DNA from: Lepidodermella squamata | Taxonomy: Eukaryota; Animalia; Gastrotricha | DNA length: 64,000 nt | NCBI GenBank assembly: GCA_047495785.1 | Contig: JBLDXI010000031.1 | Span: forward strand, 558,001-622,000 | Direction of reading: 5' to 3' | Shown here: positions 1 to 64,000 of the stretch, piece by piece | How positions within the stretch are numbered: the stretch's first letter is position 1 | Layout: every line of letters begins with the position of its first letter | Program-made: the position numbers and the translations under genes | The notes under the pieces: generated by a model | The model's input: only the letters and a program-made list of their open reading frames with translations | Told to the model about the DNA's origin: nothing | The model's database searches: none

Positions 1-292
1 ATATGGACCCGGAATTGAGTGGCTGAGTCTACGTTGAGTAAATAAAAAATCGATCAATTGCGTATGCCCATTTAATTATTCTTAGACAGCCTGATTTCGA
101 TCGACAACCCCGAGAGAGAAGCGGAAGAATGCAACCTCACCTCTCATGAACTTTACACCGATTATCAGTTCGCTTTTTCCTGTCTTTAATTGCGGATGTT
201 AAAGGTGAAATAAAACTGGGTCTTTCCTGTTATTAAATCGTCTAATCGATGTTCATACATTGGGGATTCGAAGATTCAAAACAGTCGAAATT

Positions 293-1850
293 CTGATACT
301 GATACTGATACTGTTTTATTTTGCAATTTGTCTTTCGACATTTAGCAATTAGGAATTAACAAAACGTTAAGTTATGGCGCCTCACCACAGAAATTGTGAA
401 TTTTTCCAAGTCAGTGCATTTAAGATATTTCAAGAATGAAGAATACGAATTATTAACGACGGAAGATGGTAGCCGGTTCCAAGCTGGACGCACTCGCCTC
501 ACAAATGAAAACTGAGAGCTGGCATGACTGTAGCTTTCCATCGTAACAGAATGATGCGGTAAGCGTGGATTAGTGGAAATATTAAAGAAGTCAGAGAAAT
601 TTAAGTCCACAGCACGCTGGTACATTTTATGACATAACGCAAGATCGTGTTGGTAGCGTCTTAATTCGAGTGAACACAACCCAAGCTTTTTTAGTCGTTC
701 TTCATAGGAGGAGCCTTCGATCGATGAGTAGTAGATACTACGATATAGCAAACGTTTTGTGAAGCGGATTTGAATCGATTCGACCTTTTCAATATCTGTT
801 ATTAGGTAAGGTGAGTAAACAGACGGGCAAAAGTCAAGACGAGATAAAGTATACGTTTTATAGGCTTTGAGACGTAAGGATTTAGAGGCGAACGATTTAC
901 AAATAACACCGTTAATTCTGTGACATTTAGTTGCCAATGCGTTACAGTGCTCAGAGAAGGTGAGATTTTTATCAATAATTATTCCGAGGTCTTTCACTGA
1001 GTCCACAACATCAAGCTCGACATCTTTAATTTTGAATTTGAACATAAATTTGTTTTGCCCGAGTATAAGCACGACGCATTTTTTCGAATTCACAGACAGG
1101 CCGTTAGCGTCAAACCAGTTGATGATTTCATCCAAGTCTTTCTGCAGTTCGATGCAATCGCTTAAAGAACGGATCGCCCGGTATAGCTTCGTATCGTCGG
1201 CGAAGAATTTTGCAATCGATCTCTCGACCAACACATTTACTTCTGTCGTGAAAATCAAGAACAGCAGCGGCCCTAGAACAGAGCCCTGAGGTACTCCAGA
1301 AGTGACCGCCGACCATGATGACACACTGTTATTCACTGCTACCCTGAAAAATCGGTCGCTCAAGAAAGCCTTTATCCAGGCGTGCAGGTTTCCACAAATA
1401 TTGATATCTGAGAGCTTGGATAGTAACAAAGAGATCGGCACAACATCGAAGGCTTTTGACAGGTCAAGGTATATAACAATTATATCAATGAGTTGATCTA
1501 ATAGTTTCAGCCAATCAGTAATACATGACAACAACTGCGTCTCACAATTTCTTCGAGATAGAAACCCAAATTGATTTTCAGAGATCAGGTTGTTTCTATA
1601 TAGGTACAGTAGCACATGATTCTTCACAATGGTTTCTTGGATTTTGCAAATTATGCATGTGAGACTCACAGGCCGATAATTGCCAACATTGGAGGCATCA
1701 CCGTTACGTTTGAAGATAGGTGCGACATTCGCATATTTCCACACCACGGGAATCTCACCTTGCGCAAAAGAAATGTTGAAAATCATTGCTAGCGGTGTAC
1801 ACAGTGAGCGGGAGAGCTTTTTAATGAGCACAGCTGGAATCGCAATCTGG
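293..1850 (-). mobile_element. 5'-truncated non-LTR retrotransposon (CR1/L2-type), RT plus C-terminal region
   Basis: ORF 356-1831 has NYRPVSLT, QFGF, YLDLSKAFD, GVPQGSVLGPLLF, FADDTKLY and YEERLKKLGL. On the minus strand the 3' end is AATAAA followed by a (CAGTAT)n tail at about 293-320. No endonuclease domain or ORF1 present; 5' boundary approximate. Confidence 0.9.
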
Positions 1851-2040
1851 TGGGCGAAGCGAACGTTGCGGCCTGGTGAATCAACTTAAGAGACAGGACG
1901 TTATAACTATACGAGAATCTTCTTCATGCTATGTTATAAAAAAAATTTCATGGATGATAATGTTTTATTGGACGTGATATTTCACACCTGGCGCAAAGGT
2001 TGTAGTCTTTTGTTGCATTATGAGAAATTTCACTTTGACA

Positions 2041-2782
2041 ATGGCTCGGATAGTTTTTTACTTATTTCTTGCTATTGCTGGTTATGCAAATGCTCTGCGT
2101 TGCCACAACACAACTACAAGGCCTAATACTTCTGAGCTTATGATGCAGATAATGCGAGGATCTACACCTGTTGAACCTGGTAGCGAAGATTCTGGCGGAG
2201 GCCTTCCGCCCGCTGACAGCCCGTTAGTCGGACCGTGCCGAAGTTGCATGGTAAAATTCTGACTATTCCCAATTTTTCATGAATTCTATCGAATTTCAGC
2301 GAAACCATGTTCGTAAATACATCTATGTGTCGCCCAGCGTGCCAGCATTAAGTGTTCGGTTTACTTACTGGTCCTGCGAACAACGCCGAACAAACGCCTT
2401 CGCCGTCCTATCCGAATCGGTCCTCGGCGCTATTGATGCGCAAATGAATGAGTATTCGAGGAGTTTCTATTCGCAATCAGGTAATTCAGACTCAACTACT
2501 ACCACAGCTCCTGCGAATGAAACCTGCAACGAAATGTCAGTCACGACGAAGCGAAAAGTTAGCGATGTTCACAAGTTGTGTATCTGCTGCACTGATGGCT
2601 GTAGTGCGAAACCGTACTGTGGGCTGTCTTTCGGGTCCACTTCTTCCGCTTCACCCAACAGGACTGTAACTAATGAAACGAGCTCTTCGCCATCTGCATC
2701 GGGGGTGAAAGGAAAATGCGCGCAAATGCGGAAAAATGTCGACGATGTTTGCACCTATGTTGAAAATTCCGCATCGGACTAA
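2041..2782 (+). CDS. Secreted Ly6/quiver-like three-finger protein, copy 1 (exons 2041-2250, 2300-2782)
   Basis: Signal peptide MARIVFYLFLAIAGYANA, then LRC; 49-nt phase-0 GT-AG intron; 12 Cys including CICCTDGCS, resembling the quiver/LU CxCxxDxCN end motif; S/T-rich tail; no GPI signal. The fold assignment is inference. Confidence 0.7.
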
Positions 2783-2805
2783 ATGAAATGAATTGTTAAT
2801 TAGGT

Positions 2806-3535
2806 TTATTGAATTACTGTAATTTCACATAAAGCCGGCAGCAAATTGCAAGGGAATTGAATTTGTTCGGTGTTTTCAGTTTTCGGATCCGAAGTTATCA
2901 AGCCTACGCAATTTTCTTCATATCGACCATTCTGGGGATTTTTTGCTAACATCGGCCATCTATTTGGGAATCTAGCGTAAAATTCAGCATCATCGCTAGG
3001 CTCTCCGACGTCCCAGAAGCTAGCATTCTCCAGAGATTTGTTGTCAAGCCATGTAAAATTCTGGCTCGAATCATTTCTAGACAGTCCGATCCAGCTTAGG
3101 CTGAGGCGATGCTCGTCATTGAGCCAGAGATGGCGACGTACCCATAGGGCTTCCAAATTACAAATTACCCTTCAAATCCTGAAAACTGCAGCAGAGTTTG
3201 GTTTAGCTAAGCTTGCATTGATAGGTCCCCGTTTGCAAGAGTAGAAAGCTTCGTGCCACGTCAGGTTGTGCCCAACGTCGTGCCACGTCAGAGAGTCTAA
3301 GTTTTTGAATATAAATAATCTAAATCCTAAATCGGACATAGATAGATTGACAGCTGAAGTTGAGCATGTTTTTGGTGTAATACGATTTCAGCATACAACG
3401 GATTTTGTCCAGATTTTTTCTCAATATTGCATTGCGAACTTGCGATTCGTCTTCAGGGCAGGAATTGGATGTTGCTTTACGCTTGAATTTGAATGGCTTT
3501 TGTTTTTCAAATTTCGGTTTGCTATTTTTGGTCAC
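2806..3535 (-). pseudogene. C-type lectin pseudogene, copy 1
   Basis: Homologous to the last exon of the 15310-16878 gene. Frame broken into several ORFs, small deletions (LND and PMM missing), local duplication gtgccacgtca, and 5' part replaced by foreign sequence from 3536. Confidence 0.85.
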
Positions 3536-3599
3536 CCTAAACTCTATTTTTGCCCTATGTTACTCAGGATAAATAACCCCCGATTATTCTAAATAGTTT

Positions 3600-6500
3600 T
3601 CTGGTATTTAGCGATTCGAAATTGTTCTAATTTTTATTCTCAATAATCGGCCGTGCTAAATGCCAAGTGCTAAATAGCGAACTTTTTAACAGTATAATTT
3701 GATAGACATTTTCGGATAAAAAATTCCTAAGCAGGGAGTAAAAGATTTGCTAATTAAATTATTACCGAACGTCGATAATGGTACGGGATCGTATAGGAAT
3801 TTTCGAGGTTTCGTCGCCATTTAATTTCACCGGCTTTAATCGCTAGCTGATCGACTTCAAGTTCCGATGGAGAGCGTGATGACTGCTTCCGCTGGTGATC
3901 AGTCAGCCTTTTGATGCGGGTTCAAACAGGAAACTAAAAATAGGTAGCTTCAATAAATTAAGGTGGATTAAAAACTTGACGTTATCACTAAATACAAGCA
4001 AAAAGTAGGACATTACCTGGAACTGCCTTGAAAAGTTGAACCTCAAGTGATTTCACAAATTATTTCTGGCTGAAGTTTATTTAGTAACTAGAAATCAATT
4101 AAGAAGAGCTATAGAACTGGAAATCAATAAACAAATAAAACTAAAAGAAAGACTTCAGTGCCATTAACCCTAAGAGATGAAGTTTCAAGTCTGAGCCTTC
4201 CCGACCGAATTTTCACGAAATAAAAGCTACGAGCAATGGTTTCAGAATTGAAGATATCGAAGTTAAAAGCTCTGTTCGTCGAAATAATCAAATTCTGAAC
4301 AAGTCATCGATGAGTCCGAGGCAAAGGTTCTCGACCAAAAATTCTTAAAAATGCTGTAGGTTCATGAATTAAAATGGCAAATTGCAGTTAGTTCGGTCGA
4401 TTAAAATTGGATAAGCTGAAAATACCAGACAAATCGACAAATCAGTCTATTGAATTCATTAAAATTAGTTTATCGACTTGGCACAAACAAATCGCTATCG
4501 CTTGAGATCGATGCATGTGAAATTAATATCCCAGAACGTGGGTGAGTTATTGACTGAATCAGAGTATCTTTGCTTGCGTGGCTGGATCGAGCCGATTAGA
4601 TCTTATTTACACGAACCTCGCCTGCTCTAAGGGGGGTATGTTGGAATCTAGCTTAAACTTTCCGTATCTTTTCCTAAGTTAGGCTAAAACTTGAGCCGAG
4701 ATCTTTCTAAAACTCCAATTACTCCGGGACACTTTTCTAGTGTTGTCCTATATAATTTCTAAAACCAATTGTTAAATCGTCCCTTTTTAATTTTCAATAT
4801 GTGTCATCTGCAAGAAGCAAGTGAGATTATAGAATGTTATGGAACGATTGAGTTTTTCAGCAGCATTCTTCCGCGGTGTCAATATGAAAAAATAACTAGG
4901 TAGATGGTAGATAAAGAAGTTGATAGGATTTCACGGCTATCCAGTTGGCTATATTTATTATTATTATTGTTATTAAATGATTCAGGAATTATACACGTTT
5001 AGAATCTCGACGGCCTACCGGAGGCAAGGCTGGACGATCAGGACCGAGGACTATTTTCTTTGTTAATTAGCTAGCCTTGAATTTTGAGGAAAAAAATTTC
5101 CGCCAACGATGAGACGACTGAATTATAATGGCTTCTCGCAAACACCGCCGAGGAGCCATGTCAACGAGGCAACGAGGCATTAATTATTAGAACATGAATC
5201 GCCATGCTTGAATTTGAAATAATTTTAAAATCATTTCATCAGTAGATATGCCCTGGAAAAAAGGGACAACCCATAGTTACGAAACAGTGAGACGAGGCGG
5301 CCGCGTTGCTGCACCATGCCAATTCAGGTCGTCATTTCTAGTTCTCGCGAGAAGTATTTTTCAACTATCATGCGAATTGGCAAAAGTTCTCTCTGAATTT
5401 GCCATTGAGCTGGGGAGAATTCATGGCTACCTAGCTATTATTGTTCAGGTGAATTAAGCTTCTTTTGAATTGTGAATTTTTTTGCATTATTCTTCTCAAA
5501 AAATGTAGTTGGGCATGAATGGCCTAAAATTCATGAAATCTGCAGCTGATCAGAAGCTAGTCTATTTTTGTGCCTCGAAGACGTACGTAATCAGTATAAT
5601 CGTAATCGGTTAGATATTAGTGAATACCGGTGCATCATGGCGAAATCCAGCGCTTCAGGAATTCGGTCAACTGGGCTGAAAACCCAATGAAAACCCACCT
5701 GATACCTTCCATTATGATTACGAAATATTATTTATGTCTCTAAAATTCTTAACCTCATTTCTTACTTCAGCTCGAATGACCTGAGCGTAACAAAATAAAC
5801 TGGGGCAATTTAATTTGATTTATAAATTGGCGTACAGGGCGGATTGGGGACAATAATATATAACAATTCAATGCCTGAAATAATAATTTTTCAGCGGTCC
5901 TGAGCGGGGAAAAATTAGTTCGCCAATTATATTGAAATATTGTAACATTGGATAATAACTATTTTGCGATAAATTCAACGCAGAAAACGTTTATCATTGA
6001 CCGATCGCAAACGAAATAGTCGGGACCGTCGAGAAATATGGCGAGTAATATTACAGCCGAAAATGTAGATTTTTTACTGATAATATTGGAATGAAAATAT
6101 TATAACGCACTTTCAACTTTTCGAAATTTTGAATTCCGCGCCATCGAGCAATGGCGCTTTAAGACGCGCCATCCGCCGGTTGGGCCGTAATACCCGTTTT
6201 TTATAAACCTCCTCGTACATGGTTTGAAAAATTCTGAGTTTAAACCAGGTTTAGCGGTTTTTAAATCCTCTAAAACCTGCAACTTTTCTCTCATTTGTAA
6301 ATAGGTTTTATAATCGAACATAGGAATTTTCTTCTATTGCTCCATTTTATATACGCGAACAATGGCGAGTCCCAATACGCAACAATGGTTGCTTTGGAAA
6401 TGAGAGGAAAACTTAAACCTTAAACCTTAATCCAACATAAGGAAGGTTCCAACATACGCCCCTAAGTGGCTAAATCTGCGATGAGTAATTAAATGTGTTG

Positions 6501-6686
6501 AATAATGACGATGACTTGTCTGAGCCTGAACCCAGGGGCGATCGAAGAGCCTAGATCGATAGGCATAGTCGCAGTTAAAATGACTCGTCTGTTTTAATGG
6601 CCACCTCGGCCTAGATGTGAGCGAATGGTTGACAGATCGTTATTCGCTCATGCCGTTATTTCTGGGTCTACTGATTTCCGACTGGG
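3600..6686 (-). mobile_element. Diverged, truncated copy of the CCCAG-ended CACTA-like element seen at 23518-26023, with a nested Harbinger insertion
   Basis: Terminus ...gtctactgatttccgactggg at 6686. 3895-3975 matches the reverse complement of about 24570-24640; 4612-4627 plus 6463-6500 matches the reverse complement of about 23740-23790. Left boundary approximate. Confidence 0.7.
4631..6462. mobile_element. Non-autonomous PIF/Harbinger-type DNA transposon
   Basis: TIRs ggggggtatgttggaa / ttccaacatacgcccc; TAA duplicated on both sides (4628-4630, 6463-6465); homologous empty site near 23770. Confidence 0.85.
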
Positions 6687-7073
6687 TTTAGGTCAGTTTT
6701 TGGGGAGCAGCCGATGCGAGTTGTTGGCTACCTCGCGGTAGGCCGCCTGCTCGTTGGGTCGACAGCTTAAAAAGAAGCATACCGTCGTTTACGAATTATT
6801 AGGCAGGACCTAAACCTAAATACAGGGCTGGGCGCCGGATGATTGAAGTTGGCAAGTGGTTGAAGCTGGATAGGTTGCGATTTTTCGTCAGTAAGTTCGC
6901 TAATCGTCCATTAGCCGCCTTAATCCACATGAGGAAATGTTTCATGCGTGTAGTAACAGGTAAGGCAGTAGCTATAGTGGTTATTCGGCGTATTTAACTG
7001 TTGATCTAGGTACTTTTCAGGTGACTGATTAGGTTCGATAAATTAAAGGGCAGACAGGGCACGACTTGAACCT

Positions 7074-7939
7074 CACAGGAAAAAAAAAGGCATGAATTCA
7101 GTTTTCAAAGGCATGAATCTCAGCACGCGACATGAATTTGGGGAAAAAAATCGAGCCCTAACTTGGGGGCATGAAATACAAGGATTTTTGAGACCCTAAT
7201 TCACGCTTTTTTATGAACGCTTGTAAATCACGTGCTTGATTTTCATGCCTTTCAAAGCGCATTATATTTCAATTGAAATAACACACTGCATTGATATTTA
7301 TTCTTCAGTTACTGAACTTTTCGGGCTACAATAAGCATCGAGACGAGGTATCCACCCAATTTCGATCAAGTTTAATATCTCATAGCATTGGATCGAGCAG
7401 AAAACACTTCACGATGATCAAAATGATATCAATTATCGTTAATTTGACAGAGTCGAGTGATCCTAAATAACCCAGATTGCATCTTAGTTACAGTTCAGAT
7501 TGGAATTGAGCATTTCGTTCCTAAACAAGCCGCGGTGCATCGGCCCAAATGCTAGTTTTTCGGCGCTGAAAATTTTTCAGTTAAAAAAAGTACAAGTCCA
7601 ACAGAGAAATGGGAAGATTAGGCGATGTGAGCATTAGTTTTCATCTAAGCATTGGTAGTAAAGTGGTAAGAATCCTCGCCTGTAACTGTAGAGACTAGGG
7701 TTCGAATCCCCGCCAATGCGTCATTTTTCTGCTCTTTATTTTTTACCTCATTTAAATATGCACACATCTAAAAATGTAAAACCCATGAATTCGGGGGTTG
7801 TAAAAAAACGTTCATGCGCTTAATGCCTTTTCAAAAAAAGCATGAAAAAGGATACGCATAGGGCCCGAATTACAAGGATCGCGTGTGAGTTCGCTAATGT
7901 TAGCAAAAAGCCTGAATTCATGCCTTTTTTTTTCCTGTG
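7074..7939. mobile_element. CACTA/EnSpm-type MITE
   Basis: TIRs cacaggaaaaaaaaa..gcatgaattcag / ctgaattcatgcc..ttttttcctgtg; 2-bp TSD CT; many subterminal gcatgaa/ttcatgc motifs. Confidence 0.85.
7649..7720 (+). pseudogene. tRNA-Gly-derived pseudo-tRNA inside the MITE
   Basis: GCATTGG...CCAATGC acceptor stem, A-box-like TAGTAAAGTGG, B-box GGTTCGAATCC, T-run just downstream. Anticodon arm mispaired; loop reads CTGTAAC. Confidence 0.65.
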
Positions 7940-8051
7940 CTCGTTTGAAACAAATACAGGGCAGGGTCTTATAAGTCGTAAAATACGGTATATGAATTTA
8001 GATTGAATTTGAACGCCTATTGCGATTAGCAGTAAAAATCTGCAATTTGGC

Positions 8052-8198
8052 CAGAGAGCGAAGTACCGCTAGGGATTGTAGGGATCATCCCTACCAGTTC
8101 CATCTGTCCGTGCGGTGAGCTCATTCACATACCAAAGGGGGACCCTTATGTCGATTTTTCTAGTCCCTAACAGTTCCGCGGTCGTACTTCGCTCTATG
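8052..8198. mobile_element. Small hAT-like MITE
   Basis: TIR cagagagcgaagtac / gtacttcgctctatg; flanks aatttggc / aattttgt (6 of 8 match). Confidence 0.55.
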
Positions 8199-8649
8199 AA
8201 TTTTGTTCAACCCGATCAGGTCTGGTCAGTCCGGTCAATAGCTGACCAGCCAACCTTTGCTTGCTGGGAATCATAAGTAAAAACTGCGGAAAGCTATAAT
8301 GAGTCTCCGGTATCCGGTATTCGAAATTCAAATTGCCCGGTAGCGCACACGAGGAGTGTCCGCGTTACTGCTTATTGTTACTATTCTGATCAGCAAATTT
8401 ATTGGTCACACATAAAAAAGAAAGTTGCAAAATCCATTCTGAAGCTCTTCCCCAACGCTTGGGGGAGGAGCCGACGAGTTTTCATTGTTTGCCCGATAGT
8501 GCATTTTTTTGAAACCGTAATCCTCCTGCTGATAGGTATCGATTTTGGGATGTATCGATAAAATCCCTTTAAAATTCGACTAAAATCGACAAATCCTTCA
8601 CAACAAAAAGGTTCACCCCGCCTCATTTTACAAGGGCTATCGAATGACA

Positions 8650-9230
8650 CCTTATTTAAGGTCGTGCGAGAAACTTCACAAGTGCAAATAGGAGAAATAT
8701 GGGCGTTTATTAACATGTTCCAGGATGAAGATTATTGGCGTGTAGGGATGATCATTCGGTTTAAACCTTCGGTCGCGCCACTCATCTAGAGCGGCTCTTA
8801 GGCCATTCGCTTGGACTTTGAACAGCCTGTCTCTCGAAGATATCGGCATGCAATACCATGCGGGTGCAATGTACGCCATCACACTTTCCGATAATGCTTT
8901 GTGGAAAGTTGCACCCAACTTTTACGGGAGAACACGACGAATTTCCTCTCATTTTTTAGGGTCAATTGATCGCCAGCGTTTGCACCACGCGATGGTGTTG
9001 TCGAGCTGCAATTGTAGTCGACGGGTGCAGCCTTGCAAGAAAGATTGAGATTAACTTCATTGCGCAACACATTTTGAGTGTTAAGTTAGGCTACAAGGAC
9101 ATAATTCGCCTATTGGTGTTGGAAAATTGCCATACTGAAGTTGTGAAGCTCTTAGCTGGGAATTTGAAGGCTCATGTGAATGCTGAACGACAAGGGTGGG
9201 ATTACTCCGTTTATGTTAGCCGCCGCAAGC
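8650..9230 (-). mobile_element. Decayed Jockey/I-like LINE RT fragment
   Basis: Frameshifted pieces GVIPPLSFSIHMS, RRLQLQLDNTIAWCKRWRSIDPKK and SESVMAYIAPAWY...KVQANGLRAAL match late RT and post-RT LINE motifs. Confidence 0.6.
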
Positions 9231-9579
9231 ACATTGTAGCTATTTTCTGAATACCTTCAGCGCAGAGATCAAACTGGCGTAGTAGGACCGTAGAACTGAT
9301 AGGGATAACAAAAATCGCATCCCCTTTGGACTTCGAATAAACCAGCCGTTCGGACCGATGGGACTGGTGGGGATAATCCCTAAAATTCTTGAGAAATGCC
9401 TGAAGGATCAATTTCAGGAGACAGGACGCAATAAACCGAGATTATTTGATTATTCATTTTGCGCTGTAATAAAACTTGATTTTTTTCACGGGTAATAATT
9501 TTTATTGGAGGTGAAATTTCACAGCTAGATAGCAGAGGTTGTAGTCTTCTCTTTCAGCTTGAGAAATTTCACTTTAACA

Positions 9580-10322
9580 ATGGCTCGGATAATTTTTTAC
9601 CTATTTCTTGCTATCGCTGGTCATGCAAATGCTCTGCGTTGCCACAATACAACTACAGAGCCTAACAGTTCTGAGCTTATGATGCAGATAATGCGAGGAT
9701 CTACACCTGTTGAACCTGGTAGCGAAGATTCTGGCGGAGGCCTTCCGCCCGCTGACAGCCCATTAGTCGGACCTTGCCTATATTGCATGGTAAAATTGTG
9801 AATATTCTCCATTTTTTCCTGAATTCTTTCGGATTTCAGCGAAACCATGTTCGCAAATACCGTATTCTGTCGCCCGCCGCGCCGGCAATCAGTTATCGAA
9901 TGACTTTCTGGTCCTGCGAACAAGGCCGATTAAACAAATACGCAGTAATTTCTCAATCGTTCCTTGGCCTCATAGATCACTCATTTGATAAGGCTGCAAA
10001 TAATTTCTGGTCACAATCAGGTAGTTCGGACTCAACTACAACCTCGGCTTCTGCGTATGAAACATGCAACGAAATGTCAGTCACGACGAAGCAAACAGTT
10101 AGCGATGTCCACCAAATGTGTATGTGCTGCACTGATGGCTGCAGTGCGAAGCCGTACTGTGGGCTGTCTATCGGGTCCACTTCTTCCGCTTCACCCAGCA
10201 CGACTGCAAGTAATGAAATCAGCACTTTGCCACCTGCATCAGGGATTAAAGGAGAATGTGCGCAAATGCGGAAAAATGTCGACGATGTTTGCACCTATGT
10301 TGAAAATTCCGCATCGGACTAA
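9580..10322 (+). CDS. Secreted Ly6/quiver-like three-finger protein, copy 2 (exons 9580-9789, 9840-10322)
   Basis: Same architecture and Cys pattern as copy 1; 50-nt GT-AG intron. Confidence 0.7.
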
Positions 10323-10346
10323 ATGAAATATATTGTAAATAAGGTT

Positions 10347-10447
10347 TATTGAAACACTGTCATTTCACATAAAGCCGGCATTTTTCTAACCATATAAAGC
10401 CTGCAGCAAACTGCAAGGGAAATCATTCAATTGAATTTGTTCGGTGT
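10347..10447 (-). pseudogene. 3'-terminal remnant of the C-type lectin gene, copy 2
   Basis: Matches 15310-15390 (..QLNDFPC..ALCE) with a small insertion, then breaks off. Confidence 0.7.
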
Positions 10448-10499
10448 GAAGCAAACTGTAAACCATGGCGAGGATGGACGATGGACGATCATAGGAGGA

Positions 10500-11570
10500 C
10501 GAGTGGCGTCGCAAAGCGTCGCAAAGTAGACGTGTATTTTTTCATTTTTTCTTATTATTACCCATTAATACATCAATTTTAACTTTGCGACGCTATGACA
10601 AAACGCAACAAAAAAATAACTGAAAAGTAAGAATGAATCCAGGTAAGCTTTTTCAAAAGTGGCATATCAAAATCAATCTCATCAGTTTCGAATCAATCGT
10701 TTTTCGACTATAATTCGGGTCAGTTAGTGCGATGGATGATTCTGCTTCACATTCGCTTCAACCACAGATTTTGTAATTCGGCGGATCAGACATAGCACAG
10801 CGCAAGCAAGCGTCGAGTAATTCGTGAGTCATTTTCGCTCGGTGAGGTGATTTGATAAATTTGAGAGCAGAGAAATTCGCCTCGCAATCGTAAGTTGTGA
10901 CGAAATAAGTAGACAGCTTCGCGAAAGCATCTCGTAAAAAGCTGGGTGGCGCTTGTCGGCAACTTCTTTCAAAGACGCGATACGTCAGGAAGTAGTTGTT
11001 GAGCAGCTCTCATTTTGATTAAATCGCTTTTTAAACCAGCTTTGGGGATGCGAAGGCACGTAGATAGTTCTGTTATATCAGCATCGCTGAGACAGAGAGG
11101 GCCTGTCATGAATCGACAATAGAGTCGCAGCCTCAGGAAATCCGGGGTGCCATAGCGTCGGTCAAACTCAGCCTTGACAGCTTCGAGACACACAACAAAG
11201 TCGTCCCTGGCCGCAGAAGCTGATGTAGCGCTACACTCATTGACTGTCGGAAAATGGGACCAATCAATCGAATCTTCTTCCAAGCTGTCGATCAGCAAAT
11301 TGAGCTTGAGTCTGAACTAGGAGATGGCAGTGACCAAATCGATCAACGTGTTATCCTTGCCTTGCAAAGCCGTGTTGAGCTCGTTGTAATACCGAGTGAC
11401 ATCTCGAAGGAAAGCGACTTTACACAGCCAATCTTCATCGTCAACTCGGGGGTATTCTGGAAAACTGGAAACGGACAAAAATGGGCCGGCGTGCCTCAAG
11501 TCGCACGCATTCCCCGTCGGCCCTTCAAAATGCCCCAAGTCGCACGCGTGCCCCAGTTTGAGAACCCCTG
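10500..11570 (-). mobile_element. Internally deleted hAT (Buster/SPIN/Charlie-like) transposon remnant
   Basis: Terminus caggggttctcaaact at 11570; DWLCKVAFLRDVTRYYNELNTALQG; dimerisation-like TTYDCEANFSALKFIKSPHRAKM at about 10820-10920; stops present; other terminus not found. Confidence 0.8.
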
Positions 11571-14544
11571 ATTTTAAGTCACGTTGTGTTTATCTCACAC
11601 TTTTTCTCTTTTTACCACGTTCTTTGGCGTGTTTCAAAGTACCATTCACGAATTTGGTAGCCCGAAATCGCCAAAATTGAGGGAGTATGCAGTTTAGGTT
11701 CAGAAGTGAAGCTTTTATGCAGATTTATGGCACTCTCAAGCGACTTTGAATTTTTGCCTATTCAACTTCCACCAACGATGGCTCCCTAACGGTAAGGAAT
11801 TGGCTCATGAGATGTTGTGAGCTACCGGAATGGGTTCTGCATGTTTACGGTCAAAATTTGAGCCCAGAGAACCTCATGGAATGACAAGCGTTTGAAAAAT
11901 TGGAATTTTTTTATGCAGATTTAGGTTACCTTACCCTAAGTGTGTAAATTTTACTCACCAAAGTTTTTTTTTTGAGAAAAATAAAAAAAATTTGGCCTCT
12001 ATTCATCATATCCTCAGTTCATCATATCTTCAAATTCTTAGTTTATTCTCCAAAAATTGAGTCATTCTCGCTATCACTCGCACTCATTTTTAATAAATGT
12101 TTATCTCTCTTAGGTCATCGTCACTTTCGTAATCACTGCTAAAATGTAAACCTTCTTCATCCTCATCCCTCGAAGCCAAAACGCTTCGAGGGCGCTTCCC
12201 ATTACCAGCAGAGATTGCAGAGATTCGATCATAGCAAAGTTACGATGAGGTCGGCTGTTGTTGAGCAATTGATTATAGGATCTTCGGCGGGTTTTGAGGC
12301 TAGCCCAGTCGGCTTTTAAACGCCGAGGTCATCATCGCCAAAATAGTGCTTACTTTGATTTGATTTGACTTGATTATAGTATAATCAAATCAAATGAAAT
12401 CAAAGTCACTGCTTTCTAGAAAGCTTTAGTTCAGATTCAACAAGCTGTTTCTAACTCTGTTTCTGAGTCATGAGTACCACCAGTTTGGGTAATTTAGGCC
12501 ATGGCGGCTATTCGGACAAATGTTCATGCAATCAGAAGAAGCTACCTTGCCGTTGGCAATAAACTTTGCCAAACGTGAACATTTCATGACCTGAGACTAA
12601 GTGGATGCGCAGATATCGTTAGCGTCGTTGAATAACTCGGATTTTGGCTTGTTTACATCCGTTTCTTCAGCGTTGGGCCTCACGAAGAAGACACTTACGA
12701 CAGAAGCAGATTAAGTCGCAACCTCAAGAAGATCGAGTCATCATTGCCGAAAGCAATATCCGACGGGAAAGCAGCTAATGCTTTTCCAGAAGAATTGAAG
12801 TAAAAAATCAAGTGTCTGTGTTTTTTCCAAGCCAACAGCCGTATATCCCCGAACCGAAAGGACGTAGTAAGATAGTAAGAATGGAAGGCAAGCCAGTTAG
12901 CTAATAAGCCGATATGGAGCATTACTTAGCGCGTTTACAACTCACTATTGGGTCAAGGCCCACCAGCTGGACACATTCAACAAATTAACTTTGCAGACAA
13001 TTTCGCGATTTGCTGCGAGGGCTCGGACAAGCCCTATACCTGTGAAATTTGCGTAGAGCAGTTTTTTTATTGCTAATGATAAAAAATCCAAAAATCTCAG
13101 CATTGTGTGACATTAACTCTGCTTTTTTCAGTTCCAGACATGTTGCCGACAGACAAAATATTAATTTGTCCGCAACGATTGATTTTCCGAAAATCATAAT
13201 TTTTTTATTCGCCTATGATACAAAGTGGGTGTAGCATTGTTTTTTCTATAGACGAGTTATTTACCGATAGTTTCGGGGAAATCCTATGCTCGCAGCAGTT
13301 CTTTTCGACTAGTAAACTTCTGTATAAAGTGAACAGGTACAGGTAAAAAATTAAATGAAAAAACTATGAACTCTAGCTTAGTCCTGTTACAATGTGACAA
13401 CGGGAAGAAAACGGAGCGAACTAAAATAAAAGTAACGACTGCAAATGTAAATAGTAACGACCGAAAAAATCGAAAAATTTATCGCTCCGCTCGTTTCACG
13501 GGTTAAAATCATAGCTAATTTCCCCCCGGGCCAACAAAATCTTACAAACTTTTGTGTTGCTCGATATTAGAAACATGCCAGCTCGAAAATCCTGAATCTA
13601 CTTGCGACGCACCAAAGTCAAAATTATAGCTGACTGGGATTATCTGAAATCGAGATGAACGGCAGATGGCTTGCCTAACCATAGAAAACTATCAATTTTG
13701 TAATAAAAGCAGGCTGTTCACGACTGATCCCTCGAACTCGCATGGGTATTTTGGAATTTAGTTTACTTTTTGTTGTGCATTATTCTAACCGGATGACGAA
13801 TAATTAACAATTTCATTTGCGGTCATTTGAGTGGGAAATCTTTCATATTTTTATTCACCAAATACTTTTTATTACCTTAAAACTGACATGAACAGGCCTA
13901 GATTCCTCTGCGCTAGAGACGGCACGTGGTTCGCTATGTCTCGTGCCTAGTGCGCCATTTTTGCATGTTTTGCAGCCCTGATTTTGACCTGAAAAATTGG
14001 TCCCTGACCTTTCTATGTGCCAAGAGTAGAAATTATCCCCATTCAGAATGGACCTCATTAGTGATCTTCAGTAGTGTCCCCGCCATTGACCTGACATTTA
14101 TTATTTCGAATGACCTCTAACCTCTGACATTTATTTGAGGCTGCCATATATTCGAGGCTGACATTTTTTCCGGGCAGTACGGTATTTTCTGAATACCTTA
14201 AGGGCAGAGATCAAACTAGCTGGCGTAGTAGGACCGCAGAACAGATAGCGATAAAAAAAATCGCAAGAAGGGTCCCCCTTTGGACTTCGAATGAACCAGC
14301 CGTTCGGACCGATGGGACTGGTGGGGATAATCCCTAAAATTCTTGAGAAAGCGAAAATTGCTGCCTGAAGGATCAATTTCAGGAGACAGGACGCAATAAA
14401 CCGAGATTATTTGATTATTCATTTTGCGCTGTAATAAAACTTGATTTTTTTCACGGGTAATAATTTTTATTGGAGGTGAAATTTCACAGCTAGATAGCAG
14501 AGGTTGTAGTCTTCTCTTTCAGCTTGAGAAATTTCACTTCAACA

Positions 14545-15286
14545 ATGGCTGGGATAGTTTTTTACCTATTTCTTACTATTGCTGGTTATGCAAATGCTCT
14601 GCGTTGCCACAATACAACTGCAGTACCTAACATGTCCGAGCTTATGATGCAAATAATGCGAGGATCTACACCTGTTGAACCTGATAGCGAGGATTTTGGT
14701 GGAGGCAGCCCGCCCGCTGGCAGCCCGTTAGTCGGACCCTGCCGATATTGCATGGTAAAATTGTGAATATTCCCCATATTTTAAGAATTCTCTCGGATTT
14801 CAGCGAGACAATATTCGTAAGTACGTCAAAGTGTCGCCCGCCGCGCCGGCAATCAGTTATCGATTAACTTACTGGTCCTGTGAACAAGGCCGAGCAAACC
14901 CATTCGTGGGTATTTCTGAATCGGTCCTCGGCTCCATGGATCAGTCATTTGATATGGCTGCAAATAATTTCTGGTCACAATCAGGTAGTTCAGGCTCAAC
15001 TACAACCTCGGCTCCTGCGAATGAAACATGCAAGGAAATGTCATACACGACGAAGCGAAAAAATAACGATGTTCATCTATTGTGTATCTGCTGCACTGAT
15101 GGCTGCAGTGCGAAGCCGTACTGTGGACTGTCTTTCGGGTCCACTGCTTCCGCTTCTTCCAGCACGACTGCAACTAATGAAACGAGCTCTTCGCCACCTG
15201 CATCGGGGGTGAAAGGAAAATGCGCGCAAATGCGGAAAAATGTCGACGATGTTTGCACCTATGTTGAAAATTCCGCATCGGACTAA
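14545..15286 (+). CDS. Secreted Ly6/quiver-like three-finger protein, copy 3 (exons 14545-14754, 14804-15286)
   Basis: Same architecture; 49-nt intron; about 300 bp of upstream sequence near-identical to copy 2. Confidence 0.7.
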
Positions 15287-15309
15287 ATGAAATGTATTGT
15301 AAATTAGGT

Positions 15310-16878
15310 TTATTGAAACACTGTAATTTCACATAAAGCCGGCATCATTGGCAAATTGCAAGGGAAATCATTCAATTGAATTTGTTCGATGTTTTCAGTT
15401 TTCGGATCTGAACTTATCAAGCCTACGCAATTCTCTTCGTAGCGATCATTGAGGGGATTTTTCGCTAACATCGGCCATCGACTTGGAAACCTTGCGTAAA
15501 ATTCAGCATTATTGCTCGGCTCTCCGGCACTCCAAAAGCTAGTATTTACCAGAGGTTTGTTATCAAGCCATGTAAAATTCTGGCTCGAATCATTTCTAGA
15601 CAGTCCGATCCAGCTTAGGCCGAGGCGATGCTCGTCATTGAGCCAAAGATGGCGACGTACCCATAGGGCTTCCAAATTATCCCTCAGATCCTGAAAAACC
15701 TCAGCACTGCTTGGTTTAGCTAAGCTTGCATTCATAGGTCCCCGTTTGCAAGAGTAGAAAGCTTCGTGCCACGTCAGGTTGTGGCCAACAAGATAGTAAA
15801 GAGTCGAGGTCTTCGAATTTTCCCGGACGTAGAAAGATTGACAGCTGAAGTTGAGCATATCTTTTGTGTAATAAGCTTTCAGCATACAGCGGACTTTATC
15901 CAGATGTTTTCTCAATATTGCATTTCGAAGTTGCGATTCGTCTTTCGGACAAGGGTTTGAGGTTGTGTTACGCTTGAATGGCTTCTGTTTCGTAAATTTC
16001 GGTCTGTTAGGCCGTTTTGTCACAGGTAATCGAGCTGATCTAGTCTAAATAAAAATGTGTTCCCCATTGAACTCGAATCTCGATGATGAACAAAACATAC
16101 GTTGTAGGTCAGTTTTGGTGTTGGAGGCTTATTGCATAGATAAACTGGCTGCAACAACAGAAATAAGAAAAGTGCTCTCAATTTTATAAATCCTGTTTAC
16201 CGAGCGGCAGGTTGGCTTGACGGGTATCCATTCAGCGAGAAGCTCGCAGTAACCAGTCTTTGTGTATTCGCATTTCGGCCGCCTAACCTCTCCACTGCAT
16301 CGAGCCGTAGGACAACAGGTTTCCTAAAGCGAGAAAGAGGTTACAAGTAAGCACGTTAGAGTGAGTTTGGCTAATTTTTAGATTTTTGTTCTCAATTTTA
16401 TTCTTAATTCTACGACAACTCCGAATGAAAGATAATTGAAACACAGAAATATATGAAATTTCAAATTAAAATTCAATTTTGTTTGATTTTTAGCGACTTG
16501 AAATTGCCAAAATGAGCCAGTTAACACAACATTAAAAAATGTTGCTTTCGATTTGTTATTTTTCAGGTAAGCCTTCACTTTTGTTCTAGTCATTACTGCA
16601 ATTTGTAATTATCTCAGGGCTTCCCAGTGAAAAAGCCTATAAACTATACCAGGTTAATAGCCTACCGTCTCATATTTCACAGTGTCGCAGCAATAGCAGA
16701 CTGGTTCGTTCACGTCATTAAAATCAACGACTGGAATTGTCGCTGCATTTCTGTAATTCGATTGCTGCGATGCGACTGCGAATGCAGCTGTTATTACCTG
16801 GGTCTTTCCTCCAGTTAATTGCAAGTGAGATCCTAATGCCAGTGTTAAAACTAGCAGATAAGTCTGAATAAGCAACAT
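15310..16878 (-). CDS. Secreted C-type lectin with N-terminal Cys-rich module (exons 16878-16666, 16323-16201, 16148-16101, 16044-15310; about 372 aa)
   Basis: Signal peptide MLLIQTYLLVLTLALG; three phase-0 GT-AG introns give a continuous frame; CTLD motifs TWHEAFYSC, SWIGL, FTWLD, EPS, ENCV, LNDFPC, ALCE. Confidence 0.8.
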
Positions 16879-17132
16879 TTTTACAAGACGGATATTGGAA
16901 TAATCCTTTTCTTGATTTTAGACCCAGAACCAACTTTAATTTCGTAAACAATAACAATCAATATTGTTTGCATCTTTTACCCCCATATTAATCACATTTA
17001 TGCGCAACGAAAAAATCATTTAAGCCATAGTTTTTATTGTAAAAACTGGAATTATTGCGATATAAATTGCAGTAGTGGGTGCAGCGATATAATTTTTCTT
17101 CTCAAAACATCGTAATATATCAATCTATTAAA

Positions 17133-18587
17133 TTATCGAGAACCATGCTTAGCGCTGTTCGCAACATCAATCGCCTGTCCGCGCTTTCTCCGATGAAAAT
17201 TAGCGCCCGCATCGTTGTACTCTGAACAGCCGAAACGCGCAATGCAAGAACCATCTCCATTAACGTTGATGCCAGTGCAGTTTTCAGCAGCGTCGCAGGC
17301 AGCGCGGCATAACTCCACAGACTCAGCTCGAGTACCAACAGCCGAGCCGCCAGAACACCGTTTACCAGTGACAATCTCATAATTCCCAAGGATTTCTGTG
17401 GTTTGGTTAATTTTAGGCGCTGGAGATGCCGTTTCGACCTCAATTTCTACGTATTTCTCAGTATTGATAACAGGCTGCGGAATTTTAGAGAAAAGTATAG
17501 GTTCAGTATTCATATCGATATGTGTCGTAGTCACGATAATAGGCGTTGTAGTAATTTGAGCCATTCTTTTCCGATGAAATACAGCTCCTGGGTCTTTCAC
17601 CTCCTGGCAGCCAGACCTAGCAACGCAAGAACCATCGCCATTCACGTTAACACCAACACATTCCGCCTGGGCTGAGCAGATATCGAGACATTTTTGAACA
17701 TTCACCGACCTCTCACCAACAGCTGATCCGCCAATGCAACGTTTTTCTTGCAAAAATTCGTAATCACCAGTAACAGTAACTACAGGCTCATCAGATGTAA
17801 CAATTGGCTGCTCAGTCGTACTTGACTTGAAAAATGACTCAACGGGTGGTTTCGTTGTGGGAGATAGTGAGGAAGATGTGCCAACGACTAATGCAACTTG
17901 AGTAGCCTGAGCTGCATGGATAAGAGAGCTCAAAATCATGTCGACGGTCGTGACAGAGTGCCGGCTCTTCTTTCGATGAAAAGTCGCTCCATCCTCTGTC
18001 GGAATCTCTTGACACATCGTTTTTCCGAGGCAAGTCCCGTCGCCTAGAATGTTGATCCCTTGACAGTCTTTAGCGATGTTACAGGCGATGTAGCATTTCA
18101 CGAGGTCAGTAGTTTGCTCGCCTATTCTAGCCCCGCCCACACATCGAATTCCGGCGACAATGTTGTATTGAATGCCGTATTTAGCCGTGGTAATTTCGGG
18201 TATTTCCGTGGTTGTAGTCGGGAGGCTTTCATGAGTTGGCACAATGCCAGCGACGTTTCTCTTATAGAAAATTGACCCTGGGTCGTCTGTTTCGCGGCAG
18301 CCAGCTCGAGCTACGCAAGACCCGTCTGAGTTGAAGTTGATGCCCGTGCAACGGACTGAGCCGCTGCAAACCTCAACGCAGCGAACCATCGCATCTTCAC
18401 GTTCGCCGATCGCAACGCCACCGTAGCAACGCTTACCCATCATCTGCTGGTATTCTTCCATCTGGCCGGCTGAAATCAAGTAGATGACGCGAGCTATATC
18501 GAATTTGGCCTTAAGCCAGCCCGACTTACCCGCTGCTACGGCGGCGCTGGTTAGAAGTAACAAGAAAGTGAGCCTTAAAACAGCCAT
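17133..18587 (-). CDS. Secreted PAN/Apple-like repeat protein A (4 modules; exons 18587-18530, 18469-17133)
   Basis: Signal peptide and phase-1 60-nt intron; modules RCxGG..C...C....C.G.N....C..R.GC; T-rich linkers. Confidence 0.8.
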   Translation of the reverse strand: MAVLRLTFLLLLTSAAVAAGKSGWLKAKFDIARVIYLISAGQMEEYQQMMGKRCYGGVAIGEREDAMVRCVEVCSGSVRCTGINFNSDGSCVARAGCRETDDPGSIFYKRNVAGIVPTHESLPTTTTEIPEITTAKYGIQYNIVAGIRCVGGARIGEQTTDLVKCYIACNIAKDCQGINILGDGTCLGKTMCQEIPTEDGATFHRKKSRHSVTTVDMILSSLIHAAQATQVALVVGTSSSLSPTTKPPVESFFKSSTTEQPIVTSDEPVVTVTGDYEFLQEKRCIGGSAVGERSVNVQKCLDICSAQAECVGVNVNGDGSCVARSGCQEVKDPGAVFHRKRMAQITTTPIIVTTTHIDMNTEPILFSKIPQPVINTEKYVEIEVETASPAPKINQTTEILGNYEIVTGKRCSGGSAVGTRAESVELCRAACDAAENCTGINVNGDGSCIARFGCSEYNDAGANFHRRKRGQAIDVANSAKHGSR

Positions 18588-18822
18588 TTTGCTAATTGCG
18601 GCTAAAATGTGTATTTTGAGGCGTGTTTGCGCTGCAGACCGAGCGATTAAGCTGGACGCCACTCGTTGTGTTTATTCGTCAATATTGTGACAACAACGCT
18701 TAGCGAGCTACCGGAGCTCAAGTGAGGATTAACCACTCCATTAACATAAGCCTATACATCGCGCAGTGATTAGTTAGCAAATAATTGAGTAATAACACGG
18801 TTTTTTGCGTAGTTTTTGTGTC

Positions 18823-20716
18823 TCACTGGTCTTTCAAGTGGAAAGAGAGCTCTGGCCCGGCCGGGATCGTGTCGCAGCCGGCGGTTCGCAGCACGCACGT
18901 CTCGGTATCTTTGTTGTAGTTGAAGCCGTGACAGTCGGCATTTCGCTGACAGGTCTCCTGGCACTCGACTAGGCTGTTGCCCACTCCGACGTTTATGCTC
19001 GTGCCGCCTGCACACCGCGTGCCTTCGCTGATTTTGAATGGCCCAGAATCCTCATCACCTGAAAATGAAAATATTTGTCTTAAATCAGTTGCAATAGTGT
19101 TAATGGTTATTATTCCTTGTAGTATAAATTGAGGTCAAGGCATTGAGCAAATTTTTGCCGCGTTGTGGTAAAAAGTTACTTTCCAATACAGCCCCAACAT
19201 CATCTATCCCTGGTGTGCTTATTGAAGGTTAGAAACACTAAAGTTACCGCGAGGGCGCACTCGACCTTGCAATTTTGAAGTGAAAAGGAAAGTGTCCAGG
19301 TTTTCCCACCAACTAAAAGCCATGGAATTTGATCAAAATTTGACAAAAGCTGATCAAAAACATGCATGAGACCGGAAATTAAGGAATAGACAAATTATGA
19401 AAGGAATCCGCAAAATTAAACTGTGCAACGAAATGGTTTTTGGAGTTATGAGCTAATGGGGATAGACAAAATAACAATGAAATAATAGTCTTACTATCAG
19501 AGTCATCGGTTTCTCCATCTGCCCCAGTAATTGGAGCTCCAACTTTCCGATGGAAATCGACGTAATCCGCGAACGACTCAGTGCAGCCAGATCTAGCCAC
19601 ACATGAACCGTCAACGTTAACATTGATACCAGTACAAGACGGATCAGCGTCGCAATAGACCTTGCAAAATGAAACATCACCACCCGGCTCACCAACACGA
19701 CCTCCACCGGTGCAGCGAGTCGCGGCCTTCACTTCATAACTAACACTCGAAGCAGTTTGAATAACAGGAGCTGGCGACGGGGCTGACACTTTCGCCGGTG
19801 TGGAAATGGCCTTTTTGCGATGAAAAGCCGATCCAGGATCAGAAGTCTCGACGCAACCAGCCCGGGCAACGCAAGAACCGTCGGGGTTAACGTTGAAACC
19901 AGTGCAAGTTGGCGTGGCATCGCAGGCAGCTTTACATTCACTGATATCCCCACTTGGCAGACCAACTCGCTCGCCGCCTGAGCATCTCTTGTCACTGATT
20001 ACGTAATAAAGTGCCAGAGGGACGCTGTTAGATTGAATTTTCACTGGAACTTCAACAACAGGGGCCGGGGTTGGCTTAACCTCCCTCACAACCGAGCCAG
20101 TTCTTCGGTAGAAAGTCGAAGCATCTTTAGTAGTCTCCGTACATTCAGTCCTTGCAATGCACGATCCGTCGTTCAAATTGAGATTCACGCCATAGCACAA
20201 TGGTGAGTTTGTACATGCTCGTTTACATTCATCGATCGAATAGCTGATCTCTCCGATTCGATGCCCGCCGATGCATCTGATGTTTAAAACGACCTCGTAA
20301 GGCCTGAGCGCAGGCCTTTCGGTGACTTGCTGTTGTTGCGATTCCATTTCAGGCTTCACCCCGCGTGGGACGTTTGCCTTCATAGAAACGAGGTCTTTTT
20401 TCCGGAAGAAAGTCGCGCCTTCATCCGGCGATACGATGCAGCCTACTCGAGCGGCGCAAGTTCCGTCTGCGTTCAAGTTGTAGCCGGTGCACGCTGCGGC
20501 GCTGTCGCAGAAAACTTGGCATTCACTGCCGTAGCCTAGCTCTCCGATGCGATCGCCTCCATTACAACGCTTATTCGCTAGTTTCTCGTAATCTGAGTTG
20601 GCACCTGCTGTAAGAAATGAAGACAAAATCAATGAATTAACTAAGACTTTTTTCTTATTTTTCAGCCCACCTGACATCACAAGGCCCATAGCGAGAATCG
20701 ACGCTAACATGGTCAT
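18823..20716 (-). CDS. Secreted PAN/Apple-like repeat protein B (5 modules; exons 20716-20671, about 20607-19495, 19058-18823)
   Basis: Signal exon; phase-1 introns; last exon encodes RCAGGTSINVG..ECQETC..DCHGFNY..TCVLRTAGC. Confidence 0.8.
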
Positions 20717-21769
20717 TTTTTCGAATTGACAGTCCCAAAGCTCCGATTTTCAAAAGAGCCCGGGGAGCGGGTTTGTTGTAACCTGGGTTTCAAAATTTGA
20801 TGAAATTAAATGTGATAATGAAAAAGTCAGCACCTCATGGAGCTATGACAATGACTTTGATGATTGATCACTAGATGATGACACTTTGCGCTATTGTCGT
20901 ACCTAATAATGGTGTTGTTTTCGCTTATTGCGGTTTTTTCGCCGGACTAAACTCTAAAAGTGAAAAAACAACCTTTTGGAACAATGGTAATTGTGGTTGT
21001 TGTTGATGAGCCATGGCGCCTGTCTTGCAACAAATTAGGCCAGCAAACAATTAACCATTGTTTTAGCTGGAACAATTAAATCTCAGGATAAGGTTTAATT
21101 CAAACGAAATACATGATAAGGCTCAAGGCCCAAACGAATGCCATTTTATAACTCATACGTTCACTAAAATGCCTTATCGTTCCATCAGGAGGAGTAAAAT
21201 CGTGGTTCAGGTTGTTTTATGACCGTGGGCAAGCTGATAGAATTGCCATGTTGCAAATCGATCATAATATAGCTCTACAATCTTAGATGTCCACAAATTT
21301 CGTATTCTGGAATTTGCTGTGGAATTTGACAGCCCCTCACTGCTCATCTTTCCTCTGCTATAGCTGCATTTTGACGCCGGGATTGGATCCAGAGGAAAAT
21401 CATGACAGCCTAAGCGTCAATAGCATCGGCTCTTGTTGCTGACTCTGAAAAGTTTTCCAGAAAGGAGAAACGCTTGCAAAATTTCAGCCAATTTGATCGT
21501 TGTAATCGTATGGTTCATTAGGGATTTCCGCATTTCGGCGATTGAACGTGTTTACTTCGTCCTTCGTCTATTTGAAATCGCAGAAAAATAAACATCAGCA
21601 TTCATTAAGGGAAAAAAACAGTAAAGGACTTTTATTTTACAATTGCATTAATCCCAAAGTTGAGAGAAAAAAGATTTGAAGAAGGAACAAAGTGGCGGAA
21701 GTTCGTGTCGGTGCTATCCGTTTTATACGGTATAGATAGCGTCAACAATTATCATACTAGATTAAACAT

Positions 21770-23155
21770 TTATAGAATCATCAGTGAACCATAGTACATT
21801 GAGACACTGAAGGCAACGCAAAACACCAAGGCAGCAACTATAAGGTCGCAGATTCTAATGAGCCGAACTCCGCCTTTGCCGTTCGCCTTTCTGAACAGCA
21901 AAGCCTTTGAATGCTTCATATTCCCAATGAAACACGCCCCTAGAGTGTAAATGGTCAGTATGAAGCAAATTACCATGAAAACAACAAGAATATTGATCAG
22001 ATAAACCTCCTGCGATGTCTTTGGAATCAGAGAGAACACCATGGCCAAAATGACAGCTATCGATAGATTCACTGCTATGCAGAAAGTTGGTCGATCAGGA
22101 TAGGACGGGTCCATCATTAAGCTGAAGATTTGAACGATCATCAATGATAGAGTTGGCACGAAGATATTAGCGACGTAGTAATTGGGCTTCCGCCTAAGGA
22201 CTAGAGTAAATGTTGCATGGTCATAGCCACCTTTGTCGACTACCGATCCATTAAAGTAAACGAAGACCCAAATATCGTCATCTCGAACCGGTAAGTAATC
22301 CTCCGCTATTCCAACAATACCTAAGCGGATTGTTGCTTCGTTGCGTACATTTTCATGCTCGAACTCGAATGTGCATGTTGCTTCATCGAAAGGGAATTTC
22401 GTGAAGCTGAATCCAAAGCATAAAGATTTGAAGGGCCGCACGCAGATGATTGAGAACCGAACGCCACCCTCGCGAAATGGGCGCGCCCCAATCAATCTTT
22501 CACTTTGAGAGACAATAAATGTTTGCGAATGAGATATATTAAACTTGCATTACTCTCTGAGAGGTCTCACTTCACCCAGAGCATTGATGTGTTGCATGTC
22601 CGGCCACCAAACTGAATCTGCAGGAATTGCAAATTGAATTCTATTCCGCACCTTTTGTGGGATGGTTTCGTAGCCTGGCAAAAGCTGTTGCAACATATTT
22701 TCATCGCAAGGAACGATCCAGAATGCTCGAAAAAATAGTGTAACTGTCATACTTTGAAAAGAAAATTCGAATCAGATTGAGAATGTTGAAGAATTAAGGT
22801 GCACCAAATTAAAGCCGGACGATCAGAACAGCCTTATATGTAATTATAATATCATTTCATCTATTTACCTCATTTCAACATCGCTGATTTCGCTCACTTG
22901 CACAAGGTCAGCAGAAAGGTACGTTAAGATCGGATCGCTGTAGTTTGCTGTTTGCAATTGCCAAGCTGATGGTAAGTTCATCGCCTTTGCGATAGGGCAC
23001 AGTCGGAAAAAGCGATCCCGCAACATTAAATCTGGAATGCCTGCAACCGATGGATCGTCGTTGGAATTCATCATGATCTTTGTTCCGTTGATAAAATCCG
23101 GACTAGCCAGCGATGCTGAGATGACCAACAGCAATGAAACACGGAAGTCAAGCAT
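21770..23155 (-). CDS. Divergent Cys-loop ligand-gated ion channel subunit 1 (exons 23155-22869, 22751-22554, 22502-21770; about 405 aa)
   Basis: Signal peptide, WWPD loop A, C..FPFD..C loop, LRRKxxYY pre-M1, four TM segments; two phase-2 GT-AG introns keep the frame. Confidence 0.9.
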
Positions 23156-23517
23156 CTCTGGTTCTGAGTATTACTCTACAACTAAACAAGCTAATAAGCA
23201 TTTCAGTATATCTGTGCCTAGAGATTCATTCTATTCGCCGCTGATTAAACATGTCGTTTACACGTATATATGTTTGATTTGATCATGTGACATGCGTGTA
23301 ATCAAACAAGTAAACTGCATGCCCTCATTACCCTCTTAATTTCATACCGTATAAATAATTTCGGATCAGCAAAAGTCACTGGCGTAACCGGCAGCAAATT
23401 AATTGTGAAAAACAGTTTTGGCCAAATTTGGTGTCAAAATGGAATTATTTTGACGGCTAACCGCTGTCAAGATGTGGTAAATAACAAATAACACAACTTA
23501 GTCGAAAAATTTCCTCG

Positions 23518-26023
23518 CCCAGTCGGAAATCAGTAGACCGAGAAATAGCGGAATGATCGAATTAAGATCGAATAAAGATCTGTCAACTATGATCGTAGAT
23601 AATAGGTCACAGCTAGACCGAGGCGACCATTCAACCAGCCCGAATCGTGTAAATTGCGTCTATACCCATAGATCGAGGCTCCTCGATCGCCGCTAGGTCA
23701 GATTTCGTTCAGCTCCAGACGATTCATTGGCAATAATCAGCACATTTAATTACTCAACGAAGATTTAGCCACTTGGAGTAGGCCAGGGTCGTTTTAATAG
23801 GATCTATCCAGATCGATCTGGTCAGGGTCGACCCACAAGCAGCGATGCTCTGATTTAACCACTGACTGAGCCGCGTTCTAGGTCATCAATTTCACACACA
23901 TGGATCTAAGGCGATAGATCTACAGATGACCTACATGGCAATATTCAGGTCATAAATTGTCTTGTTCGATTCAAAATTGGTTAGAGTCCAGCACATGTCG
24001 TTATGACGCACCATTGTTACAGCATCGGATTTCTGAACTACTTTGAGAATGAAATAAATCTCTCATTCCGCCATTCTTTAACCTAATTCGCACTTGCCAT
24101 TTTCAGTCATAATTTTTGTTCAATTTTCTTTACTTTCTTTTGACTTGCTCTTTCTCTGCTATGCTGGTAACTAAGGCTATGCTGCTACCTCAACGCTCTT
24201 AGTTGATAGTCTTAGTAAATTTATTAAGATTTTTAAGATCAGAGAAATTCCGAAAGCCTCTTTATTCGCCTACTAAATCTTACCTCTAAAATACATGTAG
24301 ATTCGAACCCCATTTTATCCGACTGGACTCAATGAAGTTTTTGACATTTTTAGAATTTTATTAATTTCCATCCCGATGACAGCCGTCGGTCGTAGTACAG
24401 GCTTGAAATGTCCGTCTATTTTTTCCTGAATTTTGTTATTAATTATTTTTACTTAGGATCATTAAACGCCAACCATTCTCGCCCGTCACCTTCAATTTTT
24501 ATGAAATTGCTTCAAGTTCAACATCGCGTACTTAGGTAGTCGTGATCTGCTTGGTTTGTTATTTGTTTCGAAAATTCCACCTTAATTATTAAAGCTACCT
24601 CATTAGGTTCCTGTCGAACCTGCCTCACAAGGCTGACTGTTCAACGGCCGAAGACATCGTCATTTCAATATGCCATCCAATGCCGAGTCTCAATTTAACA
24701 AGATTTTGTGAAAACTAACAAACCCTGCGGTAAGAAATTTGAAATTTTCCTGCCTGTCAAATTTAGGTGAAAAAAACTAAAAAATTGGTGAAATTGCATC
24801 AAAATTATTAGAAAACTGAATTAATTTGTCAAGTCAACCTTTAATGCTCTCGTAGAATTTTCTGAGGCATAAGATTGCTTACTATTGCTGCGAAAGTTTT
24901 CGCTATTCAATTTAGATGAATTTCGCATTTTTGAATTTCGAATCAAAAATCGAAATTTCCAATTTTAATTAATAAGTTTTTAATTAGCTTCCTAGTTTAA
25001 TTAGTTTAATTTAGTTTCCTAATTTTTAATTTTCGATGTGATCAGTACGAAAATTTGGAATTCAAAACGATTATCGAGCGATTGCGGCTAAAAGCTGCGG
25101 CTATCAGCTGGTAAGCAAGAAATATTTTCTGAAATTCTCATCTAATTATTTCTCCTGAAACTTCATCAATTTTCCCCGAATACTCGATGAATCGTTCGTC
25201 GAATTCAACCACCGTGAAATCGTATGGGTAAGAAAAATGAATTTGTAGCAATATTTTGTCCTTTGGTCTCAGCAATAACAAACAAATTCAAGTTGTATTG
25301 AATTTTCCAGATGCAAAAGTTGGTTCAAAATTTCGGGCGAATTTCAACTCGATCGAAGTGAAAATGGCAAGTCAATTTCGCAGCTATTTTTTATTAATTT
25401 TGAGAAAAATCTTTAGGTTCATTGTGCCAAGATAACGTGGCTAGCTCAATTTCCTTGTCGCCGAGTCAATTCGAGCTCCCATTTCAGGTAAGACCCAGGG
25501 ATTATACCGAAAAATGCCAATCTCATCTCCAATTTATTTTCAGAGATAACAGTTTGAAAATTTTCGCTGGACTGAAGCGACGACAAGGCGAGGCGGCTGA
25601 GTTGCTGGAAAATTGAATCGAAATTTCAAGCAGAGAGACATTATTTTAAATATTTATGTGATTTGTGATTTATTACTTAATCGTGATAAAATATGACGAA
25701 TTGATTATTGCGAAACTTTATTTTTGAAATAAATGAAGAAACGTTGGAATAATTAAATTGATGATGTAAAAGAACCAAGTAGAGGAACAGCTGGGGCGAG
25801 CCGTGATTCATGCCAGCCGATGGTTATTCTGACCTAGATCTACACACGATCTAATCGCGAAAATTTGGATCTACCAGCGGTCTATCCATCAGGATCTATC
25901 CGCCGTCTAGGTAGTCGCTAGCTAGATCTACCCCAGTGTCATTTTTCGCATCCTACACGATCTATCCGGATAGACCCAATAATAGCGATTAGGGTCTAGC
26001 TAGGATCTATTTTTTACGACTGG
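23518..26023 (+). mobile_element. Non-autonomous CACTA/EnSpm-like element (CCCAG termini)
   Basis: cccagtcggaaatcagtagacc ... tttttacgactggg with 2-bp TSD CG. It splits the motif tttcctcg|cttcgctcg, which is intact near 42098. gatct-rich subterminal repeats. Confidence 0.8.
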
Positions 26024-26089
26024 GCGCTTCGCTCGCATCCTTGGTATAAATGTCACCTGAGTTCTTCGATTTCGAGCTATAGGTTGCAG

Positions 26090-26221
26090 TCAAATATCAA
26101 TGTGCAATCAGCGCAGGTTAATCTGGCTGCGATCAAATTTCTACGATCAGAGTTGATGGGTCTTTATTCGATCTTTATTCGATCATTCCGCTATTTCTCG
26201 GTCTACTGATTTCCGACTGGG
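26090..26221 (-). mobile_element. Inverted terminal fragment of the same CACTA-like family
   Basis: About 70 bp near-identical reverse complement of 23518-23590. Confidence 0.7.
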
Positions 26222-26935
26222 TTATATTAAGGATCCCTAGTGAAAATTTCATAGCTACAGAGGTTCATTAAGACTGTTTTCAAGGCTCATTCCGAACAGC
26301 CGCAATGCATTATTTAGGATTGCCTTAGTAGCCCATCATTATGGAGAATTATGGCCCATTAAGAAGAATTGTGACACGGCTAAAAAGGAACGCACTTTTA
26401 AGCAAGCAAAGCCTCACATTTGACTTAAAGTTTTGTTTCTGATATATTTCAAAGTTAGGAGACAGGTTCAGGTACCCGTTTTCCGGGACCTTTGGGACTA
26501 TCGGAGCCCTCGCCAGGTTTTGCCAAGGCAAGCCATGGGCACTTGAGCCCTTGGGGTGCCAATGGAGCACCCTCTAGCATCTCCAACAGCCGCATATGGG
26601 CCCCCCCCCCCTAACTTACTGGGGAATTTGGCTCAGAGCCGCGCCGATCGGGCTATCAAATTTGCCCCTACAGCGTCACTTGCGATGGAAGATCACAGAC
26701 GGACCTGGCAGCGGATTCATCATGTAGCCAAAGTGGGACCAACTTAACCACCCGCCGTCACCACTTAGACCCAGAACCCGCCCCTTGGGACCAAAACTAT
26801 CCCGTCCTTAAAAATGTTCCCAAATTTAGAGTGGATGAGTAACTAGGATTTCGTTAGAAATCCCAGTTACCCCCCCGACCCGTCTTGAAATTGCAATTTC
26901 TTGCGAAACCGCAATTTCCCACGTGCATGTTCGTT

Positions 26936-27955
26936 TCAGCCCGCCGAAGGCAGGCGCAGAGGGCATTCCCTCGAGTTCGCGGCATGCTTGCCACCGCAAT
27001 TACAGCAGCAAACAGCACGCGAACATGTCGAAACATTGTGTTGCCGACCACATCTCAGACATCTTTCCTCAGCAGAGCAGCTTCGCGCCATGTGGCCGTA
27101 TCGTTGGCAGCGAAAGCATTGAATAACTTCAGGGGTCTTAACGACAAACCATCGGAAACGCAGCAGAAAAGGTTTCGCAGTCAGGCCATTCTTAACAGCT
27201 CGTTCAGCTAGATCGTAATCAGTTAGTTCGAACATCAACTGGTTGCCTCGAAGGCTAACAGTCTTAGCCAGCTTGTCGCCAAAGACAGCCGTAATGTGGG
27301 TCGCCGTGACGGCATTCGCATCAAAGTTGGTCAGAACGATTCGGTATTTAGCCGGTCGTTGCGGAATGACTTTGGCCCCGTGCAATGCCAACTTCTGACA
27401 GAGCTGAGCAGATTTATCGCTCGAAACGAGACGAATTTCCAGCATGTCTGCCGTCTGCTTGCAGCCCTTGAAGTCGACGTCCGGTGCCGCTGCCACTATT
27501 CTTGACCACAGTTGTTTTTGATCACACTTCGGGTCAGTCTTTACCATTATCTTCTCAACTAGTTGTTTCTTCGGCGCCGTTGGTTTGGGCCGAGTTTCTT
27601 CAATCGTTTGCGTGGATTTGCACGTTGCCGGCGTTTGCTCAGAACTGTCAGTTTGTGTAGCCGCCATTGTCGTGTCTTGCCATTCCTTGCTCTTGATCTC
27701 TTGAAACATCCCTTCAATGCCGATTCCTTCTATAACCCTGATCAGTAAATCGACCTGGGTAGGATCCAGCGTAGAGATATTGTTGCGGAGTCGGTCCACG
27801 ATATCGAGTGTATCTTGAACACCTTCACGGCCGACCTTCTGCCAAACGTATTTCCTGTATACAGCATCGGTGCTTTTGTTGAAGTATTTGTATGCAGCAG
27901 TGTTATCGACCAGTACTTTATTTGGGCTTGTTTTCTTTGCAGAACCAGACGCCAT
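26936..27955 (-). CDS. Gag/ORF1-like triple zinc-knuckle protein (I/Jockey/R1-type), copy b
   Basis: CFRCQRYGHMARSC, CLRCGRQHNVSTC, CCNCGGKHAANSREC; intronless; no adjacent RT. Confidence 0.8.
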   Translation of the reverse strand: MASGSAKKTSPNKVLVDNTAAYKYFNKSTDAVYRKYVWQKVGREGVQDTLDIVDRLRNNISTLDPTQVDLLIRVIEGIGIEGMFQEIKSKEWQDTTMAATQTDSSEQTPATCKSTQTIEETRPKPTAPKKQLVEKIMVKTDPKCDQKQLWSRIVAAAPDVDFKGCKQTADMLEIRLVSSDKSAQLCQKLALHGAKVIPQRPAKYRIVLTNFDANAVTATHITAVFGDKLAKTVSLRGNQLMFELTDYDLAERAVKNGLTAKPFLLRFRWFVVKTPEVIQCFRCQRYGHMARSCSAEERCLRCGRQHNVSTCSRAVCCCNCGGKHAANSRECPLRLPSAG

Positions 27956-28468
27956 TCATAAATCGTAGTGATGCCACGTGCTCGGGTAGATCGATAGTAG
28001 CGTTGATGTAATCGCTTTGGCGTGTTGAAATATCCGACGATGTTGACAGAGCCAAAATAATAAGCAGCCAGAAAATTGTTTTGAAAAATATCAGAGGTGC
28101 GCGTTCTAATGAACACCACTCGAATTCGCAACGACAGTAACCTCAGAGAAACTTTGCTTTATTAGATCTAGTTAGAAAATAAACACCATCAGCCCTCAGG
28201 CTAAGTATGATGTACCGAGTTGAAAGTATACCTATTACATCTAACAGATTTTTACAATTTTCAACACACAGCTTTCATGCAATAAATGAAGAGCTGTTCA
28301 CACTTATGACCACATGAAATGTTTATGATTTACGATGAACGTTCAGTTTAACCATTAACTCCGCAACAACCCCGTTAGGGTTACTTCAGCTACCTGCCGC
28401 CCCGGGCCACCGCCTAAGCGCGTCGCCACCCGGGGCCCAACAGCTGCCAGCAACGACGACCTCTGCTG

Positions 28469-29521
28469 TCAGCATCCAGTAACCTCCATTTCAGCCGCCG
28501 AAGGTCGGCGCGCCGGACAATCTCTCGAACTTGCGAGATGCCCGCCGCCACAGTTGCAGCAGCGAACAACCCGCATGCAGAACTTCACGTTGTGCTGACG
28601 GCCACACCTTAGACATCGCTCTTCGTTCAGACAATCCCGCGCCAGATGGCCGAAATTCTGGCAACGGTAGCACTGGACCACATCAGGGGCCTTGATCACA
28701 AAGGGACGAAAACGTAACAAGAACGGCTTCAAGGCGAAGCCGTCCTTCAGACATCGCTCAGCCAAGTCGAAGTCGCTTAGTTCCAGTAACAATTGCTTGC
28801 CTCGCAGTTCAGTAACCTTGATCAGCTTGTCGCCAAATGCTTTCTTCAATTGCTCCTCAGAAATAGCATTGCTATCGAAGTTTCTTAAGACGATCCGGTG
28901 TTTCTTCTTTACCGGCTCTAGGACTTGAACTCCGTCCATCTTAGCCAAATTCTTCAATTTATCTGCTCCTTCGCTCGAGTCGAGGCGAATTTGCATACCA
29001 GTTGCTGTCTTTCTACAGCTCTTGATGTTCGCTTCCGGTACGGCCGATACGATCTGTGACCACAGAACTTTCTTGTCGCAATCGGGCTTAACATTAACAA
29101 TAACAGTCGCATCGTTAGATCGCTTAATCGGGGCTGGTTTCTTAGCCGGCTTCGAAGTCATTTGAATTTCTGGTACAGTCTCAGTTGCCTTGCTCGCATA
29201 ACCAACTTGATGCTGGGTTTGCGTACCAATCTCTTCCGTTGTTGGCTTGTCGTCGTCGTCGTATTCGGGGTCGTTCATAGAATAAACTTGCCCTCGTAGA
29301 TCCATTGCCTTCAGCATAAGAACCACAACATCCATTGCAGCAGGGTGCGCCAGGTTCACAAAGAGTTCTTCAATAATGCGGAAGATTCCACGCAGCGTTT
29401 GGTTAGACAGCATTAAGAACTGGCGTTGTTGCACTTCAGAGAACTTGGCGAACAGCTCGCTAGCATTTGGAAAATCTAGCCCAAATCCTCGCTTTTTGGC
29501 AACAGCTAGTGGTGACGCCAT
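28469..29521 (-). CDS. Gag/ORF1-like triple zinc-knuckle protein, copy a
   Basis: CYRCQNFGHLARDC, CLRCGRQHNVKFC, CCNCGGGHLASSRDC; clear paralog of 26936-27955; AATAAA downstream at 28158-28163. Confidence 0.8.
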   Translation of the reverse strand: MASPLAVAKKRGFGLDFPNASELFAKFSEVQQRQFLMLSNQTLRGIFRIIEELFVNLAHPAAMDVVVLMLKAMDLRGQVYSMNDPEYDDDDKPTTEEIGTQTQHQVGYASKATETVPEIQMTSKPAKKPAPIKRSNDATVIVNVKPDCDKKVLWSQIVSAVPEANIKSCRKTATGMQIRLDSSEGADKLKNLAKMDGVQVLEPVKKKHRIVLRNFDSNAISEEQLKKAFGDKLIKVTELRGKQLLLELSDFDLAERCLKDGFALKPFLLRFRPFVIKAPDVVQCYRCQNFGHLARDCLNEERCLRCGRQHNVKFCMRVVRCCNCGGGHLASSRDCPARRPSAAEMEVTGC

Positions 29522-30297
29522 TCATAAACAGCTCGTAGTGCCAGTTACTCGATTGCCACGTGGTCGCTGATGACGCAATTGATAACGATCGATGCCAAAA
29601 TATCGCGTAAAAAATAAACCGACAAATAATCGATTTATTTCAGAAGAAAATAATCAAAATCAAAGAAGCACCCAATAGGGATATGCTCCCGCGCAAACTA
29701 ACAGATAGCAGTCGAAGTGGTGTTGATACTAACCTCAGAAAATTTAATATTCAATCGCCGCATATGGGCCATTAGGCTATGAGGAAATAATTATGTTATC
29801 AAAAAAACCCACAGATCCGGGTCATTTGGTGTAATTACTGTTAACCAGCGACCTCATTTGCATATTCATGGTTTCCCCAGCCAAAATAACTGAAGCCGTG
29901 GTTGGGGTAATAGCTATAGTGAGTTTCCTCAATTGAGCATTAGGAAAGTGTAATCCAGATTTGAATATACACACATAAAATGGTGCATTAAAAATAACCA
30001 GACACTTCTATTGCCTGGCTCAACACCGGCTGAGACAGTTTTTTTTTGCTATAGGGATATGAATCACTCGTATTTCGTTTTCTGGGATTTCATGTATGAT
30101 AGCTCCTCGCCATCTCACTTTGACGCCTGGAACAGATAAGCCACCTAAAGTATACTGGCTCTTTCAGCGTAATTGATTGAAAATTTGAATTTAGTTTAAT
30201 TGGAATCGCAGAAAAAGGGGACAATAACATTAAAACAGGAATTATTATGCAGTATAATGGTTTCAAAATTTGAAGATAGAAGTAACATTATGTAAAT

Positions 30298-31664
30298 TTA
30301 AGATAGAATCATCAATGAGCCATAGTACATTAAAACACCAAATGCAACGCAAATGGCCAAGGCAGCAACGGTAAGGTCGCAGAGTCGAATGAGCCGAAGC
30401 CCGCCCTTTCCATTGGCCTTTCTGAAAAGCAAGACCTTAGCAGGCTTCGTGTTCCAAATACTACACGTAGTCAGAGTGTAGATTGTAAGGATGAAGCAAA
30501 TGACCATGAAAAAGACCAAAATATTGATCAGATAAACCTCCTGCGATGTCTTTGGAATCAGAGAGAAAACCATGGCGAGTAAGACTGCCATGGATAAATT
30601 CACTGTTATGCAAAGAGTTGGTCGATCAGGATGGCACGGGTCCATCATTAAGCTGAAGATTTGAACCATCATCAAGGATAGTGTGGGCACGAAGATATTA
30701 GCGACGTAGTAATTGGCCTTCCGCCTAAGGACTAGAGTAAATGTTGCATGGTCATAGCCACCTTTGTCGACTACCGATCCATTAAAGTAAACGAAGACCC
30801 AAATATCGTCATCTCGAACCGGTAAGTAATCCTCCGCTATTCCAACAATACCTAAGCGGATTGTTGCTTCGTTGCGTACATTTTCATGCTCGAACTCGAA
30901 TGTGCATGTTGCTTCATCGAAAGGGAATTTCGTGAAGCTGAATCCAAAGCATAAAGATTTGAAGGGCCGCACGCAGATGATTGAGAACCGAACGCCACCC
31001 TCGCGAAATGGGCGCGCCCCAATCAATCTTTCACTTTGAGAGACAATAAATGTTTGCGAATGAGATATATTAAACTTGCATTACTCTCTGAGAGGTCTCA
31101 CTTCACCCAGAGCATTGATGTGTTGCATGTCCGGCCACCAAACTGAATCTGCAGGAATTGCAAATTGAATTCTATTCCGCACCTTTTGTGGGATGGTTTC
31201 GTAGCCTGGCAAAAGCTGTTGCAACATATTTTCATCGCAAGGAACGATCCAGAATGCTCGAAAAAATAGTGTAACTGTCATACTTTGAAAAGAAAATTCG
31301 AATCAGATTGAGAATGATGAAGAATTAAGGTGCACCAAATTAAAACCAAAATATGTAAGTATAATATCATTTCATCTGTTTACCTCATTTCAACATCGCT
31401 GATTTCGCTCACTTGCACAAGGTCAGCAGAAAGGTACGTTAAGATCGGATCGCTGTAGTTTGCTGTTTGCAATTGCCAAGCTGATGGTAAGTTCATCGCC
31501 TTTGCGATAGGGCACAGTCGGAAAAAGCGATCCCGCAACATTAAATCTGGAATGCCTGCAACCGATGGATCGTCGTTGGAATTCATCATGATCTTTGTTC
31601 CATTGATGAAATCCTGACCGGCGTGCGAGACTGACAAAACCATGAGCATAACAACAATGATCAT
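30298..31664 (-). CDS. Divergent Cys-loop LGIC subunit 2 (exons 31664-31384, 31282-31085, 31033-30298)
   Basis: Same exon phases as subunit 1; mature ectodomain essentially identical to subunit 1; start could be the upstream ATG at 31700. Confidence 0.9.
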
Positions 31665-32695
31665 TTTATTAGATAAAACGATGGTCTGCAGGTAGTGCAT
31701 AGACTCCCTGTTGCCCGAAGACACAGAAAAATTATGGATAGTTTGTTTGCATTGCCTATTCTTAAACAGTGAAACGATAAATAGGACAGAATGTTAACGT
31801 AATGTTCCAGCCTATAAAATTTCAAAATGTGCACACATTTCCAAACAATATTCTCTCCGTCAGTGAGCGAAGCTGAGGGGTTTTCTACTTGTTTTCTAGG
31901 ACCAAGCCGAAGAAACTGAAGGGCCCCCTGTGGTTTTTTCAGCCTTCGTCTGGTTCTAGTCCCGGAGCTGGGGTGTCGCGACACTCAAGCACCCCTGTAC
32001 CCTGCACCCTGCTCTCCGTGGAGTTTGGAGTTATCCGAACTCAAACATGTTATATTACGTTACTTTTCAGTGTTGTGAGTATCCAACATGCGAAATTTCA
32101 CACAGCAAAACTGGGTACAATCCGTTATTGCTTCGCGATTGATATTGAAGCACACCGACCGGTGTTTGAAAGTCTGCCAGGCAAATAATCAACTTTTCAA
32201 GCTACAAGCTACAGCTCTAAATATCCGAAGTAGCTTAATATCCGATTCAGAAATATTGCTTTTCTCGGCTTTTTTCCATTTTCCTCATTCCATATTATTG
32301 ACAGATAAATTTATCAAGGTTTCGTTTATAACAAGTCGCGCATATAGTAAAGAAATTTGTTGTAACGTTCAATTGCCTCTTTTACTTCGTAAATTACGAA
32401 AACAGCCCAAATCAGCGTATTCCGTCACTTTTTAATTCGGCCATCAATTTTTAACGATGTGATATCCCGCAAGCTACAAAGCTCTTTGTTGTGTTTATTG
32501 ATTATCAATAAAACCGACATTCGAATACATTTTCATACATGTGCTTTATTGTGAACTCCGCTATGGATGAAATGAAAATCACTGCGACATGAACAGTAGC
32601 ATCGAAGCTTGAATAACGCCTGCAAAATCAGAGGCGAAGCTGCTTACATCGATATTGCTGTGTTATTTACACCCTTTTACTAGCGACGGGACAAT

Positions 32696-33384
32696 ATGAT
32701 TTCTCAGAGTCTCGGTCAGCTTTTATTCTTCACGATGATTCCCGGAGCATTACTGCAGTTCGTGGTAAAATATCACAGTCATTTAAAGCATATACAGTGT
32801 GGTCTGATATCTGATACTAGTGCAGGGGCGAAGTTGCTTTACTTTGAATATTTGAATAGATCTAAGATAATTGTTTGGGGTTCCAAACCTTCCCCTGACT
32901 GTTTTCATAAACATTGTGTATTTTGTGCTTGTATACCATTCAAATAAACGCCTTGTTTCAATTGTATATGTAATTTTTACAGTGCAAGCAACCTCCCGAG
33001 ATCGACGGCAATTGGACTCAAACTAGTGGAACTGGCTACAATCAAGGGGCGACGTTTAAATTGCAATGCAATCCCGGACTACGCTCGAGAGTAGATACAA
33101 TCGTCTGCAAGGGTGGATCGTGGCAATCATACTATAACGGTGGTTATACGCTAGAAACTCCGCGATGCTTCCTCCAGGAGCCAACAATGGCCACCGAGAG
33201 CAGTATAGAAAGTTACACCACTGCTTACTTGTCAACGACCAGTACCAGAAATTCGGCTGGGCTGATTTCTTGTTCCAAGTTCCTAACTTGTATCATATCG
33301 CTTCTTTACTTGTGCCCCCTGCAAATAATTCTCAGTATGAAAGGAATTACTCTATATACGATCTCTACCGTAGTTTTACCGTAG
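32696..33384 (+). CDS. Single sushi/CCP-domain surface protein with S/T stalk and hydrophobic (GPI-like) tail (exons 32696-32764, 32983-33384)
   Basis: Signal exon; CKQPPEIDG...GATFKLQCNPG...IVCKGGSW...PRC is a CCP pattern; C-terminal NSA plus hydrophobic stretch. Confidence 0.75.
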
Positions 33385-34060
33385 CAGCTACGGTAAAACT
33401 ACGGTAGAACTACGGTAGAACTACGGTAGAACTACGGCAAAGCACTACGGTACCGTAGTTTTCCGATGAAAACTTACTTCTCTTGAAAACTAGAAATTTA
33501 ATTTTCGAAAAACTGTCTTGTTTGGAAACTAAAATACTAAAAGCTAAGCTCAAAAAACTAACGCGTGAAAACCACTCATGGGACACTTTCGAAAAACTAG
33601 CGTTTCCAAAATTGTGCTTGATAGCTTTTTCGAAAAACTAGCGTTTCCGAAATTGTGCATGATAGCTTTTCCGAAAAACTAGCGTTTTACTAGCTGCAAC
33701 ATGTGGCAGTTATTGATTGCGCAACAATAGTTACCAATGTTACCAAGTTGCCAATGCTGCAAACTTAGCCAAAGTAACAAAACTTAACAACCAAAAAATT
33801 CCTACATAAGCGCAAAAATGACCAATATTATATGACAGCCAATGGCTCAGTGGAAAGAGTGCCTGTCTTCGTAAGAGATGGTGATAAAGGATTGATGGTT
33901 CAAAGCTCATCACCAACCATCCTTTTTTCATTTTCCCACTACGGTACCGTAGCTTTACCGTACTCACTACAGTGAGTACGGTAAAGCTACGGTAAGAACT
34001 ACGGTAGAACAACGGCACTACTGCTCCGGCTGGATGGTAGCAATAGTCGATCTATATCGG
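33345..34060. repeat. Unclassified non-autonomous element with palindromic ctacggtag/ctaccgtag arrays at both ends and an internal ~39-bp tandem repeat
   Basis: (aactacggtag)-type arrays at 33364-33460 and 33938-34017; cgaaaaactagcgttt x3 at 33590-33688. Confidence 0.7.
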
Positions 34061-34814
34061 GATCCCCCAGTCATCTCGGCCAGCAAGAACCAAGCGGCCA
34101 TCAATTTTTAACGATGAGATGCCCGCGATAGTGCGATAGTGTCGCGAATTAAGGTGTCGCAAATTTATTTCATAACTAAATTCAACCTTAATAAATTCCA
34201 AGATGAAATTTATCAAGTCCTAATAAAAGTTAAGTACCGTATTTGTTCCTATAGCAGCCCTGGCTACTAAAATTTCAACCTCAAAATTTGGAAAATAATT
34301 GTTGGCAAATCGTTCATTCTTCATTCTTGATGTTTATTTCGAAGACTCCTCAACCTTGGGCTGCTATGGGGGGTTATTAGTGAATGGGCTGTTAGTGGAA
34401 AAAAACGGTATAACGTTTTGTGAGCCAAGGACAGCCCAGTTGAATGTATTTTTCTGCTTATTGTATTGTTTTGATTATTGCATCGATTATGCTTTGTTTT
34501 ACCCAATTATTCTCGGATATGAAGATAAAATGTAAAAAAATGTGTGACAATATCACAATATCAATATCAATATCACAAATTTATCCGGTCTATAACTTTG
34601 TTGTCTTCTCCCACTAGACTTTTCCTGTCTTAACTGAATCTGTGTCGAGTTTATATGTTGTTTTCCCCAGCATTGTCGAGCTGCTCTCTCGCTCTCTTTC
34701 TTTCTCTTGGGCGTAACAGCTTTAAAATCACACAAATAAACAAAATAAACTAGCTTCACATAAATATGGTAGCTGATGTCAGGTCAGCTAACTTAACCAT
34801 GTTTTTCATATTTT

Positions 34815-35050
34815 CCCAGTCGAAAAAAGTAGACCATGGGTGGATCTAAATTTGACACTGGGATAGATCGTATGGGTTCGACGCTACGTAGATCCAGTGG
34901 TAAAATTTGGACCTACACAGGATCGATGCCCGTAGATCCAGTCTAATAGATCGACAATAGGTCAGAAAAACAGCTATTTCAGACGAATATTTTGCCTTTT
35001 GGATCTACGTACGATCTACTGAGCTCTCGGTCTACTGATTTTCGTCTGGG
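34815..35050. mobile_element. Short MITE of the CCCAG CACTA-like family
   Basis: cccagtcgaaaaaagtagacc / ggtctactgattttcgtctggg; TSD TT. Confidence 0.8.
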
Positions 35051-35137
35051 TTGAGGAAAAATGTAAAGGAGAACAGGTGAGCATTTATTTAGTTTATAGC
35101 ACAGAGCGCATTGCGAAAAGATGTGGGTCGAGAGGGC

Positions 35138-36724
35138 TTAAGAAAGCATTTTAGAACCATAGTAAAATAAGGGAATGCAACTGAGGCAAAACCCTGCGAC
35201 CGCAGCGATTATGTCGCATAGGCGTATCAGTTTTAAACCGCCTTTCCCATTTGCCCGGGGGCAGACCAGCTTCTTGGCTGAGTCCAAATCACCAGCATAA
35301 CACGCTACCAGAGTGTAAATGGTCAGTAAGAGACATATGACCATGAAAACTACAAGAATATTAATGAGATAAACCTCCTGCGATGTTTTTGGAATTAGAG
35401 AGAAAACCATGGCGAGCAATACCGACATGGATAGATTCACTGTTATGCAGAAGCTTGGCCGATCAGGATGGCAAGGGTCCATTGCCAAGCTGAAGAGTTG
35501 AACGATCATCAACGATATTGTCGGCACGAAGATATTTGCGACGTAGTATTCATATTTCCTTCGAAGAACCAAAGTAATCGTCGCATGGTCAAATCCGCCC
35601 TTGTCGATTACAGATCCATTGAAAGCAATGAAGATCCAAATATCATCGTCTCTAACCGGCGAGTAGTCCTTGCCCACTCCAACAGTGTCGATCCTGATTA
35701 CTGCTTCGCTTCCTATGTTTTCATTTTCAAATTCAAAAGTACATGAGGCTTTATCAAAAGGGAATTTTGTGAAGCTGAATCCGAAGCATAACGACTTGAA
35801 CGGTCGAACACTCGTGACAGTGAATTGGATGCCTGCCTTGCGAAACGGCCTGGCTTTGACAGTCGCTTCGCTATTGAAAGAAGGCTTTAGTTACTTTAGC
35901 TAATATTAGGGCAGAAACAATTACTCTCTGAGAGGTCTGACATCGCCTAAAGCATTGATATGCTGCATATCCGGCCACCAAACTGAATCTGTAGGTATCG
36001 CGAATTGAATTCTGTTGAGCAAACTTTGAGGCATCGCTTCATAGCCCGGCAAAAGTTGTTGCCGGATATCTGGCTGGCATGGCATGACCCACATCATTCG
36101 AAACACCATTGTAGCCGTCATGCTTTGAAAATTCAAAATGGTTATTCATCACTGATCGTTTGAGTCGATGGATAACTCGATGGATTTAAGTTAAATTTGT
36201 GAATGAAGAGGCAAAGGTAAAGGATTCCCGATCCCCATCTTTCACAGTAAAACTAAGCTTAAATCCATTTCATTCACTATGATATTCTCGCTAAAGAAAA
36301 CAAAATTAGATGTTGAGATTCAGCATATAGAAAAAAGTGACTCTGGTCACTTTGTTCTCTATGAGATGCAGTTACCAAATAAAGAAAGATCTTTTCTAGA
36401 AAGACTAGTGATGAACTAGTGAAGGTACCTCATTTCAACATCGCTGACCTCGCTCACTTGCATTAGATCAGCAGAAAGGTAGGTTACAATTGGATCGCTG
36501 TAGTTTCCAGATTTTAGATGCCAAGCTGTTGGCAGATTCATTGCTCTTGCGATAGGGCACAGTCTGAAGAAACGTTCTCGCATGATCAAATCAGGAATGC
36601 CGCTCAACGAAGGGTCATCCACCGAAGTTTCTTCTAGCTTTGTTCCGTTGACAGGAATTGCACTGAAAACTTGAAATGGGATCGAAGCTATTAAAGCTAA
36701 AATCGCAATTGTAGTTCTTAACAT
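35138..36724 (-). CDS. Divergent Cys-loop LGIC subunit 3 (exons 36724-36429, 36122-35925, 35870-35138)
   Basis: 198-nt exon 2 and 733-nt exon 3, same motifs as subunit 1. Confidence 0.9.
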
Positions 36725-37443
36725 TGCCTCAATGTTTCAAAAAATGTCTTTTCTATTATGCAAAAGCGAATTGTTTACCCCCTAAGAATTTGTAGACGTT
36801 GAATAATTTTTAATGATTTGTCGTTTCTTTCTGCAAGTAGCTTCATGCCGTTTACTTAGCTTCAAGCTTCGCAAAACTAAACAAACAATGGCTAACTAGA
36901 ACCTATGGAATCACGTGCTTCAGCTGAAACATTGTCCACCCAAATGGACGAAGACGAATATCGAGAGTCAGATTCTTCTTGTAATTCTCATCTGCACTGG
37001 GTGTCAGCATTCAACAATTCGAAACCAATTGGGCTGCAGCTTATTCCCCTCGGGGAAATAAACCTACAACCTACAAATATCAAAAATTAACTTTACCCTT
37101 TAGGAATAAAAAGCATCTGGAGAGTTTAACCGAATCAAAATTAATCGAGCCAGTTACCAACAGATTGTAATCTCCTGCTCATCATAGCGACTTGAATTTC
37201 CAATCACATGTTAAACGGAGGAACAAAGCAGTATTTCTTGAGAAATATATCGAAAAATAGATCGATCCAACAATGGTTTAGGGTTATTCATGCAACGAGA
37301 GGTACAATTTGTACATTTAATATATAGAGGAAAAATATAAAAGAAAATTAATACAAAAGTATTTCGTTTTTCTAATATGAGCCAGCACAATTTGCAGTTC
37401 CATAAAAAACGAAGAATGGTCGAGGGTCTGCTGAAATGATGGC

Positions 37444-38783
37444 TCACGTTAACATCTTAGAACCGTAATAGATCAAAGGAACGCAACTGAGACAAAATCC
37501 TGCGGCTGCAGCCGTTATGTCGCATAAGCGAATCAGCCTTAAACCACCTTTCCCATTCGCCCGAGCGCAGACCACTTTCTTGGCTGACTCCAAATCACCA
37601 ACATAGCACGCAACAAGAGTGTAAATGGTCAGTATGAAGCAAATGACCATGAAAACCACCAGAATATTGATGAGATAAACCTCCTGCGACGTTTTTGGAA
37701 TCAGAGAGAAAACCATAGCTAAAAGGACTGATATCGACAGATTTACTGTTATGCAGAAGGTTGGTCGGTCGGGATGGCAAGGATCCATTACCAAGCTGAA
37801 GATTTGAACGGCGATCAGCGATAGAGTTGGCACGAAAATATTTGCGACGTAGTACTTATATTTCCTTCTAAGGACTAAGGTACAAGTCGCATGGTCAAAG
37901 CCGCCTTTGTCGATGACAGATCCGTTGAAGTCAACGAAGACCCAAATATCGTCATCTCGAACTGGCGAGAATCCTTCGCCCACGCCAGCATACTCAATCC
38001 GGATCACAGCTTCATTGTCTAGATTTTCATTCTCGAACTCGAATGTGCATGAAGCTTCGTCGTAGGGAAATTTCGTAAAGCTGAAGCCGAAACAGAGCGA
38101 TTTGAACGATCGAACTGATGATATGACGAATTGGATACCGCCCACTCGAAATGGCCGCGCCATTAGGAGCCTCTCACTAATGAAAGAAGATTAAGTAGGT
38201 TTCGAAGCGATTAAGTTGAATGACTTACTCTCTAAGAGGTCTGACATCGCCTAAAGCATTGATGTGTTGCATATCCGGCCACCAGACTGAATCAGTAGGA
38301 ACCGCGAATTGAACTCTATTCAGAATGCTTTGGGGCATGGCTTCATAGCCTGGTAAGAGCTGTGATCGAATATCTGGCTGGCATGGCACGACCCATAGCA
38401 TTTTGAAACCCATCGTAACTGTCATGCTTTGGAATAGATCGCATCATAACATTTCGCCAGCAAGTTTTGCGTTACCTCATTTCAACATCGCTGATTTCGC
38501 TCACTTGCAAAAGGCCAGCATAAAGGTAGGTTACGATCGGATCGCTGTAGTTGCCTGTTTTCAGGTGCCAGGCTGATGGTAAGTTTATTGCCCTCGCTAT
38601 GGGGCACATTCTGAAAAAGCGATCTCGCAAAATCAAATCTGGAATGCCACTCGACATCTCGTCGTCGCCTGAGGTCTCAACTAGTTTTGTACCGTTAAAC
38701 GCAATTTCACTGCGAGCTTGACAGAGGATCGAAGCTGCTACGACTAAAATCGGCAATTTTGAGTCGAGCAGTGGAGCAGTCAT
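37444..38783 (-). CDS. Divergent Cys-loop LGIC subunit 4 (exons 38783-38476, 38426-38229, 38176-37444)
   Basis: Same exon sizes and motifs; FPYD variant of the loop. Confidence 0.9.
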
Positions 38784-39104
38784 CCTATTGATATGGAAAT
38801 CAATTGTACCTGCTAGCAGACCACGAAAATTCAGGTTGAATGAAATGGCGAATAAGGAGGCGATTCTACCATGGATTTTAACAATTATATTTAGGGGTAA
38901 CGAATTGTTTACCTTGGGAGAGTTTATATCCTTGCAGGTAATTTTTAATGATTTGCAAGTTTTGCTTCACATTTTGTTCGTAGCTTTAAATGTCGTGATT
39001 CAATATGTGTACACAGAATGACGCGTATTTATTTTCGATTCATATAAAATATCCTTCTTCCTGGAAAAACCAGCACGGCTATATACTATCACTTTAAATT
39101 TGAC

Positions 39105-40439
39105 TCAGGAAAGCATCAAAGATCCGTAGTGAATGAAGGCGCCGAATGCGATGCAGAAGGCAATAAAAGCAGCTGCTAGGTCGCACAAACGTATGATCCT
39201 CATGCCGCCTCGTCCGTTCGCCCGAGTGAAAACTGACTTTTTGGCTTTCTCCATATTTCCGACGTAGCATGTGATTAGCGTGTAAATAGTTAATATGACA
39301 CAAACCACTATGAAAACGACTAGAATGTTAATTAGATAAACTTCCTGAGAAGTTCTGGGTATCAGCTCGAAGACCAGCGTCATAAGAACGGCCATCGATA
39401 GGTTAACTGTTATACAGAAAGTTGGCCGATCCGGATGGCATGGGTCCATTACTAACCCAACGATTTGGACCAGCATCAAAGATAAACTTGGCACAAATAC
39501 ATTAGCGACGTAGTACTTGTACTTCCGCCTGAGAACTAAGGTACATGTCGCATGGTCATAGCCGCCTTTATCGATTACAGATCCATTGAAAGTAACAAAG
39601 ACCCATATGTCATCGTCTCGAACTGGCGAGTAGTCCTCGCCCACCCCAACAGTGTCTATCCGGATGACGGCTTCGTTACCGAGGTTTTCATTTTCGAACT
39701 CGAACGTGCAAATTGCGTCGTCGAACGGGAATTTTGTGAAGCTGAATCCAAAGCATAGTGTTTTGAAAGGCCGAACGCAGAAGATTACGAGCTGTATGCC
39801 ACCCTTGCGAAAGGGTCGCACTCTTATAAGCGGCTCACTGTTAAAAATGAATAACTAGGTTATTCATGAAAAAGGGATCATCCTACTCTCGGAGGGGTCT
39901 GACCTCGCCTAGGGCATTGATATGCTGCATGTCTGGCCACCAAACTGAATCAGCAGGTATCGCGAATTGAATTCTGTTGAGCACACTCTGAGGCATCGCT
40001 TCATGGCCTGGCAATAATTGTGATCTTATATCAGGCTCGCAAGGCATGACCCAGAACATTCGGAAAATCATGGTAACTGTCATGCTTTGGAAAAAGAATG
40101 GCCAAGAATTTTTGACAAGGAATAGGCCTGTAATGAGAATAATCTTTGTTACCTCATTTCAACGTCACTGACTTCGCTGACTTGGAACAATTCTGCCGAA
40201 AGGTATGTCACGATCGGGTCGCTATAATTGCCAGATTTCAAATGCCAAGCTGTTGGTAGGTTCATTGCCTTCGCGATAGGGCACAATCTGAATAAGCGAT
40301 CTCGCATAACCAGATCGTGAGTGCCACTTAGTAGGGGATCGTCGCCTGAATTAGCTATGAGTTTTGTCCCATTTGTGGGATTTTGACAGGCGACATGGCA
40401 AATATTCGACATAAACACCGCTGCCAAAATATGCTTCAT
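39105..40439 (-). CDS. Divergent Cys-loop LGIC subunit 5 (exons 40439-40153, 40084-39887, 39837-39105)
   Basis: Same exon sizes and motifs; Glu at M2 20'. Confidence 0.9.
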
Positions 40440-40488
40440 AGTTTCTGCGAGTGAAGAAATCGGAGTTTTGATACAGAATAAATATACG

Positions 40489-40763
40489 AATTCCTCCCGC
40501 AGTCATCCCGCAAATCCCGCAGTTCATCATGTGGACGTCCACGTGTATTGCAGCGTGATGAAAATTTCTCTGCATTCTCCCATACAAAAAATAGTGTGCA
40601 TATGTTAATGATTTTGCGAGAAGATGAATGCTTACTCATTGATACTGGCAAAAAATCATGTTTGTAGGGGTATAGCTTATCCCGCACCCTCATCCCGCAG
40701 TCCCGCAGTCATCCCGCAGTCCCGCATCACGTGAACAAACTGCGGGATGCTGCGGGAGGAATT
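40489..40763. mobile_element. MITE with tcccgca subterminal repeats
   Basis: TIR aattcctcccgcag / ctgcgggaggaatt; lies 50 bp upstream of the LGIC-5 ATG. Confidence 0.7.
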
Positions 40764-41425
40764 TCTAATACATTATGCACTTACTTTCCAAATTTTTCAA
40801 ATTTGATGTAAGCAATTCTCAATTTCATTTCAAGTTACATAGACATCTTATCAATGTCTATGTCTCCTTTGTGCCATGTTAAAAAATCTTCGCACAAGCC
40901 GGAGTCGAATGTTTACATCATCCGAACCTTCAGGCGCGTCATGTACTGGTCTGCATACTTCATATTGTGATTTGTTTGTTTTACTAGTTAATGTTAATAA
41001 GCTGAATATCGGCCGATAATCTCATTCGCCAATTATAAAGCGCTGGAAGCGGTAGAGAAATATCGATTCGGCGAATGTCTCAGACCTGTCTTAGAGGATA
41101 TATGCGCGAAACGAAAGATCTAATTTGTTCCATCTGCTTAAGCCTCGATGTCACTGGTGAGAAATTTTTTAGCTCTTCATTGAGCCTTTTATTGACCTAC
41201 AGGTAATAGAAAGATATGATATTAGGTAATAGAAAGCCTTTATAGAGGTGGGGCAGGCGGCAAAAAGGAACGATACAATCAAATAGCGAAACAGAACCAG
41301 ACTATATGTTGCTTAACCTTGTTAACAATTTTTAAGGTGTCTTGTCTAAAGAGACGTGGCTATGTGTAAATACAAACTTATCAACAACCATTTTTTTGCC
41401 AATTAACCCGAAAAGTTCATTTTAC

Positions 41426-42576
41426 CAGTGTAGGAAGTAGCGGGAGGGATGAGAGGGTTTACCCCCTCTTGGCGAGATGTCGCGCCCCCAAAAATATAAG
41501 CCATCCCCTTGATTGCATTTTCACAATTTTTACCTGGCTGCACTTGCTCAGCTTGGTTATCGATTTTTCTAAGCCTTTAGTATCTGCGAAGAGCATTGAA
41601 TTAGCGATATTTACTCAGGCACTTCAAACTTGCTCAATTTCGTTAAGGGTGAACAAAGAATCCTGCATCGCCAAGTGAGGAGGGATGTAATTCAAACCAG
41701 GGCTGAAAAACCTGCGAAATTTCCCGCGCACTTTCTCAAAATTTCCCGCTAGTTTTGACCCATTCCAGCATTTTTGCATGTTTTGCAGGCCTGCTCTCAG
41801 TGTGCGACTTTCAGGCTCCAGCTCGGCCGGGCCAGACAACAAAATGAGAATTTATCCCACTGTTTGGTTAATTTTGAGAGGTTTTGGACCATGTTTTAGT
41901 GGAAAATCTTCAAAATTTTCTCGCTTCGCTCGCTATTTAGTCAAAATGACCAGTCAGTCAGTTAGTTCTTCCATCCCTGGCAGCTCCGGGATCCAAGATC
42001 GCACCCTGCCTGCTCTAAACAAAAGTCTGGAAAAGCGCGTTGTATCGTCATTTCCTGGAAGTTTTTGGAGCTAATTTCAGTTGTAAATCCGAAACAAATT
42101 TCCTCGCTTCGCTCGTATATTACTCGTATTACTTGTATTGGCTCAAATTAAATGACATTTTCACCAATCCAGCACTTCTGCTTTTCATATTCGAGTCATA
42201 GAGAACGTTCTCTATGGTTCGAGCGAGGATGAAGCGAGGATGGTTCGAGAAGAATGACAGTTTTAGCCTTGAGTAATAGAAGTTAATCTGAGATCCAAGA
42301 TTCATCCACACTGTTTCAATTCGAATCATTTTCAGCGCATTTCCAACCACTGGTTTTGTGAAAAAGCAATAGCTAAAGCTCGCTTCGCTCGCGGTGTTAC
42401 AATTCGTTGTTTCGGAGCATCCCTGCTTCAGAACTATCACTATGTGAGAGGAAAATTCTGAAAGCAAAAAAGTGCACCGACTGGCTAATATGCAGTGAAC
42501 ATTGCTAGCGACGAAGTCGCGAGCGAAAATTTGGATGGGCATCCCCCTTTCGGCGAAAAACCTACTTCCTTCACTG
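41426..42576. mobile_element. Non-autonomous hAT element
   Basis: TIR cagtgtaggaagtag / ctacttccttcactg; perfect 8-bp TSD CATTTTAC; internal cgcttcgctcg motifs. Confidence 0.9.
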
Positions 42577-42716
42577 CATTTTACCCCGAAATTGTTTTCA
42601 TCCAGAGTACAATGAAAAAATGAAGCCTAATTAGAATTACAAATTTACATCTGATTCATGGTTTGACTGTGGAATGAATTTACTACAGTGATCGTGGTGT
42701 TTCGTAAGCAATCGTT

Positions 42717-45400
42717 ATGTCTCCATTTTACTATCCTTTGATTCCCTTCTTGTTGTTATCTTCTGCGGGTTGCTTTGTACCAAAGGCATTGTCTTTGAAT
42801 AAAACTGAAATAACTCATTATGCATGCTGCAATTACTCGTATTTAAGCAACGCTATTTTTAGATCGCTTCGTCAAAGAAGCCAGTTCTGAGTTCAACAAA
42901 AGTTGACGTGACACTTCCGAATTTCTGGTTTTATTACGTTGAAGTTATTTAGCATTTCCAGCGCGAAGCTGTTAAAGCTTCAGTAGAGTACTTCCCTATC
43001 AATGGAAAATACCGCTGGCTTGATGCAAACGCAGCTTGCATGAATAACAATGCTCATTTAGCTGAATTTGCTGATCAAAACGAGCTGCAACTTGCCGTTA
43101 TATCCATTGGGAGCTCAGAAGAGAAATTTTGGGTCGGCCGCCTATATTGCAATTCCTAACAAGTGCGGCAGTTTCGCTGGCTCGATGGCTCAGATTATCT
43201 AGAAAATTTCTTCTCCATTCTGACCCGTCTGACCCTTCGAAGAAACCGCATGGTAATTTTTTTTTGTGGGGCGATATCGAAGAGGTCAGACGGGTCAGAA
43301 TGGAGAAGAAATTTTCTTGATAATCTGAGCCATCGAGCTCTAGCTGCATCGGAATGTGACGACGAGCTCCTGAATGTTCTCTGTGAAATAAGGTCGGAAA
43401 AGCTGCGAAAAATTCCACATATACCTTTACCCGCACATCTGTAAGTCCCACCTAGAAAATTGTATTTATTTAAATATAGCATTCGCTCAAAAAATTTAGT
43501 CAGTACCCATGCTCGTGCGATATTTTACGATATAGCACTCGTAATTCATTCATATCTAGAATGATACTCTCGAGCTCGAGCACTCGATTTGGTCAAGTCG
43601 ACTCGGCTCCGCCTCGTCAACATGCCCGCATCTCGTGCTACGAAACTCAGATAAAATAAAATACTCGTACTATATCATACAAATAAATGTTCTCCAAAAT
43701 ATAGGTCGAGTAGCTTGGCCAATTCGATATTTTACGGTATAACATTCGCTAATCGTTTATATCTGAACTCGCCGCACTCGATTTACTCATCTCAACTCGC
43801 CTCTCCATTCGTAAATCTCGGTCGGCTCCGTTCAGAAATGAACTCTTTACTCATGTTATACCATACAATTATATAAATATCTATTTCATCAAACTTTAGT
43901 GAAGAAAATGGGGGAAAAGGCGGAATTTTTGAATTTTTACCCTTGACTTTTCTAGGTGGGATTTACAAATGTGCTCTTTACTCGAGTTTGCTGGAATTAT
44001 GCTATTCGCAATCGGCATATATCTCATTGCTACAACAGCTTTCCTGTTATGTGCCAAGAAAAGCAAGCCAAAGGTAGCTAATGATCTTGGTAACAAATCG
44101 GATTATTTTCTATGTTTCCTCATAGTATAATGATTTCATAATTACAATGGACCGTGTTAAAATATCAAACAAGTTAATTGGCAGAGGAGCCTTTGGACGA
44201 GTATATCTAGGAACTGTTCTGCTGAAGGATGGCAAAATTATGAAAAATGTGGCGATCAAAGTACTAAGGGAAAATGCAACCGACACTCAGCGAGAGAAGT
44301 TTCAGAAGGAAATAAACATAATGATACAGATGAACTTGACTTGCGGGAAGCATGAGCATGTGATTTCGATGATCGCATGTGTTCAACCTGGCCGTCTCAA
44401 GAATGAGATGGCAATTATTATGGAACATTGCCGATACGGTTCCTTGGACAAGTTATTGACTTGGATGGATAGGGTGCGTCGTAGGAAACCCGATATTTTG
44501 GCTGATAATTTGAAGAAAAATCAGAAAAGCAGCGCTTCCGATGCTGGCTATGTGTTTGAAACACGAGGAACACGGCTATATCTTTATGAGCCGATTCCTG
44601 AGCAGATTGCAATACTGTCGACATCAGCTAACAGTAGTTATGTGACTTCTTATGCGTTGAGCCCCATTCCAGAGGAAAGTCTGACAGCCACAGATTCCGG
44701 TTCCGGTTACGTGGTTGCAACGGGAAGGCTAAGACATCTTGAACCGTTTTTGGAGCTAATTCCGCTTCTATCAACTTCGGCAGACACCAGTTTCCCCTCG
44801 ACCCAGGGTTCCGTTAACAGAATCGACAGATTAGAAGCATTGCTTCTCCTGTACGCTGAGCAAATCAGCCGAGGAATGGAATACCTTGCCAAGCATTGCT
44901 TTGTTCACCGAGATTTAGCAGCAAGAAATATTCTCGTTTCTCGTCTCGATTGCGTTAAAATTGCGGACTTCGGCCTTAGTAGAGATTTATATTTCAACAA
45001 AATATACACTTCAACTCACAAGGATCGGGTTCCTATCAGATGGCTTGCCCCAGAGTCTTTGGAAACCAATAAATTCAGCACAGCGAGTGACGTGTATGTT
45101 AATGAAATGTGAATCTCCTCCTTGTTATTATTCAAAACTGTTGTATCTAGTTGGTCATTCGGAGTGTTGCTATGGGAAATCGCGACTTTAGGCTCGAAGC
45201 CTTATGGTTACTATAATTGCGACATTTTGCAATTTTTGAAGGATGGGAATCGTCTCGAGAAAAAAACAGATTGTTACTGCTCTGATGAACTGTATGCAAT
45301 AATGATGAAGTGCTGGAGTTACAACCCACGTGATAGGCCTTCCTTCACTAGTTTAGTTCGACAATTAGCCGGGCTTAGAACTGAAATCCAGTCAGAATAA
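42717..45400 (+). pseudogene. C-type-lectin receptor tyrosine kinase with damaged ectodomain (signal exon from about 42717; CTLD 42962-43440; TM 43956-44073; kinase 44126-45093 and 45151-45400)
   Basis: CTLD motifs RWLDANAAC..AHLA, FWVG, FRWLDG, VLCE with in-frame TAA at 43157-43159; TM FAGIMLFAIGIYLIATTAFLLC followed by AKK; kinase GRGAFG, VAIK, HRDLAARN, DFG, PIRWLAPE, SDVWSFG all intact. Confidence 0.8.
43464..43875. repeat. Two tandem related repeat elements in the RTK intron
   Basis: Repeated cgatattttacg.tata.ca.tcg, cactcgattt, ctcgcct/ctcggctccg and atacaa.ta motifs in two units of about 200 bp; class unknown. Confidence 0.5.
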
Positions 45401-45679
45401 GAGCAGATTGAAATCAATATGTTCTCTCATTTTTGGATGAACCGGTGCGTGATTCGTATTTCCTGCAAGCAAAATAAAGCCGAATCTTGCATCACTTCCT
45501 AATACATAATGCATATCGTTTGGTTTTTACTTGGATTCGTGAAAAAGTCTTCAATTTTCATACGCTTTACTGACTCCTCAAAAGTAACAACTCGAAATTA
45601 TTAGGAGGAGACAATGAATTATTACATCTTCTAGGCTATCATTTCCAGTCTCAGTTTCATTTTCCTAATGGCAATTTCT

Positions 45680-48133
45680 CTATTGTCCTTTGATGTAGAA
45701 GGACAGTTCGTTACCAGCCGGTGACAGTTCGCAACCAGGTGAGCGCAGAACGCAAGTCATGGCCTCGCTGTTGTAGTTGAAGCCGTAACAGTTCGGGCTA
45801 TCAGTGCACAAGAACATGCAGTCCAACAACTTCTCGCCAGAGCCAATAGGAGTGCTGGTTCCGCCAGCGCAACGCTGCTTCTCCTTGATTACAAAGTTGG
45901 CCGTAGTCCTCGTACTGCCTCCAGCTTAAAGCAGGCGCAAAACGGTATTATTCAAAATCTAAGAATGTTATGAGAAATCTTCTTACCTGGTTTCAGAGTG
46001 GTTGCAGAGGGAGCAGGCGCCATAGTTGCTGGTGGTGGTCTAGGGGCTGCGGGTTCAGAAAGGGGATACGGATTAGGTCCTCCAGCTGGTGGGGCGTTGG
46101 GGGCACCGGGTGGTGGTGGCGGTGAGTCTCTAGCCGCAGCGAGACGGCTTTCAATGTAGTACCAAGATGAGCTGTCTTGGCTCCTTTCAGCGCATTTCCA
46201 CATAACAAGGCTGCAAGAGTCATCGGCCTGGTTGTAGTTGAAGCCAACGCAGCCGGCCTGATCAGTGCAAGCGACCATGCATTGATTCTTAGTGTTGATC
46301 CTAGTCATGCCAGGGATTGGATTCCTCACTTGGCACGAAATTCCGGTCTTGATCAAGAAATACGCGGTGGTTGAGCTGCCAGAGGGAGCAGGCGCCCTAG
46401 TCGCAGGAGCCACAGTTGCTGGTGCCATCTGTTGTTGTTGTTGGTCCGCCTGTGACTTCCTGTGGAATGTAACTCCGTTTTCGGTCGTCTCAGTGCAACC
46501 AGACCTAGCAACGCAAGATCCATCCCCGTTAACATTGACGCCAAGGCACGCTGGGTCAGCATCACAAAAGACTTTACACTCAGCAAGGGCAGAAGCAGGA
46601 ACTCCGACCCTGCTACCACCCCCGCAACGTTTTTCATTGACGATGACATAGCCAGACGAGGGAGCCGGGCGAGGCATTGGTGGCCCAACTGGTCCAGGGC
46701 CTGCGGGGCTTGGGCCTGGTGCTGGGCGAGGCATTGGTGGTCCAACTGGCCCAGGCCCAGCAGGGCTTGGGCCTGGGGCTGGGCCAGTTCTTCGCTCAGG
46801 AATGTAGTAGAAGGACACGTCATCGCTTGCAGCAGAGAACTCTTGGCATGGTCCAAGCGACAAAGTGCATGTATCTGTCGATTTCACGTAGAGGAAGCCC
46901 TGACACTGCTTGTTATCCGTGCAAATGAACATGCAGTTGTTGAGGGTCTTGGCCGAATTCGGACCTTGGGTAGCTGGAATGAGGCAATCAGTGCTTGCCC
47001 GGATTCTGAATGTTGCGGTGGTCACTGTAACTGGGGGTGCAACTGTCGTGCCGGCAGCAAGTGGGGCAGCACTAGGCAACGGAGGGCTGGTTTTCGCCTT
47101 TTTACGCTGGTAAGTCGTTCCCGGTTCGGTTGCTTCTGTGCAGCCAGCTCTAGCGACGCAGGAACCATCGCCGTTGACATTGATGCCGAGACAAGTGGCA
47201 TCGGCATCGCAAAATGTTTTGCATTCCGCGAAAGTAGAGGCGGGGGTGCCAACTCTTGATCCACCGCCGCAACGAGTGTCGCTAACAATCACGTAGCTGA
47301 TCGCGTTATCCGAGGCAGGTGGAGGCCTGGGAGCTGGTGGCATCGAGGGAGGGATTACATTGGGTCCTCCGGCTGGCGGGGCGTTCGGGGCACCTGGTGG
47401 TGGTGGCGGTGGGTCTCTAGCCGCAGCGAGACGGCTTTCGATGTAGTACCAAGACGAGCCGTCCTGGTTCCTCTCAGCGCATTTCCACATGATAAGACTG
47501 CAAGAATCATCAGCCTGGTTGTAGTTGAACCCAACACAGCTTGGCTGATCGGTGCAAGCGACCATGCACTGATTCTTCGTCTTGATGTAAGTTGCTCCGA
47601 GGATCGCAGCCTGCACCTGGCAAGTTTTGCCATCCTTGATAAGGAAATAGGCGGTAGTAGCGGTGTTAGGCATTGATGGAGCCTTCGTCGGGGCGGGTTG
47701 CGGGGCTCCGATCGGAGCAGCTCGTTTGCGGTAGTAAATCGCCCCAGGATCTCCGGACGTAGTGCAGCCGGAGCGAGCTGCACAGGTACCATCGCTGTTC
47801 ACGTTGTAGCCGAGGCAGGCTGGCGAGGCATCGCAGAAAGCTTTGCATTCATCACCGCTAGCAACAGTCCCGACTCGATCTCCTCCACTGCATCGCTGGC
47901 CGGTGAGTTGTTCATAGCTAGACTGGGCGGCTGAAAGATGAAATTAGGCTATTTATCAATATTTAGAAAGGGTAGAAACCAAGCTTTTTGCTTAATTGCA
48001 TTTCAAGTACTTTTCATTTTTAGGGTTGATTTAAATTTGCTGAAATTCTACAAAACTTGTGATCGGAATGAAATGTATTACCTGCAAGCAGAAGGTGCCC
48101 TGCTAGAACGGCGCCTAAAAGTAATTTTGTCAT
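45680..48133 (-). CDS. Secreted PAN/Apple-like repeat protein C (7 modules, Pro-rich linkers; exons 48133-48082, 47930-45987, 45924-45680)
   Basis: Signal exon MTKLLLGAVLAGHLLLA; phase-1 introns; last exon RCAGGTSTPIG..DCMFLC..NCYGFNY..TCVLRSPGC. Confidence 0.85.
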
Positions 48134-48385
48134 AGTTTTTCGAGATGGAAAAAACGCGAACTGACGACTCGCCGTCGCAGAATCTCCTTCTGTTTCACCG
48201 GCATTTTTTCATGCTGCCGACCCACATGGCGTATCAATCAAGCCTTAGGCTATTTACATCACTGTTATTAGTGGCGAGCGTGCGTAGTTTTTCTTCTCTC
48301 ATCTTTATTCTTACGAGTCAAGTGAAGGCTTATGTTATTAATGAAAAAAGCAAAAAAACTTTGTTATTCTCTCCGGTGTTAAGCG

Positions 48386-50629
48386 CTAGCCACTGCGTTT
48401 TATCTTGTAGAATGACGTTGAGGCAAAATTTGACTCAAAACAGCCGCGAGAACGCAACTGACAGTCCTGAGCCGATTCGCCGAAATTGAAGCCGTAGCAC
48501 CGCGTGTCAGCAATACACCTATCCTGGCACGTTTCGAGCCCAGAAAATGTGGCCAGTACGATGCTGAACCCTTCGACACACCTCTTATTAGCCACTTTAA
48601 CAAAACTCGCAGATGTCGACGCCGTAGTCGGCCGAGTTGTAGTCCTCATCGCAGGGATAAGGTCTATTTCAATAAGAGGAGGCTCAGGAATATCAGCTGG
48701 TGAAGCTTTGATGTAAACAACGAATACAGAACTCTCATCCTCAACACAGCCAGCAGATCTCATGCCACAGGTGTTATCTTTCGTGCTCAAATTGATGTAA
48801 GCACAATCAGGATTTCGCATGCAGATCGCCTTACACATTTGAAGGCTGTTTTGAACCTCATCGACCTTACTAGACCTCCCACCAGCACAACGTGTGTTCG
48901 TTTTGATCAAATAACCATCTTCAAATGAAATCGATGGGATTAAACGCTTTGGTGTCGTTGTGGTAGTTTGAGTAACTCTGTTAGTTGATGACCGGATCGT
49001 AGGGTTCCATTCTGTAGCAGCAGTAATAATTCGAGTTCTCATGGTAGTGGTTAAGGTGGCTGTAGGTCTGGGCCTTTCAGATGTTGTAGTGGTGGTTGAA
49101 GTAATAGGTCTTGAAGTCGATGGTTCTGTTTTCGTAGTGGTCGAACCAGCCCTGGTTGTAGTCGTAACTGTTGTTGGAGATGTTTCAGAGGTTCTGTTAG
49201 AGTAGGTCAGAGCCTTTTTCCTATAGAGTAGAGCTCCATCAGTATCAGCCTCGATCTTACAAGACGTTGTTCTCATAACGCAGGATCTCAGTTGAGGATA
49301 TACGGTAAAACCCTGGCACATTGGGTTCAGGTCACAGATCTGAGCGCATTGAATTGTGACCCTCTGAGGGATGTTGATCTGGGTTGAGACATCGCCATTG
49401 CACGCGAAATTCGAGGCAACTCGATACGCGGGTAGAACAATACTTTCCTCCCATTTGATTTGGCTGACCAATGGATCTTGAAAGCTCATTTCGGATTTAA
49501 CAGTTGTAATCCTCGTTGGCCTTTCAGTTGTAGATGGGGTAGTCGTGGATGGTGAGTTATTCTGAGACTTCTTCCTGTAAAGAGTTGTGCCATTTTGGTC
49601 ACTGATAATGCATCCCAAGCTTATGGCAACACAAAGCCTTGTATCTCGCCTCCAATTGAATCCAAAGCAGTTTGATCGAGATTCGCAATAGTCGACACAC
49701 TGGCCAAGGTTCATGCTAGGACCTATGGCCTCACTAGAACCATTAGCGCAAATTTTGCCGAGATTGACCTCGTAATTGTTGATAACTTCACCAAAATCGC
49801 GCCTTGTTGTTGAAGTTGCAGTGGGCTCAAAAGGCTTCGCGTAGAAAGCGTAGCGGAAATCTTGCTCGAAACTGCAACCGGCTGTGACTAAAGTACATTG
49901 CTGAGTGTTAACGTTGAGATTATAGCCGACGCAGGTATCTTCCTCGTCGCAGAGGGATGAGCATAGCTGGCGAGAACTCAGTTCTTCGCCTATTTTCTTT
50001 GTTGATAACTCCGCGCATTTGAGGTTGCTTTGAAGGAGGTAGATTCCTTTCCCATTAAAAACAGAGTCCGTTGGTTCACTGGGCTGCTGAGCCGTTCTCG
50101 GAGGCAGGGTGTTGGTGGACGATGGTGTAGTAAGTCGTGACGTGGTCCTAGTTCGAATTGTTGTTGAAATTCCGGCTGTCGTAGTTGGAGAGTTAGTCGT
50201 GGCAGGTGTTTTCGTTGTAGTTATTGTAGAGGGACGAACAGTAACAGGCGAGTTTGTAGTTCTCGCAGTTACATTAGAGCCAAGTGTGGTTGGCCTCTTG
50301 TAGAAATCGACCTCTGGATTGGTCTCGAAAATGCATCCAACCGAGCGTATCGCGCAATTTGTCTGCAAGGTATCCGCCCTTTGCGACCAGTTGAAGCCAA
50401 AGCAATCCGGGCTTTTGTTACACAAGTCCACACATTCATCAAATTTGCTCAAATTGGGCCCAATTTTTGTACTGGTCCCGCCGAAACATCGCTTCCTGGA
50501 CATGAGTTCATACTCAGGTGTTTGACATTTCGCTGGAAATTTTTCAGAAATTCTGTGATCTCTATTTGTAATTGTTCAATTTTTACCTGTAGCGAGGAAG
50601 ACAAGAGTTAAGGTTAAGAATCGCGCCAT
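48386..50629 (-). CDS. Secreted PAN/Apple-like repeat mucin D (6 modules; exons 50629-50587, 50532-48386)
   Basis: Signal MARFLTLTLVFLAT; phase-1 intron; T-rich linkers. Confidence 0.85.
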
Positions 50630-50897
50630 ATTTCCTGGTTTGAAGTGTTATTAACTGGCTAAACATGGTGTTTCAGCTGGCGCAGGTGAGCGGGAGATAA
50701 TGAGTGGCGTAGGACAGGTCATAAAACAAAGGCTCCCTCAACCTATGCTCCCGTCAGCCTTCAATCCATTTGACCATCACGTATCAGAGCAAAAAAGTCG
50801 TCAAGAAGCGTCAAGAATTAGTAAATCAGTTTATTTATTCACCGTTATACATGGATTAAACGTCAAGTCTGAGGTATTAAGAGGTGATGACTATCAT

Positions 50898-53800
50898 TTA
50901 ATTTGCGCCAGGCCTTCTTATACGGTAGAAGATCATGCTTTGTTTAGCTGGGCTGGTTACGCATCCAGCACTCCTAAGGCCACATTCCTCTGTTACAGTC
51001 GAGTAATTGAAGCCGTAACAGTCATCGTTGTATATACAGGCATTTCGGCAGGATTCGATACCTTTGGTCATAGTAAGCAACTCGCCTGTACCATCTACAC
51101 AACGGGTCGCATAGAATTCGTCAAACCTTACGACGTCATCGCTCACAGGAGGCCTCGTCCTTCTCAAGCGGCCAGGGCCCCTTCGAATCGGCGGGTTCGA
51201 TGTAGTAGTCGTGGTAGTTGTAGTAGTCGGAGTCCTTTGAATAATCGATTTCGGCTTTACGTATGAATTGTACAAGTTGGTGCTTTCTTCCGTACAGCTT
51301 GAAGTTCGCATAACGCACAACCCATTTACCTTGTTAACATTAACAACGTAACATTCTGGTGTCACGGCGCATTGAGACTTGCAGCTCTCGGCATCGGATA
51401 GGATATCCCCGATTCTATCTCCCTTTCCGCCATTACAACGGGAATCGGGCTTGAAAGTGTACACGGAATCGAACATAGAGGGGGCTGTGGTAGTTGTGGA
51501 GGTCGTCCTTGTCCTTCGAAGCCGAGTTTGAGGAGCTTCTGTGGTCAAAGTAGTAGTGGTTGGGGTAGTAGTGGTTGTAGTAGGAATTGTGGTTGTAGTA
51601 GTAGTTGATGGTCGTCTTGTTGTGGAAGTTGTGGTCCTTCTCGTTGTGGTAGTTGGAGGTAGCGTAGTTGTAGTCGTGGTCGTAGTTGTTGGAGGTAATG
51701 TAGTTGTAGTTGTGGTTGTAGTAGTGGTAGTTGTTGTTCTCGGTTTTGGGGATGGTTTCACAGTAGTTGTGGTCGTAGTCGTAGCTTCAGTGGTAGAAGT
51801 TGAAGTTACACTGTCATAGTCATACTCAGACAATGGCGCGTAAGTCGACAGCATTGTCCTCGTTGTAGTAGTAGTAGTAGTAGTAGTAGTTCTTGTCGTT
51901 GGTTTTGTTGATGGTTTCACAGTAGTTGGAGTCGTTGTCGTAGCATCAGTTGTAGATGTTGAAGTACTGTCATAGTCATACTCAGAGAACGGTGCGTAAG
52001 TCGACAAAACTGTCACCAAATCCAAACGCTCATCTTTTGTCTTGGAAATGACATCCATAGCAACAGAAGATCTCCAAGATTTCGAGGTCTTCTCGTACCA
52101 AATTGTCGAAGCATCCTGTTCCAAGACACAACCACTTGTTCTCGCAATGCATTGTCTATCTCTCGATCTCCAGTTAATTCCAAAACAATCGCTAGATTTA
52201 TCGCAAACCGAGAAACATTTGTCCAAATCGTCGATCACATCCCCAATTCTTGAGCTGGTTCCACCGATACAAGTGGTGCTAGGCTTACGGCTGTAAGTCG
52301 CAGCTTCATCAATTTCGTTCTGAGACGTCGTAGTCTTCATTCCTTTCGATAGCGTACGATTCGGCCTGAGGTAGAATGAGGACAGCCCGAACCGCTCGAG
52401 TTGGCAGTCTGATGTTGCGTAACACCCACCCTCGACTGCATCCCAATTGTAACCAACACATTCCGGATATCTCTCGCAATCCTTCGTGCAATTTTCCTCC
52501 GTATTATGTGGCGAGCCCAAAAATTCTCCTCCAATGCAAATCATACCGAATTTGAGCTCGTAATCAACAACCGGAGCAAAAGTTGGCGCCGGGGTTGTTG
52601 TGGTAGAAAGTTGCTGTACCACCTCGGTTTCATTGTAAGTCTCAGAGGCGTTGTTAGTTCTGACCAGCAGAATCGAAGTGAGGTCGGCGGATAACTTGCA
52701 GCCAAAGGAACGAGCCGTGCATTGGTTCAACATCGGAACCCAATTAATGCCGTAACAATCGCGAGTTTGCTCGCAAATTTCCTTACAACGCGTGAGATTT
52801 GTCTGAGTTTCGTCGATACTTGCGCCGATTCCTCCGAAACATTTGAGTCTAAGGTATGTCTGGTAGCCGAACTGTGGTTTAGGCGGTAGTGTTGGCGCAG
52901 CGGTTGTAGTCCAAGGATCGATAGTTTGATTTTCTTTACCAGGTTTGATGTATAAAACGTAATCTTCCATGCCATCGAATAAGGTACAGTCCCGAGTCAT
53001 AGCTTGACAACGGGAAGAATCTAAATGCCAGTTGAAGCCGATACAGTCACTTCTTGCGTTGCAGATATCAATGCATTCATTCACGCTGACTTGATAGTCG
53101 AAAATACGTCGAGATTGACCACCGGTGCACCGAACTGCAAGTTGAAGAGTGTAGTCCCTTACGATGGTTGTAACAATTTTTCTCCTTCCGACAACAACAG
53201 TTTCGTTCGTAAAGTTTGGTAGAGATGTTGTCATAGCTGTTGTGGTAGGTATTGCGGTTGTTGTAGCATTTGTCGCCGGAAGTTTCAATGGCACAATGGT
53301 TCGAAAACTCTGAGTAGTATTCACAAAGGTCATAGCTTTCTTCCTGTAGAGAAGAGCTCCATCATTTGAGCTTTCCTCGATCGTACAGTTGACCCTTCGA
53401 ACAATGCACTGCCGGGATCGAGGGTAGACAGTGAAGCCTTGGCAAACTCCAGCGGGTTGACTTTCACAAATTTCTGCGCATTGCATTGTATTTCTTTGCG
53501 TGGCGCCAATTTGAGTTGATAGATCCCCATTGCAGGCCCAGTTGTTAGCTACTCGATAGTTAGGAAGGACAACGCTAGATCCCCAATTGATGCGACTGAC
53601 GATCAAATCCTGTGGTGATAACTGGTTGATCATTTCGGAATTATCACCCTTCTTCTTGTAGAAAATCGAAGAATAATCTCGAACTTCCTCACAACCAGCG
53701 AGTACGGCAACGCAAGTTCCTAATGATTGAAGCCAGTTATATCCAATGCAGTCCATCCTCGTATCGCAAATATTTCTGCAGTATTCAGGCGAAGATCCCG

Positions 53801-54855
53801 AGTCCAATTTAGTATTCGCATCCGTAACACATTTCTTCCCAACAACCGCCATGTAAGGTGAAGGTTCAGGCGTCATTTCGAGCAAATCATCGACTTTCAG
53901 TGTCGTGCTAACTGTTGTTGTCGACACGTAAATTTGCGCAATTTTTCGATGAAAAGCCATCCCGTTCTCTTGGAAAATCGTGCAACCTTTAGTTACTGGG
54001 ATACATTGGCCGTCGCTTAGATCCAAATTAATCCCGAAGCAGTCGATATTTGGCTCGCAAACTTCGATGCATTTATCTAAATTCGGTTGAATATCGCCAA
54101 TAGCTCGCGAATCCCCACCATCGCACCTCAGCCCAAGATTTGTTTGATAATTCAACCTCGGGTCGATTTTTTTGGTGGTAGTAGTCGGAGTTGTCATTTG
54201 AAGTATCTTCGACAAAACTTCAGGCCGGCGGTAGAAAACGTATTTCGGATTCTCTTCCAGGACGCAAACTCCAGATATTGCGACGCAGTGCGAGTTGGCC
54301 AAATGCCAGTTGAAGCCGTAACAGTTCACCAGGGAGTTGCAGTAATTCCGGCAGTCATCAACGGAATCCTTGAGATCACCCGTTTTCTTGCTAGTACCAT
54401 TCGAGCATCGGTAACCAAGTTTCCGCTCGTACTTCATCTCGCTTTGGGTAAGATTCGCGTTGTTTAACGAATTCCATTGAATTAAAATCTCCGGTGCTTC
54501 CTCGTCTTGACCCTCCTGGAATAAAGGCTCAGGGTCTTCCTGTTTTCGGAAGAAGATGAATTCGTTGTTGTTGCGGACTTCGCAGCCGATTGATCGAGCA
54601 ACACATTCGCCTATTTCAGGCTGGTAGTTGTAGCCACAACAAATAGGGGAATTTTCGCAAATTTCCCGACATTGCTCCAGAGAGCTTTGAATACCGCCAA
54701 TAGCTTCACCACCACCGCTACATCGCCGGTTAAATTCTTGGATGAACTCTAACGATAGGGCTGGACCTGAAAAAAAAATTTTTAACGGGTAAATATGTTT
54801 TCCGGGACAGTTTACCTATCGATATTGAGATTAAAGCAAGCCGTAGTAGAATCAT
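50898..54855 (-). CDS. Secreted PAN/Apple-like repeat mucin E (11 modules, about 1300 aa; exons 54855-54816, 54766-50898)
   Basis: Signal exon; frame open from 54766 into ORF 54437; long poly-Thr mucin tract. Confidence 0.85.
51480..52010 (-). repeat. Coding (ACN)n Thr-rich low-complexity tract with duplicated LSTYAP(F/L)SEYDYDS unit
   Basis: (gta/gtt/gtg)n on the plus strand; pure (gta)n at about 51866-51889. Confidence 0.85.
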
Positions 54856-55155
54856 TTTTATCTTTTTTGAAATCACGAGCAAGCTGTCATAAACAATGTG
54901 GCACCAATGCTTCAGCGTAAGTCATTAAACCTGTCATATCTTAACACGAAACTTGGCATCGGCACGGCTGTAATCGCTGTCATCTCTAACCTGCCAAAAA
55001 CAACAACGATTATAAAGTCATGAAAAGCTGCGAGATGATGGTCATTAGCGATGGCTTTATTATCGCGATCATTAACGAGTGTCAGATTACGCGGCTCAGA
55101 ACACGAGTTTTTTGCCAAGAAGCTGTCACCAACGACAAGGCGTGATTTATTGCAC

Positions 55156-57724
55156 CTAGCTGCGATTAATCTTGTAGAACATCAAGCCGGTGGTGCCGGT
55201 GTACATTTCGCAGCCAGCGGAGCGTAATCCGCACTCCTCTGACCCGGCGGCCATGTTGAAGCCGTAGCAAAGTGCGGTAGCCACGCACTGGGCTGAGCAA
55301 GCCGCGAGACCCTGGTTTCGCCCAACCAACCGGCTTGTACCCCCTGCGCACCGTGACTCGACATAAGCTGTGAAATTGCCTATAGGCTTCCGCTCCGCAT
55401 CAAAATCTTCGACGTTAGAGCCAATATTAGGTCTCGAGTTCAACTGAATGGCCTAATCAAAAGTAACAAAGGTTAAAAGATGGGCAAAATACGACATTTC
55501 TCCCGGTTTAGTAGGAAAGTTCAATTTTGAACAGCTCATAACTAATCAGAATACTTACCTTCATATATACGTCAAAGTCTTTGCTAGGTACCTCCTCGCA
55601 GCCGAAAGTCCGCATGGAACAGGATTGATTCGCCGTTCTCACATTTACCGCATAACACCTCGGGTTCTCGAAACAGGCATGCCTACACTCCACAGGATCG
55701 ACGACTGCCGAAATTATCTTCTTTGAAGTCCCCGCAGCACATACAACATTCCGCTTCAGAATGAACCTGGGTCCCATTGCCGCGGTTGAAGTAGCAAATG
55801 GTACAGAGCTCGAGGTTTTGGCTTTGGTAAAACCATTCCTTGTACGCTGCTCAAATTTTGTAGAAGCAAAAGGTTTTCCCACTGTAACTGCTTGCGTTGA
55901 AAGTTCGACAGCTTGAGGCTCCGGTTTAATCATAGATTTCACTCGATATAGCAAAGCCCCCTCTCTGCTCGCTTCGATGGTACAGTCCGCAGTTCTCACA
56001 ACGCAGAACCTTTTCGCTGGATACACCGTGAATCCTTGGCAGACCCCAGGAAACTGCCGATCACATACATCCGCGCATTCCAGCGTATTCCTCCTCGGAA
56101 CGCCAATTTGAGTCGCTGATTCGCCGTTGCAAGCGTAACCTGTTGCCACCCGGTAGTGGGGAAGTACAATACTCTCCTGCCAGTTAATTTTAGCGATAAT
56201 TGGGTCGAATTGCCTTATTGATTGCTTCTGCGGCTCTGGGTTGACCAATTTCTTGTAGAAGACTGAATAAGGATCGTTCTCCTCAGCGCAACCTATCGAA
56301 CGAGCTGAGCAAACACTTTCTATTTGATTCCATTGGAAACCAACGCAGTCGAGCCGAGAGTTGCATAAGGCTAGACAGAACATCGTACTAGTCCCTGAAT
56401 CTCCAATTTTCCCGCCAGAACATTTCTTCCCAGTAATAGCCGAGTAGCTGAGGGCCTTCTTCGGCAAAGGAGTTGTAGTTGCTTCAGTTTGACCATCCTC
56501 TGAGAATGGTGTGACTGCTCCGTAATTATGACTGACTTTCCGAAATAAAACCGTTTGCGCCTCTTCAGTTACGAAACACCCTTTCGTCTTAGCGACGCAA
56601 ATGTTTGACGTGGAATTCCAATTTACGCCGAAGCAATCTTGCCGAGATTCGCAGATGTTGATGCAAACCATGAAGTCAGTCTGATTTTGCCCGATAGATC
56701 GACCATTCCCGCCGTAGCAATGAAGACCTGTTAACCGGTGGTAATTCTTAAGAGGATCCGACCATTCCTGCCTCGTCGAGATTATAGGCTCATCTGTTGA
56801 GATCGCCATATCAATGTTAGGGGATGGAATTTCTTCAGGTCTACGGTAGTGAATATAAGCGGAATCTTCATCGAGGTCGCAGCTAACAGATACAGCCCAG
56901 CAAGTCCGTTTCTCAGTGTTCCAATTAACGCCAAAACAATCAGCTCTTGAATTGCATTTTTCAAAGCAATCCCGCAAATGTCCAGATTCTAAGAAATTTT
57001 CAGAGTTGCCCTTCGAGCAGCGGAATCCTTTCACAGCCTTGTAACTTTGACCAAAAGTTGCGATTGCTTTTTCCACTTCGATTTCATATTCAGGTCTTGG
57101 AGTCGATGGCCTCAGTATGTGAACAGGCTCTTCAGTTTGTCTTGTATAATCCTCTGTTGATTTGGGTTTCCGGTAAAACACCGCACTTTCTCTGAATCCC
57201 ATTTCACAGCCTGCGGCTTTAGTAACGCAAGTGTGAGTATCAAGGCTCCAATTCACACCGGCACAGTTCTTATCCTCATCGCATTGGTCAATACAGATTG
57301 ACAGAGCTTCTTGAGGTGCTTCGCTGTTTCCTCCATTACAATGAACTCCTTCGATCAGTATGTACTTCATAGGCTCAGGTGTTGTAGTACTAGGTTTTCG
57401 GTACAGAATGAAATCGCCGTCGGTTAAAATATCGCAGCCATAAGTTCGAGCGGTGCATTCGCCCGTGTCGTAGTTCATGTTAACTCCAACGCATGATGGA
57501 TTGTTTTCACAGATGGCGAGGCACTTGTTTAGGTCATTCGCCTTCTCGCCAACCAGTTGGCTCATGCCCTCGATACATTCGCTCCCAGATTCACTTTGGC
57601 ACCCTAAAACAATCAAAATTAGCTATGAAATGATTTGGAAAATTCGGGAATATTTAAAAGAAATTAATCTTCACTCACCCACTCCTGTGAAGCATCCAAG
57701 CCAAATAATGAGTGCAAGGCGCAT
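55156..57724 (-). CDS. Secreted PAN/Apple-like repeat protein F (8 modules; exons 57724-57679, 57603-55559, 55452-55156)
   Basis: Signal MRLALIIWLGCFTGV; GT-AG introns join ORFs 55508-57616 and 55156-55443. Confidence 0.85.
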
Positions 57725-57907
57725 GTTGAAGTAAATGATACTCCTGCCAGTTCACATTGCTTGCAGATTCAAATCTAAGCTCAATGTTACAAACTCGTAA
57801 TGACACAATGCCCGGTAGTTATGCAAAACAATACTCTTTTTTATTCCGTTCCTCTTCTATAGCCTTTACTCATGATACTATCATTACAAAACAATACGAG
57901 CCTTAAG

Positions 57908-59613
57908 TTATGTTGTTCGCTTTACGTAAAAAGTAGTTTTAACCGTGTCTAAATTGGTATACATAACACAGCCGGTAGTTCGAAGGGCACATTCCTCACT
58001 ATCCCGGAGAAAGTTAAACCCGTAGCACTTTGAATTTCCAAGACAAGTCCTCGCACAATCTTGGAAGGTTTGCAACACTGCAATTGCTTTACTCGAACCT
58101 CCAGTGCATCGCGTACCTACTTTTTCGATAAAACGACTCGCATAGTTAAACGAAGCCCCAGCTGCTACGATTTCAGGCGAACTCTCGACAAATACAGTTA
58201 AAGGAGTTGTAGTAACTTTGAAATCTTGTTTACGGTAAAATGCGAAATATTGATCCGAAGCCTGTTCGCAGCCAGCAGTTCTAAGAGCACATATGCCATC
58301 GGTCAACTGAAGATTGAACCCGATGCAAGATTCTTCGGATAAGCAGAAATACGAGCAAATATCAACATCGGTTTGTATGTCGCCGATAGGCACTGAAGAG
58401 CCGCCGAAGCATTTCGTCCCTGAAACTAGGTCAAATTTCGAAATTTCACGGGCTGTAACCATCGACGCAAGTTTAGATGTAGTTGTATCCCAGATCGAAG
58501 TCACGGGAAAGGTTTCTTCGTTATCATCATCGTTAGAAGGGGCTGCTTCTGGATTTTGAAGATTCGGCAACTTTTTGAATGTCAGAGCCCCGCTCTTTTC
58601 AGCAATCAGCTTACATCTCTTGTTACGAACAACGCAATTTCTAGTCGTAGGAAACCAAGAGAACCCGAAACAGTCGTATCTAAGGTTGCAAACCTTCGCG
58701 CAGAATGTGAGATTGCCTTCCTTCGATTCGCCTATCCAGCTTATCGGGTCGTCGCTACAAGACACCCGTAATTTGGCGACGTAATTCGGGAATAATATGC
58801 TTTTCTCCCAAATATCATCTATCGGCTCGATAAATTTATCCTGAAGAGCGGCGTAAATATTTGGATTTGGCTTGACTTTCGTCGATTGAGTTAAAGTTTT
58901 TGATGTAGGTGGTATTGATTGAGCTGTTTTTCGATAAACTAAGCTCAACTCATCTGGAACCATAATGCAGCCGTGTTTTCTAAGAATGCAAAGCTGCTGA
59001 TGTTCGATCCAATTAAAACCGAAACATTCGGCATTTTCGTCGCAGATTTTCATGCAGGTCTCAAAATCTTGCTCAGCCTTACCAATTCTATTATCCGGCC
59101 CACCAGAACATCTCATAGCAGTCTCCACTATATAATTCGGATGAATTTGGTCCAACTCAGGCTTTGCGTGGAATAGCCCTTGGTCGTTCAAAATGGTTGG
59201 TACGACCTTGCGGTAGAAGACCGAGCCGTGAGATGCAGTTACCAAACAACCGATGGTCATTGCCAGGCATGATTCATCACTACGGCGCCAGTTGAAGCCA
59301 GCACAGTCGTGGCGAATGTCGCATAGAGCAGCGCATTGCCGGGCCGAACGTTGCGATTTTCCAATCACGCGGCTTGTTCCACCAGTGCATCGACGATCCT
59401 GAAAGGGGCGGTAGTTGCTTGGAGATCGATAATCCTCATAAGAGTCTGTCTGCGAAACTGAAAAATACCAAAAATGAGATTGACCTAAATGACAATGCAA
59501 GGCTATATCTGATTTTGAAATTGAATTTTTTGAAATTGTGAAATTTAGATTATTGGAGTTTTACCTGATAATTGCACCAAGGTGATTGTAAGGGAGAGTG
59601 CTAACAAGATCAT
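57908..59613 (-). CDS. Secreted PAN/Apple-like repeat protein G (5 modules; exons 59613-59565, 59457-57908)
   Basis: Signal MILLALSLTITLVQLS; phase-1 intron. Confidence 0.85.
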
Positions 59614-59929
59614 ACTCAAACTGGCTGTTCAATAAACGTTTGAAATTGCGGCGTAAATGTACGGCCAGGTGTGCAAAACAAACAGGCGGGCCATTTTGGT
59701 GCGCAGCTGGCCAGTCATTCTGCCCACAAATAGTTATTACTTATCACAGCACACCATGTTATTTGCAGAAAAAAGTCGCCACAAAGACCTGCCAATTATT
59801 TGTTTACATGAACGCCAAGAGTAAACCAAAGAAAAGCCTGGAAAAATACCGCAACTCAAATTTATTTTTCTTGAACTTTGAAAATAGAAATATCCTAAAA
59901 TAATGAAAGCGATTGGCTGAAATCAGTTT

Positions 59930-62473
59930 TCATCTACGAAGTCTGTAGAAAGCCATACCAGGACTTGTTCCTATTTCGCAGCCGTTAGACCTTAGTCCAC
60001 AATTTTCGTTTTCCAGAATGAAATTGAAGCCGTAACAGTCGGAGTTGTCTTCACAAGCTGCTTTACACTCTTCGAGACCAGTATTTCGTCCAAGGGATAC
60101 GCTTCGTCCACCAGAGCAATTTGAAAATTCAATCAACTCCCATTTATCACGCTTCCTAGGCGTGGTGTTAGTCGCGATTTTCTTGTAGAACGAGAATTGA
60201 TCATTCGGCTGCTCGATGCAGCCTGAAGTCCTTAATCCACAAGTTTTCGCTTCGTTATGGAAATTAAAGCCGTAACAGTCCGGATTCTCCATGCATAAGG
60301 AAGAACAAGCTGCGAGACCATTTTGCCCCTCTCCTAGTCGAGTCGAAGCGCCAACTAAGCACGAAGTTCCTGGTCTTAAATCAAATCCATCCTGAGGTAA
60401 TGGCGCTTCAGGGATAGCTAAATTCCGTTTAGGATCCATGGCAGAGATATAAGTATCTGCTTCATTGGTTTTCCGGCGATAAAAAAGGGCTCCATCAGCT
60501 CTCTGAAGGACACAAGTCGTGTTCCTAACGATACACTCTCCGCGCCAGGGTAGATAGGTATAGCCGAAACATCCATCTATAGAGCTACATAAGGCCATGC
60601 AAAGTTTGGTAGAAGATCTAGGAGGCCCTATTCTCGACGCAGTGTCATTACTACAGCCACGATTCGGTACTACAACATAACGAGGCTCGACTGAAATTAC
60701 GTAACGGGGCGTTGAAGTCTTGAGAGTGGACATTACTGTGGTTGTAGGGTCTTGCCGTTTGATATATATCTCAGAGCTGCTATCGAGTTCCGTTGTACAA
60801 GCTGATGTGCTTAGGACACAGGTGCCCTCAGAAGGTCGCCAAGTCACCACAGCACAGTCTTCTCGGGACCAACAATTCGACTTACACTGGTTTAGGTCTC
60901 TGAGGATTGGGCCTATTTTTGTGTAAGCATCACCTAGACACCTCATTTTTGTATTTAAAAGGAACGCATTTTCAGGTATGGGCGAAATAGAGGTAGTGCT
61001 TGTAGTGCTCATTTCCATTGCAAGAGATTGAGACATTTTCCGGTAGAGAATAGCCCCTTCTTCCTGCTCAAGGCTACAGTCCTTAGTCCTGAGAAGGCAA
61101 TTTCCAGAACCAGACCGCCAGATTATTGCGAAGCAGTCATCTCTAGAGCTACAAATCGATCTGCACTTATCCAGATCATTAAGAGTTTCGCCTATTTTGG
61201 AGCTGGGAGGTCCGTTACATCTCATTCCTTGGTCCATTCGATAATTCGAGCCCATATTCCTAATAGGATCTTGAGTTCGAGCTGTTACTGCTTGAGTCAT
61301 TGGTATGTCTGAAACTAGGCCAGTTTTTCGATATAAAACCGCAGTGTCATCTTGGTCGATTGAGCATTGCCGGGTCCTTAGAACACAAGACCTTGATTGA
61401 GCGCGCCATGTAATCGCGTAGCATTGACTATTAGCTGTACAAACTGCCCTACACTGATCGAGGTCATCTATAGTTTCTCCAATCTTACTCGAAGGATCTC
61501 CTATACATCTCATACCCTGATCCGTTCGATAATTCGAAGCTAGATTCATCACAGGACTCCTGGTTCTTGGACTCGGAGCTTCAGTCACCGGATTGTCCAT
61601 AATTAGGTCATTTTTACGGTATAAAACTGCGGTGTTATCCTGTTCGACTGAACACATCTGGGTTCTAAGGATACAGTTTCTAGCCTGGGCGCGCCATGTA
61701 ATCGCGTAACATTGGCTATTAGCCGAACAAACTGCCCTACACTGGTCAAGGTCATACAAGGTCTCACCGATTTTACTAGAAGGATCTCCGCTACATCTCA
61801 TTCCTTGCTCCATACGATAGTTCGAATTGCCGGGTCTTGCTAAAGTTACAGGGTTATCAGTAACCCAGCCTTTCTTCCTATACAAATTCGCCGAGATATC
61901 CTGCTCGACAGAACATTCCTCAGTTCGGAGGATGCAGGACTTAGGACCAGGGCGCCATGTTATAGCGTAACATTGGCTATTCGACGAACAAACTGCCTTA
62001 CACTGGTCCAAATCATTCAAGGTCTCACCGATTTTACTTGGAGGTTCACCTACACATCTCATGCCTTGCTCCATAGTGAAGTCTACGTCATTTCTAGCCG
62101 GGGTCGATGGCCTAACTAGCGATCGCAATTTTTCATAGAAAACAGACCCTGGATCATCGACTGAGGAACAACCGGTAGATCGAGAAATACATGACTTATC
62201 TTCGATTCGGAAATTGAAGCCGAAACAACTAGGCTCGGAGTTGCAGAACTTAGCGCATAAGTTCGGGTCTCCCTTTTGGATATCTCCTAAGGCTGTACTA
62301 GGGCCCCCGGTGCACCTTTTGCCTTGAGTCGCGCGGTAACCGGCTACGTTGTTTACATCCTGCGCGGTAACTAAAAAACAAAAAATACCGGGAAGCAATT
62401 ATAGTGTTTTTTTGTTGTATAACTCACCTTCCTTTAGTGCGAGAATAATAAACAAGGAAATATGCCGCATCAT
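59930..62473 (-). CDS. Secreted PAN/Apple-like repeat protein H (9 modules; exons 62473-62428, 62370-59930)
   Basis: Signal exon MMRHISLFIILAL; modules 2-5 are recent duplicates. Confidence 0.85.
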
Positions 62474-62675
62474 TTTGTTGTGTTGTTTTGTTGTCGTGTT
62501 ATTTCACGTCAAACGACGTTCATGCACCAAACAAAAGCACTTGTAAATGACTTTACGCAAAAATATGCACCGAGAGCAGATTCACTTCACTTTATTGTTG
62601 TAAAAAGAACAAAATACATTATTATAAGCTCAAAATTTGAGATAGAAGCGCGTGGGTTGTGGGTGGTTTCTGTTT

Positions 62676-63107
62676 TCAAGAGGGCCGGACGATTTTGTAG
62701 AAAATTAAACCGGTCGCTGTTGCTTCGACGCAGCCGAAGGTTCGAATGGCGCAAACCTGCGTCAGGGTGATGTAATTGAAGCCGTAGCACGTCTCATCGT
62801 CCGAGCACATCTTCTTGCACGTATCCAGGCCTGAAGCGATGCCGAGAGATTGACTCGTCCCGCCTGCACATCGAATTTCGGCGAGAGGGGTGAAGTTCAC
62901 GCCCGCTGTCGCTGTAGTAGTAGTAGTGGCTGGTGTTTGATTATTTACGAGCAAAGCTGGATTTGATGTTCGTGGAGTAGTCGTGGTCGTGGTTGTTGTT
63001 GAGGTCCAAGTGGTGACAGCACTCGCTGCTTTTAAGAAGAATACGAAAAGATCGTCAGCGTATTCGTCGCATCCAGTTGACCTCAAGGTACAGCTACCAT
63101 CAGAAAG
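62676..63107 (-). CDS. Last exon of PAN/Apple-like repeat gene I (upstream exons not located, probably beyond the window)
   Basis: Acceptor ttctccag then LSDGSCTLRSTGC, Thr linker, and terminal RCAGGTS..CYGFNY..CAIRTFGC module. Confidence 0.75.
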   Translation of the reverse strand, partial: LSDGSCTLRSTGCDEYADDLFVFFLKAASAVTTWTSTTTTTTTTPRTSNPALLVNNQTPATTTTTATAGVNFTPLAEIRCAGGTSQSLGIASGLDTCKKMCSDDETCYGFNYITLTQVCAIRTFGCVEATATGLIFYKIVRPS

Positions 63108-64000
63108 CTGGAGAAAAAGAGAAATTCAGATACATTATACATTCAAGGCAGAATTGATGAGGGCTTTATTCGAGATATCTTCTTTCCTACAAATAGCGAA
63201 ACCCCGATTTCCCTTTGTCAGGAATCGTGATATGTAAATATTTAGGAGTGGGTTGGACTCACAGAGAGCAATAACTCGAAAAACTCCCTGCCTTTCCTCT
63301 AAATTTCGATTTTCAATCAGGATTTTTGTGGAACCGCAGAAGACGCGAAATCGGGGTTTCGCGGTTCTTACTTGTTATCTTTATCTTTATTCAGGGGGAA
63401 TCTACGAAATAGATATTTAATTTTTAAAATAAAGAATGAGTGACACCATAAATTGTCAGAGACAAAAAACGTATCGTTGAAAATTCGACACGAGCCAGTT
63501 CCAAGGCCCAAAAGTCTTTCACACGTATCCTTATTGCTAGAGGGTTTTATTGCTATTATTCCTATTGGGTATGCTTTATTTTTATGAAGGCATTCTTAAA
63601 TTGCATGTATTAACCTAACAATGTAGACGCCATGTCTGTTTAGCCTGTGAAACTCATAAATTGGGGAGGAAAAACGATAGAAATCCTACATTTAATCCAC
63701 CTTGAAAAAGATTATCAATGGAACGGCCCACTTTGATTACTAATTACGTTTATTATTGAGCCATTATTTCTTACCAGGGACAGAAATAACCGAATATTAG
63801 TTATTATTAAGGAGCACTACTCTTTAATGGTTTTCGAGCTTTTTATCAATTAATTGCTTAATTCACGACTCTGATGACTTCAATTCAACTAAAATTTTCA
63901 GTTGGTAAAACCAAATCAGGTAAAATAAAAGAAGGAATAAAATGGTATCCCAATTTCAGAAATACCAAATCTCGGAAGTACGGAAGGTATTCAAGGCAAA

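Follow-up and report, generated by a model that had tools for sequence, protein, structure and literature searches.

The 64-kb window of the Lepidodermella squamata genome analyzed here (that is, the whole stretch of 64,000 nucleotides) carries a tandem array of old paralogs whose products are, in the reading that we consider reasonably probable, secreted chains of PAN/Apple domains that would act as multivalent cross-linkers or docking proteins in an extracellular matrix. New here are a module order that paralogs have in common and, in every gene of the main subfamily, exactly one helix-capped module, designated the Q-type, together with one conserved terminal module. Also new are the great age of the duplicates, whose synonymous sites are saturated, and the purifying selection on them.

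A six-frame search of the window with a module HMM gave matches on the minus strand alone, namely 56 complete modules (E values from 5e-13 down to 3e-25), 9 of them at 17.1-20.7 kb and the other 47 at 45.7-63.1 kb, and half a module at 63030-63110. Beyond these nothing scored below E 0.08. This reproduces the layout in the first-pass annotation, which had nine genes with about 56 modules, seven of the genes back-to-back on the minus strand with ∼180-320 bp between coding sequences; the measured distance from stop codon to next ATG is 183-316 nt. Open frames of the family reach 1305 codons, and three of the modules lie in short extra exons, at 18826-19134, 45683-45925 and 55159-55452 (Table 1). 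The gene at the window end, g7, had been taken as incomplete and is in fact whole, since its 5′ part, with 4.5 modules, lies just past that end and is linked by an intron of ∼1 kb to the last exon, for 6 modules in all. Nor is the array a self-contained system. Instead, it runs ∼9.5 kb beyond the window end, for a total of 8 genes and 67 modules, and is a single locus within a family that has sister arrays on at least eight other contigs, at least 147 (up to about 420) modules of the same type on nine contigs, C31 included, and more than 600 PAN_1 candidates in the genome.

Table 1. Coordinates of the PAN-module genes in the 64-kb window (signal exons of g1 to g7 end in phase 1)
Gene	Extent	Strand	Long open frame	Signal exon	Q-type module	AATAAA	Other exons and contents
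gA	17133-18587	-	17136-18671	∼58 nt			4 PAN modules, short-spacing subtype C-x16-C-x3-C-x5-C-x10-C-x5-C
gB	18823-20716	-	19382-20749				main exon 19382-20716 with 4 modules; probable last exon 18826-19134
g1	45680-48133	-	45955-47943	48082-48133 (52 nt)			151-nt intron, main exon about 45987-47930, about 60-nt intron, last exon 45683-45925; 7 PAN modules, Pro-rich linkers
g2	48386-50629	-	48389-50575	50587-50629 (43 nt)	49214-49525	48304-48309	single large exon; 6 PAN modules; mucin-like linkers about 50042-50293 and 48917-49213
g3	50898-54855	-	50901-54815	54816-54855 (40 nt)	53337-53657	50834-50839	49-nt intron, one exon of ∼1288 codons; 11 PAN modules; Thr-rich linker about 51462-52088
g4	55156-57724	-	55511-57622	57679-57724 (46 nt)	55940-56254	55056-55061	75-nt intron, main exon, about 105-nt intron, last exon 55159-55452; 8 PAN modules
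g5	57908-59613	-	57911-59560	59565-59613 (49 nt)	58571-58882	57840-57845	about 105-nt intron, one exon; 5 PAN modules
g6	59930-62473	-	59933-62398	62428-62473 (46 nt)	60470-60778	59861-59866	57-nt intron GTGAGT..TTTTAG, one exon; 9 PAN modules
g7, last exon	62676-63107	-	62679-63125			62591-62596 (80 nt past stop)	C-terminal half of split module and terminal module
g7, 5′ part	C31:622001-623767 (L001:1-1767)			49 nt			past window end; ATG at L001:1767

The genes are intact. The signal exon of 40-58 nt and phase-1 intron described in the first pass were verified in g1 to g7, where GT..AG introns of 49-151 nt follow, and the ∼58 nt given for gA is an estimate based on a GTAAGT donor that the ORF translation reads through. 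An AATAAA lies 59-95 nt past the stop in all six genes from g2 to g7, the frames are long and their cysteines invariant, and dN/dS is low. Comparison of the paralogs gives pN of 0.08-0.35 against a saturated pS of 0.58-0.87 (dN/dS ≤ 0.25), values that mark the duplicates as old and subject to purifying selection. Concern that the array is an artefact of amplified-DNA assembly, a contaminant contig or a set of decaying pseudogenes could arise because MDA-amplified DNA was used for the assembly that is the probable source, with 370 non-metazoan contigs removed from it (PMC11660948), and because the best matches of the module profile among named proteins include those of protists and algae. This is hardly credible, however, for a 2.06-Mb contig with animal-type neighbors (nAChR-like channels, a C-type lectin and a tyrosine kinase), a module type present on multiple contigs, copies far too diverged to be amplification chimeras, and genes with no internal stops, invariant cysteines and canonical splice and poly(A) signals.

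The module, as judged by its sequence and predicted fold, is a genuine PAN/Apple domain. Its six cysteines are invariant in 56 of 56 modules with near-constant spacing, C-x15-19-C-x3-C-x5(7)-C-x10-15-C-x5-6-C, and the HMM consensus agrees with the 6-Cys pattern noted in the first pass. Pfam PAN_1 (PF00024) scores 22.2-113.6 bits in all seven ORFs, with a cut-off of 21.4 bits, and PAN_4 is above its own cut-off in four of the seven. The module profile matches TgMIC4 (E 6.6e-8) and factor XI (3e-7), and further prekallikrein, SML-2, saratin, LAPP and plasminogen. All of C1 to C6 align to cysteines of the FXI apple domains in the profile alignment, and from these aligned cysteines Apple-type disulfides C1-C6, C2-C5 and C3-C4 would be expected. 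The AF2 model (pLDDT 96.3) has five strands and a helix at residues 26-35, with an antiparallel beta-sheet packed against the one alpha-helix that bears the C-x3-C pair. Foldseek returns HGF-N, plasminogen PAp, LAPP, SML-2, TgMIC4 and FXI A4 with a probability of 1.00, where TMq is 0.73-0.78 for HGF-N and plasminogen and TMt is 0.75 (rmsd 1.8 Å) for apple-5 of TgMIC4. Hence the PAN/Apple-like assignment holds up in both the HMM and the Foldseek comparison, and the non-PAN fold that had been named as its counter-case is not what the model gives. The description of the module as miniature does not hold, as at 65-72 aa it is the same size as TgMIC4 apple-5 (70 aa).

The Q-type module is distinguished by a conserved N-terminal extension of ∼20 aa (S.QD..I..I.W..S.VLP.YR), which forms an extra helix. 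Exactly one is present per gene in g2 to g8 and in all five C33a genes, also in C33b and C55. The terminal modules cluster with one another, and colinearity with g3 is seen in the gene on C55 and in two of those on C33a. Modules 2-5 of g6 are an internal duplication, 60-80% identical. The gene g1, which has no Q-type module, belongs to the gA/gB subfamily, and its last module is 52% identical to a fifth module of gB, of terminal type, that lies in the probable last exon of that gene. A C-type lectin-like ORF is found near the array, at 15310-16023.

Protein database searches found no full-length ortholog of known function, the existence of which in other phyla the first-pass annotation had named as an objection to its claim of an undescribed system, and g5 and g6 have no identical or near-identical entry among 5.8 billion proteins. 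The closest relatives are ENA metagenome proteins at ∼30% identity. P0004 aligns colinearly with g5 at 30% identity across 518 aa (E 3e-80). Together with P0008, P0002 and P0006 it has 5-10 modules, is matched along the whole of the module, and probably represents genuine members of the family in related animals. P0004 and P0008, which come from another organism, keep the triad of Q-type module, X and terminal module. The family is specific to L. squamata and its close relatives and represents a lineage-specific expansion of a known architecture.

Each gene encodes a secreted, non-enzymatic and non-membrane beads-on-a-string protein of 4-15 compact Apple-type PAN domains with flexible Thr/Pro-rich linkers, of which a few are long and mucin-like. 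The earlier description of these proteins as secreted and without transmembrane or catalytic domains is borne out, as signal peptides are present, no other hydrophobic segment was found, and a Pfam search returned no family except PAN. There was specifically no Pfam match to a kringle, protease or ZP domain, or to the VWD, CysD or cystine-knot oligomerization domains. Linker composition is 20% Thr, 13% Pro and 0% Cys, and the chains end 12-20 aa past the final cysteine of the last module. In composition, the mucin label fits the long Thr-rich linkers, which are those of g2 (33-36% Thr in linkers of 83 and 101 aa) and of g3 (47% Thr in 208 aa), and no other gene has real mucin-like stretches. 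The linkers of g1 are Pro-rich, and most of the others are 10-45 aa and moderate in S/T/P content; those of g4 to g6, gA and gB are 9-69 aa with 17-52% S+T+P, except for one 9-aa linker of g4 at 78%. With most linkers this short and moderate in composition, little in the sequences of the majority of the genes points to a gel-forming mucus role. Gel-forming mucins were separately rejected as a class on the lack of VWD, CysD or cystine-knot domains in Pfam.

The basic residues that end each module (FYRK/K) raise the idea that the products are polyprotein precursors cut there by proprotein convertases to free single PAN domains, and a dibasic pair is indeed found within 18 aa past the last cysteine in 51 of 73 modules. 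This is very improbable, since the pair is mostly R-K (32/73), falls within the final beta-strand of the AF2 model and in many cases has Pro after it, while the furin consensus R-x-K/R-R follows only 3 of the 73 modules and K-R or R-R follows 18; the conserved module order also argues for an intact chain.

In the favored reading, each PAN module would be a small glycan- or protein-binding unit, as are other PAN/Apple domains, the linkers would be O-glycosylated spacers, and the whole would cross-link or dock as a multivalent protein in extracellular matrix. Its most likely place is an apical matrix of epidermis, pharynx or gut, be it cuticle, glycocalyx or mucus. Modules differentiated according to their position would then have different partners rather than repeat one specificity. 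Comparison with nematode PAN proteins allows a guess at the matrix site, such as cuticle, gut or egg, while glycan binding, a mucus, adhesive or cocoon role and co-expression are purely conjectural.

Two other uses of such chains have to be weighed against a matrix role. They could be soluble pattern-recognition lectins or agglutinins with which this bacterivore binds the surface glycans of microbes, either inside its gut or on the outside of its body, in which case their purpose would be defense, prey capture or handling of the microbiota. The nearest solved relatives include the galactose-binding apple domains of TgMIC4 and SML-2, which was crystallized with thio-galactose, a large family in which many modules have diverged to 35-45% identity would offer many specificities, and the C-type lectin-like ORF is close by. 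We nevertheless judge this unlikely, because old duplicates under purifying selection, with a module order kept between paralogs and with another organism, fit fixed partners better than an arms race. Alternatively, the proteins could serve a specialized secretion, either the egg shell or the glue that the duo-gland system releases at the posterior adhesive tubes. Like many adhesive and egg-coat proteins of invertebrates, they are secreted, repetitive and rich in Cys, with multiple domains and linkers that could be glycosylated, and their genes lie in tandem with ∼100-250 nt from poly(A) signal to next ATG, as is seen in some gland-specific clusters. Little credence can be given to this proposal, given that the term PAN domain is absent from the papers on flatworm temporary adhesion (duo-gland) found in a literature search, that so large and dispersed a family exceeds the expected needs of a small gland, and that no motif common to the upstream regions of the array genes was found.

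A bolder form of the matrix reading is that the family is a phylum-restricted matrix kit in which the fixed module order is an assembly code, each position docking another partner, and which builds the cuticle and scales or a temporary adhesive. We regard this as decidedly unlikely; if true, PAN chains would be the gastrotrich counterpart of the collagens and ZP proteins of nematode cuticle. The cross-linking or docking role, if right, would provide candidate structural or binding proteins of the gastrotrich extracellular coat, and a literature search found no paper with extracellular-matrix, cuticle or adhesive molecular data for Gastrotricha. How multi-PAN chains work, and which module docks where, can be approached through the conserved order of the modules and the helix-capped module that occurs once per protein. 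Otherwise, this is a familiar tandem-array form of a well-known extracellular domain, which would not surprise a specialist and touches no long-standing question.

Known systems include long, uncharacterized multi-PAN proteins with 10-55 PAN repeats, namely DgyrCDS10690/14473 of Dimorphilus gyrociliatus, LOC118764742 of Octopus sinensis, PAN domain-containing proteins of Besnoitia and an Apple domain-containing protein of Cymbomonas, and the general multi-PAN architecture is therefore widespread in eukaryotes. They differ from the array genes in matching the PAN core only (profile ∼20-57) and in having no colinearity with them. Factor XI, plasma prekallikrein and the N domains of plasminogen and HGF share the fold and align at all six cysteines, and in these proteins, too, the domains are tandem modules, there binding proteins, with four of them in factor XI. 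The array proteins, in contrast, have no protease or kringle attached, their modules are ∼20 aa shorter than vertebrate apple domains, and their linkers suggest a flexible chain rather than the compact disc of FXI. Membership of the plasminogen/HGF/prekallikrein-FXI family was rejected, there being no kringle or protease match.

The apicomplexan microneme adhesins, Toxoplasma MIC4 (6 apple domains), Eimeria MIC5 and Sarcocystis SML-2, are proteins that like those of the array are secreted and consist only of tandem compact 6-Cys PAN/Apple domains, and for which multivalent binding is the working principle. TgMIC4 is both the best sequence match of the module profile and, in its apple-5, the closest small-domain structure. 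These are proteins of parasites rather than of an animal, the match is one of domains only (∼20% identity, no orthology), and the long Thr/Pro-rich linkers, module order and Q-type module have no counterpart there. Galactose binding was shown for MIC4 and SML-2, which the array modules resemble at the level of fold only. The best functional analogy is provided by animal secreted glycoproteins of the type of Caenorhabditis elegans LET-653 and NOAH-1/2 and Drosophila NompA, which combine PAN domains with an O-glycosylated Pro/Thr/Ser region. The array proteins differ in having 4-15 PAN modules where those have 2, and they lack both a ZP domain and a C-terminal cleavage module of furin type, and membership of the PAN-ZP group (LET-653/NOAH type) was rejected for want of a ZP match. 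What they may share is a way of working, in that the PAN domains of LET-653, beside its O-glycosylated PTS region, bind the fibrillar luminal matrix dynamically, and proteins of this type are docked by their PAN domains to a matrix of lumen or cuticle (PMC4970718).

The multi-PAN genes of this region are chains of a single cysteine-rich module of about 65 residues. Seven consecutive long open frames lie at 45.7-63.1 kb (g1 to g7, numbered by rising coordinate) and two more at 17.1-20.7 kb (gA and gB), all on the minus strand, with a cysteine spacing (C-x15-19-C-x3-C-x5(7)-C-x10-15-C-x5-6-C) that is near-constant across the frames. An HMM built from 51 regex-defined modules and run on all six reading frames of the window recovered 56 complete modules, with E values from 5e-13 to 3e-25, plus one half-module, all on the minus strand, with no other match in the window better than E 0.08, in agreement with the nine genes and roughly 56 modules counted in the first-pass annotation. 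Six cysteines are invariant in the alignment of all 56 modules, the consensus of which (xxYxxxxxxRCxGGxxxxIGx8CxxxCx5CxGxNx7CxxRxxGCx9FYRK) reproduces the pattern given in the first-pass annotation. The GC content of the window is about 43%; that of g1 (46001-48000) is 56%, compared with 43-46% in its neighbours, because its linkers are Pro/Ala/Gly-rich, and as a result the other frames of g1, including those of the opposite strand, contain long spurious ORFs (e.g., 46462-47259, plus strand).

Described at first only as PAN/Apple-like, the module proves to be a genuine PAN/Apple domain as judged from profile matches and predicted fold. In each of the seven ORFs, Pfam PAN_1 exceeds the curated threshold (22-114 bits vs. 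21.4), and a profile of the 56 modules matches Toxoplasma MIC4 (E 6.6e-8) and factor XI (3e-7), as well as prekallikrein, Sarcocystis SML-2, saratin, LAPP, plasminogen and HGF, with all six module cysteines aligned to cysteines of the factor XI apple domains. The AlphaFold2 model, for which paralogous modules served as the input alignment, has a pLDDT of 96.3 and the expected five strands and one helix. When this model was compared with the PDB, Foldseek returned PAN domains only (TMq 0.73-0.78 for HGF-N and plasminogen; TMt 0.75 and rmsd 1.8 A for TgMIC4 apple-5), and the possibility that the module folds as something other than PAN is therefore not borne out. A search of the ESM Atlas gave generic PAN clusters only, with scores of 0.90 or below. 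The label "miniature" has to be dropped, as the size is nothing special (TgMIC4 apple-5 has 70 residues). Every search or fold query, here and below, was a single exon or a single module rather than a spliced protein.

As previously proposed, g1 to g6 each open with a short signal-peptide exon (52, 43, 40, 46, 49 and 46 nt, respectively; those of g6, g5 and g2 were read base by base and the others by script), all phase 1 and separated from the next exon by an intron of 49-151 nt, and g7 has the same arrangement past the window end. These exons are predicted to encode typical signal peptides. In five of the seven genes, cleavage would leave Gln as the likely mature N-terminus directly before the first module, where its conversion to pyroglutamate is possible. 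No hydrophobic segment of membrane-span grade was found in the window genes beyond the signal peptides, and Pfam detected nothing except PAN families in these ORFs, which supports the claimed lack of transmembrane and catalytic domains.

The genes are also as tightly packed as suggested (about 180-320 bp), with 183-316 nt between a stop and the next ATG. Such spacing raised the question of SL-operon transcription; no clear unpaired acceptor was seen. A canonical AATAAA is located 59-95 nt past the stop in all six upstream genes, indicating that each has its own mRNA 3' end, and only about 100-250 nt separate this signal from the next start codon. In the seven upstream regions, only a low-complexity T-rich 6-mer recurs (in five of the seven), and 7- and 8-mers recur no more than in shuffled sequence; a shared promoter motif was hence rejected as evidence for co-regulation.

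The linkers consist overall of 20% Thr, 13% Pro, 9.5% Ser and 0% Cys, with 6% Thr in the modules. Their initial description as Thr- or Pro-rich and mucin-like holds in part: real mucin-like stretches are confined to g2 (two, of 83 and 101 aa) and g3 (one, of 208 aa with 47% Thr) and the g1 linkers are Pro-rich, whereas most others (10-45 aa) are only moderately S/T/P-rich. It is unlikely that the chains are polyprotein precursors that are cut into single modules, since furin consensus sites are rare (present after 3 of 73 modules).

The window corresponds to C31:558001-622000 (C, contig), and the main array extends into the DNA just past the window end (L001, where L001:1 is C31:622001). Gene g7 is complete once the next 50 kb are included, with 4.5 modules and a phase-1 signal exon of 49 nt located just past the window, and its half-modules (63030-63110 and L001:96-230), which an intron of about 1 kb separates, make up one complete module. 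It is followed by g8, whose 15 modules are spread over three open frames; these overlap or have a second split module in common (L001:5074-5145 and L001:5349-5477). The array ends at C31:631,463, with no modules in the 40 kb past this point or in the 10 kb that precede the window, and in total it comprises 8 genes and 67 modules in about 28 kb. The split modules of g7 and g8 are interrupted at the same place (HMM positions ~44-48, between Cys4 and Cys5), which may be an ancestral intron position, and all other modules are intron-free. In the whole genome (121.2 Mb, 151 contigs), a search with the module alignment gave 421 candidates, with 147 of the 150 scored being matches, and Pfam PAN_1 alone gave more than 600.

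The best identity between modules is mostly only 35-45%, and recent internal duplications are found only in g6 (modules 2-5), g8 (modules 3-5) and g1 (a two-module unit). Saturation of synonymous sites extends to the most similar pairs (pS 0.58-0.86, pN 0.08-0.19) and dN/dS does not exceed 0.25, which marks the family as old and as evolving under purifying selection. A special module with an N-terminal extension, designated Q-type, is present exactly once per gene in g2 to g8, in all five genes of sister locus C33a, and in sister loci C33b and C55. The extension (~20 aa) is conserved, with W, S, P and Y nearly invariant, and was modelled by AlphaFold2 as an extra helix (pLDDT 89) that has no counterpart among solved PAN structures. 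A different fold for the Q-type module was considered and rejected, as the core is still PAN and only the extra helix is without a match. The last module of each gene is likewise of one conserved, terminal type. The order g3.2-3.3-3.4-Q-3.6 (modules of g3) is kept in the C55 gene and in two C33a genes, and the triad Q-X-terminal is kept in the ENA metagenome proteins P0004 and P0008, the former being colinear with g5. A separate subfamily, with shorter cysteine spacing and without a Q-type module, is formed by g1, gA and gB. The fixed module order and the Q-type and terminal types point to whole-gene duplication of an ancestral protein in which the positions were differentiated, rather than to a homogenised repeat. 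This logic of module positions is new relative to the first-pass annotation.

A full-length search with g6 (822 aa) gave a single weak match from a protist. The last 320 aa of g5, a query length that admits full-length proteins and transcript fragments alike, had no match in the protein collection, which therefore contains no annotated or transcript-derived copy. In the exhaustive profile search, 3492 proteins passed E<1e-3, of which 35 also passed E<1e-30. Whole-module matches are ENA metagenome proteins with 22-36% identity to the window genes, P0004 and P0006 being the closest relatives. None of the named matches (Dimorphilus, Octopus, Besnoitia, Cymbomonas and Norrisiella) is characterised, and they extend over no more than the PAN core. 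Hence no full-length ortholog of known function, an earlier concern, was found in any phylum by the g6 and profile searches. Although absent from annotated databases, the family represents the lineage-specific expansion of an architecture that is already known.

Gene content clearly marks the contig as animal DNA: nAChR-type channels, a tyrosine kinase and a C-type lectin-like ORF are all present on it. COX1 is missing from the assembly, and for an intronless HSP70 the protein collection had no exact match. The lectin-like ORF is placed between the first PAN genes and three small Cys-rich ORFs that are nearly identical in their C-terminal half (..CNEMS.TTK...DVH..C.CCTDGCSAKPYCGLS.GST..AS....KG.CAQMRKNVDDVCTYVENSASD). 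The gag-like ORFs sit inside a tandem array of nAChR-like channel subunit genes, and the tyrosine-kinase-like exon has a Ser/Thr-rich, internally repeated insert of about 110 aa between its N-lobe motifs and HRDLAARN.

Features in and around the array (bare coordinates are window positions; C, contig)
Feature	Position	Strand	Remark
Non-LTR reverse-transcriptase ORF	356-1831	minus	
Paralogous ORFs, small Cys-rich and Ser/Thr-rich proteins (n=3)	2279-2782, 9774-10322, 14831-15286	plus	
C-type lectin-like ORF	15310-16023	minus	Signature WIGL..., EPSN, ..ENCV
Small extra exon, one module	18826-19134	minus	Probably last exon of gB
Two related gag-like ORFs	26936-27955, 28469-29521	minus	CCHC zinc-knuckle motifs at ends
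Tyrosine-kinase-like exon	44147-45112	plus	Directly downstream of g1
Small extra exon, one module	45683-45925	minus	Canonical GT..AG intron to g1
Small extra exon, one module	55159-55452	minus	Canonical GT..AG intron to g4
Signal exons cited for predicted N-terminal Gln	48082-48133, 50587-50629, 57679-57724, 59565-59613, 62428-62473; L001:1719-1767	minus	
Sister array	C31:0.494-0.500 Mb		
Sister array	C33:1.113-1.128 Mb		5 genes, 33 modules
Sister array	C33:1.281 Mb		
Sister array	C55:0.914 Mb		
Sister arrays on further contigs	C12, C2, C30, C50, C16		

What has been shown is that the encoded chains of PAN domains are secreted and that their modules are conserved and differentiated. Each PAN module would be a binding unit, and the chain could act as a multivalent cross-linker or docking protein of the extracellular matrix. 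Docking to matrix or mucus is ranked first, a soluble lectin that would bind microbes second, and a component of the adhesive gland or egg shell third. For matrix docking by PAN domains, the best tested animal precedent is C. elegans LET-653, in which the PAN domains bind the fibrillar luminal matrix dynamically and are adjoined by an O-glycosylated PTS region (PMC4970718). Structurally, the module is best matched by the multi-apple adhesins of apicomplexans, identified as galactose lectins in their PDB titles.
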